DNA from: Cellvibrionaceae bacterium
GTDB taxonomy: Bacteria; Pseudomonadota; Gammaproteobacteria; Pseudomonadales; Cellvibrionaceae
Direction: 5' to 3'
Length of the DNA stretch: 64,000 bases
NCBI GenBank assembly: GCA_965248935.1
Contig: OZ252214.1
Span: 2,097,874 to 2,161,873 of the forward strand
Shown: positions 1 through 64,000 of the stretch, piece after piece
Layout: each line of letters opens with the position of its first letter
Position numbering within the stretch: the first letter of the stretch is position 1
Translations under genes and position numbers: made by a program
Notes under the pieces: generated by a model
What the model was told of the DNA's origin: nothing
Databases searched by the model: none
What the model saw: only the letters and a program-made list of their open reading frames with translations

Positions 1-654
1 GTGAATATCCATCAACATCATTGTCACCACACTGGCAAGTACTGGCATAACGGCAATAAGCAAGTAGGCCGTAATTAACCATGTCCATACGAACAGTGGC
101 ATTTTCATTAGGGTCATACCCGGCGCACGCATATTCAAAATGGTGGCGATGATATTAATGGAGCCCATAATGGAGCTTGCCCCCATGATATGCACAGCAA
201 AGATGAAGAAGGTCACCGATGGAGGGGCATAGGTTGTGGAGAGTGGCGCGTAGAATGTCCAACCGAAGTTAGGACCGCCACCTTCCATAAACAGGGTGGA
301 TGCCATCATTGTAAACGCAAATGGCAATATCCAGAAACTCCAGTTGTTCATACGTGGCAACGCCATATCAGGCGCACCAATCATGAGCGGAATCATCCAG
401 TTTGCCAAACCAACAAAGGCCGGCATCACCGCACCAAATACCATCACCAAGCCATGCATGGTGGTCATTTGGTTAAAAAACTCGGGTTCTACTATCTGCA
501 AACCCGGTTGAAATAGTTCTGCCCGAATAACCAGAGCAAAAAAACCGCCAAGAAAAAACATGGCGAAACTAAACCATAGGTACATACTACCTATGTCTTT
601 GTGGTTAGTTGTATATAACCAACGGCTTAACCCTTTCGCAGGACCATGTGCCAT
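1..654 (-). CDS. coxA: Cytochrome c oxidase subunit I, N-terminal part. The gene runs off the window start; the start codon is at 652-654.
   Basis: Minus-strand translation from ATG(654) reads MAHGPAKGLSRWLYTTNHKDIGSMYLWFSFAMFFLGG..., a typical CoxA/CtaD N-terminus. It lies immediately downstream of coxB with a 12-bp gap. It is absent from the ORF track because it is partial. Confidence 0.85.
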   Translation of the reverse strand, partial: MAHGPAKGLSRWLYTTNHKDIGSMYLWFSFAMFFLGGFFALVIRAELFQPGLQIVEPEFFNQMTTMHGLVMVFGAVMPAFVGLANWMIPLMIGAPDMALPRMNNWSFWILPFAFTMMASTLFMEGGGPNFGWTFYAPLSTTYAPPSVTFFIFAVHIMGASSIMGSINIIATILNMRAPGMTLMKMPLFVWTWLITAYLLIAVMPVLASVVTMMLMDIH

Positions 655-666
655 GATACGCGCCCC

Positions 667-1806
667 CTATTGGCCTTGCTTGAAATTCACAACGTCGATT
701 GGCTGGACTTGGTCGCCCATATTATTGCCAAAAGCGTTACGTTGATAAGTGATAACCGCAGCAGTTTCCACTGGAGTAAGCTGCTCGGCAAATGCCTGCA
801 TCGCCGTTCCTGGGACACCATTTAGGACCACACCCAGGTGACCAGAAAGTTCTCCCGTAGCGACAGCGCTTCCAGCAATGGCTGGGAAAGCACCCGCAAT
901 ACCTTTACCGTCAACTTGGTGGCACGCTGCACAACGACCGTTGTAAACCTCTTCACCTTGAGCATAAAGCTCATCGAAAGTAAGTGTTTGCTTAGCCGCT
1001 TCTGCAATTGCCAAAGCTTGAGTTTTCTTCCCACCAATCCAGGCATCGTAGTCTTCTTGGCTGACTACGTGAACTTCGATGGGCATAAAACCGTGATCTT
1101 TACCACACAACTCAGCACATTGCCCACGGTATACACCTGGGATATCCACTTTGGTCCAAGCTGCGTTTACGTATCCGGGAATAGCATCGCGCTTAACCGC
1201 CAGATCGGGCACCCACCAACTGTGGATAACATCTGCGGCAGTCACGAGGAAGCGAACTTTTTTACCGGCAGGAATAATCAGTGGCTCGTCTACATCGAGA
1301 AGGTAATCTTCTGATTTAGGCTCGCCGTTATAGATTTGTTCTTTCGAAGCATCATTTAGATTGGAGAAGAAACTAACGTCTTGACCAAGATATTCGTATT
1401 TCCACTTCCACTGATATCCTGTGATTAAAATTTCTAGCTCCGAGCCTGAATCATCGTAAATCTTTTTAAGAGTAGAAGTAGCTGGAACCGCCATTCCAAT
1501 CAGAATCAGTGCTGGAATAATTGTCCAGACTAGCTCAAGCACTGTGCTTTCATGAAAGTTTGATGCCTTTGCACCACGCGACTTTCTATGCACAAACATG
1601 CTGTAAAACATGACGCCAAATACCAGTAGACCTATTGCACAGCAGATCCAGAAAATCAGCATGTGTAGGTCATAGACGTCTTTACTTACAGATGTTACGC
1701 CCTCGGTCATATTCAACTGCCATTCAGACGCACTCGCTAGTACAGGTAATAACCCTATAGCTGACGTGAATAGCAGAGCGAGCGACCGCTTGGAAATACT
1801 TAACAT
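667..1806 (-). CDS. coxB: Cytochrome c oxidase subunit II with a C-terminal mono-haem cytochrome c domain.
   Basis: 379-aa ORF with a signal/TM N-terminus, the CuA-site motif HSWWVPD...CAELCG..H, and a C-terminal CAACH haem-binding motif. Confidence 0.9.
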   Translation of the reverse strand: MLSISKRSLALLFTSAIGLLPVLASASEWQLNMTEGVTSVSKDVYDLHMLIFWICCAIGLLVFGVMFYSMFVHRKSRGAKASNFHESTVLELVWTIIPALILIGMAVPATSTLKKIYDDSGSELEILITGYQWKWKYEYLGQDVSFFSNLNDASKEQIYNGEPKSEDYLLDVDEPLIIPAGKKVRFLVTAADVIHSWWVPDLAVKRDAIPGYVNAAWTKVDIPGVYRGQCAELCGKDHGFMPIEVHVVSQEDYDAWIGGKKTQALAIAEAAKQTLTFDELYAQGEEVYNGRCAACHQVDGKGIAGAFPAIAGSAVATGELSGHLGVVLNGVPGTAMQAFAEQLTPVETAAVITYQRNAFGNNMGDQVQPIDVVNFKQGQ

Positions 1807-2148
1807 CGCCCCATCTCCGTTAATGTTTATTAGAGTTTCTATTTTTTATTGGTCATTTCACCGTTGTACTGAATCGCAATGGCACTAAACCGCATAAGCT
1901 GTGCTAAATCGCACAAAAACAGCCATAGCATACAACGGCGCCCCCCCAAATAACGATCAAATACTGATCGGCAGCGTGCGCTAGACGCACAAAAGGGTGC
2001 GGCATTCTGTCGCTGCGGCGTATTATAGGGAGGTTTGGATAGAAAGTAAGTGTTTTAATGCGTGCAGGCCCATAATTAACCGATAGCGACAACACCATAG
2101 GGCAAATATTACACACCACAGCCTATATCACATCAGAAACCCACAACC

Positions 2149-3480
2149 ATGAAACAGATTGCTGCGTTAAAAAGCCTGCCTCACCAAGAAGCCTATCGGC
2201 TGGCTTGGCCGATGATTCTCAGTAACCTCTCCATACCTTTATTTGGGTTAGCGGATACGGCCATGCTAGGCCACCTCGATGAATCCGTTTACCTTGGTGC
2301 CGCTGCGGTTGGCACCAATATTTTGGCATTTGTGTATTGGATCTTTGCTTTTCTACGTATGGGGACAACGAGTATTATCGGACGAGCTTTGGGCGCCAAG
2401 GATCACAGCTCGATTATCGATCAACTTTTCAGCTATTTAATAGTAGCAATGTTTATCGCCCTATCTCTTATCCTCAGCCAGAACATTATTTTGCCTTTTG
2501 GTGTCGCGCTTGTTGCGCCTGCGGGGGGCCTCTCGGATCTAGCCCTAGAATATTGCCAAATTCGAATTTTCGGCGCTCCGGCAGTTTTGCTTACCTTTGT
2601 TTTAATCGGCTGGTTTATAGGGCTGCAAAACACCCGCTTTCCACTGGCCATTGTGCTCACCTCTAACCTTGTCAATATAGGTTTGGATTACCTATTTATT
2701 GTCATCTTTGATTGGAAAACCGCAGGAGCAGCTTATGCGACACTACTTGCAGAGTATCTTGGGCTCGCTATCGCCATTGCCTTAGCTGCGCGCCAAATGG
2801 GTCTCCTTGCCTTACCCTCCCCACACTGGCCTTCCATATTTAACATTCGCAAGTGGAAAGCCATATTCGTCTACAACTCTGATCTCTTTCTTCGCACCTG
2901 CGCTCTGCTTTTTGCCTTTAACTTTTTTACCGCCCAGGGCGCAGCACAGGGAACCGACATACTCGCTGCCAATGCTGCGCTTATGCAAATTGGCCTATTT
3001 ATTGCGTTTGGCTTGGATGGATATGCTCATGCCGCCGAAGCCATGGTATCGAAAGCATTGGGGGCGAAAAATCCTCAAGCCTTCTTTGATGCCTGTAAAG
3101 CAACCACATTTTGGGCTTTTGTTATCGCCTGCGGGTTTACACTGTTTTTTATCCTATTTAAACACCCATTGGTTCATTTACTGACAGACATCGAACAAGT
3201 CAGACCCATAGTCAACCAATATTATATATGGGTATGCCTGCTCCCTTTAGTAAGTGTTTGGTGCTACATGCTCGATGGAATTTTTATCGGCAGCGGTAAA
3301 ACAACCCTGCTACGCAATTGGATGCTATTGGCTGTATTCGGTATATACATACCATTTAGTTGGATATTTCGAGGATATGGCAACCACGGACTCTGGGCGA
3401 GCTTTATTTTGTTCAATTTATTTCGTAGCGCTTCTTTAGCGGCTGTCTATTGGCAACAGACTTTTCGTAACAACTGGTAA
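2149..3480 (+). CDS. MATE family efflux transporter (DinF/NorM-like).
   Basis: 443 aa, 12-TM-like hydrophobic profile. The N-terminus AWPMILSNLSIPLFGLADTAMLGHL is a typical MATE signature. Confidence 0.85.
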   Translation: MKQIAALKSLPHQEAYRLAWPMILSNLSIPLFGLADTAMLGHLDESVYLGAAAVGTNILAFVYWIFAFLRMGTTSIIGRALGAKDHSSIIDQLFSYLIVAMFIALSLILSQNIILPFGVALVAPAGGLSDLALEYCQIRIFGAPAVLLTFVLIGWFIGLQNTRFPLAIVLTSNLVNIGLDYLFIVIFDWKTAGAAYATLLAEYLGLAIAIALAARQMGLLALPSPHWPSIFNIRKWKAIFVYNSDLFLRTCALLFAFNFFTAQGAAQGTDILAANAALMQIGLFIAFGLDGYAHAAEAMVSKALGAKNPQAFFDACKATTFWAFVIACGFTLFFILFKHPLVHLLTDIEQVRPIVNQYYIWVCLLPLVSVWCYMLDGIFIGSGKTTLLRNWMLLAVFGIYIPFSWIFRGYGNHGLWASFILFNLFRSASLAAVYWQQTFRNNW

Positions 3481-3800
3481 CATCTTTTATAGTGAAAAAC
3501 AGCGTTTAGTGAACTATATTTCTAATGACTATTGGCAATTATTAGCAACTATATGGAAAGATCGTTGTATATAATTTAGCGATAAACAATGAGAAGCATT
3601 GGCCGTTAGCATTAGACTGCATATAAAACATCCGCTCTTTAGTTTTTTATATACTATCGCCTTGTATTTACTGTAAGTTGGTTTACTTTACAGTCATAAC
3701 CCTGTGGATATATCACAACAGCATATAGGCCATATTCGTTTTTATTTCTACAGGTTTCGGGGCGAACGCATAATTCGCGCTGTTCTTTGCGTTCGTTATT

Positions 3801-4487
3801 TTGTTGGTTATGTTAGAGAAAAGAGTTTTGCAAATCCGGGAATCTATTGCTGTCGCTCAGAAGTCTGAGTCTGAATCGCATTCTCTCCAATGTTTTTTGG
3901 AAGCACGGCTACCTGTACTCCATCATATTATTTCGCTGCCCGATAAAAATGCATCGAATACGCTTTTGAAATTTGTTACTAAATATATTGAGCATGTACC
4001 TGATTTTGTAGAAGCCTTAACAGATATCACTCGCTCTGCGGGCATCTATCAATACACTGAGCAATTCATCCATATTGCCGAAGATTATTTTATTCAGCCG
4101 CCTGAGTTAGCCACCAAACATTCTGGAATGCACGCGCTAATTGATGAAGCCTACCTCGCCCACAGGCTAATGGAAGAAGTCAATGATCGAGTTATGATGG
4201 CCTGCGGTCAACCACTTTCCCCCATGGACATGACACTTTCCAATATTATTGTGCATGATATTCTTGGAGATGAATTTGCAAATCAATTAGATTTAGCGGT
4301 ACATTATTCCATAGAAGCCTTATTCGAAACCAAAGATTTTTTACAAAACTCTGATTTCCAATCCTATCTAGAACAACACCAACTAAAAGGCTGGGGGAAA
4401 GAAATTAATAAGTGGCCTTGCCTTGCCGGAGACTCATCAATTAGTTTAAATTTAGCCAATTCTATTCTTTCCAAAAATCACCACTAA
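3801..4487 (+). CDS. Hypothetical protein.
   Basis: 228-aa ORF with normal codon usage and no recognisable motif. Confidence 0.4.
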   Translation: MLVMLEKRVLQIRESIAVAQKSESESHSLQCFLEARLPVLHHIISLPDKNASNTLLKFVTKYIEHVPDFVEALTDITRSAGIYQYTEQFIHIAEDYFIQPPELATKHSGMHALIDEAYLAHRLMEEVNDRVMMACGQPLSPMDMTLSNIIVHDILGDEFANQLDLAVHYSIEALFETKDFLQNSDFQSYLEQHQLKGWGKEINKWPCLAGDSSISLNLANSILSKNHH

Positions 4488-4756
4488 ATTAGCGTGAAAC
4501 GTCTGACGTTTCACGCCTCGACCACCTCAATCAATTTTTGTGTACAGTTTTTTATCGCGTACCACATTCGAATTTACTCTATTAGTTTCTACAAGCACTC
4601 CTAACTCATTGAGGCCAGACAACCATTAAACGTCATATCTATACTGGTTTAAACTTGTATTCTATAAAAATCATAAAATACGACCATGTATAAACAGCAC
4701 AAAAAGATCCACTTTTTTAAAAATCAATAATAAAAATAATAGTTAAAGAGAAAACA

Positions 4757-6844
4757 ATGCAAATAAAATACCTAAGTTCCTTTTTTATAATCACCTTTCT
4801 ATCCGCTTATGCTAATGCAGCAACCAAGATAGATTTACGCAATAGCGGCATTATAAAAGATGTCCAGTCCAGTCAGTCTATACGAGGTACCAAACCTTCT
4901 TTAGCAGAGTCTATTGGATTAAGCAGTAACAACCAACTTGTTTTAGAGCGAACAAGACAAGACCCGATTACCCACTTAACCCACAGCAGATATATACAAG
5001 TTTACAAAGATATTCCTATTTGGGGGGCACGGGTTCTCACAACAAAAAATGCCCATCGCTCGCTCAGTATGCTGCATGGAAATGCTATTGGCGGATTGGA
5101 TGTTGATATACAGGATACAACCCCCTCTTATTCCAGCGCTGAGGCCCTGCAAAAAACCAAACAATCTCATACTAATCAAATAGATGCTTCAGCAAGCTGG
5201 AAGTTTGACAGTGAATCCAGCGAACTTGTTATTTATGTCGATGATAAGGGCACATCCTATTTAGCCTATGCCGTTTCATTTTTTGCAGATGCGCCTGATG
5301 GTGGCCGCGCAACGCGCCCCACGTATATTTTGGACGCAAAAACAGGTGAGCAAATACACTTTTTCGAGGGCCTGACAACGGCTAAAGAAGGTACAGGGCC
5401 TGGGGGCAACGAAAAAATAGGCCGCTACAATTATGGTATTGATTTTGACAAATTTGACGTCACCATTAACGGCAATACCTACACCATGGAAAACGATAAG
5501 GTTAAAACCGTCGATTTAAAGCATGGTAGTGAACATAGCGAACAAGCCTATTCATATGAAGGACCAGAAAACACCCACAAAAGTATTAATGGTGCTTATT
5601 CACCACTTAACGATGCCCATTTTTTTGGTGGTGTCATCTTTGACATGTATAAAGACTGGTACAACGCAAGCCCATTAACCTTTAAGTTAGCCATGAAAGT
5701 GCATTACAAAAGCAATTATCAAAATGCTTTCTGGAATGGAAGAGCAATGGTTTTTGGTGACGGAGGAAGTGCAATTTACCCGTTGGTTAGCCTGGACGTT
5801 TCAGCCCACGAAGTAAGCCATGGCTTTACCCAACAAAATTCGGACCTTATATACGAAAATCAATCCGGTGGCATTAATGAATCCTTTTCGGATATGGCCG
5901 GTGAAGCCGCAAAATTTTATCTACGCGGAAGCAACGACTGGCTGCTGGGCCACGATATATCGAAAAACGGAGATGCTTTTCGATACTTTGCAGACCCAAC
6001 ACGCGATGGAGTTTCCGCTGGCCACGTCAATGACTATTATAGCGGCATGAACGTCCACCATAGTAGTGGTGTATTCAACAAAGCATTTTATCTGATAGCC
6101 ACCAGCCCAGGATGGGATACGCGAAAAGCGTTTGATGTTTTTGTACTTGCAAACCAAAACTATTGGGGGCCACGCTCTAACTTTCAACAAGCTGCGCAAG
6201 GTGCATACGATGCCGCACAAAGCCTAAACTACACTTTAGCTGACGTAGCCAATGCCTTTGCCAAAGTCGGAATCACCATTACTGACAACGGTGGCGGCTC
6301 TTCTTCAAGCTCGTCCTCTAGCAGCTCGTCCACAAGTGCTTCCAGCAGTTCAACAGGCTCATCCTCTAGCAGTTCTGGCGGGGAATGTACTGGAACCCGC
6401 GCGCCTCAATACAGTGCGGGTACAAGCTATAAGGCAGGTCAATATGTTTCTAACCTAGGCAAAGAATATCGCTGTGATATTTCTAGTTGGTGTTCTTCCT
6501 CTGCTGCCTGGGCTTACGAACCTGGTGCCGGACTCTATTGGTCCACGGCTTGGCTCGAATCTGAAGAAGACTGCCCAAACCCTTCCAGTTCCAGCAGCAG
6601 CTCGTCATCAACGAGTTCATCCAGTAGTAGCAGTTCTTCATCTTCCAGCTCATCGTCAAGTAGTAGTTCAGGCGGTACAGACTGCACCTCTCCCACTTGG
6701 GGCGCATCATTGGTATATACGGGAGGCGACCTAGTCCAATACGAAGGAACGGAATATAACGCGCAATGGTGGAACCAAAATCAAAACCCTGCGCAAAACT
6801 CTGGACAATGGGAAGTTTGGCGTGTTGTTAAGACTTGTAACTAA
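4757..6844 (+). CDS. Secreted M4 (thermolysin-like) zinc metalloprotease precursor with two C-terminal CBM5/12-like carbohydrate (chitin)-binding modules joined by poly-Ser linkers.
   Basis: Signal peptide [29 protein letters not shown] (HExxH) with downstream GGINESFSD (the Glu ligand). Two ~50-aa modules with the W/Y pattern ...YxAGxYVxNxGKEYRC...W...P and ...[12 protein letters not shown]...WEVW. Runs of 10 to more than 20 Ser separate the domains. Good RBS AAAGAGAAAACAATG. Confidence 0.9.
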   Translation: MQIKYLSSFFIITFLSAYANAATKIDLRNSGIIKDVQSSQSIRGTKPSLAESIGLSSNNQLVLERTRQDPITHLTHSRYIQVYKDIPIWGARVLTTKNAHRSLSMLHGNAIGGLDVDIQDTTPSYSSAEALQKTKQSHTNQIDASASWKFDSESSELVIYVDDKGTSYLAYAVSFFADAPDGGRATRPTYILDAKTGEQIHFFEGLTTAKEGTGPGGNEKIGRYNYGIDFDKFDVTINGNTYTMENDKVKTVDLKHGSEHSEQAYSYEGPENTHKSINGAYSPLNDAHFFGGVIFDMYKDWYNASPLTFKLAMKVHYKSNYQNAFWNGRAMVFGDGGSAIYPLVSLDVSAHEVSHGFTQQNSDLIYENQSGGINESFSDMAGEAAKFYLRGSNDWLLGHDISKNGDAFRYFADPTRDGVSAGHVNDYYSGMNVHHSSGVFNKAFYLIATSPGWDTRKAFDVFVLANQNYWGPRSNFQQAAQGAYDAAQSLNYTLADVANAFAKVGITITDNGGGSSSSSSSSSSSTSASSSSTGSSSSSSGGECTGTRAPQYSAGTSYKAGQYVSNLGKEYRCDISSWCSSSAAWAYEPGAGLYWSTAWLESEEDCPNPSSSSSSSSSTSSSSSSSSSSSSSSSSSSSGGTDCTSPTWGASLVYTGGDLVQYEGTEYNAQWWNQNQNPAQNSGQWEVWRVVKTCN

Positions 6845-6871
6845 ACCTTAGCTTTCCCATTAAAGCTCTAG

Positions 6872-6910
6872 TAAAACCCTGATTTTATTCAAATCAGGGT
6901 TTTACTGTAT
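6872..6910 (+). terminator. Rho-independent terminator after protease gene 1.
   Basis: Perfect 13-bp inverted repeat AAAACCCTGATTT / AAATCAGGGTTTT with a 5-nt loop, followed by a T-rich tail. Confidence 0.6.
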
Positions 6911-7361
6911 CAAGTAATATCTAAAAATATAACGGTTAGCTTTCAGAATATATTGCAATAATTGCAGCTCAACTTATTCAGATTCAAACCCAGGGACCTA
7001 ATAGAACACCTAGAGCATCTTGCGAGAAAACCACCTCTATATAATGAAAATCCAGTCAGTTAGGTTTATATTGGAGTAAAGATTATGCACAGCTATACAT
7101 AGCTGTGCGCTTAAACTTAAATAACCCCGTTCTCTTTCTACGAAACTTTGTTTGCAAGCAGACGTTTTACTCCTAACTCTCCTCAGTTAATTTTTAAAAA
7201 AATTTTTTAAATACGATTTTAATCAAATTTTCCATATTTACTTTTGAAAATACCCTTCTATTTGCTGAGGTTTTATTATTTTTGGCCGTCGTTTCTATAT
7301 TGCACATAATAAATACATAAGCTAATAACATAAGTAGTGCAATAATCAAATAGAATAATAA

Positions 7362-9644
<2,283 letters not shown>

Positions 9645-9673
9645 CTCTTAGCTTCCTGTTCAACCCTCTCGTT

Positions 9674-9710
9674 AAGCCTTGACTTTATTTAAAGTCAAGG
9701 CTTTTATTTT
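9674..9710 (+). terminator. Rho-independent terminator after protease gene 2.
   Basis: Inverted repeat AGCCTTGACTTTA / TAAAGTCAAGGCT followed by TTTTATTTT. Confidence 0.6.
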
Positions 9711-9851
9711 GCCACACGCTTTACCTTAGAAAAATCGTTTCATACAATCCAATTATTGCACAACAAGCATCTCTAATTAAAACAACCCGGTTTACCCCCA
9801 AATCCGAGAGGAGTAAAATGCGCTTACGGTTTAGACTATGAGACATACACA

Positions 9852-10388
9852 ATGAAATCCCTTCAAGATCAATTGCTCAACGCGGGCCTAGTGGACAAAC
9901 AATCTGTTAAGCAGGTTAATAAAGAAAAGCGTAAACAAGCAAAGGTTCAACGGCGGTCTAAAGAGGAGTGTGTGGATGAAACCAAACTTCAAGCACAACT
10001 AAACAGACAGCAAAAAGCCGAACGAGACAGAGAACTCAACAAAGAAAGGGACGGGAAGGCCGAGAAAAAAGCCATAGCCGCTCAAATTAAACAACTTATT
10101 CACACTAATAGCATCGACCACAAAGGCGACATTGAATATAACTTTACGGACGGCAGTAAGGTTAAAAAGATCTTAGTGAACAGCAACATGCAACGTCAGT
10201 TAATTTCCGGGCGGCTCACCATTGTCAAACTGGGCGAAAACTACCATATAGTGGTAAACCAAGTTGCAGATAAAATTGCACAACGCAATACCGATTACAT
10301 TATTGTCGCCAATACCCAAACCGATGATACCCTTGAGGAAGATGACCCCTACGCAGATTATCAAATACCGGATGATTTAATGTGGTAG
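9852..10388 (+). CDS. DUF2058 family protein (E. coli YaiL-like).
   Basis: 178 aa. The N-terminus LQDQLLNAGLV and the C-terminal ...DDPYADYQIPDDLMW match my recollection of YaiL (..DDPYADFKVPDDLMW). Confidence 0.75.
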   Translation: MKSLQDQLLNAGLVDKQSVKQVNKEKRKQAKVQRRSKEECVDETKLQAQLNRQQKAERDRELNKERDGKAEKKAIAAQIKQLIHTNSIDHKGDIEYNFTDGSKVKKILVNSNMQRQLISGRLTIVKLGENYHIVVNQVADKIAQRNTDYIIVANTQTDDTLEEDDPYADYQIPDDLMW

Positions 10389-10425
10389 CTCTTAATTAGT
10401 GACCGTGCTTAATAAGTAAGCGCCC

Positions 10426-11034
10426 TTAGCAAGCCTTATTAAAAACCAATAAATGGTTATTCGCAGGTAAATCACTTTTCTCCGTAAGAGTGAAACCTGC
10501 GGCCTCGGCTAATGCAAGAATTTTTTCAAAATCTCGAATCCCTTGATATTCTGCTCGCTGTTTTAACCAACTATCAAAATTGGCATTACTTGGCGTAGTA
10601 AACGCACCATTAAATTTAAGCGGGCCATAAAGGGCAATAATCGATAGGTTAATAAGCTGACTAAACCCGACAAACATCTTCTCAACCGCCTGCCAAGGCA
10701 TAATATGACAAGTATTGGCAGAATAAACACAATCTATTTTTTCCGGTTGAGCCAGCCCCCATACCGGGGAAGTAACATCTAACTCAACAGGGCGGTGAAG
10801 ATTTCCCCCATGGCTTTCATCAATCCACCGATTTATTCCATCGTGATGTTCAACTAAGTCACTGGTATACCATTGGACATAGGGCAATACCTGTGAAAAA
10901 TATACGCCATGCTGACCTGTCCCACTGCCAATTTCCAGCAGATTTACCCCCTTTTCCGCAGGCAATATACGCCGTAAAACAGCTAAAATGGGGTCTCGAT
11001 TATTTTCACAGGCTTGAGAGAAAGGTTTAATCAT
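10426..11034 (-). CDS. DUF938 family protein (class I SAM-methyltransferase-like fold).
   Basis: 202 aa. The N-terminus MIKPFSQACENNRDPIL and the LLEIGSGTGQH glycine-rich motif match DUF938. Confidence 0.65.
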   Translation of the reverse strand: MIKPFSQACENNRDPILAVLRRILPAEKGVNLLEIGSGTGQHGVYFSQVLPYVQWYTSDLVEHHDGINRWIDESHGGNLHRPVELDVTSPVWGLAQPEKIDCVYSANTCHIMPWQAVEKMFVGFSQLINLSIIALYGPLKFNGAFTTPSNANFDSWLKQRAEYQGIRDFEKILALAEAAGFTLTEKSDLPANNHLLVFNKAC

Positions 11035-11086
11035 ATTTATCGGTAAGAGTGAATACCCCTTAAATAGTATCTATTAAAAACAAGCG

Positions 11087-11530
11087 TTAAGAATCTTGAG
11101 CAATATGCTTTAACAGTTCAACCACCTGGCTTGGCGTCTGCGCCCAAGCCATTGCAGCCCCATCCACTTCTTTTAACGCATGAACACTATGCTCATCGTG
11201 CAAAGTAATATAGGGTTTACCTAAAGCCGCACAAAACCCCGCATCAAAGGCTGCATTCCATTGCTTGTATTTATCCCCAAAGCGAATAACTGCAAGATCA
11301 CACTGCTCAAGATACGTTTTGATACGAATACCATTAACCTTTGCAGATTTATGATCCCGCCAAAACCCTTTTTCTTCGTGCCCCAATACATCTCCAGCAG
11401 CATCACTTTTATCATGCTCAGTAATAGGCGAATAAAAAATAATGGGGAGGTTATACTCTATCGCTTTCGCTTTTATTTGTTCTCGCCAATCTGAGTGTAT
11501 TTCACCGGATAAATAGATTTTCCAATTCAT
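11087..11530 (-). CDS. ytoQ: YtoQ family protein (nucleoside 2-deoxyribosyltransferase-like), intact copy. The tracked ORF extends to 11563; the conserved N-terminus starts at the MNWKIYLSGEIH Met.
   Basis: YLSGEIHSDWREQIK ... FYSPITEHDKSD ... GDKYKQWNAAFDAGFCAALGKPYITL is characteristic of YtoQ. Confidence 0.7.
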   Translation of the reverse strand: MNWKIYLSGEIHSDWREQIKAKAIEYNLPIIFYSPITEHDKSDAAGDVLGHEEKGFWRDHKSAKVNGIRIKTYLEQCDLAVIRFGDKYKQWNAAFDAGFCAALGKPYITLHDEHSVHALKEVDGAAMAWAQTPSQVVELLKHIAQDS

Positions 11531-11602
11531 GGGTATTCGTATATTCATATTTATACCATTCAATATTCAAAATTAGGTTTCCTTATTTTCCCCTTCCCTT
11601 AT

Positions 11603-12175
11603 TTACAGTGCCGCTTCTTGCAAACTATAAAACTCAAGGTCATCACCATAGCCTTTATCCATTAACGCATCGCGTAAAGACTGATGAACTAATATGGCAT
11701 TGCTGGACTCCGCCAAGCGAAACATTTTAATACCGCGTGTTTTCTTTTCATCTATCACCAATTCATCAAAATCAACATCGATAAGAGGCACACCTTCATG
11801 GACGGTGGCTGTAGATTTTTCCATATCCGCCGCAGCAACAAGCCCTAAGATATTTACCGCTTTAAAATTGGTGTGAATACTTCCATCATCTGGGTCTTTA
11901 ATAGCAACATTATAGGCATCAAAATTATACACACCGCAATCTAACAGAGCTTGAATAAAATCACCTCGCCAAAGAGGGGGATTGGTTTCAATAAAAACCC
12001 CCATATATTGATCTTCCGCTGGAGACTCTGGTGTATAAGTATCAAGTAAAAATGGAAGCGGGTCTGGAAGCGGGTCGGTAATCACTGCGCCTTTCCACCA
12101 TGATACACCCGGTATATAGGGAGAGTCCGCTATCCATCGACGTCGCCGCTCACCCGAAGCTAATAAATAGTACAT
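11603..12175 (-). CDS. Putative immunity protein for the AHH-nuclease toxin, orphan copy.
   Basis: The 190-aa ORF is 4 aa different from 16441-17013 and lies directly downstream of the toxin 3' remnant. No family recognised; assigned by position only. Confidence 0.45.
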   Translation of the reverse strand: MYYLLASGERRRRWIADSPYIPGVSWWKGAVITDPLPDPLPFLLDTYTPESPAEDQYMGVFIETNPPLWRGDFIQALLDCGVYNFDAYNVAIKDPDDGSIHTNFKAVNILGLVAAADMEKSTATVHEGVPLIDVDFDELVIDEKKTRGIKMFRLAESSNAILVHQSLRDALMDKGYGDDLEFYSLQEAAL

Positions 12176-12190
12176 AAATTTACCCTATAA

Positions 12191-12424
12191 TTAACCTTGA
12201 TGCTCTTCTTCAATCATATACATTTTCACAAATCTGGATGTAAAAATATTCTTTTTCCAATTTATTGTAGGAAAATTAAGCATTCGATTCATTCGACGTG
12301 AAATAGTATTAAGCCTATTGACAATAACAAAAAGAGGTTCCGTTTCTTCTGGAGGTTTTTCTTTTTTTTCAGCTTCTGGACACCAGACTGATTTACCCGC
12401 TTCTAACTTTTCAAAAAGCCACAT
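12191..12424 (-). pseudogene. 3' remnant (last 77 codons) of the AHH-nuclease toxin gene, the orphan C-terminal fragment produced by the duplication.
   Basis: MWLFEKLEAGKSVWCPEAEKKEK... is identical, bar 1 aa, to the C-terminus of ORF 17029-17814. The repeat boundary falls inside the toxin gene, so no AHH motif is present. Confidence 0.55.
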
Positions 12425-12479
12425 GAATAATTGTAGCGAACAAATGAAAAACGCTTAATATGCATCTACTATTTTTGAT

Positions 12480-13178
12480 TTACACACATTTTGTCGCTAT
12501 AAATAAAACCCGGTCACGGACCACTTTCCAAGCACTTGAGTTGTCCAACATTCCAGGTAAAGTATTCTCATAGTCTGGATGGTTTATTAATAATGTAAAA
12601 CACTCAGATAGATATGATTTAATTTGTGCTTTAGATTCATAGACTAATATATCGATATCTGAACGATGCTCGATCACAAAAAATACATCCTCTAAATCAT
12701 GAGAAAAAATATTATTTTCTCCCCGCCTGGAATAAGCTTCAAACTTAGTACCAAGAAAATACACGGGATCAATTACATTAATTGTTAAATCTGAATTTAA
12801 GACTTTCTCCCAGGCGAAATCCATTGACTCACGGTACCAGCGATTAGAAAAGCCTAATATTTCCTCGTCAATGGGCATCGAGTCCACTTTTAACTTACCC
12901 CCCATAAAAGGCATAGTCCATCGACATATCGGCGCACCCATACTCTGGTCATTAACAAACCCTAATTCACACATTCTCCGTTCAAACGATTGGTAGTTGC
13001 TTTCTACACTAATATCGACAATGAAATCTACATCTTCGGTTTGGCGCGCACTTCCTGCCGCCACATCGTCCACAAGCAATGCTGTGGTCGATCCACCCAC
13101 GAACACCACCTTGTCTTTGAGTTCCTGAAGCTGTACAGCTACCGCAGTGATTTGTTCGATATTGAGCTTGTTGCTCAT
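12480..13178 (-). CDS. Nucleotidyltransferase of the AbiEii/DUF1814-like type IV toxin family.
   Basis: 232 aa. The N-terminal VFVGGSTTALLVDDVAAGSARQTEDVDFIV fits the GG(T)AL...R.SEDIDF signature of AbiEii-type NTases. It overlaps the upstream gene by 4 nt. Confidence 0.65.
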   Translation of the reverse strand: MSNKLNIEQITAVAVQLQELKDKVVFVGGSTTALLVDDVAAGSARQTEDVDFIVDISVESNYQSFERRMCELGFVNDQSMGAPICRWTMPFMGGKLKVDSMPIDEEILGFSNRWYRESMDFAWEKVLNSDLTINVIDPVYFLGTKFEAYSRRGENNIFSHDLEDVFFVIEHRSDIDILVYESKAQIKSYLSECFTLLINHPDYENTLPGMLDNSSAWKVVRDRVLFIATKCV

Positions 13179-13783
13179 GCGTGAAGCCCCATAACAGAGT
13201 CGTGCATCAAGTCCTTTGCATAAACCAGCTCCCGAGGTTTTCCTGTACGAAGAATATCAATCAAAGATAGCAACTCATACAACTCAGAGTCTTTCAGAGC
13301 GGCATCCTGACACCTTGCGTACAACGGCTCAATTAACTCACCTTGTACACTGCCTCCCGCCGCCTGCCACACCATCGGAGTTTCAGGTGGATTCATTGGT
13401 GAAAAAATTAGAGGGCAATTCCAGCCCGTAGGTACTCCCCTCCCATAACCTACTTTCTCTGGAGCAAAGACATGCCGAACCCCATTACATAGCAAGTCAC
13501 TCAATGCATTTCTTTGCACTGAATAGTATTTCCGATTTGATGAAAGTACATCATTGTCTCGAGGCTGCCGCTCCCCAATTAAGCCAAGGTGGATAAGGCG
13601 GTGAATAGATCGAGAGATATCACCCTTGCTTTTGAAAAGATCGGCAGACAAATCACTTACTGAATTGGTTGATATGGGGATCGATTCTTCCGCAGATACC
13701 TCGTTCAAGAGTAAACGAGCGCTTTTCTCGTTCACGCCAATTTTAAGCGCTACCACGATATCCAAGGGCTTTAGTATATGCAT
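13175..13783 (-). CDS. AbiEi-like antitoxin / transcriptional regulator partner of the nucleotidyltransferase.
   Basis: 202 aa with an N-terminal wHTH-like region. The 4-nt start/stop overlap with 12480-13178 matches the abiEi-abiEii operon layout. Confidence 0.5.
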   Translation of the reverse strand: MHILKPLDIVVALKIGVNEKSARLLLNEVSAEESIPISTNSVSDLSADLFKSKGDISRSIHRLIHLGLIGERQPRDNDVLSSNRKYYSVQRNALSDLLCNGVRHVFAPEKVGYGRGVPTGWNCPLIFSPMNPPETPMVWQAAGGSVQGELIEPLYARCQDAALKDSELYELLSLIDILRTGKPRELVYAKDLMHDSVMGLHA

Positions 13784-14219
13784 AACCGTTTCTTGTTTCT
13801 AAAATAGAAACAATATTGAACCAAGCAGCAGAGTTCTGTCAAGTAGTTCGATTAAACAAATCATCTTATTACTTCGGAAACCGGCGGCTTGGCCCAATCT
13901 GAAAGAGGAGTTGTATTCTAACTTATATTTTTAACTACCGTTTTTAGGTTAAATCACGAATTTGTTTAAAAGCCCACAGCGTCAATAATTTCCTATTTGA
14001 CTTCATTTAACCAACGTTTAAATTATCTAGCCGTATTTTTAATTTGCCATCTTACTACTACATAATACAGTCAAAAAGGCATTGTATTAATCAGATCATG
14101 AATATTAAAGCAACTATGAGCGGCGGCCTTTAATCATCACTTTCAATGCTCGCAATTAGGTTTACATGGCCCACCAAAGAAACCAGAAATGATTTTACAC
14201 TTGTATCTCTAGAAACATA

Positions 14220-14450
14220 TTAAACCCCATCTTTTATGGCAGACCTCGGGGATGCAATCACGGAAGCGGCATCATAAAGCTTTTTCTGCATTAGCCTTTT
14301 ACATAACAGATCAAATCTATTCAAATAGGATAAACCCTCGACCTGAGAGTATGCTCCCTTTTTATTTTTAACATAAAGCTCAGATTTCTTTAACGGAGGG
14401 CGAATAGGTTCCAAGTATCTGAACATATATAATAGTCGCTTTGGCCACAT
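14220..14450 (-). CDS. Hypothetical small protein.
   Basis: 76-aa ORF, K-rich, no motif recognised. Confidence 0.25.
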   Translation of the reverse strand: MWPKRLLYMFRYLEPIRPPLKKSELYVKNKKGAYSQVEGLSYLNRFDLLCKRLMQKKLYDAASVIASPRSAIKDGV

Positions 14451-14505
14451 AGAAAATGTTCTATATACCCAACCTATATCGAAAGGAATTAGGCGGGGTG
14501 CATGG

Positions 14506-14745
14506 TTACTTGGCAGTGTCTTTTAGAACTTGCTCTGCCTTTTTAGTCATTTCTTTTACCCCCGGTTTTATAACTGCCTTAACGTGTTTTACTCTTTGGC
14601 GAATATCGGCTGTAGTTTGGGCGTTATTCGTCGTCATTTTTTCCTGATTCCTCAATCTCGTTATATAGCTTTCGTCGCTCAATATCATTTCGTGGGCCAA
14701 AGTGTGGGACTGGTTCGATGCTCTCGGCCTCAAACTCTGAGTCAA
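14506..14745 (-). CDS. Small Lys-rich protein, unit 2 of the tandem mini-gene pair. The probable real start is the internal MTTNNAQTT Met at 14637. The 5' part in this frame is a frameshifted relic of the 'A'-type gene.
   Basis: GAGGAA RBS 8 nt before ATG 14637. The upstream segment, in another frame, encodes ...KDTKKDPYYKDIDSEFEAESIEPVPHFGPRNDIERRKLYNEIEESGKNDDE*, which parallels the 14980-15159 product. Confidence 0.35.
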   Translation of the reverse strand: MTQSLRPRASNQSHTLAHEMILSDESYITRLRNQEKMTTNNAQTTADIRQRVKHVKAVIKPGVKEMTKKAEQVLKDTAK

Positions 14746-14864
14746 TATCTTTGTAATAAGGGTCTTTTTTGGTGTCTTTAAGCGCTTTGCTTAACTTTTG
14801 TCTTGATTTGTTCTCTGCCCATTATTCAAGAGCTTCAAGCATAGAAATTATTAAGTTATTTGCC

Positions 14865-14993
14865 GTTAAAATGAGGGCTGCTTTTTAGCTTATTTGTATT
14901 TGCTTTGATTTTCCCTCTGTCTCGATTTTTAATTCGAGCCTTCGCTTCTTCGAGAGATTTTGCTGGGCCGTTTCCTTTGTTATTCGTTGTCAT
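14865..14993 (-). CDS. Small ORF 'B' (42 aa, MTTNNKGNGPAKSLEEAKARIKNRDRGKIKANTNKLKRQPSF). Its start overlaps the stop of ORF 'A'.
   Basis: Hand-translated; it is below the ORF-track length cut-off. The ATGACAACGAATAA arrangement puts the ATG inside the stop region of the upstream ORF. A paralog (MTTNNAQTT...) sits 350 bp downstream. Confidence 0.3.
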
Positions 14994-15159
14994 TTTTCTC
15001 TCCGTACTTTTCCTCTCGTTTTAGCTCAATTTCATCAAATGAGCCGCTTACAAGCGTATTTGGTTCATCGCCTGGTTTTATATTTTTGCGCCTTTCTTCA
15101 CGGGCTTTTCGACCAGCTTCCATGCGTTTTTTTGCTTCATCTAGTGATTTATCATTCAT
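14980..15159 (-). CDS. Small ORF 'A' (59 aa, MNDKSLDEAKKRMEAGRKAREERRKNIKPGDEPNTLVSGSFDEIELKREEKYGEKNDNE), K/E-rich.
   Basis: Hand-translated. It lies 5 nt downstream of the GNAT-like gene. A frameshifted paralogous copy lies upstream of 14637. Confidence 0.35.
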   Translation of the reverse strand: MNDKSLDEAKKRMEAGRKAREERRKNIKPGDEPNTLVSGSFDEIELKREEKYGEKNDNE

Positions 15160-15163
15160 AGTT

Positions 15164-15730
15164 CTAGCCTCGCAGTTTTAGCGAGCAATATACAGGTAAA
15201 TTTTTGCCTGCGGGTTCAACAAATTCGAATCCGTAGGTGCAATAATAATTCGCTACTTCTTGGTTTACTGGCCGCATTATTCGTATTTCGTCAGCACCCA
15301 GTAAATCTGCATAAATTTGTGCGCTTTCAGAAATAAGTTCAAAAATACGGGCATCTTTCTTGTGAGCGCTTATCGGAGTGCCTTCTATCAGGTTAACCTT
15401 TAGCTGGGTTTTTGCTTGGCTTGGTACTCCATAAACAAGGCCGACAAGGCTTCCCCCACGCTTAACAGATAAATCGTAGCGTTTAAACCGTTTCTTGTCT
15501 GTGTAATAACTATATGCGTTGACCCAACTCCACATTTGTCTGCTCTTGGAGTGATCAGCATTCGCCCAAGTGTCAGCCGTTAGGGCCAAATCTAGCGTAA
15601 TAGGCCCTGATTGAAACCCTGGGTATATGTTATTCATCTCATCGTACATAAGGGTTCGCAATCCTTTATAGAATTTAACTGTTTCACGAAAGCCCATATT
15701 TGAAAAGTCAGTTTCCCTTGCGGTAGACAT
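15164..15730 (-). CDS. GNAT-fold (N-acetyltransferase-like) protein, hypothetical.
   Basis: 188 aa. The C-terminal ...DEIRIMRPVNQEVANYYCTYGFEFV resembles the GNAT motif B region. Weak assignment. Confidence 0.4.
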   Translation of the reverse strand: MSTARETDFSNMGFRETVKFYKGLRTLMYDEMNNIYPGFQSGPITLDLALTADTWANADHSKSRQMWSWVNAYSYYTDKKRFKRYDLSVKRGGSLVGLVYGVPSQAKTQLKVNLIEGTPISAHKKDARIFELISESAQIYADLLGADEIRIMRPVNQEVANYYCTYGFEFVEPAGKNLPVYCSLKLRG

Positions 15731-15922
15731 GCCTGCCTCTTTCTTAGTTATTGAAAGCTAGATTTTAGCACTTCAATGTATCCTTTTAATGTGTACGGAT
15801 ACAAGTTTTTTACCTGTATTGGCATAGGAGTTATGCTATGGAGTTAAAATAATCTTTGTGGGTGGCTACTGCGCTTTAGTAAGAGTGAATACCCCTTAAA
15901 TAGTATCTATTAAAAACAAGCG

Positions 15923-16368
15923 TTAAGAATCTTGAGTAATATGCTTTAAAAGCTCAACCACTTGGGCTGGCGTCTGCGCCCAAGCCATTGCAGCCCCATC
16001 CACTTCTTTTAACGCATGAACACTATGCTCATCGTGCAAAGTATAATATAGGGTTTACCTAAAGCCGCACAAAACCCCGCATCAAAGGCTGCATTCCATT
16101 GCTTGTATTTATCCCCAAAGCGAATAACTGCAAGATCACACTGCTCAAGATACGTTTTGATACGAATACCATTAACCTTTGCAGATTTATGATCCCGCCA
16201 AAACCCTTTTTCTTCGTGCCCCAATACATCTCCAGCAGCATCACTTTTATCATGCTCAGTAATAGGCGAATAAAAAATAATGGGGAGGTTATACTCTATC
16301 GCTTTCGCTTTTATTTGTTCTCGCCAATCTGAGTGTATTTCACCAGATAAATAGATTTTCCAATTCAT
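15923..16368 (-). pseudogene. ytoQ: Frameshifted second copy of ytoQ.
   Basis: Same sequence as 11087-11530 except for SNPs and a 2-nt insertion near 16045. The insertion truncates the reading frame (...GKPYIILCTMSIVFMR*). Confidence 0.7.
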
Positions 16369-16440
16369 GGGCATTCGTATATTCATATTTATACCATTCA
16401 ATATTCAAAATTAGGTTTCCTTATTTTCCCCTTCCCTTAT

Positions 16441-17013
16441 TTACAGTGCCGCTTCTTGCAAACTATAAAACTCAAGGTCATCACCATAGCCTTTATCCAT
16501 TAACGCATCGCGTAAAGACTGATGAATTAATATGGCATTGCTGGACTCCGCCAAGCGAAACATTTTAATACCGCGTGTTTTCTTTTCATCTATCACCAAT
16601 TCATCAAAATCAACATCGATAAGAGGCACACCTTCATGGACGGTGGCTGTAGATTTTTCCATATCCGCCGCAGCAACAAGCCCTAAGATATTTACCGCTT
16701 TAAAATTGGTGTGAATACTTCCATCATCTGGGTCTTTAATAGCAACATTATAGGTATCAAAATTATACACACCGCAATCTAACAGAGCTTGAATAAAATC
16801 ACCTCGCCAAAGAGGGGGATCGGTTTCAATAAAAACCCCCATATATTGATCTTCCGCTGGAGACTCTGGTGTATAAGTATCAAGTAAAAATGGAAGCGGG
16901 TCTGGAAGCGGGTCGGTAATCACTGCGCCTTTCCACCATGATACACCCGGTATATAGGGAGAGTCCGCTATCCATCGACGTCGCCGCTCACCCGAAGCTA
17001 ATAAATAGTACAT
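16441..17013 (-). CDS. Putative immunity protein, cognate copy immediately downstream of the AHH nuclease toxin.
   Basis: 190 aa, 15-nt gap from the toxin stop. Assigned by position in a toxin-immunity pair. Confidence 0.5.
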   Translation of the reverse strand: MYYLLASGERRRRWIADSPYIPGVSWWKGAVITDPLPDPLPFLLDTYTPESPAEDQYMGVFIETDPPLWRGDFIQALLDCGVYNFDTYNVAIKDPDDGSIHTNFKAVNILGLVAAADMEKSTATVHEGVPLIDVDFDELVIDEKKTRGIKMFRLAESSNAILIHQSLRDALMDKGYGDDLEFYSLQEAAL

Positions 17014-17028
17014 AAATTTACCCTATAA

Positions 17029-17814
17029 TTAACCTTGATGTTCTTCTTCAATCATATACATTTTCACAAATCTGGATGTAAAAATATTCTTTTTCCAATT
17101 TATTGTAGGAAAATTAAGCATTCGATTCATTCGACGTGAAATAGTATTAAGCCTATTGACAATAACAAAAAGAGGTTCCGTCTCTTCTGGGGTTTTTTCT
17201 TTTTTTTCAGCTTCTGGACACCAGACTGATTTACCCGCTTCTAGTTTTTCAAAAAGCTTATTCAAAGTATCTTTAACAAAATCGCTATAATCGGGATGCG
17301 CATCGTGAAACTGGCATCGCCATTTCTTCATTGCAGTAAAAGCATATTCCTTTTTATAGGCATCCGTTTTAGAGGACCATGGCCGCACAGCGTAATTCCC
17401 CGGTGACCAGACGCCATTTACTTTAGCGTTAATATTGTACCCAATATTACCCTTGGCTTTACCATCCTTCCAAAGGTACTTATTGGATTTAAATAAACGG
17501 CTCTTCTTAAGTGCTGCATTTCCCGGTATTAAATGATGCGCAGCAACACTAGACTCATACTCTTTATTCTTTATAACCACTGTTTTAACATCAGGTTTAC
17601 CGTCCATTGCCCTGCCCAGTTTACCCGCATCATTTTTAAATTTATAGGTTGGTGACGATTCACCCGTTTTCGCTTCAGCATCTTCATCGTGTGCTTCTTC
17701 CAATTCATTTTCTATCTCGCTTGGCGGTTCAGATGCATTGCAAAACATACAAGTATCTTCTTCGTGCTGAAAGTCCAATACTTGGCTAACACTAACCTTT
17801 TCACCTAATTCCAT
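17029..17814 (-). CDS. AHH-family (HNH/EndoVII superfamily) nuclease toxin, small stand-alone form (261 aa).
   Basis: The SSVAAHHLIPGNAAL motif (Ala-His-His), followed by Lys/Trp-rich segments, is typical of the AHH predicted-nuclease domain of polymorphic toxin systems. The acidic N-terminal ~85 aa may be a delivery/adaptor region. Confidence 0.65.
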   Translation of the reverse strand: MELGEKVSVSQVLDFQHEEDTCMFCNASEPPSEIENELEEAHDEDAEAKTGESSPTYKFKNDAGKLGRAMDGKPDVKTVVIKNKEYESSVAAHHLIPGNAALKKSRLFKSNKYLWKDGKAKGNIGYNINAKVNGVWSPGNYAVRPWSSKTDAYKKEYAFTAMKKWRCQFHDAHPDYSDFVKDTLNKLFEKLEAGKSVWCPEAEKKEKTPEETEPLFVIVNRLNTISRRMNRMLNFPTINWKKNIFTSRFVKMYMIEEEHQG

Positions 17815-17833
17815 TGCTTACCCCTTTTAGAAT

Positions 17834-18892
17834 TTATTGTATTGATACTCGCAGTGCGGCTCTATGCTCTAGGTCCGATGAACAAGTAACCAAATATTCC
17901 GTCTCCACCGCGCCATTGTATGCAGCTTCTGCAATAATACTTATTAATGTTGGTCCAATCGCGGCCCCCAAATCACCGAAACAATCTACCGGGTGATTTA
18001 TACTTGGGTTTTCAATAAAACGCCTAGCCGTTCTACTTAACATAACACCAAGCTCTTTATTGCAAAAACCATCGTAAATCATACTTGTCCAAAGGCTGTG
18101 TATTTTTTCTTCACCGGCATGTGTCGCAGCAAGTTTCGCCGCCTCGGATAACCCCTCTCCCAAATAGGGGGCCGTGCTATACCTATGTCCAGGCTCTTTG
18201 GACAGACCAGGCCGATACAGTTTAATTGGTTTATCTACACTTGCTTGTGCCACGCGACGGGACGACAAGAGTAAGAAAGAGGCACCCTCTCCGGGGAAAA
18301 ACCCATCTACAGCACCAACAACATTCAAACGATCTTCTTTATCTAAGCGAGCCAGTAAGTGTGAGTCCCAGTAGGTATCCACGCCACCAACAAGCACATA
18401 GTCATTGTCTGTGGACTCAAAAAAACGGTGCGCCATCTCAATCGCATACAAGCCCCCAGTTCGTCCAATACAGGCGATTTAACTATCGGCACTATTTAAC
18501 GAAATACCTGATTGCTCAGCCAGTTGCTCCACAAAGTTACCTTTAATGGCTTTGCTTTTCCCTGGTAGTAATTCTGGGAGCGCCAAGAAAAGAGTTAAAG
18601 GGTTGTCTTTTGGTAAGTCATCGTCCAATTGCCGCAAGGCCGATGCCGCTAACCTTAACATTCTTAATTGGCGATCAGGAAGATATTTGGCTGGCAACTT
18701 TTTATTCAGACTTGGAAGCGCCCCATCTGGTACAGTCGCCATTTTGATAGGCTGATACCGCTTGGTTAAGAACCCGGTTTCCTCGAACATGCAAATACCG
18801 GCTGAAATTGCCACAGATGTTTTGAGTGCATTGTCGCCAATTGGTGTCACCACCCCAGTACTGACCACATTGACCCACGGGTTCTCACTCAT
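17834..18892 (-). pseudogene. Degenerate beta-ketoacyl-ACP-synthase (thiolase-fold)-like gene interrupted by an in-frame TAA at 18479-18481. The track splits it into 17834-18451 and 18479-18892, which share one frame.
   Basis: The N-terminus WVNVVSTGVVTPIGDN resembles KAS (..VVTGLGxxSPxGN). ...S*IACIGRTGG... aligns to the KAS active-site ACSSG region, placing the stop 2 codons before the putative Cys. The C-terminal half lacks the His-His region. The second piece starts with TTG. Confidence 0.55.
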
Positions 18893-18952
18893 TCATTATC
18901 CTTAAAGATATAGGGTTCTTGATTGAAACTTAAAGACAGGAATTAAGGGCAA

Positions 18953-19333
18953 CTAACCCATAATATTCTTTTTGTTGTGATACAAAGGGTCGCCCATTCT
19001 ACAGACGTTTTTACCTTCAAACTTCACGTCAGCGGAGTACATCATAAATTCGCAAACACCCATTTGGTCGCTACTGACCACACCTTTTAAAGTGCCCGCT
19101 TCATCCCCCATACTGCGTGAATATTGAGCGCCTTTGACCATAGGCATTTGGCCATCCACTTTGACTGATTTTGGGCCCTTAGTAGTATCGGAAGATTTTC
19201 CAATATTGGGGTAGGGAATAGGCACTGGACCACCTGGGGTAGGCGTTTTACAGACATCGGGAAATACAGGGCTATAGCCACCACTGCCTTTGTGAACGAT
19301 GCCTCTAGAATTGGTGAATGTAGTTTGTCCCAT
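18953..19333 (-). CDS. PAAR-like domain protein (DUF4150 / Tox-PAAR-like), a stand-alone putative T6SS spike-tip/adaptor protein.
   Basis: 126 aa. RGIVHKGSGGYSPVFPDVCKTPTPGGPVPIPYPNIGKSSDTTKG...GDEAGTLKGVVSS...SADVKFEGKNVCRMGD matches the DUF4150 consensus almost motif-for-motif. Confidence 0.8.
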   Translation of the reverse strand: MGQTTFTNSRGIVHKGSGGYSPVFPDVCKTPTPGGPVPIPYPNIGKSSDTTKGPKSVKVDGQMPMVKGAQYSRSMGDEAGTLKGVVSSDQMGVCEFMMYSADVKFEGKNVCRMGDPLYHNKKNIMG

Positions 19334-19419
19334 AACTTAATATTCCTTTTTGGTTATTTACATTTACTTGCCAATATAGTTGAAGTGAAGAACATATGTC
19401 CAGGTATGTTGTTAGAGTA

Positions 19420-19878
19420 TTATTTTAATTTTTCAGAGATTTTAAAACAATGCCTAAACGTAAATTTTCTCCATACACCGCAGGATTCAGAGTTATATGG
19501 AATAACAGTACGTTTAGATAGAAAAAGTTCTATTTCCCATATTTTCTTTCCAGAAAATTTAAAACGCACCAAATTAGGTTCGGTTACATCTAATAGGCTA
19601 AACGACCCAGTCCCATATGGCCAAAATAAAACTGCGTGGTCCAAAGTAGTATAGGTTTGATCAAGCAAATAAATATTCAGTGATTCTTTAAATAGAGAAT
19701 CATCTGTAGTAAATACTAGGTAATACTCATTATATTGGATACAAGCATCAAAGAACGCACCATCAATAAAAGTATTAATTGGCGTTCCTTTAATCAAAAT
19801 CTGGCTTTTAGGCGATTTTGTTTCGGTATCTTCAAAAATGAGTTTTGTTGAAAATTCTTGTTCGCTTAGGATCTTCAT
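19420..19878 (-). CDS. Hypothetical protein upstream of the PAAR-like gene. It could be an effector chaperone/adaptor or an immunity protein.
   Basis: 152-aa ORF in an AT-rich region with no motif recognised. Assigned by position only. Confidence 0.35.
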   Translation of the reverse strand: MKILSEQEFSTKLIFEDTETKSPKSQILIKGTPINTFIDGAFFDACIQYNEYYLVFTTDDSLFKESLNIYLLDQTYTTLDHAVLFWPYGTGSFSLLDVTEPNLVRFKFSGKKIWEIELFLSKRTVIPYNSESCGVWRKFTFRHCFKISEKLK

Positions 19879-20494
19879 TAATTAGTACTTATCAGATTAA
19901 ACCCACGCCAAAAGCTCCACAGTGACACATATGCGAGAGTTATTTTCTTACTTCTGCGTGAATGGTATTTTTTTCTACTGATCAAATCATTCAATAAAAT
20001 ATCACTTACGTATAATTTTTGAGCTTTTTTGGCCATAATTTCGTCAAGACCCCTTCCTTAACTGTTTTATTTTTTCGGCTATTACCAGCTTCTAGAGCTA
20101 ACGAATATAGTTTGCTCCATAATCTAATACTCTGTAGCCTAATATTTCTTTTTGGCTCCAATCTATTTTTAGTTACTTAGCCAAATAGTATCGGATCATA
20201 TACCACCAATAAAGATAACCTCCACTCAATTCTAAATTGTTGGCGCACAAGGCCGCAACAGGCAAAAAGCGCCAAAATTACCCTATACCTCACTTATATT
20301 TTATTACTACCGCATAGCTTTTTCTTTTACTCCCGCTTAACAACCCTAATGACGCTGGCTTGAGACTAAGAAAAGCCATTCAACCTATATATTCTTGCTT
20401 ATAATTTATGGGTTCAACTATAAACCTATAAACCGCAGTTGAATTCTCTAAGTCGTTTTATAGGTTGCGACCAACGTTTAATTTTTAAACAATA

Positions 20495-22213
20495 ATGAAT
20501 AGGTGTCGAAGCATGAAAGAGGAATTAACTCGTCGAGAAATATTAACTCGAATCGCAGCTCTAGGCGGAGCGGTGCCCCTGACGAAAGCTATGAGTGTGC
20601 TTGGTTTAATGCAAGCTGCCGACTTTGCCTACGCAAAAAAAACCAAAGACCCCAAAACCAACCCCAAACTTGGTAGAGGAAAAAAAGTCGCCATTATCGG
20701 TGCGGGCCTTTCGGGGCTTACCGCAGCCTATGAGCTTTCCCAATTGGGTTTTGAATGCCGTATTTTTGAAGCCGATAACCGCGCTAAAGGCCGAACCTTT
20801 ACTGTACGCCCAGACGGATCATCAGATAGCTGGTATCAAGAATTAGGACGGCAACCAGAAGTGTGTAATTTTGACGAGGTAGACGGTGTTGGTAGCCTGT
20901 ATTTTGAAGCTGGGGCCGGTCGAATCCCCTCTCACCACCGCACCGTATTAAACTATTGCAAAAAATTTGGCGTGAAACTGGAAAGCTTTATATTTGCCTC
21001 TAGAGCCAATTTAGTACGCAGCGATAATTTTAATAAAGGCAAACCCGTTCAGCTTCGCCGATTTAAACATAACCTTCGCGGATACCTAGCGGAAATGTTT
21101 CGCACAGTAGACCCAACACTGCTCGATGCCAAACTTACCGGTAAGGAGCAAGCCACCCTACTGGACGAGTTGAGCCAATCCTTCGGTGACTTAAATGAAC
21201 AAGGGGTGTATGGAGACAACCTAAGCCGTGCAGGTTATCGCCCACCCGGACCCGGCGCGGGCCACCAGTCTGGAGAGTACTGGAAACCCTTCGCATTTGC
21301 AGATTTGCTGCAAGCCAAAGATATTTGGGAAAAACAACTTTTTAATGATATGCGTTATTACTGGCAAACCAGTTTAATGCAACCTGTTGGCGGCATCGAC
21401 AATATAGCCGCTGCATTTATGCGGCAACCCACCCCTTCCGGTAAACGGGTTGGAAATTTAATATCCTTAAGCCGAAAGATTACCTCCATAAAACTTAACG
21501 ATAAACGCAACAAGGTTATTCTCCAAAGCCAACACGTAGACCAACTGGGCAATCATTTAGCGAAAGAGAGAGAAACATTTGAAGCCGACTATTGTATTTC
21601 CACTATTGCCCCGTCACTGTTAGCAAAAATAAATAACGATTTTTCAAGTGATTTTAAAAACGCGCTTAACAATGGGGTAAGCAATGTTTCCGCGTGTAAG
21701 GTTGCCTGGCAGGCTGAACGATTTTGGGAATCGGACAAGTATCAAATTTATGGTGGTATTAGCTGGACCTCCGATACTATTAGCCAAATTTGGTATCCGT
21801 CCACAGGTTTTCACAACCAGCGGGGTATTTTAACCGGCGCCTATTTGCGTGCAGGCGATGCAACAAAATTTGGCACTCACAGCCACAATAAACGGGTAAA
21901 AATTGCCTGGAAGCAAGGAGCAAAACTCCACGAAGAATTAAAACCGACAGCCAAAAATAGCAAAGGTCAACCCTATAATAATATTGATAAAGCCATGACG
22001 ATTGCCTGGCAAAATATGCCCTTTCAGGATGCCGGTTGGTATGACTGCACAGCAAAAGAGCACAAACCCTATTACAATACCATGCTCAAGGGGCAGAAGG
22101 GTCGATTCTTTATGGCTGGCGATGCGATGAGCTATATGCCTGGGTGGATGGAGGGTGCAATAACCGCAGGTTTAATGGCAAAAGATAATATTGTTAAAAA
22201 AGTGAAAGCGTAA
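20495..22213 (+). CDS. Tat-exported FAD-dependent amine oxidase (flavin monoamine oxidase / L-amino-acid oxidase family). ATG 20513 (MKEELTRREIL) is an alternative start.
   Basis: Twin-arginine motif TRREILTRIAALGGA. Dinucleotide-binding VAIIGAGLSGLTAAYEL...RIFEA. 572 aa. Confidence 0.75.
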   Translation: MNRCRSMKEELTRREILTRIAALGGAVPLTKAMSVLGLMQAADFAYAKKTKDPKTNPKLGRGKKVAIIGAGLSGLTAAYELSQLGFECRIFEADNRAKGRTFTVRPDGSSDSWYQELGRQPEVCNFDEVDGVGSLYFEAGAGRIPSHHRTVLNYCKKFGVKLESFIFASRANLVRSDNFNKGKPVQLRRFKHNLRGYLAEMFRTVDPTLLDAKLTGKEQATLLDELSQSFGDLNEQGVYGDNLSRAGYRPPGPGAGHQSGEYWKPFAFADLLQAKDIWEKQLFNDMRYYWQTSLMQPVGGIDNIAAAFMRQPTPSGKRVGNLISLSRKITSIKLNDKRNKVILQSQHVDQLGNHLAKERETFEADYCISTIAPSLLAKINNDFSSDFKNALNNGVSNVSACKVAWQAERFWESDKYQIYGGISWTSDTISQIWYPSTGFHNQRGILTGAYLRAGDATKFGTHSHNKRVKIAWKQGAKLHEELKPTAKNSKGQPYNNIDKAMTIAWQNMPFQDAGWYDCTAKEHKPYYNTMLKGQKGRFFMAGDAMSYMPGWMEGAITAGLMAKDNIVKKVKA

Positions 22214-22297
22214 ATTCATGCTTTTTTAAGTGCTAATCGTTAAGCCAGGGCCTGTTAACAGGCCCTAATACATTTTACAATTAAATATACTTTGCAA

Positions 22298-23842
22298 TTA
22301 AACAAACTCTATTGGGGGTAAATCTCCTTCATCGTCATCATCAGTATTTTTGATATTGGGTTGCTTAATACTGGACGGCTCAATAGCCTCTTGACTCTTC
22401 GCTGTTAATGCCTGATCGGCTATAGTTTGCCCTGTTAGATTTTCTGACGAAAAGGCCGCCGCACCCTTTGCCTTGGGTTCTTTCTCGGTGGATACAACCT
22501 TTTGCCTCTTCGGCAATTTTTTAACCAGTTTTCGACACTGCTCAGCCTTTTCACCCATATTAGGTAGATCATCTAAAGCCTCTGCCATAAGTTCGTAAGC
22601 ATCACCTAGATGCTCGAACCGAGGGAATTGCTTATGTAAGCCATTAATAAGTTTAATGGTCGATTTAGAATCTCCATTTTCTTTACAGGTTTGCGCAAGG
22701 GTAAACCTTAATTCTGGAGTATTAGGAATATAATCAGGGCAAACTCGCACTATCTGTTTGTATGCTAAATTGAGTTGATCCGTTCGGTTTGAACAAATAA
22801 GATAATCAAGGTAGGCAGACGCAAATTTTTTAAGATGGTTAGCGCTTCTTATTGCTATTAAAAAATCAAAATATTTTGGAATAAATTCCTTTTGTTTTGG
22901 AAAGTGAGTGAAAGCTGTTTTGTACAAACCCAATACCTCACTATACTCCCCCTCTTTAAGTTTAATATCAATGTTAACCATTAGCCTTTCATAAGGTGCG
23001 CGCTTCGTTTCATGTGTATTTTCCACAACCCGAGCAGTGTAGCCAAAAAGTGTCTGATACTGGAATATCATGTAACCCATTAAATGAAAAATAACAACCA
23101 TATAGTAGTTAGAGACTATGGATTGCAAAACTAAAGACAGAAATGAATAGTCGTTAGCAATGACCTCACTAATTAACCCAATAGAGGCCATCATAATCAT
23201 CAAGAATGCCAAAAGTAAACCATAGGGTAAGCCTACTGTTGAAATAAGTCTTATGGTATTTATTGGGTTTAGTGCTTCTACTACATTAGCACTCAATGCG
23301 AAACGAATTAGCATTGCCGGCAACCCTATAATAATCATAAAAGCCAGAAGCCCGGCAACTGTATGACCAAACAGATTATCGGCCCCTACAATTACAGCCC
23401 CCAAAATTCCCATCATCATTATAAGTTGCAAAATCAGCGTTAAACCACCTTCGTAGGCAGTCGTAATACTTGGGGCTATCATCTCCCCTTCAGAGGTTTT
23501 CTCCAAACAACGAAAACAATATTTCAGTAAAACACCCACTAAAATAAGATACCAAAAAAAAGTAAAGGGTACGTATGACAATACTGTAGTGAGGAATGAA
23601 ACACCAATAATCAAAACCAATGCCCCGGTTTTTAAAGGGTAACGAAAACTCTCTTGCAACCGGCGCCAAAAAGGTTCGACATTATTTGCCGTACCTAAAA
23701 ATTCGACCTCTTTTCGACAAACAAAACATTTTTCTGCTGTTTTCTTTTCCCCTTCATCGGTACAGTTATCACAACAATCGGTTTCACAATTGCCGCAATG
23801 GTAAGTAGCAGGTACAAGCGGATGATATTTGCAGTAATCCAT
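22298..23842 (-). CDS. Polytopic membrane protein with an N-terminal Cys-rich zinc-ribbon and a C-terminal alpha-helical (TPR-like) domain.
   Basis: YHCGNCETDCCDNCTD...CFVCRK, about 8 hydrophobic segments, then a soluble helical C-terminus. The start overlaps the rhomboid gene stop by 1 nt. Confidence 0.55.
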   Translation of the reverse strand: MDYCKYHPLVPATYHCGNCETDCCDNCTDEGEKKTAEKCFVCRKEVEFLGTANNVEPFWRRLQESFRYPLKTGALVLIIGVSFLTTVLSYVPFTFFWYLILVGVLLKYCFRCLEKTSEGEMIAPSITTAYEGGLTLILQLIMMMGILGAVIVGADNLFGHTVAGLLAFMIIIGLPAMLIRFALSANVVEALNPINTIRLISTVGLPYGLLLAFLMIMMASIGLISEVIANDYSFLSLVLQSIVSNYYMVVIFHLMGYMIFQYQTLFGYTARVVENTHETKRAPYERLMVNIDIKLKEGEYSEVLGLYKTAFTHFPKQKEFIPKYFDFLIAIRSANHLKKFASAYLDYLICSNRTDQLNLAYKQIVRVCPDYIPNTPELRFTLAQTCKENGDSKSTIKLINGLHKQFPRFEHLGDAYELMAEALDDLPNMGEKAEQCRKLVKKLPKRQKVVSTEKEPKAKGAAAFSSENLTGQTIADQALTAKSQEAIEPSSIKQPNIKNTDDDDEGDLPPIEFV

Positions 23843-25272
23843 TACACTGTCCTCACGGTTAGTTTTTGGGCTAGCTGAGCGTATTCCTGTTGTTTATTCT
23901 CATTGCCTAGGTTGCCATGTAAGATCGACAGTTTATTTGCCAAAAGGCCAAGAGAAGTATTTTGATTATTTTTCTTATAGGCTTGAGCAAATATTTTTTC
24001 AGAAGTATCGATATTGGGTAACGCTGTTAACTTCATACCTAGCTGAGCGAGGCTTTCATCTTCCATAATTTGAACAATACCTGGGTTTTCTGACCAAACT
24101 GATTCAATTTTAGCCAGTTCGTGGGGCATTAAATTATTAATGTTTAGCAATTCAATAATACTCTGCTTATATTCGTTGCCTTTTTTCAGTTTTAATAGGT
24201 TATAGCGGATAATCGCTAGCTCAAATATTAGGCCCTGCTCTTTTACCAGCTCACCTAGGACAGTATAAGCCGATTCAAATCGACAGGATTCAATACAAGC
24301 ATACACTTTTGCTAGCTTTTCTCGGTAAGGATTATAGTCCTGGTCTTCATCAATGTATTCTTGGTTGCGTGCTTTGGGGTCAAGAAAAGTCGAAATAAGC
24401 ATAAGCAGACTACCGGCGATAATACCCCCGGCATGAGCCATAAACGCCACATTAGAGTTGGGTTCACTAACATAACTGTATATTTCCTTGCCTAAATAGA
24501 ATGGCAAAATAAGCAGGGCTGGGGCACGAAAATACCCAACAAATATAAATAACCAGTAAAAAAATTCAATTTTTTTAAGCCTAAAGACTCCGAGGTACAT
24601 AGCCATTACACCGGAAATAGCTCCCGAAGCTCCAATGAGAGACACTGAGCTATTCATATCAAAAAGCATATGAAATACGCCGCCCGCTATTCCGCTCAAC
24701 AAATAAAATAAGAAAAAACGCAAATGACCTATTGCGGCTTCCACAGCAAAGCCACAGATAACAAGAAAAAACAGGTTGCCGACAAGATGCATTAACCCAC
24801 CATGCAAAAATTGGTGGGTAATTAAGGTTATGGGTTCCAAATTATTGGGTACAACACCCAAGGCAGCAGCGCTTGTTGATTGAATTAAATCGTCTATTTC
24901 CTTTCTATCTTCTTGCCAGTTTCTTTTACCGATAAGATTCAGTTGGTCTTTTTTATTTTCTAATAAATAATCATAAAAACCGTCTTTAAATAAAAACTCT
25001 AGTCCAAGTTCTTCATACAATTCGTCTTTATAGAGATACTCATATTCTTGCAACAACTCACCTTCTTCCCTGGAAACCAAATACTCTTTAAAGAACGGCC
25101 ATTCCTTTTTAACAAGTTCGTACTTATTGTAAAGTTCTATGGCTTCTTCGTACTTCTTAGTATCACCGGATTGATATAACAAAAATACCAATATATTGGT
25201 TATTACTATAAAGAAGAGAACAATGGGAGCGTGTTTCCAATCAAAACGCTTTTCGGTGGGTACAATAATCAT
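23842..25272 (-). CDS. Rhomboid-family intramembrane serine protease with a C-terminal TPR-like extension.
   Basis: HQFLHGGLMHLVGN, the catalytic GASGAISGVMAMY (GxSG) and the AHAGGIIAG His motif. 476 aa. Confidence 0.8.
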   Translation of the reverse strand: MIIVPTEKRFDWKHAPIVLFFIVITNILVFLLYQSGDTKKYEEAIELYNKYELVKKEWPFFKEYLVSREEGELLQEYEYLYKDELYEELGLEFLFKDGFYDYLLENKKDQLNLIGKRNWQEDRKEIDDLIQSTSAAALGVVPNNLEPITLITHQFLHGGLMHLVGNLFFLVICGFAVEAAIGHLRFFLFYLLSGIAGGVFHMLFDMNSSVSLIGASGAISGVMAMYLGVFRLKKIEFFYWLFIFVGYFRAPALLILPFYLGKEIYSYVSEPNSNVAFMAHAGGIIAGSLLMLISTFLDPKARNQEYIDEDQDYNPYREKLAKVYACIESCRFESAYTVLGELVKEQGLIFELAIIRYNLLKLKKGNEYKQSIIELLNINNLMPHELAKIESVWSENPGIVQIMEDESLAQLGMKLTALPNIDTSEKIFAQAYKKNNQNTSLGLLANKLSILHGNLGNENKQQEYAQLAQKLTVRTV

Positions 25273-25544
25273 TTCCGTTTTTCCTACGGCAAAGGACAGA
25301 TGTTCTTATTAATCTTAGCAATAATTTACCACTTCAGAATGGCGCTGCCTATCTAACTAGACCATTTTTCAAGCAAATAAGATGTATTTTTAGGGGGAAT
25401 GGCGGCCAAAATTCCTTTGGTGAGTGGACTCAGGTGCCAAGCGCTTTGCGCCCAGACATTAAAACATACGTTTAATTTCGCTAAATTTTTAGTTTCTAAT
25501 GTACCGCCGTACCGTTTTATCATCATTCGTCCTTGTATTACAGT

Positions 25545-28500
25545 TTATTTAATAGGCTTATGCTGAGTCACTTTCACATCAGTTTCTATGCTCTTTAATT
25601 TCTCAAAGACATCTTCTAATTTTTTGTGAGTACGTAAATCAATATTGAGCTTACCTTCCATTGCTCTCACAAGTGGGAAGATGGATGTTTCCAGAGTATC
25701 AGCGATAGTTTTTAATAACAGGTCTATCCCTGGCACAGGTTGGTTGACCACTTCCACTTGGTATTTAGCACCCGCTAAGGTTTTACTAATGGAATCCAGA
25801 GAGCCCAATAAAAGTTTTAGCTGCTCGCCATATTGGCTCCCCTGCTTAAGGGTGCGATTAATCACGGCAAGCTGTCTGGCTGTCATATCTTTAGCGTCTT
25901 TTTCTCCTAAGTTATTCGCACTATCAATAATTGCAGTGGAGATATTTTCCATATGACTGGTAAGTTCAGCTAATTGATTGGCAACCTTGGTACCCGAATC
26001 TGCATTTGCTCCACCCATGATACGATTTTTATTGAATTCTTTTTTGATATTTTCCCAGCGGACACTTTCTTCTTTCGTCAAAACGCCTCGGAGTTCTTTG
26101 AGTTTAAGCAGGTTCTCTTCTGCGCCGGTAGTTAATAATTGTGCTTCGCCAAGGTAATGGTCATTAATAACTTGCTGTAGCTCCTCTTCATTCATCACCG
26201 CAGAAACTTTTTCTGCCATTTTGTTCATATTGCGGTAACTACCTTGCAACTTAAATGAAGGTTCAGTTCGATAAATATCATCCTGTGCAGCAGACGCAAT
26301 ATATTGCTGGTTTACACTCAGTATCACGTCTCGAATTTTAAATAATTTTTGTAGCACGGACGTTATTTCATTCACTTCCGCAGCAGAGTAGTTGTGGGAT
26401 AAATCCGTAGTAGCTACCTCTAGCCCACGCGCTTTGTCCACAAGCTTATACACATCCGACATTTCCCGTGTCGCCATTGGGGCTAAAATAGGGTTGGATG
26501 TCAGTGTATTTTCCAGATAGCTCAATGCGAATACGTCATCCATTCCGCCCAATACGTCACCCAGGTTATAAATATCCGCACGGTTCGCCAGCATATCTGG
26601 GATTTTGAACATCTCACCGGATTCGGTGTAAGGGTTACCGGCCATAATCACGCAGAATTTACGGCCACGCATATCGTAAGTTTTTGTCTCACCTTTCCAT
26701 ATTCCCTCAATACGACGAGTACCATCACATAGCGAAATAAATTTTTGCAGAAATTCGGGGTTTGTATGTTGAATATCATCGAGATAGAGCATCACATTGC
26801 TGCCCATTTCTAAACCTAAATTTAGCTTTTCCAGTTCCTGCTTTGCGGTCGCATTGGGTGCTTGCTCAGGGTCCAGCGAATCCACTTCATGGCCTAGTGA
26901 TGGGCAGTTGATTTTCATAAAAATCAAACCCAATCGGCTGGCAACGTATTCCATTAATGTTGTTTTACCGTAACCAGGCGGCGAGATCATCATCAACAGC
27001 CCCATAAGATCCGTTCGCTTTTTGTCACCGAGGGTACCCATTTGCTTAGCGAGGTTGTCACCAATAATAGGGAGGTATGATTCGTTAATTAATTTATTTC
27101 GTACAAACGAACTTAAGGGTTTAGGCTTAAATTCATCCAGGCGAACAGACTTACGCTGCTCGTCTATCACTTGCTGACGAACATCGAGAAAATTAAAATA
27201 TTCAGGTATCAATACTTGCTGATGGTGTTTGAGTCTTGCTAAAAATTCATCGACAGCAATATCCAATTGTTGATTTTTTAATCGGCTATGTTGCCCCATT
27301 AAACCATTAACAGTAAAGTTTAGGTCTACCTCAGTATGACGGCGGCTTATTCGCTCCTCTGCATTCACAATAGCAATAGCTTCCGGTATATAGTGCGATA
27401 GCAATTCGTGATTGGAATTGTCCACCAATGCCTTGATCCAGGCGTGCGTCAATTGCCAGCGCTTCCCTGCCTGACCTTTAAGTTCCTTCAAGGCTGTTTG
27501 AAAGCCACGCCAAGCACCGGCAACATCCATTTCTTGCTTAAGCTTTTTCGCAAGATCACTCGCATATTTACTGGTGATAAATTCCAGTCGCTCTCTACTC
27601 AATTCGTAAACTAAATATTCCGCCGCGAGTAAATTTATTGCGGTACTGATTTCTACATTCAGGTCTTGAAGCTGAACATATTCCACTAATGCTTTATCTA
27701 CATCGCCAATAAGAAGTTTAAGTGCATCGGAACTAGCAAATGTTTTGTACATTTGGAGTGCAGACTGCGCTCTCACCGTCCATGTTTGTTGCTCCGATTC
27801 GCGTTGTGTATTTGCCCAGAAAATAGTCGCTAATGCGCGTGCATCTGGCGCAAACCTTAATAAATCACAACTTTCTAAGATAGGGAGTAGGGATTGTAGA
27901 ATAACGGCTGCGTCGTGATCGTGAATGCCTTTTTCGTAGCCTTCCTTGTACTTGGGCGTTGCATAAGCACGAATAACTTTTACTAGAGCTTCTTTTTGAG
28001 GGAGAAGTTCGCTTAGTTTTTCAATACTAAGATCGTTCTCTTTCGCCAACGCATCTTGGTAAATGCTATAAGCGAGGTATTCCGCACGATATACTTGATC
28101 ATTTTCTGAAGGGAGGCTCTGCTCCCAGTACTTTGCCAATTCCGTGAGCTTAGGGTGAGTCGCGGTTTCAAAAAAATCCGTTCCCGTTAAATGAAAACAC
28201 AATTTACCATTTCTAGGAATAATAGTAAGGTCCAGCTCTTGGGTATTCACACTGAACTTATGGCGTGGCCCCATTTTAATAACGTTGCCGCCATCTTCAT
28301 AAATATCCGCTTTATCGCGTAACGCTCGAACGGCTTGGTCCTTCGCCGCTTTTAAACGTGCATCAATATCGTCCGCTTTTACAGAGCTATCAAGATTGTG
28401 AAGGTTCTGAACCAACTCTCTACTTTTTAAAACCAACGAATCAGACGCGAAGTAGGTATTGAGTTCATCCACCGAGCTGAACTTCTTGATTCGACGGTTT

Positions 28501-30875
28501 ATATTTTCAATTATGCGTTCCGCTGCGTCTGCAATAGACTGAGCGCGACGTTGTTGTTCGTCTAACAATTGCTGCTTACGATTTTCGAAACTTTCGTAAA
28601 CTTCTTCTCGTTTGGCTACAATGTCGTTAAAAAAGTCGTCAAAGCCACTAAACTGACTTTCTAGCTCTTCCAGTTGTACCAATAAACGAGACATGTGCTC
28701 GTCGCATTTTGCCGGAGTGGAAGCCAAGCTTAGTGCATTGGATATACTCTGAGAGAACAACTTAAATTGAGCCGCAAACTGGGCAACCGCTTCACCCTGT
28801 CCTAGTTGTTTCTCTCTATTTTTCGCTTTAGCTCGTGTTTGGTTAAGCTTTGCGTAAACATCGGATATCGCGTCAATAATGGCCGTTCGTACAGTCGCAT
28901 CCGCCACTTGAAGCGTTGTCATCATTTCAGACAGTAGATCCAAGCCGCCAGCCAGTTTTTCTATCGCCTCTAGAGTAGGAGTAAGTTCGACTATTGTTGC
29001 CGCCGTCTCAATAACTTTTTCCAGTTCAATAAGTTCTTCTGAATAGGGTGCAAGCGCTGTATCTCTCGATAGAAATAATACTGTTTCTTTACCAAGCTTT
29101 TCTTGAGCTTCATTAATTTGTTCTTCGAGGATAGCAATTTTGTTTACATCTATATAACGATATTCCTTCAACGTCATTAAATGACCAAACTGATGCCTTA
29201 AACCATCCAACGCTTCAACGAACTCGCCCGGTGTTTGCCATCTATCAGGATGTATGGAGTCCAGTAATTTCTGCTGTTCCTTTTCTGTTTCTCTTAAAGC
29301 CTCTACTGAGTTCTTTCGAATACTTTCAACTTTTTCAAATTCGTCAAGAATAAGATCCGATGTATCAATTATTTCTTTTAAATCGTCATTAATACTTTGC
29401 GTTTCTGTTGATTCGATCCAGTGATAGGCATCATAAATTCTGCGCGTCGATTTTTGTAAGTCTTCATATAAATACGCAGACGGACTTTGATCATTGATCG
29501 CTCGACAAATACTATAGAGGTCAGAAATACCCCGAACTAATTCCGCATTGCCTATTTTTCCAAAAAAGGACTGGCTGCTAGGTGCGGCGGCGGCAAACTC
29601 TTCCGAGACGTACGGAGTCTGCCACACTTGCATAGGATGTACACGGGTAGGGTCTTCGCCTTCAGCATGGAATATAACCGATTCCCCATCGTCAAAAATG
29701 GTGTAACCGTGGCAATAAATTGGGTTTTGAAGTTGCTTAGTAATTAAGTTATAGGCGAATAGAGCAAAAATACCCTCTTTTTGTTCATAGAAAACATAGA
29801 GTACATCCTCTCCATTTGGAGACTTGATACATCGTTTGAAACGAAGACCTTTTAGGTCATCATCAAACCGCTTTTGTTCACCATTTTGTAAATAGTAACC
29901 ACCGGGAAATATTAATCCATGATTTTCAGGTAATTGTATGCACGATTCCCCTATTGCATCAATTCGATCAACCTGTTGATTGGTTGAATTAAATATAAGG
30001 TAGCGGTATTTTTCTTCTCTATAGGGTTTTATTTTTAATAAAACTAATTCACCCACTTCGGCGAAAAATATATCAGCGTCATCCAACGATTGGGTCTTAT
30101 CTTCAACAGTCTCGCTGTAAATGCCTCGTCCATCTTCAGTATTGTCTTCAACTTTAATGGTTAAATCACCATTTACGGTCTCAACAAAGACTTTATCCTG
30201 AATATTAAAATGTGGATGTTTACCATGCACACTGTATTCACGAGTTACCTCTCGCCATTCAAAATCATATTTGGGAGGCAACGCAATATCACGCTCGCCT
30301 CGGTTATCCATATAGGTAACCGATGTTTGGTCCGCAGAAATACTCCAACGAAATACACGTATATCAGAAACCTTCTCCCCTATTTGAAAAGCCGCCAGAA
30401 GTTTCTGATTTTTTACAACAATTTGAACTAGGCTTGCGTGTTTATAATAAGCGTATAATTCACCGAACTCTTTGCTAAATTGTGGGTCGGCTAAAAAGCT
30501 ATCCGTCATTGACTGAGGCGTCATTTCGAAATTATCGCCATTTTTCTCTAACGTATAGAGGGCGAAAACATCTTCGATTTTGGTTTCTTTTTTTAGGCCG
30601 AGAAAAACATTGTAGCCAAATACAAGCTGACGACCAACCTGAACAATATCACGCGCGGTACAGTTATTTTCTGTACGAACTCGGACACGTCCAACAACCG
30701 ACATATCTGTACTGCCAAATTCATCCGTCCGCGCTTGATTTAAGGTGCGCGCATTCACTTCTAAGCTTTTCCCTTGTTCCACCAAGCGCTTACGTATTAA
30801 TTCGTAAGCTCCACCTTCCGCAACCGCTTGGTTTATAGTACTCGCATTATTTTCATCAACGTTTTTATCAGCCAC
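25545..30875 (-). CDS. Giant (1776 aa) multidomain protein with a beta-rich N-terminal region, long coiled-coil/helical middle and one AAA+ ATPase domain of the AAA_5 (MoxR/McrB/dynein-like) type, encoded at about 26450-27010.
   Basis: Walker A MISPPGYGKTTL, Walker B VMLYLDDIQHTNPEFLQKFISLCD (compare DEINRAxPEVLNxLLxLLE) and a sensor-like CVIMAGNPY (compare ATMNP). It is co-directional with and 119 bp downstream of the flotillin gene. Confidence 0.7.
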   Translation of the reverse strand: MADKNVDENNASTINQAVAEGGAYELIRKRLVEQGKSLEVNARTLNQARTDEFGSTDMSVVGRVRVRTENNCTARDIVQVGRQLVFGYNVFLGLKKETKIEDVFALYTLEKNGDNFEMTPQSMTDSFLADPQFSKEFGELYAYYKHASLVQIVVKNQKLLAAFQIGEKVSDIRVFRWSISADQTSVTYMDNRGERDIALPPKYDFEWREVTREYSVHGKHPHFNIQDKVFVETVNGDLTIKVEDNTEDGRGIYSETVEDKTQSLDDADIFFAEVGELVLLKIKPYREEKYRYLIFNSTNQQVDRIDAIGESCIQLPENHGLIFPGGYYLQNGEQKRFDDDLKGLRFKRCIKSPNGEDVLYVFYEQKEGIFALFAYNLITKQLQNPIYCHGYTIFDDGESVIFHAEGEDPTRVHPMQVWQTPYVSEEFAAAAPSSQSFFGKIGNAELVRGISDLYSICRAINDQSPSAYLYEDLQKSTRRIYDAYHWIESTETQSINDDLKEIIDTSDLILDEFEKVESIRKNSVEALRETEKEQQKLLDSIHPDRWQTPGEFVEALDGLRHQFGHLMTLKEYRYIDVNKIAILEEQINEAQEKLGKETVLFLSRDTALAPYSEELIELEKVIETAATIVELTPTLEAIEKLAGGLDLLSEMMTTLQVADATVRTAIIDAISDVYAKLNQTRAKAKNREKQLGQGEAVAQFAAQFKLFSQSISNALSLASTPAKCDEHMSRLLVQLEELESQFSGFDDFFNDIVAKREEVYESFENRKQQLLDEQQRRAQSIADAAERIIENINRRIKKFSSVDELNTYFASDSLVLKSRELVQNLHNLDSSVKADDIDARLKAAKDQAVRALRDKADIYEDGGNVIKMGPRHKFSVNTQELDLTIIPRNGKLCFHLTGTDFFETATHPKLTELAKYWEQSLPSENDQVYRAEYLAYSIYQDALAKENDLSIEKLSELLPQKEALVKVIRAYATPKYKEGYEKGIHDHDAAVILQSLLPILESCDLLRFAPDARALATIFWANTQRESEQQTWTVRAQSALQMYKTFASSDALKLLIGDVDKALVEYVQLQDLNVEISTAINLLAAEYLVYELSRERLEFITSKYASDLAKKLKQEMDVAGAWRGFQTALKELKGQAGKRWQLTHAWIKALVDNSNHELLSHYIPEAIAIVNAEERISRRHTEVDLNFTVNGLMGQHSRLKNQQLDIAVDEFLARLKHHQQVLIPEYFNFLDVRQQVIDEQRKSVRLDEFKPKPLSSFVRNKLINESYLPIIGDNLAKQMGTLGDKKRTDLMGLLMMISPPGYGKTTLMEYVASRLGLIFMKINCPSLGHEVDSLDPEQAPNATAKQELEKLNLGLEMGSNVMLYLDDIQHTNPEFLQKFISLCDGTRRIEGIWKGETKTYDMRGRKFCVIMAGNPYTESGEMFKIPDMLANRADIYNLGDVLGGMDDVFALSYLENTLTSNPILAPMATREMSDVYKLVDKARGLEVATTDLSHNYSAAEVNEITSVLQKLFKIRDVILSVNQQYIASAAQDDIYRTEPSFKLQGSYRNMNKMAEKVSAVMNEEELQQVINDHYLGEAQLLTTGAEENLLKLKELRGVLTKEESVRWENIKKEFNKNRIMGGANADSGTKVANQLAELTSHMENISTAIIDSANNLGEKDAKDMTARQLAVINRTLKQGSQYGEQLKLLLGSLDSISKTLAGAKYQVEVVNQPVPGIDLLLKTIADTLETSIFPLVRAMEGKLNIDLRTHKKLEDVFEKLKSIETDVKVTQHKPIK

Positions 30876-30994
30876 GTAGAAACCTTCCTGTTGTTTGGCA
30901 CTTATGGCACTAGATATATGCCATAGAAATCAAAGAGTGAGAAGTTGAGTTAACAAGCCGTGAGACTGCCACGGCTTGTTTATTTTACACAGTT

Positions 30995-33016
30995 CTATTC
31001 GCCCGTTTTACCCGTGATGGTTTCCACCACTTTTCCGGCACTTTTGCCCAAAAGATTGGTAAGTAAATCCTGTACGGCTGGTGTTTCCTTCATAAAGGCT
31101 TCCACAGATTTACCCGCTGACAGCGATTTAGTAATGGTTTTAAGGAAATCACCGTCACCCCCAACAATATCGATATTCGCCTGTTTAAGCGCTTCTGCCA
31201 TAACTTGCGCTTGGTCGTTGGCAATCTCTTTATTTGCGGTAATGGCGGCCATGGCCTCTTCGAAGTTTTTCTCTAGCTCCATACGGAATTCTTCGTGCTC
31301 TCTAGACTGTTCAGTCATTGTATTGAGTGCATTAAATTTCTCAATCAAACCATGCGCTTCGTTAACAAATTTCGCTTTGGTCACGTCCGCATCAGCCATA
31401 CCTTTTTCACGATCCGCTTTTGCAACAGCAAGGCCCATTTGCTCTTCACCGGACGCCTCAGCACCCAATTTCTCTTCCATAACTTTTGCTTCTGCCAAAC
31501 CTTCTTTCTCTAGGGCAACAGCATGAGCTTCTTGACCTTTCGCTTCAGCGACCATTTTTTCTTCGATGACTTTTGCTTCGGCGATACCTTCTTTTTCCAT
31601 TGCGTCCGCTTTTGCTTCTTGTACTTGTGCGTCCGCTAAACCTGGTGCTGCTGTAGTAGCTTGTACACCCTCAGCAATTTTCTTCTCAGCTTCTGCCTGT
31701 TTAGCCGCCGCTTCCAACTCCGCTTGCGCGATGGTATTAATTTCTTTCGCTTTAAAGGTCGCTTTGGTCGCTTCCGCTTCCGAAGCTTTAACTTCTTTTA
31801 CCAAATCTTCTTCTGCGGCGGCATGAGCGGCGATAACGATGGCTTGCTTATTTCGGTCTGCTTCAGATACCACTCGTACTTCTTTAATTTTCTCTTCTTC
31901 TTGCGCCACGGTTTTCTCAACGGCAATTCGCTCACGAATCACATTGGCGATTTCACGTTTTTCATGTTCAAGTGCTTTTTCTTTCTCAATGGTCTGTAAC
32001 TCAACCTCACGCTCACGCGAAACAACTTCCAATTCCTGAGCGCGAGTAACTTTTTCGACTTCGATCACCACTGCGCGTTGTCGATTCTGCTCAGCGACTT
32101 CAATTTCACGTTGAACATTTTCATTTTGCACCGAAATTTCTTGATCGGCCACTAAGCGCGCCTGCTCAGATTTTTGGCGCTCTTCCTCTTGAACTTTTTT
32201 GGTTTCCGCTTCTTCACGCGCTTGAACACTTAGAACTTCACGCTGCTGCCTTGCAATTGCGTCTTTTTCTTGCAGTTCAAGCGATAGCATGGCTTCTTTT
32301 GTTTCAACATTCTTTTTCTTAATCGCCAGCTCTTCGTTTCGCTCTAACTCGTTGGTAACAACATTTTGTTCTGCGGTTAGCTGAGTAATCTTGCGAATAC
32401 CTTCAGAGTCCATAATATTGGATTCATCTAGGCTTTTCTTTGGCGTCTGCTCTAGATAATCAATAGCGACATCCTCTAAAGCGTAACCGTTCAAATCATC
32501 GCCAATAACTTCGACAATTTTCTCCCTAAACATAATTCTATTTTCAAATAAATCGGTAAATTCCATTTGTTTACCTACAGTTTTTAACGCTTCCGAAAAT
32601 TTTGCATTAAATAGTTCGTTTACTGCGGATTTGTCTGATGCACGATCTACGCTAATTGCCTTTGCGACACGTAATACATCTTCACGTGTTTCATTTACAC
32701 GAAGGTAGAAAGCAACGTTTATATCCGCACGAATATTATCTTTACAAATAAGACCATCACTTCCGCGCCTATCCACTTCCATGGTAATAAGAGAAATTTT
32801 CATTTCCTCTTTTTTGTGTATCACTGGGATAACAAAGGCACCTGTAAAACTCACCCTTGGTGTAGGGCCTAAGTCATTGACAATTAGCGCTGTGCCCTGC
32901 GGGACTTTGGTATAAAACGCCTTGAAAAAAATCGCTAACATTAGGATAAGGCCAACAAGACCACCTATAGCGATGAATACTCCGGCAAAAATTGATACAT
33001 CTGGCATAACAATCAC
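30995..33016 (-). CDS. Flotillin-like SPFH/band-7 protein (E. coli YqiK type) with a long Ala/Glu-rich coiled-coil C-terminus.
   Basis: An N-terminal TM segment, then an SPFH domain (..ALIVNDLGPTPRVSFTGAFVIPVIHK..), then repeated EAKxxEEK coiled-coil. 673 aa. Confidence 0.85.
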   Translation of the reverse strand: MIVMPDVSIFAGVFIAIGGLVGLILMLAIFFKAFYTKVPQGTALIVNDLGPTPRVSFTGAFVIPVIHKKEEMKISLITMEVDRRGSDGLICKDNIRADINVAFYLRVNETREDVLRVAKAISVDRASDKSAVNELFNAKFSEALKTVGKQMEFTDLFENRIMFREKIVEVIGDDLNGYALEDVAIDYLEQTPKKSLDESNIMDSEGIRKITQLTAEQNVVTNELERNEELAIKKKNVETKEAMLSLELQEKDAIARQQREVLSVQAREEAETKKVQEEERQKSEQARLVADQEISVQNENVQREIEVAEQNRQRAVVIEVEKVTRAQELEVVSREREVELQTIEKEKALEHEKREIANVIRERIAVEKTVAQEEEKIKEVRVVSEADRNKQAIVIAAHAAAEEDLVKEVKASEAEATKATFKAKEINTIAQAELEAAAKQAEAEKKIAEGVQATTAAPGLADAQVQEAKADAMEKEGIAEAKVIEEKMVAEAKGQEAHAVALEKEGLAEAKVMEEKLGAEASGEEQMGLAVAKADREKGMADADVTKAKFVNEAHGLIEKFNALNTMTEQSREHEEFRMELEKNFEEAMAAITANKEIANDQAQVMAEALKQANIDIVGGDGDFLKTITKSLSAGKSVEAFMKETPAVQDLLTNLLGKSAGKVVETITGKTGE

Positions 33017-33033
33017 TCCATTTGAGATTAAGA

Positions 33034-33711
33034 CTAATTTTTGAATTTATTTTCTGGAACTACTTGGTAGGTCCCTTTATTTCGGTCGTATTCGATAGGA
33101 ACGACGCGGTCCCCCTTTTTGAGTTCGTTTGGTTCATCTGCCCAAATTCTCAATAGCAAATCTGCGCCCATATCGTTCATCATTGCTTCGCCGAACGATG
33201 ATGTTACTTTGCTAGAACGAATAACAGCCACTTGCCCTAGCACGGTTTTTTCAACTGTTTTTCCCACTTTTTTGAAAAGCGGTCTTAAGGGTTTTATTAG
33301 GGCTGCCGTTACTTTTACGGCAATAAAGAATGAGCCAATAACCGTTCCAGTTCCCGCTAAGAAGGATAACGGACCTGATGGTACAAAATCGAAAAGGAAG
33401 AAAACAGTGTAGTAACAGATAATCCACGCCACAATGCTTAACAACGTTAGCATAATTGTTATGGGCACACCGATAAGCCCCCAACTTATTAGAAAGCCCG
33501 CCACGGCTTCTGCTGTTGCATTGTCCATATTCAAATCAACGTCAGCATCACCGTCGAAATCCAAGTCAAGATCAAAGATATCTAGGTCTAACATCCCCAG
33601 CACAGTAAACAGCCAGAGTACAACCATTACTCCCATAAAAACGGTAAAAATGGCGGTCGGAAATGAAAACGTGATCTTAAAAAATTCTTCAAACATAAGT
33701 GCAAACACCAT
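33034..33711 (-). CDS. YqiJ-like inner-membrane protein (DUF1449, NfeD-like short form). It is the first gene of the operon.
   Basis: 225 aa. Several TM helices plus a C-terminal soluble beta domain. The yqiJ-yqiK (flotillin) pairing is classical. Confidence 0.6.
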   Translation of the reverse strand: MVFALMFEEFFKITFSFPTAIFTVFMGVMVVLWLFTVLGMLDLDIFDLDLDFDGDADVDLNMDNATAEAVAGFLISWGLIGVPITIMLTLLSIVAWIICYYTVFFLFDFVPSGPLSFLAGTGTVIGSFFIAVKVTAALIKPLRPLFKKVGKTVEKTVLGQVAVIRSSKVTSSFGEAMMNDMGADLLLRIWADEPNELKKGDRVVPIEYDRNKGTYQVVPENKFKN

Positions 33712-33777
33712 TTTGGGTATTCCCTATTGCTCTATATTGTTAGTTAGCCAGCTATTGAGACCATATCAAAGAAGACG

Positions 33778-33963
33778 GACATAATATGTCGCATAAGACA
33801 TATTATGTCAACACTGTTAGGGGAAGAGTCATGTATTTCTCTAAATATCCATTATTAAAAATTGGCGATGCCCTTTTTAAACGTCCACACACAAAAATAC
33901 AAGAAAATTATTGTTGACATATTATGTCACGAGGATACACTAACTCCATCGACATAATATGTC
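33778..33963. promoter_or_regulatory. Divergent promoter region carrying four copies of the perfect 13-bp palindrome GACATA-N-TATGTC, at 33778-33790, 33797-33809, 33916-33928 and 33951-33963. The two inner copies each embed an outward-facing TTGACA -35 hexamer.
   Basis: Read directly. The sites are arranged symmetrically (outer copies with central A, inner copies with central T) between the yqiJ-like start (33711, minus) and the yjfI-like start (34007, plus). TTGACATATTATGTC and TTGACATAATATGTC give -35 boxes. Candidate -10s lie 17-19 bp away and run into the outer sites. Confidence 0.6.
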
Positions 33964-34006
33964 GCCAAAGGTGCCGACCAATAGGCACTCTATAAAGGGC
34001 CAATAG

Positions 34007-34414
34007 ATGACTCAATTACAGGAACTAATACAGCAGTTAAGTGATGCAAGCTACCAGGGGCATAGCTTCAATTGTCTGCCTATACCGGGTGAGCAAGAGG
34101 TTTTGCAGGTAACGGTTTCCGGTCAGGACGAGATACCTATCTACGTTACTGTGACGGAAACCCAGATTCTTTGCATCGTATACCTGTTTAGGGAGAGTGA
34201 GGTCAGAGATGACGCTTTTAACGAACTGAATGAACGATGTTTGCAAGTGAATGTGCCTATGCCGCTGTCGGCCTACGCCAAAATAGATGATCAATATGCG
34301 CTTTTCGGTGCCTTGTCGATCAATTCACTGTTCAACAATATTATGAAAGAAATAGTGACCTTAAGTGATAACTCAGTAGTCGCACTTGAAGTTGTTGAAG
34401 ACCTTCTGAAATAG
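34007..34414 (+). CDS. YjfI-like (DUF2170) protein, the conserved partner upstream of the PspA-family gene.
   Basis: 135 aa, 30-nt gap to the PspA-like gene. The E. coli yjfI-yjfJ arrangement is recalled from memory. Confidence 0.45.
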   Translation: MTQLQELIQQLSDASYQGHSFNCLPIPGEQEVLQVTVSGQDEIPIYVTVTETQILCIVYLFRESEVRDDAFNELNERCLQVNVPMPLSAYAKIDDQYALFGALSINSLFNNIMKEIVTLSDNSVVALEVVEDLLK

Positions 34415-34444
34415 GAAGCTTAACGCTAAATTGGAGAATCAGAG

Positions 34445-35131
34445 ATGAATGTTATGAAGAAGTTGCTCACCGCACTACGAGGTGGAGCCCGCGAAGTCGG
34501 CGAGGCAGTTATAGATGCTAACTCCATGCGCATATACGAGCAAGAAATTGAGGATGCAAGACAACATATCAACGAGGCGAAAGAAAGCCTCACTACCGTT
34601 ATGGCGCAAGAGATGCAACTGAAGCGTGAGATTACATCTCTGCAAGAACAGGTTGCCCAACATGAGGGGTATGCTCGTGAAGCCTTGGATAAAAATAACG
34701 AAACACTTGCTCTTCAAGTTGCCGAAAAAGTAGCTGTATTGGAAAACGAATTATTAGAACACAAGGGCAGCCAGGCCGTTTTGCTTGGTCAAGTGGATAG
34801 CTTGAAAACTCAAATCCGCGAAGGTGAAAAAACCATCGCGGACCACGAGCGACAACTATCAATGGTGAAAACTACGGACAGTGTGCAAAAGGCAACGATT
34901 GCTATCTCGGAGAATATAGCGGCAAATAACTCGCAGTTAAATTCAGCAAAAGAGTCGCTTGAACGGATTCGAAAGCGACAACAACAAACAACAGACAAAC
35001 TCGTAGCAGGAAAGCAGTTAGCAGACGAGGACGCCGATACGGTTCTTCAATCCAAGCTCAAGGATGCGGGCATTATCACTCAGGAAAATACGGGTGCGTC
35101 CGTTTTGGAACGCTTGAAAAAGGGTTCTTAA
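34445..35131 (+). CDS. PspA/IM30 (Vipp1/ESCRT-III superfamily) family protein, YjfJ-like.
   Basis: 228 aa, all-helical with heptad-rich sequence. The N-terminus MxxMKKLLTALRGGAREVGEAVIDANSMRIYEQEIEDARQHINEAKESL is typical of the PspA family. Confidence 0.8.
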   Translation: MNVMKKLLTALRGGAREVGEAVIDANSMRIYEQEIEDARQHINEAKESLTTVMAQEMQLKREITSLQEQVAQHEGYAREALDKNNETLALQVAEKVAVLENELLEHKGSQAVLLGQVDSLKTQIREGEKTIADHERQLSMVKTTDSVQKATIAISENIAANNSQLNSAKESLERIRKRQQQTTDKLVAGKQLADEDADTVLQSKLKDAGIITQENTGASVLERLKKGS

Positions 35132-35382
35132 TCAAAGCTTTGTAAGATATTAAGGAAAATGGAAAAACAGTGGGTAAGGGATACCCTATGGCGCTGGCAT
35201 CGAAGCCAGCATAAGGACAATCGCTGGAAGCGATATTGACAAGGAATTTGTATAGGAACTGTTTTTCTAAAGGAGCAAAAACGCAAGGGATTGCTGAATA
35301 GGAAGTTCAAACAAAGCTTTTAACGGCTTAGGTATCCCATAGCCTAAGCCATTTCTCCCACGAAGTTTATCTCCGTGGGATT

Positions 35383-35727
35383 TTGTCGTTATCGGTTAAC
35401 ACTATGACTAAAGATACACTCTGGGAAAAAGAAAGGCAGGCGGTCAAAGCAACGCAGATCGCTTTTGATATTGGCGTGGAAACCCAAACCACAATTAAGA
35501 AATATGCCTTGGACAATGCCTTAACCCCCTCCGATCAAATTCGAAAGATACTTGGGCTCTATGTAAAAAGTAAACCCGTCAGACCCCGCCTAACTATCTC
35601 GTTAACCGATGACGACTTTCATGTTCTTGCCAAAAAATATAATATTGACCCTGAAAATAAAATTAAAATCAAAGAGCTTGCGGCTTTGGAATTAATTGAT
35701 TTCGCCCAAGATTTGAATAAGGAATAA
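35383..35727 (+). CDS. Hypothetical small protein, possibly DNA-binding.
   Basis: 114 aa. ..RPRLTISLTDDDFHVLAKKYNI.. resembles a ribbon-helix-helix strand-helix. Speculative. Confidence 0.3.
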   Translation: MSLSVNTMTKDTLWEKERQAVKATQIAFDIGVETQTTIKKYALDNALTPSDQIRKILGLYVKSKPVRPRLTISLTDDDFHVLAKKYNIDPENKIKIKELAALELIDFAQDLNKE

Positions 35728-36222
35728 ACCCTATGAAATGCACAGCTTGCTCACCAGCTTAATAGTGTCTTTACCAACGCTTGGCAAGCAGGTTTACGCG
35801 CAAAACACAGCGAACAAGTATTTGAGGCAATGTATACAAAAGATTTTGGCGAGGAAGCCTATACAAAGATTAAAGAATTTAAACAGTGGTTGGATAAGCA
35901 AGACGCTATCGATTTAACGTCTCCATTTATTCAAACTCAAACACTGAGGATTTTAGACTGTTTTTATAGAGCCACACCACAGACAGGTGCCTAAGAAAGG
36001 AACTAAACCTTAGCATTTTGTTAGGCTTAGAAGCTGGTCGAACTATTGAGCCAAATACGATGCTGAGAGATGCCAATTCGCCTCGCCAAGATAATTTTTA
36101 TGATGCCAATCTGTGGGATTTTTTGGATCAAAGTGACTCTTTAGTTGCGTTGCTTTTAAACTTTGCCATCGCTGAAACTCAACTGATTATATTGGTGTCC
36201 GCTAAGGGTCACTTGCCCCTGT

Positions 36223-36500
36223 TTATGAAAACAACTCCGAATGGCTACCTGTTCGCACAAGATCAATTACTTTTTCCTCTTCATTAACCCGATAAATTAA
36301 GAGCCAGTCGGGTTCGATATGGCACTCCCAATGCCCAACATAATTACCTGTAAGATTATGATCTCGATTGCTTACTGGCAGTGCTTCACCCGAGGTTAAA
36401 AGCTCCAATATGATATGGAGCTTTTGCACATTTTTACTTTGACGCTTGCACTTCTTGAGAGGTCACGTTTAAATTTATTAGATGCGAATAATTCGTACAT
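36223..36500 (-). pseudogene. yafQ: YafQ-like (RelE/ParE-fold) toxin gene with a frameshift in codons 14-16.
   Basis: ATG 36500 overlaps the dinJ stop (TAATG). It encodes MYELFASNKFKRDL.., then must shift frame near CTCTC (36455-36461) to join ..KKCKRQSKNVQKLHIILELL...HWECHIEPDWLLIYRV...RTGSHSELFS. The tracked ORF is the 68-aa GTG-started piece. Confidence 0.65.
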
Positions 36501-36763
36501 TAGATATCTAAGTCTTTAAACATGGCATCTGCATCCTTATATCGTGTACCTTGTCCGTTCTCGATCTCTTTCATAGCTTCTAATGTTTCAACATTAGGCA
36601 CTTTTGCTTTTGGCTGGAAAGGCAAGCCCCCTATATTTACGGATTGTTGCAGAAACAGGCGGATTGCATCGGATGTTTTTAACCCCATAGAGGCAAACAC
36701 AGCCTCTGCCTGAGCCTTTAACTCTGCTGAAACACGCGCTTGAACTGTATCGTTAGTAGCCAT
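36500..36763 (-). CDS. dinJ: DinJ/RelB-family antitoxin.
   Basis: MATNDTVQARVSAELKAQAEAVFASMGLKTSDAIRLFL...LPF matches DinJ (MAANAFVRARIDEDLKNQAADVLAGMGLTISD..). Confidence 0.8.
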   Translation of the reverse strand: MATNDTVQARVSAELKAQAEAVFASMGLKTSDAIRLFLQQSVNIGGLPFQPKAKVPNVETLEAMKEIENGQGTRYKDADAMFKDLDI

Positions 36764-36868
36764 ATCAAAACCTCTGCGTACTTATCATTACTACAACACC
36801 TACAAAGATAACCAACGATAACCAAGACATCCATACCAACCCCTTCGCACAACGCATAAAACGTTAGT

Positions 36869-37138
36869 CTAGTGCTGGTCGTAATGGCCACCTATAGCGA
36901 AGATGTAGATATAGTTATCATCAAATTTATAGATTACGCGGTCTTTTTGACTCAATCTTCGGGACCAAAGGCCAGAAAGATTATGCTTTAGTGGCTCGGG
37001 TTTTCCTGTTCCGTGAGCGGGGTCATCACGCATCATTTCTTTGAGTTGTCGGCATAAAACCTTATGTAGCTTTTTATCTTTCTCACGTAATTTCTCATAT
37101 TCTTGCCAAGTACTTCCTTCAAAGACCAGTGATCTCAC
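36869..37138 (-). CDS. yoeB: YoeB/Txe-family toxin (mRNA interferase).
   Basis: ...HGTGKPEPLKHNLSGLWSRRLSQKDRVIYKF... matches the YoeB core almost exactly. Confidence 0.85.
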   Translation of the reverse strand: MRSLVFEGSTWQEYEKLREKDKKLHKVLCRQLKEMMRDDPAHGTGKPEPLKHNLSGLWSRRLSQKDRVIYKFDDNYIYIFAIGGHYDQH

Positions 37139-37391
37139 TCATCTCCTCCTTGCCTGGCTTATATCCACCTTTCTGAGTATGCGTACCTAAAGAATCAGAG
37201 ATTTGTTGCATTAAGCTATTGTTTTGCAAGACATGAAGGGTTTCTTGCTCACGTTCCCAGTCATCGGCACTAATAACAACAAAATCTTCACCACTACGTC
37301 TAGTTACTTTAAGAGGAGTGTGGTTTCCAACTATTTGTTCTACAAAGCTTTTTAGGTTGTCTCTAAATTTATTAACACTTACGCTGTCCAT
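37119..37391 (-). CDS. yefM: YefM/Phd-family antitoxin. Start taken at the MDSVSVNKFRDNL Met; the tracked ORF extends to 37469.
   Basis: Phd/YefM N-terminus (..VSVNKFRDNLKSFVEQIVGNHTPLKVTRRSGEDFVVISADDWE..). It overlaps yoeB by 20 nt. Confidence 0.8.
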   Translation of the reverse strand: MDSVSVNKFRDNLKSFVEQIVGNHTPLKVTRRSGEDFVVISADDWEREQETLHVLQNNSLMQQISDSLGTHTQKGGYKPGKEEMSEITGL

Positions 37392-37503
37392 AAATCCACC
37401 TTGAGTTAGTGTACGGTATTTCCGTACATTATAGGGCGCAAGCCTTAACAAGTGCAAGCAGCAGCGCACACACTGTGTGGCTGGACAGCCATTACGCTGC
37501 GCT

Positions 37504-37914
37504 TCATGACATGCCGATATCCTTCATCAAATAATAAATACCGCTCAGGCTATAGGTGATACCCCATTCATCCTTGATGAGTTGAATGATATCCTCTCCT
37601 CGAAGACGGCCTCCAGATAAAGCAGAGTGTGATGCTTCTATTTTTTGTTTTAAGGCTTTATGCTCAGAGCGATCAAGTAGGCGAGGTCTGCCACTTCTTA
37701 CTTTGTCTTTCAAACCCTCAATACCCTGTTCATGGAAGCGCTTAAGCCAAGCATAAATTTGATCAGTAGAAATAAATAATCATCGGCTAATCTGTGCTTT
37801 TGACATACCTTCTTTTCAATGTGCCATCATCATTAGTCGCTGGTAAATTCTTCTATTCCGCTCTGCCTTGGCTAAAGTGACAAAATCATCGTTTTCTAGG
37901 CGGTAAGTTGTCAT
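37504..37914 (-). mobile_element. Relic of an IS630-family transposase (N-terminal HTH region only, with in-frame stops/frameshifts and no DDE domain).
   Basis: The minus strand reads MTTYRLENDDFVTLAKAERNRRIYQRLMMMAH* ... MSKAQISR* ... IYAWLKRFHEQGIEGLKDKVRSGRPRLLDRSEHKALKQKIEAS...WGITYSLSGIYYLMKDIGMS, the typical IS630 N-terminal DNA-binding module. No catalytic domain follows. Confidence 0.6.
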
Positions 37915-37979
37915 TGAGTTATCGTATCTCTTCGGTAATTGAGGCCGCTATATTAACTGAAAACTTTCTAGGTTTGGTA

Positions 37980-38255
37980 TTAAGTGTTCATTAGTTGACA
38001 ATCGATACAATCCAGCAACATATGAATACTAAGCCCTATGCCGAGATAACGTGTTTTTATATGAAAACATAAAGCAAGGTAAAAGGGCATTAACCAAAGC
38101 TTATGTAGGGGGTGAAACCCTATACTGCAACGGTTAGGGTCGTAAATAGGGCTTGCTAATAGATGGTCAATATCAACCACCATTGTCAGCAGCATTATCG
38201 CTAACGCCTTTTTCCAATCTTTTTTAAAAAAGACCGCTACAATAAATGCCGGCAC
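37980..38255 (-). CDS. Hypothetical membrane protein with an uncertain (non-ATG) start.
   Basis: 91-aa hydrophobic ORF beginning with GTG. The open frame continues upstream without an ATG. Confidence 0.3.
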   Translation of the reverse strand: MPAFIVAVFFKKDWKKALAIMLLTMVVDIDHLLASPIYDPNRCSIGFHPLHKLWLMPFYLALCFHIKTRYLGIGLSIHMLLDCIDCQLMNT

Positions 38256-38351
38256 CAGGAAATGTAAAAATAAATGAAAAATGGTTGAATGGCCTATTTT
38301 TGTGATTTTTATTAGTGCTTACAAAATCGATGCTTACGGAAAAATCGATAG

Positions 38352-38612
38352 TTACGGAAAAGATGTATATTTTTCCAGCTCGTCAATTAATCTCAATGCT
38401 TGAGTTCGAGTATCACCACAGACACTCATTTCCGGTGCAAATTGTTTGCATACTTTTGGGTACTCCGCCGTATTCCAAATACGGCATTTGAAATTATTTT
38501 CATCTAAATGGATACACACAATACCGGCAGGCTTGCCATTGGGCATACCCGGTATGGGGTTATTGATTGATGGGGCAATACAACATGCGCCGCAATTCGC
38601 CCTGCATTCCAA
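38352..38612 (-). CDS. YkgJ-family (UPF0153) Cys-cluster zinc/iron-chelating domain protein.
   Basis: CRANCGACCIAPS...CIHLDENNFKCRIW pattern. Confidence 0.6.
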   Translation of the reverse strand: MECRANCGACCIAPSINNPIPGMPNGKPAGIVCIHLDENNFKCRIWNTAEYPKVCKQFAPEMSVCGDTRTQALRLIDELEKYTSFP

Positions 38613-38647
38613 TTGAGCTTCTCTTTTAAATATTTTTGTTCAAATGT

Positions 38648-39130
38648 TTATTGTGGTTTTAGAATATCTTGCCACCAATTAAGAGGGGTTACGCCATCTT
38701 TAGGGTCATAGATATTGCCGTAAAACCAAGCGCTTTCTGTGGCATCACCCGTATAGTCGTTAAGTATCTTTTCGATTGCTTGAAAACCGCAGCTAACATG
38801 GATGCTATATACCAATACACGGTCGTTTTCCACATCCAGAGTTCCGCCTAGTTTTTCCAGTTCCGGGCTAATATCATGTTCGATACTGGCCAAGTCTTCT
38901 TTGGCAAAAACCCGAATACACAGGTTTCCCGAGCGCTTTAGCACTTCGAAGGATCTCTCCTCGGTATTGAGCTTAATATTGTCGCCTTTGGCTATTCCTT
39001 GAACAAATGCTGGGGAAGTAACCAGCTTACTGCTGTTATCTTCGAGTATTTCTACTTGAATTCTTTCAACAACTGGCTGACCATCTGGTCTCAACCCAGC
39101 GTATAATTCAATATAGTGTTTTTGGCTCAT
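38648..39130 (-). CDS. Hypothetical protein.
   Basis: 160-aa ORF with good coding statistics and no family recognised. Confidence 0.45.
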   Translation of the reverse strand: MSQKHYIELYAGLRPDGQPVVERIQVEILEDNSSKLVTSPAFVQGIAKGDNIKLNTEERSFEVLKRSGNLCIRVFAKEDLASIEHDISPELEKLGGTLDVENDRVLVYSIHVSCGFQAIEKILNDYTGDATESAWFYGNIYDPKDGVTPLNWWQDILKPQ

Positions 39131-39206
39131 AGTCTATTTCACTGCTTTTATATTCTTTGCCCGGCATTATAGTGGTTTTCACACATACACACATTAGGAG
39201 TTAAAC

Positions 39207-40505
39207 ATGCGTCAAAGGCTCAGCTTTGTTTTTTATATTATTGGCATCATCTGTGTACCGACACTTTTCTTAGCAAGTGGTTGTGCGGAAAACCCGGTTA
39301 CTGGGGATACAGAATTTTCGTTGGTTTCGGCCTCACAGGAAGTTGAAATTGGAAGAACCAACTATGGTCCGTCCCAACAGCAACAAGGTGGAAAGTATAC
39401 GGTTGACCCCGATCTCAGTGTTTATGTCTCATCTGTTGGTCGAAAATTAGCCGCCGTAAGTGATCGATCCAAGCTGCCCTACGAGTTTGTTGTGCTGAAT
39501 AACAGTGTGCCCAATGCCTGGGCCTTGCCCGGTGGCAAAATCGCTATTAACCGGGGCTTAATGCTTTTATTGGAGGATGAAGCACAGCTTGCAGCCGTGC
39601 TGAGCCATGAAATTGTTCACGCAGCGGCAAGACACGGCGCTTCGCAAATGTCGCAAGCAACACTGTTGGGTTTAGGTGTGGCAGCAGCAGGGGCAGTAAG
39701 CCAGGGCTCGGAATATGGCCAGTTAGTAGGGATGGGCGCTGGCCTTGGCGCATCAACCTTTCAGGCAAAATATGGTCGCCAGCAGGAATTGGACTCGGAC
39801 TATTATGGTATTGAGTATATGTCTCGTGCCGGTTATGAGCCGAAAGCGGCTATCGAGCTACAAGAAAAATTTGTCGAGCTATCAAAAAGCCGTGACAGTA
39901 ACTGGCTCTCTAACTTATTTGCCAGTCATCCGCCCTCTCAAGAAAGAGTAGCAAAAAACCGTTCTCGCTCAAGTAAATTCCCCTCTGGTACTCGCAACAA
40001 GCAGGCATACAAAAAGGCAATTTACCAAATCCGTAAAGATAAGGCCGCTTATGATATTAATGACAAAGCCCAAAAGGCTTTGGCAGATGGCAACCTGAAT
40101 GCAGCCCTCGCACTAACGGACAAAGCCATAAAAATGCAGCCCGAAGAGGCGCAATTTTTGATAACTCGTGGACAAGCTCAGTTGGCAAAAAAACAAGTGC
40201 AGAATGCAGAGAAAAATTTTAGTAAAGCAACGGCACTTAACCCCGATTATTTTTTAAGCTACCTTTCCTTGGGGCTAACACAGAAGAAACGTTCTAATAT
40301 TGCTTCGGCTGAGAAAAGCTTAGAAAAGGCGGCGAAGCTATTGAAAACAACGGTGGGCGAATACCACCTTGGCGAAATCGCTCTACAAAGGGGCCAGGGC
40401 AGTAAGGCTATTAAGCATTTTAAATATGCCGCGCAAGATAAAGGCAAGATAGGCCAAGCAGCAAAAGGCCAATTAAATAAATTACAACCGCCAGCAAGCC
40501 CATAA
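39207..40505 (+). CDS. M48-family zinc metallopeptidase lipoprotein with C-terminal TPR repeats (BepA/YfgC-like).
   Basis: Lipobox LASGC, HEIVHAAARHG (HExxH) and C-terminal TPR-like repeats. Confidence 0.85.
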   Translation: MRQRLSFVFYIIGIICVPTLFLASGCAENPVTGDTEFSLVSASQEVEIGRTNYGPSQQQQGGKYTVDPDLSVYVSSVGRKLAAVSDRSKLPYEFVVLNNSVPNAWALPGGKIAINRGLMLLLEDEAQLAAVLSHEIVHAAARHGASQMSQATLLGLGVAAAGAVSQGSEYGQLVGMGAGLGASTFQAKYGRQQELDSDYYGIEYMSRAGYEPKAAIELQEKFVELSKSRDSNWLSNLFASHPPSQERVAKNRSRSSKFPSGTRNKQAYKKAIYQIRKDKAAYDINDKAQKALADGNLNAALALTDKAIKMQPEEAQFLITRGQAQLAKKQVQNAEKNFSKATALNPDYFLSYLSLGLTQKKRSNIASAEKSLEKAAKLLKTTVGEYHLGEIALQRGQGSKAIKHFKYAAQDKGKIGQAAKGQLNKLQPPASP

Positions 40506-40557
40506 ATGAAAAAAGGACAGTGTGCCCACACAGTGCAAGATAAACTGTAGCTCAGAC

Positions 40558-40612
40558 TGAACCTGAACCCTTACTATTGAGCAACAAGGGGTTCAGGTTT
40601 TATTATATTTTT
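40558..40612 (+). terminator. Rho-independent terminator after the M48 gene.
   Basis: GAACCTGAACCC...GGGGTTCAGGTTT stem followed by TTATTATATTTTTATT. Confidence 0.55.
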
Positions 40613-40823
40613 ATTACCTCACTTTATTAACAGCAAACTCTTTCTACTAGAAATAATTTAAGCGTCTCTTTTATTTGTCAGGTAAACGTCGGAAGGCGCC
40701 TCCGGCTTTTCCAACCTACACGGTATTTTAATTTATCCCGGCGTACGGTCGTGAGCAGACAGGACGAAAAATACGTTTATTTTGATTGGAGGACGGGCGA
40801 TGTCATCACAAAGTAATGCGCGG

Positions 40824-41048
40824 TTACAAGCCAAGCTTATGACGCATTAATTTTCTCGGTTTAAACTTTGTTGCATCAATGTCAGAGACTAAGGGTGCGT
40901 CAGCGTCAGATAATGCGGCTTGTGCAATATCTTTGTCGGTTTGTTTTTCTACCCGCTTCCAGTCTGTTTTTCCGTCCTTTAAATTATTAACGTCGTTTTG
41001 GGTGTATTTAATTGTCGTCATTTTTTTGAAACCTCTTGCGGTATTCAT
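40824..41048 (-). CDS. BrnA-like antitoxin domain protein (paralog 2).
   Basis: ...LKDGKTDWKRVEKQTDKDIAQAALSDADAPLVSD...KFKPRK parallels the neighbouring BrnA-like ORF. It overlaps that ORF by 41 nt in another frame. Confidence 0.45.
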   Translation of the reverse strand: MNTARGFKKMTTIKYTQNDVNNLKDGKTDWKRVEKQTDKDIAQAALSDADAPLVSDIDATKFKPRKLMRHKLGL

Positions 41049-41217
41049 CGCTAGGACGTTTAAACTTTTTAAGTTCTTCGTCTGTTAAAGGCGGATTGTC
41101 AGAATCAGATAAAGCGCCTTTTTCTATGTCTTCCTCTGTCATATTTTTAAGGCGCTCAGTGTCTGACCTGTCCTTTAATTTTTTTAACTCTTCGTCTGTA
41201 TGCTTTTCAAGTGTCAT
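41008..41217 (-). CDS. brnA: BrnA-family antitoxin-like protein (N-terminal domain only).
   Basis: TDEELKKLKDRSDTERLKNMTEEDIEKGALSDSDNPPLTDEELKKFKRP is the BrnA-type motif. No C-terminal RHH domain is visible. Confidence 0.55.
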   Translation of the reverse strand: MTLEKHTDEELKKLKDRSDTERLKNMTEEDIEKGALSDSDNPPLTDEELKKFKRPSDEYRKRFQKNDDN

Positions 41218-41227
41218 TGTTTCACCA

Positions 41228-41458
41228 TTAAATACTTTGTTGGTACAAATGCCGTTCTTTCTTGTTAGCTTTACGAGCTGAGATAAGCCTTATTGTGTTT
41301 TCGTGTCGCTCTGTATATACGACTAGTAAAACACCGTGAGGGTCAACCGTACCAATAATTTGATAACGGCTTTCTCCGTAGTCATGTCTATCATCTTCGC
41401 TGACAATGAAATTAACGTCTTTAAAGATTTTAGAGGCCGCTCTAAAAGTCAATACCAT
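41228..41458 (-). CDS. brnT: BrnT-family (DUF497) toxin, N-terminally short form.
   Basis: ..DDRHDYGESRYQIIGTV...LLVVYTERHENTIRLISARKANKKERHLY matches the DUF497 C-terminal core. A stop lies 4 codons upstream of the ATG, so about 17 aa of the usual N-terminus are absent. Confidence 0.7.
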   Translation of the reverse strand: MVLTFRAASKIFKDVNFIVSEDDRHDYGESRYQIIGTVDPHGVLLVVYTERHENTIRLISARKANKKERHLYQQSI

Positions 41459-41905
41459 GTTTTCTATAGATTACATTTTTTCGTATAGCTTCGAACCACT
41501 TGGTCGGGAGTTCGGTAAACAGGCAGGATAGCCTGTTTAGGCAGCGCGATTAGCGCTGGACTGAAGGCCCGAGGGATGTATCGAGTCAATCTCTCCGGGC
41601 GCGCCATAGTGTAACCAAGCTCCCAGCTTGAGCCATTCCAACGAACAAGGTCATATGCAGCCAAGCCTACTGAATTTTTTCAAGTGTAAAACTTGCTAGG
41701 GAATTTGACTTAAGGAAAACGGCATTCGCCCGAAATATATTCGCGCTCGGTTTGCCGGGGTTGGTCTCTAAAGTCTTGTTGCTGTTTTTTAATGGCCCTT
41801 CTGCGCTGTGCAATTAAGGCATCCAATAAATCAGACAAAATATTGATTTTTATTTATTAAGTAATCGTTTCAAGTGAGGTTTTCTTAATATCGAAGGCGC
41901 GCATT

Positions 41906-42076
41906 ATGGGAATGCCGAAAGGTCAAAATTTTAATCGCCCGAAAACAGGGTCATCAATTAAAGTTGAGCCCATTCGGGATATGAAGGCCATCAAGCGCAT
42001 TAAAAAAATACTGCAAGACCAGCCACGGAATTTATGCCTGTTGTCGTTCTTCCCCTTAAACCTGGAAGACTTGTAG
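41906..42076 (+). pseudogene. N-terminal fragment (56 codons) of a small tyrosine-recombinase/integrase gene.
   Basis: MGMPKGQNFNRPKTGSSIKVEPIRDMKAIKRIKKILQDQPRNLCLLSF... resembles the N-terminus of ~190-aa site-specific integrases (..IEPIRDxKAIKxIKKLLxDNPRDLxLF..). It terminates after 56 aa with no continuation. Confidence 0.4.
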
Positions 42077-42222
42077 TGTCTGTGATTGGGTAAAAGGTTT
42101 TCATAATTATTGTGTTAAATCACATGAACCTGAAGAGTACGCTAATAAACACCACTCTTAGCTATTCCATAAACTAAAGTCCTATCAAAAAACCTGCAAA
42201 CACTCTATACCAATTTAGAACT

Positions 42223-42537
42223 TTAGTTTAGGCGTTCACTTAATCGGTTAACAATATCTCTTGCTTCATGTATAACACCAATAATAATAGGTTTTTCAAC
42301 ATTTTTAGTAATATAAAAAATGTAGTGATACCGATATTTTGTAACAAATAGATTGGGAGAATCGTCAGAAAAGCTACGTTTTGATACAGTGCTTTCTCCA
42401 ATTTCAATAAATTTGCTTTTTAATCCACCCCTATATTTTTTTAAAGCTTCTTTACCCCATTTATTAACGGTGTAACGTGCGACTTCTCGCAAATCGTTCT
42501 CTGCATCTATGGAAAGTTCATAAGGCAACATTGCCAT
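42223..42537 (-). CDS. parE: ParE/RelE-family toxin.
   Basis: 104 aa. The ..YRYHYIFYIT.. region matches ParE. It overlaps the upstream antitoxin by 1 nt. Confidence 0.7.
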   Translation of the reverse strand: MAMLPYELSIDAENDLREVARYTVNKWGKEALKKYRGGLKSKFIEIGESTVSKRSFSDDSPNLFVTKYRYHYIFYITKNVEKPIIIGVIHEARDIVNRLSERLN

Positions 42538-42779
42538 TAGCTTTCTTCTTTAAGGACTTCATCAAAAATATCATCAACAGATTTAGAGGATAATTTACCA
42601 TTATTTGCAGCATCAATACGAGACTCTAAAAAAGTCTCTAATTTATGAAGGGCTGCTTTTTCATCCGACTGAGGCAAAGTACGTGTAAGCACATATTCTT
42701 TGATTGATTGCCCTTGTAATGCAGCAGCAGCTTTAAGGAGTTGGTGTTGATCGGGTGTTACATCAATAGAAAGGCGCAT
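42537..42779 (-). CDS. parD: ParD-like antitoxin (DUF1778 / RHH type).
   Basis: 80 aa. MRLSIDVTPDQHQLLKAAAALQGQSIKEYVL is an RHH antitoxin N-terminus. Confidence 0.65.
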   Translation of the reverse strand: MRLSIDVTPDQHQLLKAAAALQGQSIKEYVLTRTLPQSDEKAALHKLETFLESRIDAANNGKLSSKSVDDIFDEVLKEES

Positions 42780-43670
42780 TTGAATATCCTGTTTACATTT
42801 TGACTTATGAATGCCATTTTATAAGAACAACAACAAAATATCAAAATGTAACAAATGTTGTTTTTGTGTATTCCAACGCCATTAAATCTATTCCCATAAC
42901 CCTTTACTAACTTACTTATGATTAGTTAGTAATCTTAAGTTATTAAAATTCGCCTATTGATTCTATTTAGCTATATAATATTCCTCTCAGGTCGGGCTTC
43001 TCCACCTTCGCTAGTCGCTCATCCCGCCAAATTTGCAGGGCGTGGGTATGGGTTTCAGGTAACACCAAAGCCCACAAGGACACATTAAAAGCAGCGGGGT
43101 TTAAATATGCCTCTAAAAAGAAACGTTGGTATTTTCGCCCCGATGATTGGACAAGCCGAAGCCGTGGTAATTTAAGCATGGACGAGATACGCGGCAAATA
43201 GGGCAGTAACAAGCCCCATGCGCCCAAGAGTTTTTATCTTGGTTCTGCTAGGGCCTGCTCACACTAATTCAATTATCACTGCCTGAGCTATTTTTTATCC
43301 AGCTCGGCTTTGGCCTCCTGCGTCGCTCTACCAACTACATCCTTGTAGTCGAAGGCAGAGGGAGTGAAGTTTAGCTGGCCTAAATGAGCGACTGATAACG
43401 TAGCTGGGTGAAAAATAGCCCAGGCCCGAAGGGTTGCGGCTGAAAAAGCGCCACTTGTCGTCGCCTATATGGATATAGGTGAGGAGCGTGAGCAGGAGCG
43501 GAAGCTTTACTCATCGTTTATTTAGAATGACTAAACTTCTCTCTTCGTGCCTAAATTGGCGCTTTTTCAGTCACAACAGTGACAATTGAATTAGTGTGAA
43601 CAGGCCCTAAAGGATAGGGGGCAATAATGGACTATGACGCATTATTAAAACTCGCGGCTTATGTCGCGCA

Positions 43671-43886
43671 TTATATGCCGAATGGGTGGCACGTTGATCG
43701 CCGTTTCTCTTTTTTGTTGGCTTTACGCGCCGATATAATCCTTATCACATTGTCGTGACGTTCAGTATGCACAACAAAGATTATACGATGTGTTTCTATA
43801 GTGCCAATGACTTGATAGCGGGGTTCTCCGTAGTCGTGCCTCGTACCTTCATTGACAATAAAACTAGGGACATCAAAATATCTCAA
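43671..43886 (-). CDS. Second, orphan BrnT-like (DUF497) toxin gene, short form, with no adjacent BrnA.
   Basis: ..EGTRHDYGEPRYQVIGTIETHRIIFVVHTERHDNVIRIISARKANKKEKR is about 70% identical to the 41228 product. Its start lies 28 nt after the ygjP-like stop. Confidence 0.55.
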   Translation of the reverse strand: MRYFDVPSFIVNEGTRHDYGEPRYQVIGTIETHRIIFVVHTERHDNVIRIISARKANKKEKRRSTCHPFGI

Positions 43887-43913
43887 CCTACCATTTTTAG
43901 GCTGTATCCATGT

Positions 43914-44711
43914 TCAATACTCCCAATCCTCATGCACTAACGGTTCTTTGTTTAACCTTCTCTGCATCAACGGCCAGTTGGGCATAAACTTATCCAGCAG
44001 CCCCCTAAAACGCTCATTATGATTACGCTCATGCAGATGAATCAGTTCATGTACAAGAATATATTCAAGGCATTCCGGTGGTTTTTTTACCAGCTCTAAA
44101 TTCAACCAAATACGACGCTGCTCTATATTGCAGCTACCCCACTTGGTTTTCATTTTTTTTACGCCCCACTCAGCAGCGCGCTTACCTACTACCGGCTGCC
44201 ACTTATCGAGCAGCTCAGGAATACGGCCTTTAAGCTGCTCTCTATACCAGGCGTACAGCAGCTTTTCTTTACTCTCTACCGAAGTATCCGGTTTAACGAA
44301 CATCTTTAACTTACCGGATTTCAATAAACGTATTTCGTGCTTAGTATTACCTTCGATCAATTCCAGACGGCAGCGTTTACCAAACACAAAATGGCATTCG
44401 CCTGAAATATATTCTCGCTCTGTTTGCCGAGGCTGCTCTCTAAAATCTTGTTGTTGTTTTTTAATCCAGGCGAGTTTTGAGATAACGGCTAAACGTACAT
44501 TATCGTCGGTATAACGCTTGGGGGCTGCCACACGTACTTGGCCTTCCGGTGGGTAAACCGCCAAATGAAAGTTTTTGATATCCTTTTTTACAACCTGAAT
44601 ATCAATGCCGCTTACGGTAATGTGTGTTACCGGCTCAGCCACTTTTTTTGCTGACGCCTTCTTTGCTAACACCCTATTTGCCAACACCTTACTTGCCAAC
44701 ACTTTAGTCAT
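43914..44711 (-). CDS. YgjP-like (DUF45) zinc metallopeptidase/hydrolase, a type I restriction-modification-associated gene.
   Basis: The HELIHLHERNH zinc-binding motif near the C-terminus. It overlaps the hsdR stop region by 8 nt. Confidence 0.8.
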   Translation of the reverse strand: MTKVLASKVLANRVLAKKASAKKVAEPVTHITVSGIDIQVVKKDIKNFHLAVYPPEGQVRVAAPKRYTDDNVRLAVISKLAWIKKQQQDFREQPRQTEREYISGECHFVFGKRCRLELIEGNTKHEIRLLKSGKLKMFVKPDTSVESKEKLLYAWYREQLKGRIPELLDKWQPVVGKRAAEWGVKKMKTKWGSCNIEQRRIWLNLELVKKPPECLEYILVHELIHLHERNHNERFRGLLDKFMPNWPLMQRRLNKEPLVHEDWEY

Positions 44712-47700
44712 ACTCGCTCTGATTTTTGATGATATTCATAAGCGCTTCGGTATCCACCTTGTACTCTGCCAATTCCTCTTTCACAGCATTTTCCACATCA
44801 CGCCGTTTAAAGCGGTTACCTTTCCAATCGGCCTTTTTGGTGTATCTAATTGCCGTATCAATACGGGTTGCCAAGTCTTCATTTTGCCCCAGGTTATCGT
44901 ATAAGGATTGCTTCGCTCGGGTATCCATAGAGGTGGGGTAGCTCACACCTTCCTCGGGCTTCACCACGCCTTCGGCCAGTAGTTTTACTTTCTTGAGGTA
45001 TTCCTCATAGCTAATAGCATCTTCTCTACGTTGTGCAATGAGGGCATCCAATAACTCAGACATATCATCGTAATATTTTGGGTTCGCCGGTTGACCGTCC
45101 ACAATGGCTTTACGTACATTGTTCTCAATGGTTTCGGCCATGGCCTCCGGTACTTTTTTTGCGCCGGCCTGCGCGGGGTTCTGCTTGGCTTTTTCAACAA
45201 TAAGCTCAATAAGCCCCAGCTCTTCAAAATCTACCACGGCTTTAGCGTCATCCGCTTTAACATAGGTATCCAGTAGGCGGCGCATGGAAGGCTCATATTT
45301 TTTTAGGTCCACATCATCCGCCGAGGCTCTTTTTATCTCTGAGCGCATATCCGCGTAGTGCTGCACTTCCGTTTTTATTGTTTTCGCTTCTTTGGGGCTG
45401 TAACCCGCTGCTTGCATTTCATTGGCGATTTGAGAATAGGCACGCACCAAACTCGCGACATTTTTATACAGGGATACTCGCTTGGCTTCGTTAAGTTTTA
45501 AGTCGTCACTACTGGCCACATCACCACAAAAATACTGAATATAGTGGATAAGTTCTTTAGGTTGTAATACGGGTTCACACAGGGCTTTGGTGGCTTCCCT
45601 CGCCTCTTCCAGTTTTGACTGGCTTTTTTCCAGGCGGTTGGTGAGCAAGCCTTTTACGTCCTCTTTATCGTAAGCATCAAAGGCGCCGCTGGTGTAATCG
45701 CCAATAGAGGTTTCCAAGCTGTGGAACAAATCTTTGTAGTCAATAATGTAACCGTATTCTTTATCGTCACCGTCTATGCGGTTAACCCTGCAAATGGCTT
45801 GGAACAGGCCGTGGTCTTGCATTTTTTTATCTATATACAAATAGGTGGCCGAAGGCGCATCAAAGCCGGTGAGGAGTTTATCCACCACAATTAATAAACG
45901 CATTTGACCAGGTTCATTTTTAAACTGGTCTTTGACTTTGGTTTCAAACTCTTCCGCTTTGTTAATGGCCTCGTCCTTGGGTAAGTCAAAATAGTCCGCC
46001 AACATCTGTTGGTATATTTCGTACTGGTGCAGTTTTTCCGTTTGGCCGTCGCCGGTTTCTTCGCCTTTAATATCATTTGGCGAGGGTAAATAACTGGTAA
46101 CAATGGCGCACTTACCTTTTAGCTCCGTTGCCATAAATAGCTCATACACTTTGCACGCCTGATAGATGCTGGCACACACCAACATGGCATTGCCCCGGCC
46201 ATCCATTAAGCGCGGCTTCTTTTTCATGTCCAGCCAAATATCGTTCACAATCATTTCTAAACGGTCTTTACTGGAGAGTACTTTTTGCATGGTGCCCCAA
46301 CGCTGCTTTAACTGCACCTTGGCCATATCGGTTAGGCCAGCGGTATTGGTGTCAAACCAGTCGTCGATTTTCTCGGGGGAGCGTATGTATTGGTCTATGT
46401 CGCGGGCTTCGTACTGTAAATCCAGCACCACTTTATCTGCCACGGCTTCGTCAAACTTATAGGTATGAATAAAGGTGCCGAAGACATCACTACTTTTTTG
46501 CTTGTCTTTTTTCAGTAAAGGCGTGCCGGTAAAGCCAATAAAAATGGCCTTGGGTAGAATGGCCTTCATGGCTTGGTGTAATTTACCTGACTGGGTGCGA
46601 TGACATTCATCCACAAAGACAAATAGGTTGCCCTTGGCTTCAAAATTACTGGGCAGGTTCTTTTGAAGGTCTTCCAGATATTTATCGGTGTCTTCTTCAC
46701 TGAGTTCCCGACTATCATCTGTGCCATTGTCACTATTCTCGCCGTCTTTATTTTTACCTTTGCGGCCAAACTTGTGTACCAGTGAACACATTAACCAGGG
46801 TTCCGCCTGGTTTAACTCGGCCACCATGGCCGCACCATTTTTACTGCGGGATATGTCTTCCTCTACCCCAGAAAATACGCCTTCTATTTGCTCGTCCAGC
46901 TCTTTGCGGTCAGTTACCACTAATACACGGGCATTATCAATATTTTCCCGCATCCACTTGGCTAACCACACCATGGTTAAGCTTTTACCGGAACCTTGTG
47001 TGTGCCAAATAATGCCGCCTTCATCGTCCAACTGGTCTGCACGTAAGTTTTGCCCCGCTGCGCGAGCCAGTAAATGCTCGCCGCCCAAGCGCTTTTGCGC
47101 TGCTTTTACACCAAAGTATTGATTGTGTCGGCAGGTCTTTTTTGTGCCTGCGTCGAAGACAATAAAGTTATGAAGTATTTCTAGGAAGCGTTCTTTATTG
47201 CAGACATTGATAAGGTCGAAGTCCAAAATCTCATTGGTATAATCCACATCAAAAACGGATAAGTGTTTTTTATTGCTGTGCTTTTCGCTACTGTGTTCTT
47301 TATTACTGTCTTTTGTTTTATTGTGGCTTATATCGCCATTCTTATTATTGTCGTCTGGCGCTTTACGCTTGGGGTCGTAATGGGGGTTTTCTTCCTTCCA
47401 GCGGTAATAATGCTTTTCTGGTGTTTCGATGGTGCCATAGCGCAGACCTTCTGTGTCGTTACCGGCCATTAATAGCTGCGTGGTACTAAAGAAGTCTTTT
47501 ATAAAGTCTTTTTTCTGATTATCCAGGTTTTGGCGAATACCTTCGGTAACGGACACCTTAGAACGCTTTAATTCCAGCACCCCCAAGGCAATGCCATTCA
47601 CGTAGAGCACAATATCCGGGCGCTTATCATTTTTGCCTTTTACGGTCACTTCTTCGGCAATGGCAAAGTCATTATTGAGGGGGTTTTTCCAATCAATTAG

Positions 47701-48024
47701 CCAGACGGTTTTATCGCTTTTGTCTTTCCCCTGCCGGACTTTGACACCATAGCGCAGGCTGCTATACACCGCTTGGTTGGCGTAATAGAGTTTTTTACCG
47801 TCGCCCATACTGGCGGTTTGTTTGAATTTGCGCAGGGCGTTGGTGGCTAAGGCTTTCTCTATGCCTTGTTTTTCTACCAACCAGTGAAGTAAATAGCGCT
47901 CTTCAATATTGCTGTTATTGGGGCGTTCTTGCCAGTCACCTAAATAGTCGTAACCTAATTCGTCTCGGAATAACTTTACCACTCGGTTTTGGGTAGGGCG
48001 CTCTTTCTGGCCGACTTTACTCAT
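44704..48024 (-). CDS. hsdR: Type I restriction enzyme R subunit (HsdR).
   Basis: 1106 aa. The N-terminal nuclease region (..IVLYVNGIALGVLELKRS..), helicase motifs GSGKSLTMVWLA and VFVDECHRTQ, and the C-terminal domain. Two K/D/S-rich low-complexity insertions. Confidence 0.9.
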   Translation of the reverse strand: MSKVGQKERPTQNRVVKLFRDELGYDYLGDWQERPNNSNIEERYLLHWLVEKQGIEKALATNALRKFKQTASMGDGKKLYYANQAVYSSLRYGVKVRQGKDKSDKTVWLIDWKNPLNNDFAIAEEVTVKGKNDKRPDIVLYVNGIALGVLELKRSKVSVTEGIRQNLDNQKKDFIKDFFSTTQLLMAGNDTEGLRYGTIETPEKHYYRWKEENPHYDPKRKAPDDNNKNGDISHNKTKDSNKEHSSEKHSNKKHLSVFDVDYTNEILDFDLINVCNKERFLEILHNFIVFDAGTKKTCRHNQYFGVKAAQKRLGGEHLLARAAGQNLRADQLDDEGGIIWHTQGSGKSLTMVWLAKWMRENIDNARVLVVTDRKELDEQIEGVFSGVEEDISRSKNGAAMVAELNQAEPWLMCSLVHKFGRKGKNKDGENSDNGTDDSRELSEEDTDKYLEDLQKNLPSNFEAKGNLFVFVDECHRTQSGKLHQAMKAILPKAIFIGFTGTPLLKKDKQKSSDVFGTFIHTYKFDEAVADKVVLDLQYEARDIDQYIRSPEKIDDWFDTNTAGLTDMAKVQLKQRWGTMQKVLSSKDRLEMIVNDIWLDMKKKPRLMDGRGNAMLVCASIYQACKVYELFMATELKGKCAIVTSYLPSPNDIKGEETGDGQTEKLHQYEIYQQMLADYFDLPKDEAINKAEEFETKVKDQFKNEPGQMRLLIVVDKLLTGFDAPSATYLYIDKKMQDHGLFQAICRVNRIDGDDKEYGYIIDYKDLFHSLETSIGDYTSGAFDAYDKEDVKGLLTNRLEKSQSKLEEAREATKALCEPVLQPKELIHYIQYFCGDVASSDDLKLNEAKRVSLYKNVASLVRAYSQIANEMQAAGYSPKEAKTIKTEVQHYADMRSEIKRASADDVDLKKYEPSMRRLLDTYVKADDAKAVVDFEELGLIELIVEKAKQNPAQAGAKKVPEAMAETIENNVRKAIVDGQPANPKYYDDMSELLDALIAQRREDAISYEEYLKKVKLLAEGVVKPEEGVSYPTSMDTRAKQSLYDNLGQNEDLATRIDTAIRYTKKADWKGNRFKRRDVENAVKEELAEYKVDTEALMNIIKNQSEYD

Positions 48025-48128
48025 ATAAGTGCCTTTACTATTTTTCCGTTTTTGTCCTTATCAAAGCAATACAACTGCTCGTCACTTTTTTTCACTAAAA
48101 GCCTTTTAATTTAAGGTTTTTATACTCT

Positions 48129-48590
48129 TCATGCTCTGTTGTAATCTGCATTAATGCTTGGGCGTATTCTATATACACCGTATAGCTGTATTGGCTGTAA
48201 GTAATTTTTTTTGCCGGTTAATGCTCTGTAGGCTCTTACATCAATAATGGGGAATACATCTGGCCGACAGAATTTTAGTATGGAGCTGGCCATGGGGTAA
48301 CCCACTCCGCGCGAATCCACTAACTCTTCAATCAATTCCTTTACGCAATCATCCGTTATTTTTAAATCGACTTTGGTGGCAATGGCGGAGAGTTTTAGCA
48401 AAGTCTCCTCAGGTACATCCAATACTCGGTTGGTTTTCCATAGAGATACACGGCGTAAATCTTCAATGGTCAGTTCGGCCTTGCCATTCAGCTCTTTATG
48501 CAAGGCTTGAGTTTCTTCTGGGTTGTATGCAAACTCAAAGTCTAGGGTATGCTTGCCTGGAATAAATTCCACATAGTCTTTTGACGTCAT
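48129..48590 (-). CDS. Hypothetical protein encoded between hsdS and hsdR.
   Basis: 153-aa ORF overlapping the hsdS stop by 4 nt. It contains a T8/A8 homopolymer (48206-48213) near its 3' end. No family recognised. Confidence 0.45.
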   Translation of the reverse strand: MTSKDYVEFIPGKHTLDFEFAYNPEETQALHKELNGKAELTIEDLRRVSLWKTNRVLDVPEETLLKLSAIATKVDLKITDDCVKELIEELVDSRGVGYPMASSILKFCRPDVFPIIDVRAYRALTGKKNYLQPIQLYGVYRIRPSINADYNRA

Positions 48591-49918
48591 ACCAACCTCG
48601 TTCTTCCTGTGAGTAATTCTTGCATCATGCCTTGTTTGATTTTTTGGGTTTTGGAAAGGCGCTGCTCTATGATGGCGATTTCTCTATCCATTTCTGACAA
48701 CATACCAGCAATTATTGACTGCTCTTCAATTGAAGGAAGTAAAATTTCTAACCCAGCATACTCGACGCCATTAATACCTGGCTGCCCACTTCTCATCGAT
48801 GTAACCTTTACCCACCGCCAATACCTTTCAGTTTTTACATATTGAGATAAATACATAGGATTTAATGTCACCGTATTCGGTGAAACCTTTATCAAAAATC
48901 CAGCGTATATTAGCTCTCCGTCGCTTTCGTCATATAGGTATGATTTCCCTACACTAGCACCAGTACGAGCAAAAACTAGTTCATCAGACTGTAGCTTATA
49001 CAAATAAGAAAATTGATTATTAACGCCAACTTTATTCGATGAAGTAAAGTAGCCATCCTCGTTTATATCAGTTATTCGAAGATACACAGGTAAATCGCCT
49101 TTCAACTTAACAGCTGCCGCATTTATCCCATATCTCGGTGGCTCATTAAGATGCGAACCAAGAGATGTTATATCCCAATCCTCCGGTATTTCACCCAGCT
49201 CGCTTTGTTTGTAGCCCTTCTCTTTTCCATCGGCGGTTTTATCAAAGGGGGGCAGGCGTTTTTTGCCGGTGAGCAGTTTCTGCATGGTGGCGGTTTTGAT
49301 GGCGCGTTTTTTGGCGATCAGTTTTTCTAGTGAGGTGATTAGGGCATCGACATCGGAAAGGGCGGTGGCTATGGCGGTTTGTTCTGGCAATGAAGGAAGA
49401 ACAATTGGGAGTTGACCTAAAGCTGTTTTATTGATTGACGCCAAATTTGTTGTTTGTTTGCCCGCAACCAAGAAATATTTTCGGGCAGCGGTATGCCCTG
49501 TCCATACATTAAGGTAATCTGAACATAAACTCGAACCACATCGAACAACAAAAACATGATTCTGGTGAATGCATGATTTAAATTCACCGCGCCAAATTGC
49601 ACCCCGCCCTAACTTATCAAGATCTCCCCCTTCATTCATCAACACATCCCCAGGGAGTAAAGCATATTGAGCAATATCCTCTCTACTCACACTGATTTCA
49701 CTCATATCAGAAAGGTTTAAATACCCGTCTTGAACGTTTGCAACTCGAAGGTAATGAACTAGAACGGGATTATGAACTATCTTATTCGAGTTCTTTGCAA
49801 TTCCCGAACGTATTTTCGCTAATTCAATAAGAGGAAGTATTCGCCAATCCTCAGGTATCACCCCAACTTCCGTTTGCTTATACCCTTCCGGCACCACTTG
49901 CTTTACCTTACTCACCAC
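48587..49918 (-). CDS. hsdS: Type I restriction-modification specificity subunit (HsdS) with two target-recognition domains.
   Basis: 443 aa. The HsdS N-terminus (VPEGYKQTEVGVIPEDWRILPL) and the conserved central and C-terminal repeats (..LPSLPEQTAIA.. / ..LPSIEEQSIIA..). Confidence 0.85.
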   Translation of the reverse strand: MVSKVKQVVPEGYKQTEVGVIPEDWRILPLIELAKIRSGIAKNSNKIVHNPVLVHYLRVANVQDGYLNLSDMSEISVSREDIAQYALLPGDVLMNEGGDLDKLGRGAIWRGEFKSCIHQNHVFVVRCGSSLCSDYLNVWTGHTAARKYFLVAGKQTTNLASINKTALGQLPIVLPSLPEQTAIATALSDVDALITSLEKLIAKKRAIKTATMQKLLTGKKRLPPFDKTADGKEKGYKQSELGEIPEDWDITSLGSHLNEPPRYGINAAAVKLKGDLPVYLRITDINEDGYFTSSNKVGVNNQFSYLYKLQSDELVFARTGASVGKSYLYDESDGELIYAGFLIKVSPNTVTLNPMYLSQYVKTERYWRWVKVTSMRSGQPGINGVEYAGLEILLPSIEEQSIIAGMLSEMDREIAIIEQRLSKTQKIKQGMMQELLTGRTRLV

Positions 49919-52416
49919 TGCAACCCTATTTTTTTCAAATGTTTATCCACTTTGCTGCTTAGGGCTTTCACTTCTTGAGTTAATTCCGGCAGTGGGTTGG
50001 CATAACGCTCTTCCAGGGTTTTTATGCGGTTGGTCAACTGTTGGGTGACACGTTCTATTTCCGCCGAAATTGTGGCTTCTATTGTGGCTAGCCATTTGTC
50101 TTCCACTATTAAGGTTTTGCATTCGGCTTGGGTGAGTTTTTTATAGTGGTTAAATACACGTTTATCCAAGACTTCTTGTGCGGTTTTTACGGTTTTTTTA
50201 TTGTTGGCGTCTAGCTCTATTAATTTTTTTACCTGTTCCAGTGCGGCTATTTCATCACTATCCGCTGCTTCTATTAGCCTAATGTCTTTTAATCTTGCGG
50301 CCACACAGGCTTTGTTTATTTTGCCATTGTCGTTTAGGGCTTCTTCCAGTAGGCCGCCTTCTACGGCATGTTCTTCGGTATAGCTTTCCAGTTCTTGCGT
50401 GCTGGCATCGGCGGTGCTTTGCAGGCTGTCTATTTCTGCTTGTTCGGCAGCAAAATAGGCGCTTACGATTAAGGCCGGGGGAATAAGCTCCGCTTTGTAT
50501 TTGGCTTTGTTAATAATTAGGTCAGGTGTTTCTTTGAGTTTTTCGCCTTTTTTAACGATTAGCTCACGGATGACTTTGCCGGCTTCCCAACCGTCTTGGG
50601 TGATGACATACACATCGTCTTGCAATGTGTGTTCCCAGTAGTCCATGATTATTTGGTACATGTCGTATCGGTCTAATAAGGGTGCTTTGGTATAGGTGCT
50701 AAGCAGGCTTTCGGAGATACGGTATATAACGGCTTTGGGTTTGTCTTTTTTATTCAGCGCGCTCTTATTCAAAGCTCTGAGGTTGGCTTCTTCCTTCCAG
50801 TTTTGGAAGAGTTTGAGGTTTTTTGTGGCGAAGCGTTTGAATTCTTTATTTTCCAGTATGGTATTTTTAACTTCATTGGCTTCCACTAATGCTTGGCTGT
50901 AGCCTTCTCGCTCTTCTGCAAATAGGGTGTTACGCAAGCTGGGGAAGACTTTCCAGTAGTGTTGCAATGCGTCTATGTCTCTGTTGGGTATGCCGCCGCT
51001 AAGGTGGGCACTTAGGTCGTGTAGGTCTTCCGCTTCGGAGCTGTCGATATAGCGGGGAATATTTAGGTTGTAGTCGTGGGTTTCTATTTCTTTAACGCTA
51101 ACCTGTCGGCTGTAGCCTGCAATGGTCAGTTGCTTGTTAAAGACATCGACAATTTTGTGGAGGTCTTGTTCGCGTAGGCGGTTTTTGTTGCCGTCTTTTA
51201 TAAAGCCTTTGCTGGCGTCGAGCATAAATATGCCGGCGCCTTTTCCCTTTCCGTTACCTTTGACGCGCTCTTCTGCATTTTCTTTATCAATAACAATAAT
51301 ACACGCGGGTATGCCGGTGCCATAAAACAGGTTGGCGGGTAGGCCAATAATGCCTTTGATGTAGCCTTGTTTTATCAGCTTGCGGCGTATACCGGCTTCG
51401 GCATTGCCACGGAATAATACACCGTGGGGCAATATCACCGCGCCCTTGCCTGTGCTTTTTAAGGATTTAAGGATGTGCAATAAAAAGGCGTAGTCGCCAT
51501 TTTTTTCTGGTGGCTCGCCGTATTCAAAACGGCGGTAGATATCTGCCCCGGTATCGTCGCGGGTTATGCCTGTTGTCCAGGCTTTAAAGGAGAATGGCGG
51601 ATTGGCCACGGCGAAGTCAAAAGTTTGCAGGGTATTATTCTGGGCGCTTTTCGAATTATTTTTGAATTCTGGTTCGGCCAGGGTGCTATGGCCGCCCACG
51701 GCGATTTCGGCATCGGCGTTGTCATGCAGGTACATGTTCATTCGGCACAGGGCGGTGGTGGAGACGTCTTTCTCTTGGCCGTAGATGCTCATGCCCGCTT
51801 TGGATTCGTCCGCCGCTTTCAGCAGGAGCGAGCCGGAGCCGCAGGTGGGGTCGTAGACGCTTTTGTTTCTTCCTGTGTCTTTAGTAATGCCCACCACTTT
51901 GGCCACCACGCGGGAGACTTCTGCGGGGGTATAGAATTGGCCCTTGCTTTTACCGGATTCGGTGGCGAAGTTGCGCATTAAATATTCGTAGGCATCGCCG
52001 AGTAGGTCGTCCCCTTCTATGTTGTTGGCGGCAAAGTCTAGGCCCTCAAATATGCCAATAATTTTGGAGAGCCTGTCGACCATTTCTTTGCCTTTGCCCA
52101 GGCGCTCTTCGTCGTTGAAGTCGTTATCTTTGTTGGACAACCAGGGGATTTCATTTTCTTCCGCGATACCGTCCAATACTTTGTTGAGTTTTTCGCCTAT
52201 TTCTTTATCGCCCTTTAGGTTGACCATGTCGGCGAAGGCGCAGCCTTTTGGCACAACGATCATGGCTTTGGGGTCTTTTTTAAATTTATCAGAGACGTAT
52301 TTTAAAAATAGAAAGGTGAGTATGTAGTCTTTGTATTGGGAGGCGTCCATTCCGCCGCGCAGTTCGTCGCAGCTTGCCCAGAGGGAGGAGTAGAGTTCGG
52401 TTTTTTTAATGGCCAT
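49912..52416 (-). CDS. hsdM: Type I restriction-modification N6-adenine DNA methyltransferase (HsdM) with a ~300-aa C-terminal coiled-coil extension.
   Basis: Motif I DPTCGSGSLL, motif IV VANPPFS. 834 aa, against the usual ~520. Confidence 0.9.
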   Translation of the reverse strand: MAIKKTELYSSLWASCDELRGGMDASQYKDYILTFLFLKYVSDKFKKDPKAMIVVPKGCAFADMVNLKGDKEIGEKLNKVLDGIAEENEIPWLSNKDNDFNDEERLGKGKEMVDRLSKIIGIFEGLDFAANNIEGDDLLGDAYEYLMRNFATESGKSKGQFYTPAEVSRVVAKVVGITKDTGRNKSVYDPTCGSGSLLLKAADESKAGMSIYGQEKDVSTTALCRMNMYLHDNADAEIAVGGHSTLAEPEFKNNSKSAQNNTLQTFDFAVANPPFSFKAWTTGITRDDTGADIYRRFEYGEPPEKNGDYAFLLHILKSLKSTGKGAVILPHGVLFRGNAEAGIRRKLIKQGYIKGIIGLPANLFYGTGIPACIIVIDKENAEERVKGNGKGKGAGIFMLDASKGFIKDGNKNRLREQDLHKIVDVFNKQLTIAGYSRQVSVKEIETHDYNLNIPRYIDSSEAEDLHDLSAHLSGGIPNRDIDALQHYWKVFPSLRNTLFAEEREGYSQALVEANEVKNTILENKEFKRFATKNLKLFQNWKEEANLRALNKSALNKKDKPKAVIYRISESLLSTYTKAPLLDRYDMYQIIMDYWEHTLQDDVYVITQDGWEAGKVIRELIVKKGEKLKETPDLIINKAKYKAELIPPALIVSAYFAAEQAEIDSLQSTADASTQELESYTEEHAVEGGLLEEALNDNGKINKACVAARLKDIRLIEAADSDEIAALEQVKKLIELDANNKKTVKTAQEVLDKRVFNHYKKLTQAECKTLIVEDKWLATIEATISAEIERVTQQLTNRIKTLEERYANPLPELTQEVKALSSKVDKHLKKIGLQW

Positions 52417-52804
52417 GGTTTACTTTTTTTCGTACTTTTTAGTCAGTCGTTTTTTAAAAAGGCTTGGTTTAATATTCGGAAAATATAAGCCGTTATGTTT
52501 TGACGCCCAATAATTCAGAATCATCTAAACCTAGAACGCCCTTAAAGAAAACAACCATAGTAAGGCGATAGTAAACCACACACAAAAATAGTGCATTTTT
52601 GTGTGTTTACTTCCGATACTAGGGTCTTTGTTAAGCTAGTTGGTTCATAGCGAGGGCATTGTTACTGGTATTGACTCACCCGCTTGAACACGCCTTAATA
52701 TGCGCGGTATGGATGGGAAAAAAGTAGTGTCACCCTACAATTTCTAACTGTGGGCTTTCTAACAAGGTTTCTGTCTTATTAGCCATTGGTCTTATTAGCC
52801 ATTG

Positions 52805-53050
52805 TTAACAAGCGTAGTTGCCTTCTTTTCTACGGCGTTCACATTCTTTGCGAATATTTTCACAGGCGGTAACCTTGCCGGGAGATGTTGGGTTTTTCTG
52901 CACGCATTCATCGCGTTTAGCCACCAATTCCTGATTGCTCATCGATTTCATTTTACCTTCACAGCCTGCCAAAAGTAGGCTCGTACAAATACATACCCCT
53001 GCTGTTAGTAACTTATTCAAGTTCTTCACCTTTCTTGTACTGAATGCCAA
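52805..53050 (-). CDS. Small lipoprotein, Cys-rich.
   Basis: Lipobox LLLAGC. 81 aa. Confidence 0.5.
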   Translation of the reverse strand: MAFSTRKVKNLNKLLTAGVCICTSLLLAGCEGKMKSMSNQELVAKRDECVQKNPTSPGKVTACENIRKECERRRKEGNYAC

Positions 53051-53260
53051 AAGATAACTGCTCTTTAGCAGTTTAGCTTATTCTCAAAACTTCACATAAA
53101 GAATCATGTCTACTAACTTAATGTATAAAAAAATAGATTCCACAATAATGAATGAGACGAAAAACAATTGATGCTATTAGAATAAAAGTGGGCCTGGGGT
53201 TTTGATGTGATTAACCCCAAACCCTTGGTATTGACTTGTTCTTTCGCTCGCTGTGTATAC

Positions 53261-53992
53261 TTATTGGTTCCCTTCTTTCGCAGCTTTTATCTGCTTTTCT
53301 ATTTCACTAATAGGAAGGTGCCGTACGTCTTTTCCATGAACGAGGTAGATCACCTGTTCAGCAACGTTTCTTGCGTGGTCGCCAATTCTCTCTAATGCAC
53401 GCAACGCCCACATAACGTTCAATACACGTGAAATTGAGCGGGGATCTTCCATCATAAAGGTGATTAATTCCCGAAGTGCTGACTTGTATTCTCGGTCAAC
53501 TTCTTTATCTTCTCTTACCACGCGAATGGCGGCGGCGACATCAAAGCGAGCAAAGGCATCTAGCGTGGTATTCACCATTTTCGCCACGTTGGCGCCTATA
53601 TGGCGAAGCTCTACGTAACCACGAGGTGATTCGCCATCTTCGTTCAATGCTATAGCCATTTTGGCGATTTTATTTGCTTCATCACCAATGCGTTCCAGAT
53701 CTCTTGTGGATTTGGATACCATCATGACTAAGCGTAAATCCGATGCCGCCGGTTGGCGACGCGCCAGTATCAGTGTGCATTCATGGTCCAGGTTTATTTC
53801 CCACTGGTCCACGTCCATTTCTCGCTGCATCACTTCTTCGGCAAGCTCGCCTTCTGCGTTCACAATAGCTTCAATGCTTTTGTGAACTTGGTCTTCTACC
53901 ATGCCACCCATTTCTAAAAAGTCTGAGCGAAGTTTTTCCAGGTCGGCATTAAATTGTTGGGAGATATGTTGATCAAGGTGTAACGAATCCAT
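53261..53992 (-). CDS. phoU: Phosphate signalling complex protein PhoU. The tracked ORF extends to 54013; start taken at MDSLHLDQHISQQFN.
   Basis: Two PhoU repeats with ..RIGDEANKIAK.. / ..RIGDHARNVAEQV.. motifs. Confidence 0.9.
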   Translation of the reverse strand: MDSLHLDQHISQQFNADLEKLRSDFLEMGGMVEDQVHKSIEAIVNAEGELAEEVMQREMDVDQWEINLDHECTLILARRQPAASDLRLVMMVSKSTRDLERIGDEANKIAKMAIALNEDGESPRGYVELRHIGANVAKMVNTTLDAFARFDVAAAIRVVREDKEVDREYKSALRELITFMMEDPRSISRVLNVMWALRALERIGDHARNVAEQVIYLVHGKDVRHLPISEIEKQIKAAKEGNQ

Positions 53993-54022
53993 AATTTTAT
54001 TCTCTTTTGTCACTCAGACAGG

Positions 54023-54844
54023 TTAACCCATACGCCCGGTGATATACGCTTCTGTAAGTTCGTGCTGAGGGTTGGTGAACACCGTTTGTGTATCGTTTAC
54101 CTCTACGATACGCCCCATGTGGAAGTAGGCTGTACGGGTTGAAACACGAGCAGCCTGTTGCATGGAATGGGTTACAATGGCAATGGTGTAATTTTCACGA
54201 AGTTCCGCAATTAACTCTTCTATTTTAGCGGTTGCGATGGGATCTAGCGAGGAACAGGGTTCATCCATAAGAATTATTTCTGGACTTATTGCAATTGCCC
54301 GAGCAATGCACAATCTTTGTTGCTGCCCACCGGATAACCCGGTACCGGGTTGATCCAAGCGATCTTTTACTTCTTTCCATAAGCCAGCCCGTTGAAGTGC
54401 CGTTTCAACAATTTCTTCTAGTTCGGACCTTGCGGAGGCCAATCCGTGGATTTTTGGCCCGTAAGCAATATTTTCGTATATAGACTTAGGAAATGGGTTT
54501 GGCTTTTGAAATACCATGCCCACTCGGCTACGCAGTGTTACTACGTCCATTTTCGATTGGTAGATATTGGTGCCGTCCAATTCGAAGTCGCCGGTCACCT
54601 TACAAATATCAATGGTATCGTTCATGCGATTTAAACAGCGTAAGAATGTTGATTTACCGCAACCAGAGGGGCCAATCATGGAAATGATTTCATTTCCGGC
54701 AATGTCTATATTGGCATCAAAGATCGCTTGTTTTTCACCGTAAAATACGTTGGCATTGCGAATTCGAAATTTAGTGTCGGATTCACAAAAAGGGTGTCCG
54801 ACTGTTTCGATGGCCCCTTGGGCAACGTCATTCAATGCTTGCAT
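54023..54844 (-). CDS. pstB: Phosphate ABC transporter ATP-binding protein PstB.
   Basis: Walker [10 protein letters not shown], the LSGGQQQR signature, Walker B ILMDEP. 273 aa. Confidence 0.92.
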
Positions 54845-54896
54845 GGAAAATCTCTTTTATATAATTTTTAATAACGTTTATTGAATAAGCTGTGGT

Positions 54897-56264
54897 TTAC
54901 CAGCGACGCTCAAGTTTTTTGCGCAGCCACACTGCACAGGTATTCATAAAAATCAAAAATACCATCAACACCATAATGGCTGCTGAGGTTAGATCAACAA
55001 AGGCTTTTTCTGGGCTGTCTGCCCAGAGGAATATTTGCACAGGTAATACTGTTGCAGGGTCCAATATTCCGTTGGGAATATCGACAATAAACGCGACCAT
55101 GCCAATCATTAACAGAGGCGCTGTTTCGCCAAGCGCTTGCGCCATTCCAATAATGGCGCCGGTGAGCATACCCGGCATAGCCAGTGGCAGTATGTGATGT
55201 AATATAACTTGCATTTTCGATGCTCCCATTCCCAATGCGGCTTCACGGATAGAGGGAGGGACAGATTTAATTGAGGCGCGGCTTGATATTATAACGGTGG
55301 GCAGTGTCATAAGGGTTAACACTAAACCACCAATGAGTGGAACCGATCTAGGCACACCGAGTACACCGACAAATATTGATAAACCTAATAAACCAAAAAT
55401 AATGGAAGGCACCGCAGCGAGGTTATTAATGTTCACTTCGATAAAGTCTGTTAGTTTGGTTTTAGCTGCGTACTCTTCTAAGTAAATTGCCGTGGCCACA
55501 CCAATAGGAAACGAAAGAAAGAAGGTGACTAATAGGGTAAATAGGCTGCCTTTTAACGCGCCTAAGATGCCCGCCATTTCAGGTTCGCTGGAATCGCCAC
55601 TGACAAAAAAATTCTTGTTTATTTTGCGACCGGCTTCGCCGCGTTCTAGCAGCTCATTGATCCAGGCCAACTGTTTTTCGGAAAGGCGGCTAGAAAAGCC
55701 TTCGCCTGTCGGCCCTTTGGTTTTTACATAGGTATCGAAATCGTCGTCGGCAAGCAGCCAGTGTGTTTCCGTTTGACCAAGTACATCCGGGTTGGAAACA
55801 ATATAGTCTTTTAGTTGATAGCCCGCGCCGACACTGACAAGTCGGTATAGGTCACGCTTGTCTCGGCGTTTTGTTACGTCGGGGAAGCGTTTGCGCAATG
55901 CATTGCGAATAACGCCCTCAAAGTTTGCGGCATTAAGTTGGTCGGTATCGCTAACGTCATAGAGGTCGAGCGTATCTTTATTAAATTCAATTTCTAGCTG
56001 CACATGAGTCACGCTAAATGCGCTAAACCCTCGACCTGCAATTTCAAACATCAAAAAAGCCAACGCAAATAAGCCAAAGCAAATGGATGCAAGTCCAAAC
56101 GCTTTAAAACGCTTTTCTTTTCGATAGCGCTTCTTTAAGCTTTTTTCTACAAGCTCGGCAGTGGTCAGTTTTCTTTTTGGCTCAGAGGGTTTCACTGTTT
56201 TTGTTGCCGCTGATTTTGGATTATTCATATTGTTCCCGGTATTTCTTAACAACATGCAACGCAT
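54897..56264 (-). CDS. pstA: Phosphate ABC transporter permease PstA (long form with an N-terminal extension). Start uncertain; an internal Met at 56228 would remove the overlap with pstC.
   Basis: ABC permease EAA-type motif region and the long-form architecture seen in pseudomonad-type pst operons. Confidence 0.85.
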   Translation of the reverse strand: MRCMLLRNTGNNMNNPKSAATKTVKPSEPKRKLTTAELVEKSLKKRYRKEKRFKAFGLASICFGLFALAFLMFEIAGRGFSAFSVTHVQLEIEFNKDTLDLYDVSDTDQLNAANFEGVIRNALRKRFPDVTKRRDKRDLYRLVSVGAGYQLKDYIVSNPDVLGQTETHWLLADDDFDTYVKTKGPTGEGFSSRLSEKQLAWINELLERGEAGRKINKNFFVSGDSSEPEMAGILGALKGSLFTLLVTFFLSFPIGVATAIYLEEYAAKTKLTDFIEVNINNLAAVPSIIFGLLGLSIFVGVLGVPRSVPLIGGLVLTLMTLPTVIISSRASIKSVPPSIREAALGMGASKMQVILHHILPLAMPGMLTGAIIGMAQALGETAPLLMIGMVAFIVDIPNGILDPATVLPVQIFLWADSPEKAFVDLTSAAIMVLMVFLIFMNTCAVWLRKKLERRW

Positions 56265-57606
56265 AAATATTGAGTGCCAAGGTAGTAATAAACAGCATTA
56301 AACCCAGTGCAAATGCAGCCAGTGTTTTGGGGCTATCAAATTCTTGGTCGCCCACCAGTAGGGTAACGATCTGTACTGTTACGGTTGTCACGGCTTCTAG
56401 GGGGTTGGCGGTAAGGTTGGCACTTAGACCCGCCGCCATTACAACAATCATGGTCTCACCAATAGCTCGACTAATGGCAAGCAGCACGCCGCCGACAATC
56501 CCAGGTAATGCGGCTGGAATCACAACGTTTTTGATGGTTTCTGAGTGGGTTGCCCCCAAGCCCAAAGAACCATCCCGCAAGGATTGAGGCACAGCACTTA
56601 TAACGTCGTCGGACAGGGATGAAACAAATGGAATGGTCATTACCCCCATAACCAAGCCCGCAGCCAAAGCACTTTCGGAAGAGGCGTTTAGCCCAATGGA
56701 AACGCCCAAGTCTCTAATTGCGGGGGCAATGGTCAGTGCGGCAAAGAACCCATAGACAACGGTAGGAATACCGGCCAGAACTTCCAAAGCGGGTTTTATA
56801 TAGGAACGCAGTTTACGACTGGCATATTCAGAGAGGTAAATAGCGGACATTAAGCCCGCTGGTACAGCCACGAGCATGGCGATAGTCGCCACCATCAGGG
56901 TACCCGCAAACAAAGGCACGGCACCAAAGCTACCGGAGGAGGCAACTTGGTCTTCGCGGATAGCCATTTGCGGGCTCCATTCAAGCCCAAACAGGAATTC
57001 CGTTATAGGCACCGACTGGAAGAAGCGCACTGACTCAAACAGAACCGATAAGACAATGCCCACCGTGGTCAGAATGGCGATCATTGAGCAAAACAGTAAG
57101 CCCAATCGAAATGAATTTTCAACTTTTTGACGAGCTTGGAAGGCGGGTTGTATGCGCTTCCAGGTAACAGCGAGAATAATGGTGAGCATACAGGCGATAA
57201 AGGACACCATGGACCACCAGCTAATGTGCTGCAATTGCTTAAGGTGCTCTGCGGCTCCGATAAGCGCCTTTTCACTGTTGCTTTGTTCTGCACCCGCAGC
57301 AATATTTTCAATTTGGTTGATAATAAGACCAAGTTCATTGGCAGAAAGCTGACGCAGCTCAACGGGTAAATCATTGATAACGATGCTGCGAACGATGCTG
57401 TTGTCTGCGGCCATCCAGAGGGCAAATACGAGAAAAGAGGGGATGGCACACCACAGCGCTGCGTGCAGGCCATGATAGACGGGCAACGAGTTCAAATGTT
57501 GGATGCCGCCAACGGCTTTCGCTCCAGCAATGGACCTATGGCGCCCCATAATAAAGGCGATGTTAGTGATACACAGTAGGATGACTACCAGCAGTAGAAT
57601 ATTCAT
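56221..57606 (-). CDS. pstC: Phosphate ABC transporter permease PstC (long form).
   Basis: 461-aa polytopic permease, first permease of the pstCAB order. Confidence 0.85.
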   Translation of the reverse strand: MNILLLVVILLCITNIAFIMGRHRSIAGAKAVGGIQHLNSLPVYHGLHAALWCAIPSFLVFALWMAADNSIVRSIVINDLPVELRQLSANELGLIINQIENIAAGAEQSNSEKALIGAAEHLKQLQHISWWSMVSFIACMLTIILAVTWKRIQPAFQARQKVENSFRLGLLFCSMIAILTTVGIVLSVLFESVRFFQSVPITEFLFGLEWSPQMAIREDQVASSGSFGAVPLFAGTLMVATIAMLVAVPAGLMSAIYLSEYASRKLRSYIKPALEVLAGIPTVVYGFFAALTIAPAIRDLGVSIGLNASSESALAAGLVMGVMTIPFVSSLSDDVISAVPQSLRDGSLGLGATHSETIKNVVIPAALPGIVGGVLLAISRAIGETMIVVMAAGLSANLTANPLEAVTTVTVQIVTLLVGDQEFDSPKTLAAFALGLMLFITTLALNIYALHVVKKYREQYE

Positions 57607-57728
57607 TTTAATCCACGTTTACATCAACGGAGTCTTCAAAAAGCGGTTGCGTCTTGTTCGCATTGAGTCAATTTGAAGTTCGTATTAGTGCGGCCTGCTT
57701 TTTACCGCAATTTGTATCGGTATACAAC

Positions 57729-57752
57729 GAAAAAACCCGGTTTTAACCGGGC
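57729..57752 (-). terminator. Short hairpin plus T6 on the minus strand between pstS and pstC, a probable intra-operon attenuator/terminator.
   Basis: The minus strand reads CCCGG-TTAAAA-CCGGG followed by TTTTTT. Confidence 0.4.
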
Positions 57753-57790
57753 TTTATCTAAATCGTTAAGATTAGTATGCCATGTAAAAG

Positions 57791-58831
57791 TTACAACTTA
57801 AGTGGCGTCAGATTAATTGCTTGGTTTTTTACTTCTTTTCGCTTCTCGGCAGACAGAGGAATCATTCCCTTATCGACTAGGTAACCATCGTCGCCCCAGG
57901 CTTTTTCAGCGGTAAATTCTTTTAGGTACTCCACGATTCCTGGGATCACATCAACGTGTGCTTTTTTGATGTAGATGTACAATGGGCGAGAGATTGAGTA
58001 GCTGCCATCAACGATAGAATCAAACTCTGGCTCTACGCCATCAATAATAGCAGGCTGTACTTTATCGATGTTTTGATCAAGGTAACTGAAACCAAAGATA
58101 CCCAAAGATTTAGGTGATTTAGTCAGTTTCTGAACAATGACGTTATCTTGCTCGCCGGAGTCGGTATAGGCACCATCTTCACGTACCCCGTGACAGATAG
58201 CTTTATAGCGCTTTTTGTCTTGTTTCTCTATCGCTTTGATCCATGCAAACTCTTTACAACCTGCCTCCATGGCCAACTCAACAAAGGCGTCACGAGTACC
58301 TGAGGAGGGTGGGGGGCCGTATACGTGAATTTTGTCGGCTGGCAATGCTGCGTTTACTTCATTCCAGTTTTTGTAAGGGTTGTCGATTAGCTCTTCTTTA
58401 CCATTTGGGTTAGGAATTTGCTTTGCTAGTGCTATAAACAGGTCTTTACGAGTCACGTTAAACGGTGTGCCCGCTTTTGAATTCGCCAATACAATACCAT
58501 CGTAGCCAATCAATACTTCAACAATATCGTTTACGCCGTTCTTAGCGCATTTTTCCACTTCTGAAGCCTTAATTCGGCGTGAAGCATTCGTAACATCCGG
58601 GTGAGATACGCCTACGCCCTTACAAAATGTATCCAACCCCCCACCTGTGCCCAAGGTTTCAACGGTTGGGGTTTTAAAGTTAGTAGAACGACCAAAACGT
58701 TCCGCCACTACTTTAGAAAACGGGAAAACCGTTGAGGAACCAACAATCGAAATTTGCTCGCGGGCCGCGTGGGATAGAGAGACAATGCCACTTAACGCAA
58801 CGATTAAAGTAGATAGTAATAGTTTTTTCAC
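57791..58831 (-). CDS. pstS: Phosphate-binding periplasmic protein (PstS family).
   Basis: Signal peptide plus ..SIVGSSTVFPF..TGGGLDTFCKG.. 346 aa. Confidence 0.8.
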   Translation of the reverse strand: MKKLLLSTLIVALSGIVSLSHAAREQISIVGSSTVFPFSKVVAERFGRSTNFKTPTVETLGTGGGLDTFCKGVGVSHPDVTNASRRIKASEVEKCAKNGVNDIVEVLIGYDGIVLANSKAGTPFNVTRKDLFIALAKQIPNPNGKEELIDNPYKNWNEVNAALPADKIHVYGPPPSSGTRDAFVELAMEAGCKEFAWIKAIEKQDKKRYKAICHGVREDGAYTDSGEQDNVIVQKLTKSPKSLGIFGFSYLDQNIDKVQPAIIDGVEPEFDSIVDGSYSISRPLYIYIKKAHVDVIPGIVEYLKEFTAEKAWGDDGYLVDKGMIPLSAEKRKEVKNQAINLTPLKL

Positions 58832-58918
58832 AGTTATCTCCTGAATGAAACCAAGTCAAAAAGCCTCCAACAAACCCGCTAGAGACCTCTAAATATAGGT
58901 AAGAACGGCGCCAGCTTA

Positions 58919-58936
58919 TTACGGGAATGTAACAGT
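58919..58936 (-). promoter_or_regulatory. Candidate Pho box (PhoB binding site) upstream of pstS.
   Basis: The minus strand reads CTGTTAC-ATTC-CCGTAAT, two 7-mers with a 4-nt spacer. The first is 6/7 to CTGTCAT and the second 5/7. It lies about 88 bp upstream of the pstS start. Weak. Confidence 0.25.
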
Positions 58937-59049
58937 TTTGTTTCAGTCTACACAGGGGGTATATCAAATAACAAAATCTTGAAAGCAAAAACGCTATACT
59001 CTCACCCATTCTGGACCAGGCTAAAAAATAAAAAGAAAAGAACCCTCTT

Positions 59050-59634
59050 ATGGCGCTACCGACTCACCCCGCTCAACACTCTTCACCGTCCTCTACTTTT
59101 ACTCGAACTATTGGTGCCCTGACAAAAAGTATTGATATTGTTACCGTATGGACAGGAAAACTCCTTTCTTGGCTGACGCTGACGATGACATTAACGGTTG
59201 TATCGGTAGTTATTCTACGTTTTTTGTTCAGCATAGGCTCTATTGGCGCACAAGAATCCGTCACCTATATGCACGCAACAGTATTTTTGCTGTGCATGGC
59301 CTATACCGCTAGGGAAAACGGTCACGTTCGTGTGGATATCCTCTATTGCAAAGCCAGTGTTGTGCAAAGAGCCTGGGTCAATGCTTTGGGGGCGATTCTT
59401 TTTATGCTGCCTTTTGCTTTGTTTTTAACCTTTATCAGTTGGGGGATGGTTAGCCAGTCCTGGGAAATCAAAGAGGTATCCAGTAACCCAGGCGGTATTC
59501 CGGCTATTTTTATACTTAAGAGCCTTATCCCTGCCTGTGGAATACTTATGGCGCTCCACGCTATAAGCGAGATATTACGCAATCTGCTCACGCTAAGTTA
59601 TGCCAATAGTCCAAACGAAGGAGAGCAGGTCTAA
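59050..59634 (+). CDS. dctQ: TRAP transporter small permease (DctQ family).
   Basis: 194 aa, 4 TM segments. It overlaps dctM by 1 nt (TAATGG). Confidence 0.75.
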   Translation: MALPTHPAQHSSPSSTFTRTIGALTKSIDIVTVWTGKLLSWLTLTMTLTVVSVVILRFLFSIGSIGAQESVTYMHATVFLLCMAYTARENGHVRVDILYCKASVVQRAWVNALGAILFMLPFALFLTFISWGMVSQSWEIKEVSSNPGGIPAIFILKSLIPACGILMALHAISEILRNLLTLSYANSPNEGEQV

Positions 59635-61028
59635 TGGTCGAATTGATCCCTCTATGGATGTTTTTAGCCGTCTGCATCGCGTTAATGGCGGGTTACCCGG
59701 TAGCTTTTACCCTGGCGGGAACAGCATTACTCTTTGCGGGGTTTGGAATTATCTTCGACACCTTTAGCGCCAAACTTTTATTAGCCTACCCTGATCGTGT
59801 TTTTGGCACCATAAGCAATACCACGCTGATTGCCGTACCCCTGTTTGTTTTTATGGGGGTAATGCTGGAAAAGTCAAAAATTGCCGAAGAGCTTCTGGAA
59901 AACATGGCCAAGGTCATGGGGCGATTCCCCGCAGGTTTGGGCTTGGCGGTGGTACTTGTCGGCACCTTGATGGCCGCCAGCACAGGTATTGTCGGTGCCA
60001 CAGTTGTCACTATGGGTTTAATGTCCCTGCCCACTATGTTAAAGCGCAATTATGACCCCGCTTTAGCCACTGGAACCATTTGCGCCACCGGGACACTGGG
60101 GCAAATTATTCCCCCTTCTATTGCCTTGGTATTACTGGGAGATATTCTTTCCAGTGCCTACCAGGAGGCCCAGCTCAGTTTGGGAGTTTACAACGCGGCT
60201 CCGGTATCGGTGGGGGATTTATTTTTAGGGGCCATTGTTCCCGGCATTACGTTGGTGGCCATGTACTTGGTATATCTTGTATTGGTTGGCACCTTTGCCT
60301 CGCAAAAAGCCCCGCCGGTGGTGCCCGAAGAAGCATTAACAGAAATACCTTCGAAACGAATGCCTTCTAAACTAAGGTTATTTATTGCAATTTTGCCGCC
60401 AATTGCGCTGATATTGCTGGTATTAGGTTCAATTATCAAAGGCGCCGCGACTCCCACGGAAGCCGCTGGCGTCGGTGCTATGGCCGCCACATTGCTGGCC
60501 ATATGCAAAAAACAATTTAGTGTAGCCATGCTAAAAAGCGTGGTGGAATCCTCCACCAAAGTCACCGCCATGGTCTTTGCTATTTTGTTGGGCGCGTCTC
60601 TGTTCTCATTAGTTTTTCGAGGCTTTGGGGGTGAAGAGCTGATTAACCATTTCTTTTATTCGCTGCCCGGCGGAACCTTTACCGCTATTCTTGTGGTGAT
60701 GGTAGTGATTTTTTTCTTGGGCTTTATCCTCGATTTTATTGAGATCACCTTTGTCGTAGTACCACTTATTGGGCCGGTATTGCTCGCCGCCGGGGTAGAC
60801 CCGGTTTGGTTGGGGATAATGATCGCCTTGAATTTACAAACTTCGTTTTTAACTCCACCTTTCGGCTTTGCGCTTTTCTATCTTCGTGGCGTCGCACCAG
60901 ATTCCGTCACAACATCGTCAATTTACCGTGGCGTAGTACCGTTTATTGTTCTTCAGCTTCTGGTAATGGTGGCCTTAGCTGTTTGGCCATCTATGGCAAC
61001 TTGGTTGCCATCTTTAATACATAATTAA
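59634..61028 (+). CDS. dctM: TRAP transporter large permease (DctM family).
   Basis: 464-aa polytopic permease with typical DctM N-terminal motifs (MAGYPVAFTLAG). Confidence 0.85.
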   Translation: MVELIPLWMFLAVCIALMAGYPVAFTLAGTALLFAGFGIIFDTFSAKLLLAYPDRVFGTISNTTLIAVPLFVFMGVMLEKSKIAEELLENMAKVMGRFPAGLGLAVVLVGTLMAASTGIVGATVVTMGLMSLPTMLKRNYDPALATGTICATGTLGQIIPPSIALVLLGDILSSAYQEAQLSLGVYNAAPVSVGDLFLGAIVPGITLVAMYLVYLVLVGTFASQKAPPVVPEEALTEIPSKRMPSKLRLFIAILPPIALILLVLGSIIKGAATPTEAAGVGAMAATLLAICKKQFSVAMLKSVVESSTKVTAMVFAILLGASLFSLVFRGFGGEELINHFFYSLPGGTFTAILVVMVVIFFLGFILDFIEITFVVVPLIGPVLLAAGVDPVWLGIMIALNLQTSFLTPPFGFALFYLRGVAPDSVTTSSIYRGVVPFIVLQLLVMVALAVWPSMATWLPSLIHN

Positions 61029-61044
61029 AAAGAGGACTTTCCCC

Positions 61045-61437
61045 ATGGCAGATATAGATAATGACCCCACCCCAACCGGCGAGCTAACACTACAAACGCT
61101 CACCATGCCCCGCGATACCAATGCCAATGGTGATATTTTTGGCGGCTGGCTAATGTCGCAAATGGATTTGGCCGGAGCCATTGCCGCACGGGAAATTGCC
61201 AAAGGCAGAGTCACCACCGTCGCCATCGGCGATATGGTGTTTTTGCGGCCTGTTCCCGTTGGATGCACCGTAAGCTGCTATAGCGATGTGGTGAGCATAG
61301 GAAGGTCATCGCTCAAAATTCTTATTGAAGTATGGATAAAACACGCCGACCAATACGTTCGGTTAAAAGTCACTGAAGGGGAGTTTATTTATGTCGCTAT
61401 TGATAACAACGGGCGAACACGCCCCATACCTGAATAG
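61045..61437 (+). CDS. Acyl-CoA thioester hydrolase, hotdog fold (YciA-like).
   Basis: ..LTMPRDTNANGDIFGGWLMSQMDLAG..TVAIGDMVFLRPV.. matches YciA-type thioesterases. Confidence 0.75.
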   Translation: MADIDNDPTPTGELTLQTLTMPRDTNANGDIFGGWLMSQMDLAGAIAAREIAKGRVTTVAIGDMVFLRPVPVGCTVSCYSDVVSIGRSSLKILIEVWIKHADQYVRLKVTEGEFIYVAIDNNGRTRPIPE

Positions 61438-61525
61438 CAGCCCTCTATCAAAAGACTTCTTCGTACTTTATATTTCGAAGTACTTTATATTTCAGAGTAC
61501 TTTAAGTTTTAAGTGATTTGATTTT

Positions 61526-62392
61526 TTAAAATTTTGTTGTGGGGTTCATCAAAATACGCAGTGCTGCCCCGGGGTTTTTGGTTTTTCCTGAATTGGCACA
61601 TTCCCAATCTTTCATGCCCTCTCGGGCACCATCTTGCTCCCATTTAAAAAGGTGGGCTCTGCCCGGCTGAGTCAATACGGGCGTTTCTTCCTGTTTATCT
61701 TCAACTGGCTGCGTATTGAGTTCTACTTCTTTTTTCTCTTCACCTTTTTGAACCGTTTCGATAGCGATTTCTTGTAATTTTAACAACGCAAAAACTCTTT
61801 TCTTAATGTGTATAGTCATTGGCGATGTTTCAACCATTGGATCACCCGTTACCCCCACTAAGAACCGAGCATAAAGGTAATGTTCTACAGCGGCTAAATC
61901 ACAATTATCAAAGTCTTTGGTTCGCCTAAGTGTATAGATAGTTTTATAAAAATGGGCTACTTTTTGCGTTTGCGTCGCACCTGGATGGTTAACTAGCTCA
62001 CAACTGATCAAATTAATAACATCACTGTCATTGATAACTTTTTCTGGGCGTATTTTAGGTTCTATTGGAGTGACATTTGACACAGGGGTTTCCTTTTCGT
62101 TTTTTTCCGCTTTGGTTTTTGGTTTAATTTCTTGTTTAGCTGTTTTTTTTGTTGCGCGCTTAACAGGAAAGTCCAGTATTTGCACTTCGGCTAGCTTTTG
62201 TTCTTTGGTTTTATTCACTCGTGTTTCTAGTTCACGCACCTGTTGATTAAAGTGTATTGCATCTTTAAAGCCACAGCTAATACACTCTCTAATTTCACCA
62301 TCATCTTCTTTATAAACAACAATTTTATCCATTTCTGAACAGGACGGGCACACAGCCCCAGCAATAAAACGTTTAACAGGTATTTTTTTCAT
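61526..62392 (-). CDS. YheV-family (DUF2387 zinc-ribbon) domain protein with a long C-terminal extension.
   Basis: N-terminal CPSC...CISCGF zinc ribbon. 288 aa. The C-terminal ~180 aa are unassigned. Confidence 0.5.
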   Translation of the reverse strand: MKKIPVKRFIAGAVCPSCSEMDKIVVYKEDDGEIRECISCGFKDAIHFNQQVRELETRVNKTKEQKLAEVQILDFPVKRATKKTAKQEIKPKTKAEKNEKETPVSNVTPIEPKIRPEKVINDSDVINLISCELVNHPGATQTQKVAHFYKTIYTLRRTKDFDNCDLAAVEHYLYARFLVGVTGDPMVETSPMTIHIKKRVFALLKLQEIAIETVQKGEEKKEVELNTQPVEDKQEETPVLTQPGRAHLFKWEQDGAREGMKDWECANSGKTKNPGAALRILMNPTTKF

Positions 62393-62406
62393 TATTTACT
62401 TGAACC

Positions 62407-64000
62407 CTATTCACTTATTCCACAATGTCTCAACAACGGTTCCACACTGGGCTTTCTGCCTCTAAAATTTTCAAAAAGGGTCATGGCATCCTCGGAGCCG
62501 CCTTTTTGTAATATTTCGCTCAAAAATTTTGCGCCTGTGTGCGCATCAAAAATTCCTTTTTCTTCAAATAGAGAAAAGGCATCTGACGAAAGTACTTCAG
62601 CCCATTTATAACTATAATAACCCGCAGCATAACCCCCAGCAAAGATATGACTAAAACCATTTTGGAAACGGTTACTTGCTGGCGGTATCACCACGGCTAC
62701 TTTTTTTCTTACCTCATCCAACAGTGCTTGCACACCTGGGAAGGTGTCTGTTCCAAATTCCATATGCAAGCGAAAATCAAAAAGGGAAAACTCTAACTGC
62801 CTAACCAACTGCATAGCAGAATTGTAGTTTTTTGCCGCTAATAAATTATTGAGTTTTTCTTCTGGTAAGGGTTCGCCAGTATCAAAATGGCCAGATAAAA
62901 ATTCCAATACTTCTTTTTCCCAGCACCAGTTTTCCATAAATTGGCTTGGCAGCTCCACAGCATCCCAGGCTACGCCGTTTATGCCACTGACCGCCGCCAC
63001 ATTCACCTCGGTCAACATATGGTGCAAGCCATGACCAAACTCGTGGAATAGGGTAACGACATCATCGTGTTTTAGCAGCGCGGGGCCACCATCCACGCCA
63101 TTGTTAAAATTACACACTAAAAAGACCACCGGAATTTGTGGGCCAGACTGGCTATTTCGCTTAGTTCGGCAGTCAGCCATCCAGGCGCCGCCTCGCTTAT
63201 TTTCGCGCGCAAACACATCCAGGTAAAAGCTGGCGGTTTTTGTCTCCCCTGTGTATATATCAAAGAAACGCACATCCTCGTGCCAAGTTTCCTGCTCTTT
63301 GTTCTCGACAATACGCAAACCATATAAGCGGTTTGCAACAGTAAATAGGCCCGAGAGAACTTGATCTACGGGGAAGTAGGGCCGCAGTTCTTCTTGAGAA
63401 ACATTGTATCTGGCCTCTTTTAGCCGTTCTGCGTAATAGGGTCCATCCCAAGCATTCAATTCTTCTTTGCCAAACTCATCTTTCGCAAACTGTTTAAGCT
63501 CTTGGTATTGGGTTTCAGCAAAAGGCTTACCTTTTTGAGCTAGATCGTCTAAGAAGTCCAATACCTGCTGGGGAGTTTCAGCCATTTTAGGTGCAATGGA
63601 CTTTTCAGAGAAGTGGCTAAAACCCAACAGCTCCGCCAGCTCTTTTCTCAGCGAAAGAATATCTTCTATTATTTGGTCATTGTTCCACTGGCTAAGGTCT
63701 GCTTCAGCAAATGGGCCTTGGTTTGATGCGCGGGTACTAAAAGCCGTGTAGATTTCTTTGCGAAGGCTTTCGTCTTCCGCCTGGGTAATCACACTAAAAT
63801 AAACCGGCATATCCAGTGTCAGCAAGTAACCTTCTTTGCCCTTTTGCTCCGCCCGTTGTTTCGCAGCAGCTATATCCATTGCCGATAAACCTTTTAACGT
63901 GGATTCGTCCACTACAAGACAGGTCCAACCCTGAGTAGCGTCAAGCACATTATTAGCGAACTTAGTGGTTAATTGCGATAGTTCGCTGCGAATTGCAGCA
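62407..64000 (-). CDS. prlC: Oligopeptidase A (M3 family), C-terminal ~530 codons. The gene continues past the window end; the tracked ORF begins at a GTG at 63948, but the frame is open to 64000.
   Basis: HEFGHGLHHMLT (HExxH) with the ..ELPSQFMENW.. M3 signature. The frame stays open upstream to the window edge. Confidence 0.85.
   Translation of the reverse strand, partial: AAIRSELSQLTTKFANNVLDATQGWTCLVVDESTLKGLSAMDIAAAKQRAEQKGKEGYLLTLDMPVYFSVITQAEDESLRKEIYTAFSTRASNQGPFAEADLSQWNNDQIIEDILSLRKELAELLGFSHFSEKSIAPKMAETPQQVLDFLDDLAQKGKPFAETQYQELKQFAKDEFGKEELNAWDGPYYAERLKEARYNVSQEELRPYFPVDQVLSGLFTVANRLYGLRIVENKEQETWHEDVRFFDIYTGETKTASFYLDVFARENKRGGAWMADCRTKRNSQSGPQIPVVFLVCNFNNGVDGGPALLKHDDVVTLFHEFGHGLHHMLTEVNVAAVSGINGVAWDAVELPSQFMENWCWEKEVLEFLSGHFDTGEPLPEEKLNNLLAAKNYNSAMQLVRQLEFSLFDFRLHMEFGTDTFPGVQALLDEVRKKVAVVIPPASNRFQNGFSHIFAGGYAAGYYSYKWAEVLSSDAFSLFEEKGIFDAHTGAKFLSEILQKGGSEDAMTLFENFRGRKPSVEPLLRHCGISE

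Follow-up and report, generated by a model that had tools for sequence, protein, structure and literature searches.

A direct repeat across the edge of a T6SS effector island brackets defence-type cargo in a Cellvibrionaceae bacterium

Orphan toxin-immunity modules of the Rhs/CdiA type have reportedly been described by Poole et al. in 2011 and Koskiniemi et al. in 2014. In such systems, the full gene is followed by the truncated 3' part of a toxin gene plus an immunity gene, and direct repeats allow RecA-mediated rearrangement or amplification. The locus described here shares both properties. However, unlike Rhs/CdiA proteins, its toxin, an AHH protein, is small and stands alone, with no large conserved N-terminal core and variable C-terminal domain. 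Orphan immunity arrays also occur in the aux and main T6SS clusters of Vibrio cholerae (Kirchberger et al. 2017, PMC5361080). There, as here, the active pair is followed by an effector 3' end and an extra immunity gene. An origin from a homologous anchor combined with an illegitimate join is proposed in both cases. Conversely, the V. cholerae orphans are of a different type, whereas ours is near-identical to the active module. Furthermore, our duplicated unit reaches into a housekeeping gene and 3.5 kb of defence cargo separates the copies.

Tandem arrays of an AHH 3' fragment plus immunity gene, in loci L017, L045 and L046, involve the same toxin and immunity families and break in the same region of the toxin. 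Unlike our locus, these arrays are strictly tandem; the units abut, are 84-94% identical and end soon after the immunity gene. The vgrG1b-type Tvp cluster of P. aeruginosa encodes VgrG, DUF6484, DUF2169/TvpA, PRK06147/TvpD and the PAAR-nuclease Tse7 (bioRxiv 10.64898/2026.02.23.707444). As in our locus, PRK06147-like and DUF4150/PAAR-like proteins sit beside a nuclease effector and immunity gene. In contrast, our locus has no VgrG, DUF6484 or DUF2169, the PAAR-like protein and the toxin are encoded separately and the PRK06147-like gene has a premature stop. PRK06147 has been put forward as a T6SS adaptor or co-chaperone (PMC7714669; bioRxiv 10.64898/2026.02.23.707444).

The repeat and its junctions

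The window is the 64-kb stretch of DNA that we analysed. Within it, the first-pass annotation had placed a direct repeat of about 1.38 kb, with few SNPs and a 2-nt indel between copies. Local alignment confirmed that this repeat is real and gave the same coordinates. Briefly, R1 (11043-12419) and R2 (15879-17257) share 1377 aligned nt with 17 mismatches (98.8% identity) and a single indel. The indel is an extra TA in R2 at 16042-16043, in the context TATATTA(TA)CTTTG. An independent repeat search identified identical blocks of 300 nt and 170 nt, whose copies start 4838 and 4836 nt apart, respectively. Identity blocks of up to 301 nt offer a substrate for recombination. Using R1 as a BLAST query against the whole window returned exactly two copies. 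Since 1.4 kb match at 98.8%, a chance origin is excluded.

All genes of the locus are on the minus strand; R2 is upstream, and R1 downstream, in gene orientation. Both copies have sharp edges at both ends. One edge is inside the AHH-toxin gene, as had been claimed, at codon 186/187 (GCTTTTTGAAAA). The other lies 44 nt past the ytoQ stop codon and 8 nt ahead of the DUF938 ATG. The repeated segment spans the boundary between island and core. In R2 it comprises the 75 codons of the toxin 3' end, an immunity gene, a frameshifted ytoQ and the 44 nt downstream spacer. In R1 the toxin part is an orphan 3' fragment, ytoQ is intact, and an immunity gene and the same 44 nt are again present; the segment then runs into the native junction with DUF938. 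The contents originally listed for each copy were thus correct. Between the copies is insert X (12420-15878; 3459 nt). Both "empty" junctions are present, namely the intact toxin and ytoQ joined straight to DUF938. Both "filled" junctions, ytoQ'|X and X|toxin 3', are present too. No microhomology is evident at either junction. Hence, the illegitimate join cannot be assigned to one or the other.

An assembly artefact, either a falsely duplicated repeat or a chimeric join of two sub-populations, is highly improbable. The locus does contain a frameshift and a nonsense codon, which are features that consensus errors can produce. However, the copies differ by 17 positions and an indel. Each has coherent unique flanks, with ORFs unbroken across the native junctions. 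Moreover, a collapsed repeat would delete a duplication, not make one. Both immunity proteins and both ytoQ products have one 4,984,005-bp NCBI/ENA contig as their recorded source. Hence, the R-X-R structure belongs to the deposited assembly.

A reduced effector island beside a core gene

The island lies between an amine oxidase gene and ytoQ. It consists of two ORFs, a PAAR-like gene, a PRK06147/TvpD-like gene, the AHH toxin gene and an Imm11-like gene. The two ORFs called at the amine oxidase edge (152 aa and 52 aa; 19420-20036) had no family matches in profile searches, and the former has no counterpart among related toxin loci. Next is the PAAR-like (DUF4150/Tox-PAAR-like) spike-tip protein (18953-19333; PF13665, E 6.9e-41), which clusters at 90% identity with DUF4150 proteins of Cellvibrio. 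The PRK06147/TvpD-like (ketosynthase-like) T6SS accessory gene (17834-18892) is broken by an in-frame TAA at codon 138, where locus L001 encodes Leu; the two halves match NF004798 with E values of 6e-29 and 6e-8. The nonsense codon could be a sequencing error.

The intact toxin (17029-17814; 261 aa; HNH/EndoVII-fold) had been called an AHH toxin, and its match to PF14412 upholds this (E 3.9e-6, 27.3 bits, Pfam cutoff 22.3). The AHH domain covers residues 87-193. Immunity gene copy 1 (16441-17013; 190 aa) is Imm11-like; it scores 19.9 bits against PF07791, under the cutoff of 22.1, and its Hahella homologues carry PF07791, marked Imm11. In almost all related loci an immunity homologue is directly 3' of the toxin. 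From this arrangement, copy 1 is the predicted cognate of the intact toxin, and its identification as an immunity gene stands.

In nearly all of 84 related loci, the toxin adjoins PAAR-like and PRK06147 genes. The PAAR-like, PRK06147-like, AHH and immunity genes occur together in L001, L002, L012 and L013, as they do in most of 80 metagenome loci. None of these toxin loci has ytoQ, PDC-M21 or the GNAT-fold gene. A fuller set, with DUF6484 and DUF2169, is found in L012 and L013; only L012 also has VgrG. By gene content, our locus is a reduced, stand-alone T6SS effector island and the toxin a T6SS cargo effector.

The intact ytoQ (11087-11530), encoding a nucleoside 2-deoxyribosyltransferase-like protein, matches PF11071 (E 3.2e-59) and TIGR03646 (206 bits). 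It does not belong to the toxin system; it is a core gene at its native junction, flanking the island. The closest relative that we found, L003, has a ytoQ with 82% identity and conserved flanks, and the order ytoQ-DUF938-DUF2058 is common to both. In full, the L003 order is amine oxidase, a 178-aa lipoprotein gene, ytoQ, DUF938 and DUF2058. The lipoprotein gene alone fills the island site; the interval from amine oxidase to ytoQ is ~1.0 kb in L003 and ~9.0 kb in the window. We conclude that L003 represents the ancestral synteny without the island. The second ytoQ, ytoQ' (15923-16368), is a pseudogene. It has a +2 (TA) frameshift at 16042-16043 and appears as two separate frames in tblastn. 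This frameshift could also be a sequencing error.

Immunity copy 2, the orphan (11603-12175), was compared with copy 1. The proteins differ at three of 190 residues (N65D, A87T and V163I). Beside it is the orphan toxin 3' fragment (12191-12424), for which translation and the junction sequence define an ORF of 77 codons. Of these, 75 correspond to toxin residues 187-261; the insert supplies ATG and Trp. The fragment lacks the AHH catalytic core and is predicted to be catalytically dead. It contains no stop codons or indels, though it is ~6.6% diverged at its 5' end.

These data bear on classical effector displacement, of the V. cholerae immunity array or Rhs/CdiA orphan type. In that model, set out in PMC5361080, a module of different type replaces the resident effector and pushes the old toxin 3' end and immunity gene downstream. 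New toxin specificity is gained and old immunity kept. The architecture fits, as a toxin 3' fragment and immunity gene come after the active pair, and tandem orphans of this kind recur in the toxin family, in metagenome loci L017 and L045. The fragment starts at residue ~202 in L017, ~189 in L045 and 187 in the window; related arrays occur in L046, L047, L016 and L013. To that extent the orphan-immunity frame of the first-pass annotation holds. The diversification that it proposed does not. At the nucleotide level the orphan module matches the active one at 98.8% identity, and no new specificity is evident. Nothing has been diversified, or displaced by a toxin of another type, and with so close a match we would expect no new immunity specificity to arise at the locus. 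Similarly, a displaced C-terminus of a polymorphic toxin was not borne out. The toxin homologues (n=215) are conserved end to end, at 50-68% identity over all 261 aa, without a constant N-terminus and variable C-terminus. A duplicated unit that takes in the core gene ytoQ, and unrelated 3.5-kb cargo between copies, are also foreign to the model. We regard displacement as improbable.

The cargo of insert X

Insert X is a mosaic of unrelated defence-type cargo. It contains an AbiEii-like nucleotidyltransferase pair, an XhoI-type remnant and a module of a GNAT-fold gene plus two mini-proteins. No X genes were found among the 84 related toxin loci, and the plasmid and phage collections searched contained no match. 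X has no recombinase or transposase to account for its first arrival.

The GNAT-fold protein (15164-15730; 188 aa) is encoded by the first gene of the conserved three-gene module. It has no match in Pfam or NCBIfam, and matches phrog_4350 with an E value of 3.5e-9. In its AF2 model (pLDDT 70.4, pTM 0.71), the fold is that of GNAT acetyltransferases; all of the best 50 Foldseek PDB matches are such enzymes. The original GNAT label is supported, on this modelled structure, at the level of fold only. The two overlapping mini-genes (14856-15159) encode 59 aa (14980-15159) and 45 aa (14856-14993). Their products are charged and have a common motif, SL(D/E)EAK(K/A)R. These are genuine genes, as had been supposed, and L004-L009, L010 and L011, whose contexts are unrelated, keep them immediately 3' of the GNAT-fold gene. 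Downstream is the C-terminal remnant of an XhoI-family type II restriction endonuclease (14220-14450). It matches PF04555 at positions 145-187 of 191 (E 1.4e-9) and PADLOC REase_II (E 6e-9).

The remaining pair had been annotated as AbiE. As in AbiE (AbiEi/AbiEii) type IV toxin-antitoxin or abortive infection systems, the two genes form an operon, the stop codon of the first overlapping the start codon of the second, and the downstream gene encodes a PF08843 nucleotidyltransferase with GGS and RxTxDxD motifs. This AbiEii half is well founded. The product of 12480-13178 (PDC-M21B; 232 aa; AbiEii/DUF1814-type) matches PF08843 over cutoff (E 3.9e-7, 30.7 bits) and PADLOC PDLC04516 (E 1e-54), and has GGS...RQTEDVD motifs. 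Unlike AbiE, the upstream protein (PDC-M21A; 13175-13783; 202 aa) matches no AbiEi Pfam model. A weak HTH/winged-helix signal is a further resemblance to AbiE; the protein is a putative winged-helix partner or antitoxin and matches PADLOC PDLC04515 (E 1.9e-28). In profile comparisons, both genes best match the PADLOC candidate system PDC-M21.

Origin of the R-X-R structure

The mismatches between R1 and R2 are clustered. Eleven of the 17 are within 100 nt of the repeat ends, a number reached in none of 100,000 random placements (P<1e-5); six are within 31 nt (P 2e-4, random placement). At each end, the outer 80-90 nt are ~6.6% diverged, mostly through synonymous changes, compared with 0.5% in the interior. 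In the toxin 3' end and ytoQ, nine nucleotide changes are synonymous and four non-synonymous. This has a P value of 1.7e-4 under neutrality, and 0.009 if one copy alone was constrained, though the 13 changes are clustered and hence not independent.

We consider it probable that R-X-R derives from recombination between two haplotypes of one locus, X having been present in one of them. This would require no more than one homologous exchange plus one illegitimate join. A possible route is homology-facilitated illegitimate recombination (HFIR) of incoming DNA from a related strain; HFIR has been put forward as the origin of T6SS orphan immunity arrays (PMC5361080). Equivalently, a circle bearing R and X could integrate Campbell-style. 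The end-clustered, mostly synonymous divergence, set against the 0.5% interior, suggests that the copies were diverged alleles at the outset, whose interiors were evened out afterwards by intrachromosomal gene conversion.

The alternative is an origin in situ, within a single genome. Here, the toxin 3'-immunity-ytoQ segment would be re-copied, with X captured at the new joint, by replication template switching (fork stalling and template switching or microhomology-mediated break-induced replication) or unequal sister-chromatid exchange. The copies would then diverge in place and be partially homogenised by gene conversion. Consistent with this, the copies are 98.8% identical and 3.5 kb apart. 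The redundant ytoQ and toxin fragment are exactly the copies predicted to decay, and gene conversion between in situ duplicates also yields end-biased divergence. However, decay in place of a non-functional copy would not give mostly synonymous changes, as seen in the dead toxin fragment and ytoQ, nor a diverged fragment free of stops and indels. The junctions lack microhomology. Furthermore, X must come from elsewhere, and a BLAST search of the 64-kb window found no second copy. An in situ origin is therefore possible but rather unlikely.

Counting against recombination of two haplotypes, neither X beside only one R copy nor an X-less haplotype was found in the collections searched. The exact junction-proximal 23-mer is missing from the metagenome collection. 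The collections contain no close relatives of the genome, whose proteins either cluster alone or, where the window has two copies, only with each other. Overall, the first-pass interpretation is partly supported, and the locus is a tidy yet ordinary recombination scar.

As a result of the duplication, the cell carries two near-identical immunity genes, and the redundant ytoQ is already decaying via the +TA frameshift. Given repeats of kilobase length in this arrangement, it is reasonable to expect RecA-mediated loop-out or amplification of the 4.84-kb unit. Crossovers at 1214 of the 1377 nt would give back a single locus with intact ytoQ. Speculatively, the AbiEii-like toxin/antitoxin-type pair may select against loss of X.

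Structure of the repeat and its boundaries

The locus comprises two copies of a repeat, R, on either side of an insert, X. A first-pass annotation, made from the sequence alone, had described a 1.38-kb direct repeat bracketing a 3.5-kb insert, and this description is confirmed as written. Local alignment of R1 (11043-12419) with R2 (15879-17257) gave 1377 aligned positions with 17 mismatches (98.8% identity) in direct orientation. The sole indel is 2 nt, an extra TA at 16042-16043 in R2. Homology ends abruptly on both sides. A repeat search recovered the two copies through a perfect block of 300 nt and another block of 170 nt, spaced 4838 and 4836 start to start; in all, uninterrupted blocks of identity reach 301 nt. 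BLAST of the whole window found exactly two copies of R and one copy of the 3459-nt X (12420-15878, minus strand). A single 4,984,005-bp NCBI/ENA contig is the recorded source of the two immunity alleles and the two ytoQ products. Hence, the R-X-R arrangement is present in the deposited assembly.

The genes of the locus lie on the minus strand unless stated and are described in gene orientation. Two open reading frames (19420-20036), for which Pfam, NCBIfam and further family searches were empty, come first. Next are genes for a PAAR-like protein (18953-19333; PF13665, E 6.9e-41) and a ketosynthase-like PRK06147 protein (17834-18892). These precede a 261-aa AHH nuclease toxin (17029-17814), an Imm11-like immunity gene (16441-17013) and a frameshifted copy of ytoQ, ytoQ' (15923-16368). 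On the other side of X is a 77-codon open reading frame (12191-12424) containing the last 75 toxin codons (residues 187-261, at 12194-12418). A second, near-identical, immunity gene (11603-12175) and an intact ytoQ (11087-11530) follow. Beyond R1 are genes identified by family matches as DUF938 (10426-11034) and DUF2058 (9852-10388, plus strand). On the upstream side, R ends at toxin codon 186/187; on the downstream side it ends 44 nt past the stop codon of ytoQ, 8 nt ahead of the DUF938 ATG. The locus thus holds both 'empty' junctions, namely the intact toxin and ytoQ joined straight to DUF938, together with both 'filled' junctions, ytoQ'/X and X/toxin 3'.

The intact ytoQ product is a member of the YtoQ family, scoring 206.4 bits against TIGR03646 (cutoff 155.35) and matching PF11071 (E 3.2e-59). 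The second copy is redundant and has the +TA frameshift. In the closest relative retrieved (L003), ytoQ is 82% identical to that of the window and the gene order is amine oxidase, 178-aa lipoprotein, ytoQ, DUF938 and DUF2058. No effector genes are present at the L003 locus, and amine oxidase and ytoQ are ~1 kb apart there, compared with ~9 kb in the window. Hence, ytoQ is a core gene flanking an inserted island, and R spans the boundary between island and core. The more distant ytoQ loci, L094-L096, lack this synteny and carry no information on the ancestral state. We also compared 84 related toxin loci (80 metagenome loci and four others). None contains ytoQ, PDC-M21 (a candidate gene pair of X) or the GNAT-fold gene of X. 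A functional tie between ytoQ and the toxin system was rejected because of this absence from 84 of 84 loci. The gene is only the core neighbour of the toxin locus.

The effector module and its orphan immunity unit

The toxin scores 27.3 bits against PF14412 (gathering threshold 22.3) and so belongs to the AHH family. The motif AAHHLIPGN is invariant across 11 homologues. Members are widespread, stand-alone proteins of ~260 aa, conserved over their entire length (215 matches; 50-68% identity among the matches listed). The protein lacks the constant N-terminal and variable C-terminal architecture of polymorphic toxins, and is not a toxin with a variable C-terminus. The immunity protein scores 19.9 bits against PF07791 (Imm11), below the gathering threshold of 22.1. 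Homologues from Hahella, 42-45% identical, do carry PF07791. In nearly all related loci the immunity gene directly follows the toxin.

Immediately upstream of the window toxin are the PAAR-like and PRK06147-like genes. All four genes, including that for immunity, are linked in nearly every one of the 84 loci with enough flank. Homologues of PRK06147 were proposed as T6SS adaptors from gene neighbourhoods (PMC7714669) and later as the co-chaperone TvpD for DUF4150/PAAR proteins (bioRxiv 10.64898/2026.02.23.707444). One comparison locus (L012) has the full set: VgrG, DUF6484, DUF2169, PAAR-like protein, a 425-aa protein, PRK06147-like protein, AHH toxin and immunity protein. A comparable cluster in Hahella chejuensis includes two Imm11 genes in tandem. 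VgrG, DUF2169 and DUF6484 genes were not found near the window module, and T6SS core genes were not found within the 64-kb window. Given this linkage and these absences, the sequence describes a reduced, stand-alone T6SS effector module, with the toxin as predicted cargo effector. The effector-immunity locus is assigned to a widespread stand-alone AHH family whose usual neighbours are PAAR-like and PRK06147/TvpD-like genes.

The PRK06147/TvpD-like gene contains an in-frame TAA at codon 138 (18479-18481). This codon specifies Leu in L001, a metagenome-assembled genome, and Arg in the related locus L002; going from TTA to TAA would take one substitution. The stop codon may reflect decay of the effector module or an error of sequencing. 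Separately, L001 (8670-10537) has a PRK06147-like gene and, ~270 nt on, an immunity homologue that is 67% identical to that of the window and is missing ~11 codons at its start. With no toxin gene in between, the arrangement resembles an immunity-only remnant left by toxin deletion.

In the window, the toxin 3' fragment (residues 187-261) is immediately upstream of the extra immunity gene, as in orphan modules described elsewhere. The Pfam AHH catalytic core corresponds to toxin residues 87-193, and we place the breakpoint, at 187, between the core and the conserved C-terminal tail. Without the catalytic motif, the fragment should be inert. Equivalent units occur among the metagenome loci. In L017 (4205-7607) an active pair is followed by two units of toxin 3' fragment and immunity gene, with fragments starting at residue ~202. 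L045 (8001-10433) has one such unit, with a fragment starting at residue ~189. Hence, the breakpoint in the window is in the same toxin region as those in L045 and L017 (~189-202). In L046 (6502-10115) the full pair is duplicated and one extra immunity gene is present, and L047, L016 and L013 have one extra immunity gene each. The arrays of L017, L045 and L046 are strictly tandem, lack cargo and have units that are 84-94% identical; for units of toxin 3' fragment and immunity gene, nucleotide identity is given as 90-94%. In contrast, the window copies are 98.8% identical, and the unit includes a housekeeping gene, with 3.5 kb of unrelated cargo between copies.

The first-pass annotation had read the locus as an orphan-immunity signature of toxin diversification. 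This reading is correct for the most part. The architecture stands, since it recurs in L017 and L045. The diversification does not; only 3 of 190 residues separate the two immunity proteins, rather than their being of different type or allele as displacement would require, and there is no sign of a new specificity for toxin or immunity. We conclude that this T6SS locus holds an orphan module of effector fragment and immunity gene, with trapped defence cargo as its unusual feature. Orphan modules are already well described in V. cholerae T6SS clusters and in Rhs and CDI loci. For the AHH toxin family, we found no description of tandem arrays of toxin 3' fragment and immunity gene. The family repeatedly builds such arrays, the breakpoints falling in one common region of the toxin, and the pattern is an aid to annotating its orphan immunity genes.

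The cargo of X

X is a mosaic of four parts: a gene for a GNAT-fold protein, two mini-genes, an XhoI-type remnant and the two-gene PDC-M21 operon. The operon products match PDC-M21A and PDC-M21B in PADLOC (E 1.9e-28 and 1e-54). The annotation had named these genes an AbiE pair. For the second gene this holds; the product matches the AbiEii nucleotidyltransferase family PF08843 (E 3.9e-7; 30.7 bits against a threshold of 22.5). For the first, AbiEi is not established. No AbiEi model matched at E up to 5, and the best indications are MarR_2, HTH_5 and HTH_36 at E 0.05-0.1. The pair is thus a PADLOC candidate with an AbiEii-type nucleotidyltransferase and a putative role in abortive infection or as a toxin-antitoxin system.

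The 188-aa protein, encoded within 14856-15730 (minus strand), has no Pfam or NCBIfam match. Its AF2 model (pLDDT 70.4) has a GNAT fold; the top Foldseek matches in the PDB are all GNAT acetyltransferases (probability 1.0, TM ~0.5-0.6). A PDB profile search with the protein returned no match at E up to 10, so that neither a sequence profile nor an acetyl-CoA motif backs the assignment. Two mini-genes (59 aa and 45 aa) directly follow the GNAT-fold gene, and this order is conserved in four unrelated contexts (L004-L011). The module is at 14856-15730 in the window, 10001-10873 in L004, 7913-8609 in L010 and 3044-3942 in L011. Across the window and these loci the GNAT-fold protein is 184-188 aa; in L004-L009 and L011 the mini-proteins are 58-65 aa and 45-51 aa. 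The L010 contig has the first mini-protein only. The mini-proteins are charged, and the motif SL(D/E)EAK(K/A)R is common to both. An apparent second copy of the mini-gene start (MTTNN at 14506-14745) amounts to only ~20 nt of similarity.

Close homologues of the GNAT-fold protein (65-71% identity) are found in only four other places, all island-like. Neighbours of the module are either Fic, Macro and DUF4172-methylase genes or an integrase fragment and tRNA-like sequence. Profile searching of 1.84 billion representatives identified 282 proteins at E<=1e-3; viral contigs contained no relative. The GNAT-fold protein and its mini-proteins may form an undescribed toxin-antitoxin or defence module.

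The remaining part of X (14220-14450, minus strand) preserves only the C-terminal end of an XhoI-family restriction endonuclease, aligning to positions 145-187 of 191 in PF04555. There is no methyltransferase nearby, and the sequence is best described as a decayed restriction-modification fragment. X had no match in plasmid and phage collections, distant blastn mode included, and is not flanked by inverted repeats of at least 30 nt. An origin of X, as it now stands, as a transposon or integrative element was rejected; genes for a recombinase or transposase are absent from it. Rfam gave no match from 9.5 to 20.5 kb. Promoter-like and terminator-like sites were no commoner than in shuffled sequence.

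Origin and consequences of R-X-R, and other window features

Simple tandem duplication of the locus would give R-X-R-X, and R-X-R is seen. A tandem R-R could instead have received X later, but insertion exactly at the joint is improbable. We infer that recombination between two haplotypes is the most economical origin. Briefly, if one haplotype carried X, one homologous exchange and one illegitimate join would yield R-X-R. Campbell-type integration of a circle of R and X would be an equivalent route. The scheme of one exchange and one join is homology-facilitated illegitimate recombination, as proposed earlier for V. cholerae immunity arrays (PMC5361080). The copies would have begun as alleles that had diverged under purifying selection in separate genomes, and gene conversion would later have homogenised their interior.

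The distribution of mismatches supports this model. Of 17 mismatches, 11 are within 100 nt of the R ends, a number reached in 0 of 100,000 random placements (P<1e-5). Divergence is ~6.6% in the outer 80-90 nt of each end and 0.5% inside. In the toxin 3' end and ytoQ, 9 of 13 nucleotide changes are synonymous (P 1.7e-4 under neutrality; P 0.009 if only one copy had stayed constrained). The pattern is suggestive of allelic divergence in separate genomes with later homogenisation of the interior, and only suggestive given the small sample and the clustering of the sites. A donor haplotype was not found; scanning genome contigs for the immunity protein gave only two distant loci, and the exact 23-mer at the R end was absent from metagenome contigs. 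Searches for exact copies of the toxin, immunity, AbiEii-like and frameshifted ytoQ proteins of the window matched no indexed contig. The R/X junctions show no microhomology.

The minimal length for RecA-dependent recombination is ~25-30 bp. Identity blocks of up to 301 nt are far above this minimum. Hence, deletion or amplification of the 4.84-kb unit would be expected. Since 1214 of 1377 nt lie 5' of the indel, most deletions would bring back one locus in which ytoQ is intact. Like toxin-antitoxin modules in other settings, the AbiEii-like pair could act against the loss of X by counter-selection.

Two bolder readings, taken together, seem to us unlikely: that R-X-R is a recombination-mobilised cassette, and that the GNAT-fold protein and mini-proteins are an undescribed toxin-antitoxin or defence system. 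For the cassette, RecA would loop out a 4.84-kb circle with the defence cargo and one toxin 3'-immunity-ytoQ arm. The circle would re-integrate, by single crossover, into a conspecific with the effector locus. If true, a T6SS immunity locus would serve as a 'landing pad' of homology through which phage-defence genes spread with no integrase, the AbiEii-like pair stabilising the insert. We favour the two-haplotype origin, and the R-X-R locus opens no new mechanism. It is a datable, clean example of a T6SS effector-immunity locus gaining a spare immunity gene, and shows unrelated defence genes trapped between kilobase repeats beside a core gene.

Other features of the window lie outside the repeat. 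A complete type I restriction-modification system occupies 43914-52416 (minus strand), with HsdM (49912-52416), HsdS (48587-49918), HsdR (44704-48024) and, beside them, a YgjP-like metallopeptidase (43914-44711). At 25545-33711 (minus strand) is a 1776-aa protein with DUF3686, DUF7902 and AAA domains, preceded on the same strand by two proteins without Pfam match (673 aa and 225 aa). The three genes may form a large operon of defence or repair type. On the plus strand, 7401-9644 encodes an M4 thermolysin-like protease with a CBM5/12 module and long poly-serine linkers, the linkers being encoded by 45-nt tandem repeats at 9324-9509. Secreted enzymes of this style are typical of marine polysaccharide degraders, which fits the clustering of the PAAR-like protein with Cellvibrio proteins.

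Follow-up and report, generated by a model that had tools for sequence, protein, structure and literature searches.

A PspA–CesT/Tir–Band7–AAA+ gene neighbourhood has been described by Ravi et al. 2024 (PMC11237479). Its counterpart in Pseudomonas aeruginosa is bacABCDEF (PA3732-PA3727), the 'biofilm-associated cluster' (PMC2587700, PMC10948618), where the gene order is DUF2170–PspA–213-aa protein–flotillin–DUF3686/AAA–PLD. The genes are co-transcribed, as judged by RT-PCR, and in a bacA mutant all of the products are increased 6-13 fold (PMC10948618). PA3731 is induced by osmotic shock (PMC2587700), and PA3728-32 are up-regulated on phage infection (PMC12041424). Mutation of paFlo3 in P. aeruginosa causes only a mild phenotype, with biofilm reduced by about 20%.

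The window analysed here, a 64,000-nucleotide stretch of DNA from a Cellvibrionaceae bacterium, contains genes for a YqiJ-like protein, a flotillin and a giant AAA+ ATPase beside those for YjfI and PspA, at the positions where the original prediction had placed them, as seen from the open reading frame coordinates. Together they form a real, widely conserved membrane-stress cluster. While no matching characterised system was named in the prediction, both the neighbourhood of Ravi et al and bacABCDEF correspond to it, and from its match to the P. aeruginosa operon the cluster is a further example of a known, partly studied system. It is ordinary in kind, the interest lying mainly in the role of the giant ATPase. 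Our best explanation, held as a whole with moderate confidence, is that the region represents the 'BAC' or PspA–flotillin–AAA+ envelope-stress cluster in this organism, acting through the mechanism proposed below.

The flotillin–ATPase core

The first gene of the core (33034..33711, minus strand) encodes a 225-aa YqiJ-like membrane protein of the short NfeD type, similar to BacC, in which 3-4 predicted TM segments are followed by a soluble domain at the C-terminus. By itself the protein gives no match in Pfam; the match to E. coli YqiJ (94.8%, E 5e-8, hhalign) came from the profile of its family. It is followed by a YqiK-type flotillin (30995..33016, minus strand), similar to BacD/PaFlo3 and sharing 66% identity with the flotillin family protein P0231 of P. 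aeruginosa. Its N-terminal TM segment precedes the SPFH domain and a long helical region rich in E and A. This assignment was also made by profile, with residues 16-473 matched in the comparison of the family with E. coli YqiK (99.85%, E 7e-31, hhalign); the window sequence has no Pfam or PDB sequence match even at E<=10, and Band_7 is matched by 4 of 14 orthologs. The open reading frame is of 673 aa, but an annotated homolog begins three codons later, and the real length is probably 670 aa with the start at the ATG at 33007. The gene for the giant ATPase (25545..30875, minus strand) starts 119 nt past the flotillin stop.

The conservation of this arrangement was surveyed in the best 80 by score of 581 giant-gene loci, each 43-62% identical to the query, so that more remote relatives may differ in context. 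These loci range over Gamma-, Beta- and Zetaproteobacteria, Myxococcota, Actinomycetota and one Clostridia MAG. In 77 of the 80 the flotillin gene is the immediate 5′ neighbour of the giant gene, in the same orientation, with a median gap of 92 nt, the other three having no upstream DNA, and a YqiJ-like gene is found 5′ of the flotillin in 73, the remaining seven being truncated. The invariant core is a three-gene module of YqiJ-like membrane protein, YqiK-type flotillin and giant AAA+ protein with intact catalytic motifs. The linkage that the original prediction had proposed for the giant gene is, in this sample, universal for flotillin and its NfeD-like partner (77/77 assessable loci) and frequent for PspA.

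The giant ATPase

The giant protein (1776 aa, similar to BacE/PA3728) is cytoplasmic, with no TM segment predicted, and has homologs in more than 6451 clusters. A helix is followed by a β-propeller, about 850 aa of helical sequence, a MoxR-like AAA+ module and a helical tail. Pfam matches are seen to DUF3686 (PF12458, E 4e-207) and DUF7902 (PF25472), while those to AAA and AAA_5 barely exceed their cut-offs (24.5 bits against 22 for AAA_5). The propeller coincides with DUF3686 (residues about 59-420; 29616..30701, minus strand). In the AF2 model it has about 27 strands (pLDDT 81), and a Foldseek search of the PDB gave 64 matches with E<=1e-3; all of the 50 that were listed are β-propellers, amongst them Sec12, WD40 proteins, prolyl oligopeptidase and CyRPA.

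The AAA+ core (residues about 1290-1470; 26466..27008, minus strand) contains the Walker A motif SPPGYGKTT, a Walker B motif, LYLDDIQH, with DD rather than DE, and AGNPY at sensor-1; the sequence PDMLANRAD is probably the Arg finger site. The motif residues, including the motifs quoted in the original prediction, are invariant across 28 diverse homologs of 33-54% identity. NorQ/CbbQ of the MoxR family are the best fold matches in Foldseek, followed by MCM, ClpA and RuvB (E 2e-3 to 1e-2), but the model used is of low confidence (pLDDT 63.5) and the matches are weak (about 2e-3), so the MoxR assignment leans largely on the motifs. Together with the AF2 propeller and the Pfam matches, these data support the predicted identity of the protein, with its β-rich N-terminus, as an AAA+ ATPase of the MoxR/AAA_5 kind. 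An SMC- or RecF-type ATPase, also considered, is rejected in favour of this assignment.

Both NCBI and Pfam name homologs, and PF12458 itself, 'DNA repair ATPase' or 'ATPase involved in DNA repair', and weak matches to RuvB are confined to the P-loop region. It is very improbable, though, that the protein is a DNA repair ATPase lying beside membrane genes incidentally: no more than about 45 residues around Walker A are similar to RuvB, the searches revealed no domain of the DNA-binding, nuclease or SMC/Rad50/RecF type, flotillin is adjacent in every assessable locus across phyla, and neither DUF3686 nor PF12458 is mentioned in the literature searched.

A MoxR-type AAA+ protein with a β-propeller sensor is, as cited in PMC13622651, a hallmark of the conflict systems of Aravind and colleagues. 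The cluster might then be an anti-phage or conflict system, acting by abortive infection or as a threat sensor, and not a housekeeping stress response. Consistent with this are the induction of PA3728-32 by phage, the toxin–antitoxin modules and IS fragment that adjoin the cluster in the window, the AbiJ and deaminase genes close to it in Agaribacterium, and a gene for a PLD-type hydrolase at 15 of the 80 loci. However, phage also induces the classical Psp genes, and neither a vWA partner nor a recognisable toxin effector is present. Sequence and order are highly conserved across phyla, with 925 near-identical flotillin sequences in P. aeruginosa, unlike patchy defence islands. PADLOC matched none of the core genes and so lends no support to the abortive-infection idea raised in the original prediction. 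We consider an anti-phage role improbable and favour the envelope-stress cluster.

YjfI, PspA and the shared control region

On the opposite side of the control region lie the genes for YjfI (DUF2170, BacA-like; 34007..34414, plus strand; PF09938, E 6e-37) and for a PspA/IM30-family protein of the YjfJ type, similar to BacB (34445..35131, plus strand; PF04012, E 1e-33, 117 bits against a cut-off of 33.9). YjfI matches the NCBIfam BacA model with an E of 8e-16, which is under the model cut-off. According to the literature YjfI/BacA has a CesT/Tir-type chaperone fold, and a crystal structure and phenotype are available for BacA (PMC10948618). The dyad is attached to the core in many proteobacteria, the window included. 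It is present at 37 of the 80 loci (46%), in proteobacteria only, and is co-directional with the core in 34 of these and divergent in three; in the close relatives L083 and L084 it is divergent, as in the window.

This linkage, the operators common to both units in the window and the placing of the cluster by Ravi et al among other PspA–AAA+ associations (PMC11237479) would fit a giant ATPase that mainly remodels the ESCRT-III-like PspA, as a functional analogue of Vps4, with flotillin only as the membrane platform; a 2025 review describes bacteria as lacking a Vps4-like regulator of PspA (PMC7619361). On the other hand, more than half of the loci, including all those of Myxococcota, Actinomycetota and Stenotrophomonas, have the ATPase and flotillin with no PspA nearby. 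No MIT domain was detected in the giant protein and its AAA+ module is closer to MoxR than to the classic clade, so the dedicated Vps4-like ATPase of the original prediction is an analogy only. We regard PspA as the main substrate as unlikely, though less so than the other alternatives, and the ATPase as more probably a partner of flotillin.

The two units diverge from a shared control region (33712..34006) with four palindromes and two sigma-70-like promoters. An exact 13-bp palindrome, GACATAWTATGTC, is found at 33778-33790, 33797-33809, 33916-33928 and 33951-33963 and nowhere else in the 64 kb, an arrangement far above chance that bears out the symmetric, operator-rich region previously noticed. 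The TTGACA −35 elements at 33811 (minus strand) and 33914 (plus strand) are each overlapped by one palindrome pair; no sigma-54-like site is seen at <=2 mismatches. The same four palindromes occur in L083 and L084, and one to three are present at the cluster promoter in 11 further loci. Sharing four candidate operators, the two divergent units are plausibly co-regulated.

A candidate repressor of 107 aa, probably a tandem ribbon-helix-helix protein, is encoded 3′ of pspA (35404..35727, plus strand). Its homologs are found at 13 loci, and weak matches to RHH_1, RHH_9 and RHH_10 (best Pfam E 7.6e-4) are seen in members of the family but not in the window protein. From its co-occurrence with the palindrome only (13/14 against 1/71, Fisher p 2.6e-13), we infer that it may bind DNA. 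Both the RHH-like gene and the palindromic operator are absent from P. aeruginosa, so this regulation is not conserved.

In the mechanism that we propose, the 107-aa protein would repress both promoters through the palindromic operators until membrane stress lifts the repression. Flotillin, aided by the YqiJ-like protein, would assemble into an SPFH cage or patch lining the inner membrane on its cytoplasmic side; FtsH–HflK/C is an established precedent for such a cage operating together with an AAA+ partner (PMC13086221). The giant ATPase might oligomerise through its AAA+ module, dock through the propeller and helical arm, and spend ATP on building, remodelling or clearing the flotillin scaffold or clients within it, while a PspA polymer held in check by YjfI would seal the damaged membrane. 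Speaking against this proposal are the mild phenotype of the paFlo3 mutant, the DD of Walker B, the low confidence of the AAA+ model and the lack of conservation of the regulation in P. aeruginosa.

Neighbouring genes and comparison with known systems

Downstream of the giant gene, after a 272-nt gap in which neither terminator nor promoter was found, are genes for a 476-aa rhomboid with 1+6 TM segments and a long cytoplasmic tail (23842..25272, minus strand; PF01694, E 1e-25) and a 514-aa protein (22298..23842, minus strand) that combines a B-box-like Zn ribbon with 5-6 predicted TM segments and a TPR region. The B-box and TPR_14 matches of the latter are weak, and its 254 homologs are named B-box, DUF4013 or TPR protein; the start of its gene overlaps the rhomboid stop, the two being translationally coupled. 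A GC-rich hairpin between the convergent Zn-ribbon and amine-oxidase genes (22247..22266) is the probable end of the leftward transcription unit. In the original prediction this operon added an intramembrane protease to the neighbourhood. It is not part of the conserved system, however: the Zn-ribbon gene is at none of the 80 giant-gene loci, the same dyad occurs in three other genomes (Teredinibacter, Motiliproteus and Aliikangiella), each time in an unrelated context, and the recurrent accessory gene of the cluster belongs to a different, short rhomboid family to which the 476-aa protein has generic similarity only. The pair is an independent housekeeping dyad that came to adjoin the cluster in this lineage, though it may be co-transcribed with it. 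Overall, the interpretation in the prediction is partly supported.

With RavA, CbbQ and NorQ of the MoxR family the giant ATPase shares the motifs D[DE]I[NQ][RH] and NP...E...P..L..R and the AAA_5 match, and its best fold matches are to NorQ/CbbQ, but it has no vWA partner gene, has DD in Walker B, and carries its AAA+ module within a longer chain, fused to propeller and helical region (about 1290 aa) on the N-terminal side and to helices (about 300 aa) on the C-terminal side. As in FtsH–HflK/C and m-AAA–prohibitin, an SPFH scaffold at the inner membrane may, by analogy, have an AAA+ machine as its functional partner; FtsH, however, belongs to the classic AAA clade and is a membrane-anchored protease whose gene is not beside hflKC, whereas the giant ATPase is soluble, MoxR-like, has no protease domain and carries the propeller. 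Like Vps4–ESCRT-III (CdvC–CdvB), the cluster has an AAA+ gene beside that of an ESCRT-III-superfamily polymer, PspA, and each of the two systems is a candidate for turning over a membrane scaffold at the expense of ATP; here the AAA+ clade is another, the MIT domain is absent, and the link to PspA is facultative (46%), the obligate partner being flotillin. The NfeD–flotillin pairs YqiJ–YqiK of E. coli and YuaF–FloT of B. subtilis likewise consist of a membrane protein that ends in an OB-like domain and then a TM–SPFH–coiled-coil flotillin, but their operons have no giant ATPase (E. coli yqiJK is followed by the sibD/ibsD small-RNA toxin loci), and the window flotillin, longer by 120 aa, is missed by the Pfam Band_7 model.

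In bacABCDEF the YjfI–PspA genes head a single operon, whereas in the window they diverge from the triad, four palindromic operators and an RHH-like gene are present with no sigma-54-like site, the PLD gene (bacF) is missing and the rhomboid/Zn-ribbon dyad comes after the ATPase gene. The five families are nevertheless the same, DUF2170/YjfI, PspA, YqiJ-like, the 66% identical flotillin and the DUF3686–AAA giant, of 1746 aa in P. aeruginosa, and the order of the triad is as in the window.

Gene products of the cluster

Five long open reading frames are found on the minus strand within 22298-33711 and two on the plus strand within 34007-35131, at the positions expected from the original prediction. 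The plus-strand genes encode YjfI (34007-34414, +; PF09938, DUF2170, CesT/Tir-like, E = 6e-37) and PspA (34445-35131, +; PF04012, PspA_IM30, 117 bits against a cut-off of 33.9), the DUF2170 gene being followed directly by the PspA_IM30 gene as in the definition of the BAC cluster. On the minus strand Pfam identifies a rhomboid (PF01694, E = 1e-25) and several domains in the 1776-residue product of 25545-30875, the giant protein. These are DUF3686 at residues 38-485 (PF12458, E = 4e-207), DUF7902 at residues 607-690 (PF25472) and, at residues 1292-1417, weak matches to AAA (26.6 bits against a cut-off of 21.2) and AAA_5 (24.5 against 22), both barely over threshold.

The 225- and 673-residue proteins gave no Pfam match even at E ≤ 10 and no match in a PDB sequence search, so that the labels YqiJ-like and flotillin required a separate test, in which family profiles of both were compared with the products of E. 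coli yqiJ and yqiK using hhalign. The flotillin profile aligned with YqiK over residues 16-473 (99.85% probability, E = 7e-31) and the YqiJ-like profile with YqiJ (94.8%, E = 5e-8), bearing out both labels. At the level of profile comparison the YqiK match is decisive for the flotillin identity. The window protein does not match Band_7 (PF01145) even at E ≤ 10, and the model is matched by four of 14 orthologues, with a best E-value of 5e-8. Hydropathy predicts three to four transmembrane segments in the YqiJ-like protein and one, at the N-terminus, in the flotillin. Pfam coverage has a gap here: the subfamily formed by the flotillin (30995-33016) and its homologues, with 925 sequences in P. 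aeruginosa and identities of 64-69% across Pseudomonas and Lysobacter, falls short of the Band_7 model and has no precomputed Pfam domain.

Searching the PDB by sequence yielded nothing usable, either with the giant protein and the flotillin themselves or with profiles built for the families of the flotillin, YqiJ-like protein and RHH protein, the last being a candidate repressor encoded after pspA; Rfam had no match in 22000-39500. A 188-residue open reading frame antisense to the flotillin gene (30960-31526, +) is of low complexity, rich in Ser, Ala and Leu, and was rejected as almost certainly no gene; antisense frames of this kind turned up in 38 GC-rich loci.

The giant ATPase

The giant protein is cytoplasmic, with no transmembrane segment by hydropathy, and begins with a helix followed by a beta-propeller. 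Homology to proteins of Gammaproteobacteria covers 100% of the query with the same Pfam set of DUF3686, DUF7902 and AAA, and the 1746-residue protein encoded after the flotillin gene in P. aeruginosa has the same Pfam domains. The best Foldseek matches of a model of the C-terminal region (residues 1150-1776), which is of poorer quality with a pLDDT of 63.5, are all AAA+ ATPases (E = 2e-3 to 1e-2), the MoxR proteins NorQ and CbbQ coming first, then MCM, ClpA, RuvB, HslU and Lon. Walker A (G1301-T1306), Walker B (D1366-D1367), the sensor-1 asparagine N1414 and R1432, the arginine of PDMLANRAD, which fits an arginine finger, are invariant in all 28 homologues of an alignment spanning 33-54% identity, and the predicted catalytic motifs are intact. 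The succession of DDIQH and NPYTE...IPDMLANR resembles the MoxR/AAA_5 signature. A MoxR- or dynein-flavoured AAA+ protein had been proposed; the motifs and the Foldseek matches support the superfamily, while the clade is plausible, with NorQ and CbbQ ranked first at E ~2e-3 in a model of this pLDDT. No VWA match that might represent a vWA partner was found in the genes of the window or in those called for three related loci (L001, L083 and L084). Nor did Pfam, NCBIfam or PDB sequence searches detect an SMC/Rad50/RecF/RecN-type signature or an ABC split head in the giant protein.

The family is large: clustering at 90% identity gives over 6451 clusters, and clustering at 50% gives 867 with E ≤ 1e-3, most of them 1600-1900 residues long. 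NCBI, UniRef and Pfam all name it 'DNA repair ATPase/protein', and a role of the giant protein in DNA repair is a rival explanation. It finds no support beyond that database name, the RuvB matches being at the level of the P-loop only, and since nothing in sequence, fold or context speaks for DNA repair the name looks like an inherited misannotation; it is most probably wrong and would be worth correcting in the databases. A literature search found no papers on DUF3686 (PF12458) and no biochemical or structural work on the giant ATPase, including among newer studies of flotillin-associated AAA+ proteins.

Conservation of the neighbourhood and its relation to the BAC cluster

A scan of one genome per species identified 581 relatives. 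The analysis used the best-scoring 80, each with 10 kb on either side; since these are 43-62% identical to the query, more distant members may differ. The 80 loci represent Gamma-, Beta- and Zetaproteobacteria, Myxococcota, Actinomycetota, a Clostridia MAG and a Thermoanaerobaculia MAG, the last being incomplete upstream and so uninformative for upstream linkage. Because the greedy ORF caller gave spurious antisense frames in GC-rich loci, the counts were obtained by searching every open reading frame with iterated HMMs of the window proteins. In 77 of the 80 loci the giant gene is immediately preceded, on its own strand, by a flotillin homologue, at a median gap of 92 nt; the three loci with no flotillin call begin within the giant gene. 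The YqiJ-like gene in turn comes before the flotillin in 73, the remaining seven being too short upstream. The core therefore comprises the YqiJ-like protein, the flotillin and the ATPase, and among the best 80 of the 581 relatives the genetic linkage between the ATPase and the flotillin/NfeD-type genes is obligate. In two loci, from a zetaproteobacterial MAG (L019, 7965-9998) and Lampropedia hyalina (L031, 6591-9983), an insertion of 2-3.4 kb separates the flotillin and giant genes.

YjfI and PspA are present in 37 of the 80 loci, every one of them proteobacterial; they are co-directional and upstream in 34 and divergent, as in the window, in three Marinobacter loci. The pair is a frequent add-on to the core and its linkage is facultative. 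The predicted adjacency of giant and flotillin genes is thus real, with PspA a frequent companion. Because all sampled genomes, from at least four phyla, encode a giant AAA+ protein beside a flotillin, it is the obvious candidate for the ATPase role on flotillin or PspA, and it bears both on how flotillin scaffolds are assembled and turned over and on whether bacterial PspA/ESCRT-III polymers have an ATPase partner. A rival explanation is that the giant ATPase is a remodeller directed at PspA.

The original prediction named no characterised system of this kind, but the neighbourhood has already been described. Ravi et al (mSystems 2024, PMC11237479) report a context with the CesT/Tir(YjfI)-PspA dyad that includes a YqiJ/YuaF protein with three transmembrane segments and at times a PLD hydrolase, together with shorter operons lacking PspA; a rhomboid is not mentioned there. 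In P. aeruginosa the order is DUF2170, PspA, a 213-residue protein, a 688-residue flotillin, the 1746-residue DUF3686-AAA protein and PLD, and these genes are the 'biofilm-associated cluster' bacA-bacF (PMC10948618). The six genes are co-transcribed by RT-PCR, bacE (PA14_16190) encoding the giant ATPase and bacF the PLD protein; a bacA mutant has all cluster products raised 6-13 fold, and the structure of BacA, which is chaperone-like, has been solved and a sigma-54 promoter proposed (Wallart et al, 2024, PMC10948618). Osmotic shock induces PA3731, and a mutant in this gene is impaired in biofilm formation, swarming and virulence (Macé et al, 2008, PMC2587700). In a paFlo3 (bacD) mutant biofilm is reduced by just ~20% (2026 study, PMC13086221). 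The cluster matters for biofilm formation and virulence in P. aeruginosa, where the question of how the ATPase acts on flotillin or PspA is already approachable. The appearance of PA3729 in Arc3 pull-down tables was rejected as an interaction, being background.

The window locus is a variant form of this known, mechanistically uncharacterised cluster. Its layout is divergent and has no PLD gene, whereas the P. aeruginosa genes form a single co-directional operon ending in a PLD/HKD gene. PLD-family genes lie 3' of the giant gene in 15 of the 80 loci, and phmmer found no PLD homologue in the window. Putative control by an RHH-like protein and operators also replaces the sigma-54 promoter proposed for P. 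aeruginosa bacA.

That the cluster is a conflict or defence system is a further rival explanation, and abortive infection had been suggested for it. PA3728-PA3732 are up-regulated on phage infection (PMC12041424). PADLOC, however, matched none of the five leftward genes nor YjfI, its matches of PspA to JetC and LmuB are coiled-coil noise, and the abortive-infection idea gains no support from it.

The operon beyond the giant gene had been counted as part of the system, which is not borne out. It encodes the 476-residue rhomboid and a Zn-ribbon/TM/TPR protein in genes that overlap by ATGA, with a hairpin 3' of the Zn-ribbon gene. Scans of the 272-nt gap between the giant and rhomboid genes showed no terminator and no promoter, so read-through from the giant gene is possible. 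Among 254 homologues of the Zn-ribbon protein, those of Teredinibacter, Motiliproteus and Aliikangiella are encoded directly 3' of a ~476-residue rhomboid in unrelated surroundings, with no giant ATPase, flotillin or PspA gene nearby, and the partner gene is found in none of the 80 loci. Since the dyad occurs in such settings in three other genomes, and its arrangement beside the cluster is common to the window and the 83% identical locus L084 only, we conclude that it is an independent module juxtaposed in this lineage. The TPR signal, previously placed in the tail of the rhomboid, belongs to the Zn-ribbon protein, and the rhomboid tail showed no such signal.

A separate family of short rhomboids (183-194 residues) is a recurrent accessory of the cluster and does not feature in the published accounts consulted. 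It is encoded directly 3' of the giant gene in nine loci (L003, L006, L007, L009, L011, L015, L036, L037 and L047), often overlapping it by 4 nt. In L004 its gene is upstream of yjfI in divergent orientation, and in Agaribacterium (L083, 4207-5647) it follows a Zn-ribbon protein gene at the end of the YjfI-PspA-RHH-Zn-ribbon operon. The long rhomboid was considered as an orthologue of these proteins and rejected because its likeness to them is generic, with E-values of 1e-5 to 1e-8 against 1e-17 to 1e-30 among the short rhomboids themselves.

Some further neighbours differ between the window and L084. In L084 (3607-5110) the RHH gene is followed by genes for a 182-residue double Zn-ribbon (TFIIB-type) protein and a MEKHLA protein, and further on by DUF6122, DUF7531, DUF4265 and M48 peptidase genes; these last four are kept in the window. 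In place of the Zn-ribbon and MEKHLA genes, window positions 35728-37980 hold two back-to-back type II toxin-antitoxin pairs (36223-37469, -), YafQ (36223-36429) with RelB/DinJ (36500-36763) and YoeB (36869-37138) with Phd/YefM (37119-37469), and a transposase HTH fragment (37504-37713), which looks like a mobile-element replacement. The M48 peptidase (39207-40505, +), with a C-terminal TPR region, a lipoprotein-like N-terminus and synteny shared with L084, is probably unrelated to the cluster. On the other side, a flavin amine-oxidase family gene (20495-22213, +) is convergent with the Zn-ribbon gene and is cluster-linked in none of the 80 loci.

Control region, proposed mechanism and known systems

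The 13-bp palindrome GACATAWTATGTC occurs four times without mismatch in the 295 bp between the divergent start codons, at 33778, 33797, 33916 and 33951, with no further exact copy in the 64-kb window. The copies form pairs, one at each of two divergent sigma-70-like promoters, where the pair overlaps the -35 element (TTGACA) and extends to about the predicted -10/+1. No sigma-54-like site (TGGCAC-N5-TTGCW, up to two mismatches) was found in 33712-34006. A near-palindrome between the last operator and the yjfI ribosome-binding site (GGTGCC-N8-GGCACT, 33968-33990) could be a 5'-UTR hairpin or an additional protein-binding site. The same four palindromes occur in the two closest relatives, Agaribacterium sp. 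ZY112 (L083) and L084, and with one mismatch allowed one to three are found in eleven further loci, from Marinobacter, Pseudoalteromonas, Thiodiazotropha, Massilia, Ideonella, Aquabacterium, Inhella and Acidovorax; every match in the ~2 Mb of fetched DNA sits at a cluster promoter.

Just after pspA lies the gene for the 107-residue RHH-like protein (35404-35727), with homologues in 13 loci. The operator is present in 13 of the 14 sources that carry this gene compared with one of the 71 that do not (Fisher p = 2.6e-13), from which we infer that the protein may bind it. The family has two RPRLT-type strand-helix units and a few members match RHH_1, RHH_9, RHH_10 or RHH_5 weakly (best E = 7.6e-4; none for the window protein); the units and weak matches suggest a tandem ribbon-helix-helix repressor. 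Operator and putative repressor together would offer an easy means of inducing the system in the gamma- and betaproteobacteria that carry it.

In the mechanism we propose, the flotillin and the YqiJ-like protein would together form an SPFH scaffold on the cytoplasmic face of the inner membrane. The giant ATPase would oligomerise through its AAA+ module and dock through its propeller and helical arm, and ATP hydrolysis could then assemble, remodel or clear the scaffold or its clients. YjfI would hold PspA, PspA would act on damaged bilayer, and the RHH-like protein would keep both promoters off until stress. A bolder and rather unlikely version is that BacE, the giant ATPase, is the dedicated ATP-driven remodeller of flotillin cages and, in clusters that include PspA, of PspA/ESCRT-III polymers, and so a functional counterpart of Vps4, switched on in this lineage through a hitherto unrecognised tandem-RHH repressor that reads the four GACATAWTATGTC copies. 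If it were true, BacE would fill the Vps4 role that reviews say bacteria lack; a 2025 review finds no Vps4-like factor in bacteria (PMC7619361).

The nearest precedents in function are the SPFH cage of HflK/C with its AAA+ partner FtsH, and Vps4 with ESCRT-III; the giant ATPase is in neither the FtsH nor the Vps4 family. Proteins of the Vps4 type have an MIT domain at the N-terminus and an AAA cassette of the classic clade, whereas the giant protein, in which Pfam finds no MIT match, carries a helix and a beta-propeller at its N-terminus.

Follow-up and report, generated by a model that had tools for sequence, protein, structure and literature searches.

Ribbon-helix-helix (RHH) autorepressors such as Arc and Mnt of phage P22, CopG, MetJ and the RHH antitoxins are proteins of ~50-110 aa encoded in the operon that they control, and their operators are short, repeated or palindromic, present in multiple copies and placed over the -35 and -10 elements of a strong sigma-70 promoter, implying cooperative higher-order binding. 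YjfI-PspA (YjfJ) and flotillin/YqiJ/AAA+ modules are widespread and poorly understood envelope-maintenance systems, and we know of nothing that explains how they are switched on outside the PspF paradigm. The related bac cluster of Pseudomonas aeruginosa affects biofilm formation and virulence; it consists of bacABCDEF (PA3732-PA3727), six genes in one operon with a proposed sigma-54 promoter, and BacA has been proposed as a negative regulator that acts via protein contacts (PMC2587700, PMC10948618). The operon is under negative control, as BacB-F are upregulated 6- to 13-fold in a bacA mutant (PMC10948618). Ravi et al. (2024) described a CesT/Tir(DUF2170)-PspA neighborhood with a TM-band-7-flotillin, a novel AAA+ ATPase and a YqiJ/YuaF-like protein, and reported that the Shewanella-type operon ends with a gene for an RHH transcription factor, the neighborhood of SO_3766 in Shewanella oneidensis being lipoprotein, YjfL-TM, spermine synthase, CesT/Tir-DUF2170, PspA, DUF4178 and RHH (PMC11237479). 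In the accessible parts of its text and supplement, that study gives no operator, promoter anatomy or regulon, and the RHH gene comes up in the spermine-synthase class alone and not in the flotillin class to which the window locus belongs (PMC11237479). Full-text literature searches with the motif string described below or with the Shewanella locus tags SO_3765-3768 returned nothing relevant, and combinations of PspA, flotillin, RHH and operator returned nothing relevant except Ravi et al.

Here, we analyzed a 64-kb stretch of DNA (the window) in which four palindromes lie between a flotillin operon and a yjfI-pspA operon. The palindromes are deeply conserved, putative repressor-binding sites covering two back-to-back promoters, and comparison of sequences across species indicates that they are probably the operators of P107, a putative, operon-encoded RHH repressor that would govern both divergent operons. 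The flanking features are as follows:

23842-25272, minus strand: rhomboid-family protease (Pfam), possibly the last member of the leftward operon
25545-30875, minus strand: DUF3686/DUF7902/AAA+ ATPase of 1776 aa (Pfam), third gene of the leftward operon
30995-33016, minus strand: flotillin (YqiK-like, SPFH/band-7) of 673 aa, E=4e-40 to E. coli YqiK
33034-33711, minus strand: yqiJ/NfeD-like membrane protein of 225 aa, first gene of the leftward operon, named from a weak match to E. coli YqiJ (E=0.004) and from its position (PMC11237479)
34007-34414, plus strand: yjfI-like gene (DUF2170, CesT/Tir-like chaperone fold family; PF09938, 6e-37; PMC11237479)
34445-35131, plus strand: pspA/IM30-family gene (YjfJ-like; PF04012, 1e-33)
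35358-35381, plus strand: stem-loop CCCACG...CGTGGG followed by a U-rich tail, shortly before the P107 start codon
35404-35727, plus strand: P107, 107 aa, candidate regulator, predicted (tandem) RHH, third gene of the right-hand operon
35733-35901, plus strand: remnant of a Zn-ribbon (PF13453) gene 3' of P107, with an internal deletion and a frameshift

The flotillin and YqiJ-like proteins were identified by pairwise comparison with E. coli YqiK and YqiJ, as a Pfam hmmscan of the two window proteins returned no family even at E<=10; the homologue of the flotillin in Pseudoalteromonas luteoviolacea (L010; 47% identical) carries a precomputed PF01145 (Band_7) match, and the place of the yqiJ-like gene beside the flotillin gene is conserved in relatives. 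A sequence-only reading of this DNA had labeled the two flanks as a flotillin operon and a yjfI/pspA-like operon, and given the YqiK match, the weak YqiJ likeness and the DUF2170 and PspA/IM30 matches, these labels hold. The yjfI-like protein also gives a partial match to the NCBIfam model of BacA, and rhomboid genes recur beside motif-controlled operons in other loci (L003, L008 and L085). The gene neighborhood is exactly the one described by Ravi et al. (PMC11237479).

The palindrome, GACATANTATGTC, occurs exactly four times in the window, with A, T, T and A as central bases from left to right, just as the sequence-only reading had located and described the copies. The sites and the predicted promoters around them are:

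33778-33790, strand not applicable: O_L2 (outer left), GACATAATATGTC, overlapping the leftward -10
33783-33811, minus strand: P_left, predicted sigma-70 promoter of the yqiJ-like/flotillin/AAA+ operon, with TTGACA (33811-33806), a 17-nt spacer and the -10 CATATT (33788-33783)
33797-33809, strand not applicable: O_L1 (inner left), GACATATTATGTC, embedding the -35 of P_left
33914-33941, plus strand: P_right, predicted sigma-70 promoter of the yjfI-pspA-P107 operon, with TTGACA (33914-33919), a 16-nt spacer and the -10 TACACT (33936-33941)
33916-33928, strand not applicable: O_R1 (inner right), GACATATTATGTC, embedding the -35 of P_right
33951-33963, strand not applicable: O_R2 (outer right), GACATAATATGTC, downstream of the -10 TACACT

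All four lie within a 295-bp gap separating two divergent genes. No match was found in 100 dinucleotide-preserving shuffles, and at up to 3 mismatches the window holds 19 extra matches where 22.6 are expected, which is chance level; the sole 2-mismatch match (10697) falls within an ORF. The palindrome therefore occurs far above chance and only at specific promoters. The sites had also been described as mirror-symmetric about the intergenic midpoint, which is true of their central bases (A,T/T,A) only, as the centre-to-centre spacing is 19 bp in the left pair and 35 bp in the right pair.

In a consensus scan, P_left and P_right each match 10 of the 12 sigma-70 consensus positions; both are consensus predictions, and the transcription starts used here are predicted rather than mapped ones. 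Each inner palindrome starts two bases inside its TTGACA, and the outward-facing hexamer that had been seen in each inner copy is present on both sides. The outer copies had been assigned to the -10 and start of each promoter: the left one does contain the -10, while on the right the -10 lies between the two sites and the outer copy covers the start region, as O_R2 begins 10 bp past TACACT and would thus span ~+3 to +15 of the yjfI transcript. No sigma-54 -24/-12 element was found in 33711-34007 at up to 3 mismatches, and we rejected a sigma-54 promoter for that reason; a MerR-type spacer site was also rejected, as the spacers are 16-17 nt and not 19.

At each promoter, then, one operator would lie over the -35 and a second over the -10 (left) or the transcription start (right), a position from which a bound repressor would exclude RNA polymerase by steric hindrance. 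The sequence-only reading had left open whether a dimeric repressor or an activator serves both operons; the footprints conserved at both sigma-70-type promoters support operators shared by the two, and the position of the sites argues for a repressor. Site position by itself is no proof of regulatory sign, and the -10 elements (TACACT and CATATT) are imperfect, as would be expected if P107 or another factor acted here as an activator, but we consider this very unlikely: the sites cover a perfect TTGACA -35 plus the -10/+1, where RNA polymerase must bind, whereas activator sites are normally upstream of or adjacent to the -35, and the known control of the related bac operon is negative, via a different protein (PMC10948618).

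To follow the sites beyond the window, orthologous loci of ~20 kb were fetched via YjfI homologues. L001, L003 (Agaribacterium sp. ZY112), L011 and L012 (YjfI identity 87% and 78%) retain exact copies of all four sites. The left pair is spaced by 19 bp and the right pair by 35 bp (34 bp in L003), which is the same as in the window or within 1 bp, and the intergenic sequence around the sites has diverged. Four sites remain even at a YjfI identity of 52-53%, in a Pseudomonadales MAG (L008), where each has one mismatch, and in a member of the Ketobacteraceae (L026), where the core is exact and the central bases vary; the changes in both are confined to the central three bases. O_L2 is conserved in L001, L003, L011/L012 and L134, with 1 mismatch in L008 and as an exact-core variant in L026, and the architecture of P_left is repeated in orthologous loci. 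The palindromes are thus kept in orthologous intergenic regions from 87% to 52% YjfI identity while the flanks diverge, a comparison that had been proposed as a check on the sites. Other loci have a different gene arrangement: in L006 the yjfI operon lies after secG, away from the flotillin genes, and two exact sites still precede yjfI, and in L010, where all genes share one orientation, a single exact site embeds TTGACA upstream of yjfI. Across these arrangements, the sites thus accompany the yjfI promoter, and also the flotillin promoter where it is divergent. Except for one each in L006 and L010, no extra motif-like sites (<=2 mismatches) were found in the ~20-kb orthologous loci.

A scan of one genome for each of 185,579 species with the pattern GACATNNNATGTC-N(4-30)-GACATNNNATGTC returned at least 120 loci with a site pair. 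In roughly half of the matches listed (tblastn), the pair immediately precedes yjfI-pspA, and the locus also has P107 wherever it reaches far enough. The taxa include Shewanella, Colwellia, Thalassotalea, Pseudoalteromonas, Kangiella, Moritella, Catenovulum, Endozoicomonas and Methylomarinum among the Gammaproteobacteria and Duganella and Pseudoduganella among the betaproteobacteria, with YjfI identity across the scan down to 36%. The other matches listed, mostly from candidate-phyla-radiation bacteria (Patescibacteria) and Saprospiraceae, typically have G+C-rich centres such as CCG/CGG and are unrelated. The 13-mer stands at the same position in more than 100 distinct yjfI-pspA promoters of Gamma- and Betaproteobacteria. 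Positions 6 and 8, which the search pattern left free, are 94% A and 94% T among 197 sites from 110 distinct promoters, with A or T at the centre, so that the consensus is the full 13-bp palindrome GACATAWTATGTC; in this set the footprint is conserved while its flanks diverge. The order of elements is kept as well, with TTGACAT within O1 (in nearly all of ~60 aligned promoters), a -10-like hexamer 16-17 nt on, O2, a Shine-Dalgarno sequence and ATG, giving the sites a fixed register to the predicted -35, -10 and +1. The O1-O2 spacing has its mode at 34-36 bp across lineages and ranges from 17 to 39.

The two left sites (33778-33809) are exact reverse complements of each other, central base included, and form an inverted repeat with 13-bp arms and a 6-nt loop. 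Among 93 pairs from distinct promoters, opposite centres (ATT/AAT or AAT/ATT) were counted in 52 and the same centre in 26, kinship being ignored.

We also considered whether the palindromes could be a nucleic-acid structure (hairpin, cruciform or terminator), a REP-like or mobile repeat, or chance matches, a reading that the 13-bp-stem hairpin of the left pair, terminator-like in a simple scan, would favor. Given the predicted promoters, that hairpin lies upstream of the transcript start, and the spacing of paired sites varies while the 13-mers stay exact, which fits protein sites and not a conserved stem-loop. A dispersed, REP-like motif, the outcome that the sequence-only reading had named as fatal to its case, is not what we found: there are no further copies in the 64 kb, many dispersed copies are absent from the ~20-kb orthologous loci and the species-scan loci as well, and the copies in other genomes stand at orthologous promoter positions. 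We rejected the REP and terminator readings on these distribution data, and regard the whole group as extremely improbable.

No regulator gene had been obvious next to the sites in the sequence-only reading; a conserved gene that co-occurs with the motif, wherever the flanks recovered are long enough, is nevertheless present, and the missing regulator is most likely its product, the small RHH-like protein P107, whose gene lies 1.4 kb from the sites within the right-hand operon. In all orthologous loci that reach past pspA, a gene of 103-118 aa comes next, either directly or after a DUF4178 gene, and the family is small, with 193 clusters (50% identity) in a set of 1.84 billion representatives. 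In the Shewanella loci analyzed here (L072), gene order is as in Ravi et al., with P107 last, at the RHH position. The best fold matches of P107 are single-chain double RHH DNA binders, which is moderate evidence, and the protein has two segments of alternating polar and hydrophobic residues, KATQIAFD and R60-x-R62-L-T-I-S-L, each followed by two helices, the latter segment being invariant. The predictions suggest that a single P107 chain contains two strand-helix-helix units, as TraY and AvtR do. Other searches gave no such indication: there was no Pfam or NCBIfam match (for Pfam RHH models even at E<=10), no PDB match by sequence or by profile, nothing significant in Foldseek against the PDB, zero strands in the predicted monomer model, and no significant hhalign score between the two halves as a sign of internal duplication, the halves being aligned out of register.

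In a metagenome sample seeded by P107 alignment only, independently of the motif, all P107 matches with enough flank adjoin pspA and yjfI. Distinct promoters for which 160 bp or more of sequence upstream of yjfI was available number 46; of these, 33 have at least two exact core sites, 9 have a single one (most of these with near-sites in addition) and 4 have 1-mismatch sites only. P107 and the motif are also both present in two further distant loci (YjfI identity 39% and 47%). Neither P107 nor a site at <=1 mismatch was found in E. coli yjfIJKLMC, the Enterobacter yjfI operon or E. coli yqiJK, although these negative controls are few, come from one order (Enterobacterales) and are the weakest part of the argument. 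Part of this co-occurrence also follows from the way in which the loci were collected, many of them via the motif or P107 itself. A sub-family of P107 (L151, L159, L171, L179 and L214) has RLRLSISL instead of RPRLTISL and tends to have operators 17-18 bp apart, often three per promoter, and G[ACT]CAT half-site variants, G[CT]CAT in some members; we did not count this as protein-DNA covariation, as L214 combines the RLRLSISL strand with canonical sites.

The motif also marks promoters outside the two window operons. In Shewanella kaireitica (L072:945-957), a single extra GACATATTATGTC lies ~3.9 kb upstream of the pair and overlaps the -35 of a separate lipoprotein/DUF350/spermine-synthase operon, and a site is found equally far upstream in many other Shewanella and Colwellia loci. 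Motif pairs whose 8-kb loci contain no P107 precede pspA-rhomboid in Aliikangiella (L085:1486-1528), a membrane protein of ~97 aa whose tail is Cys-rich and Zn-ribbon-like in Motilimonas (L073:1902-1938 and L095:5446-5496) and another gene, for a 264-aa protein, in Shewanella electrica (L021:2062-2096). These are possible remote regulon members, for which the factor must also act in trans. The predicted regulon thus comprises the yjfI-pspA and flotillin operons, both with sites in the window lineage, the DUF350/spermine-synthase operon of Shewanella, and elsewhere rhomboid and small Zn-ribbon genes (Aliikangiella and Motilimonas).

These pairs require a trans-acting factor in any case, and together with the perfect 13-bp palindrome, typical of symmetric HTH dimers, and the weak best Foldseek matches of P107, which are not RHH, they leave room for another transcription factor encoded elsewhere, such as an HTH dimer, with P107 as a co-regulated passenger. 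We judge this unlikely, since the only constant companions of the motif are YjfI, PspA and P107, among which P107 alone has a likeness to DNA-binding proteins; no other regulator gene is conserved beside the sites across their varied contexts, and the motif is absent where P107 is absent, in the enterobacterial yjfI and yqiJK loci.

The 270-bp gap between pspA and P107 contains the stem-loop at 35358-35381, so that co-transcription of P107 is not certain. The stem is kept by compensatory changes in the window, L001 (~11370), L003 (~11190) and L011 (~11150), the versions in the four lineages being CCCACG/CGTGGG, CCCACGG/CCGTGGG, CCCGC/GCGGG and CCCGCAT/ATGCGGG. It was not called by a simple terminator scan; it is a candidate partial terminator or attenuator and may hold the dose of the regulator below that of PspA. 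Downstream of P107, residues 1-7 and 109-163 of the Zn-ribbon remnant are still detectable, and close relatives carry the gene at this position. At 36200-37500, the window has small toxin-antitoxin-like genes where relatives carry other genes, including a Phd/YefM antitoxin (37119-37469, minus strand) with an adjoining small ORF, which suggests a local insertion or replacement beside the operon; the syntenic block resumes near 38.1-38.4 kb.

Proteins of 350-620 aa (P0146, P0153 and others) fuse an N-terminal DUF4178 (YjfK-like) domain, through a long Pro/Ala-rich linker, to a C-terminal P107-like domain. These fusions link DUF4178 to the regulator family, and a DUF4178 gene directly precedes P107 in Shewanella operons.

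In the mechanism that we propose with P107 as repressor, the rightward promoter would drive yjfI-pspA-P107 and the leftward one yqiJ-like/flotillin/AAA+, possibly with the rhomboid gene, and P107 would bind the sites and by binding repress both. As the repressor gene is inside one target operon, this would amount to negative autoregulation and would coordinate the PspA and flotillin modules. The conserved outer pentamers of each palindrome have their centres 8 bp apart, suggesting two RHH modules per palindrome, possibly two pseudo-dimeric monomers, and the presence of two palindromes per promoter suggests cooperative binding. Repression would presumably be relieved by an envelope or membrane signal, perhaps via a protein partner such as the CesT-like YjfI or a DUF4178 protein, at which the DUF4178/P107-like fusions and, by analogy, the negative role of BacA in P. 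aeruginosa hint.

With an operator defined, a repressor proposed and a regulon predicted, these modules become directly accessible to experiment, as deletion of the repressor or mutation of the sites should force the system on, after which the inducer could be found with a reporter. The shared control also ties PspA to flotillin functionally, whatever the gene order. More broadly, and only tentatively, P107 and GACATAWTATGTC could represent an unrecognized sigma-70/RHH circuit for PspA-flotillin membrane-repair modules, an alternative to PspF-sigma54 that is widespread in marine Gamma- and Betaproteobacteria and is released by partner switching through YjfI or the DUF4178 protein.

The gene neighborhood and the RHH gene (PMC11237479) and the bac cluster (PMC2587700, PMC10948618) are already described, and the proposed mechanism is of the classical RHH autorepressor kind, while the operator, promoter design and regulon appear undescribed. 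The bac operon shares at least the YjfI/DUF2170 (BacA) and PspA-like (BacB) genes with the window locus, which differs from it in having sigma-70-type promoters, palindromic operators, no sigma-54 element and a small candidate DNA-binding protein. With the classical Psp response (pspF/sigma-54/pspABCDE), the locus shares a PspA-family effector that is tightly held off and presumably induced by membrane stress; it does not belong to that PspF-sigma54 class, as it has no -24/-12 promoter and no PspF enhancer-binding protein, PspB or PspC was found among the ORFs at 24-44 kb. Classical Psp control is anti-activation, whereas steric repression of sigma-70 promoters is proposed here. Like the RHH autorepressors, the P107 system has a small protein encoded in the operon that it would control and multiple operators over the promoter, and the met-box spacing of MetJ resembles the ~8 bp between half-site centres. 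To our knowledge, the operator GACATAWTATGTC matches no RHH operator, and P107 differs from these repressors in matching no Pfam RHH model. Single-chain tandem RHH proteins are represented by TraY of the F plasmid and AvtR of an archaeal lipothrixvirus, and P107 is apparently built likewise. Its predicted targets are membrane-stress genes, in contrast to the plasmid, phage, toxin-antitoxin or methionine genes that RHH autorepressors control.
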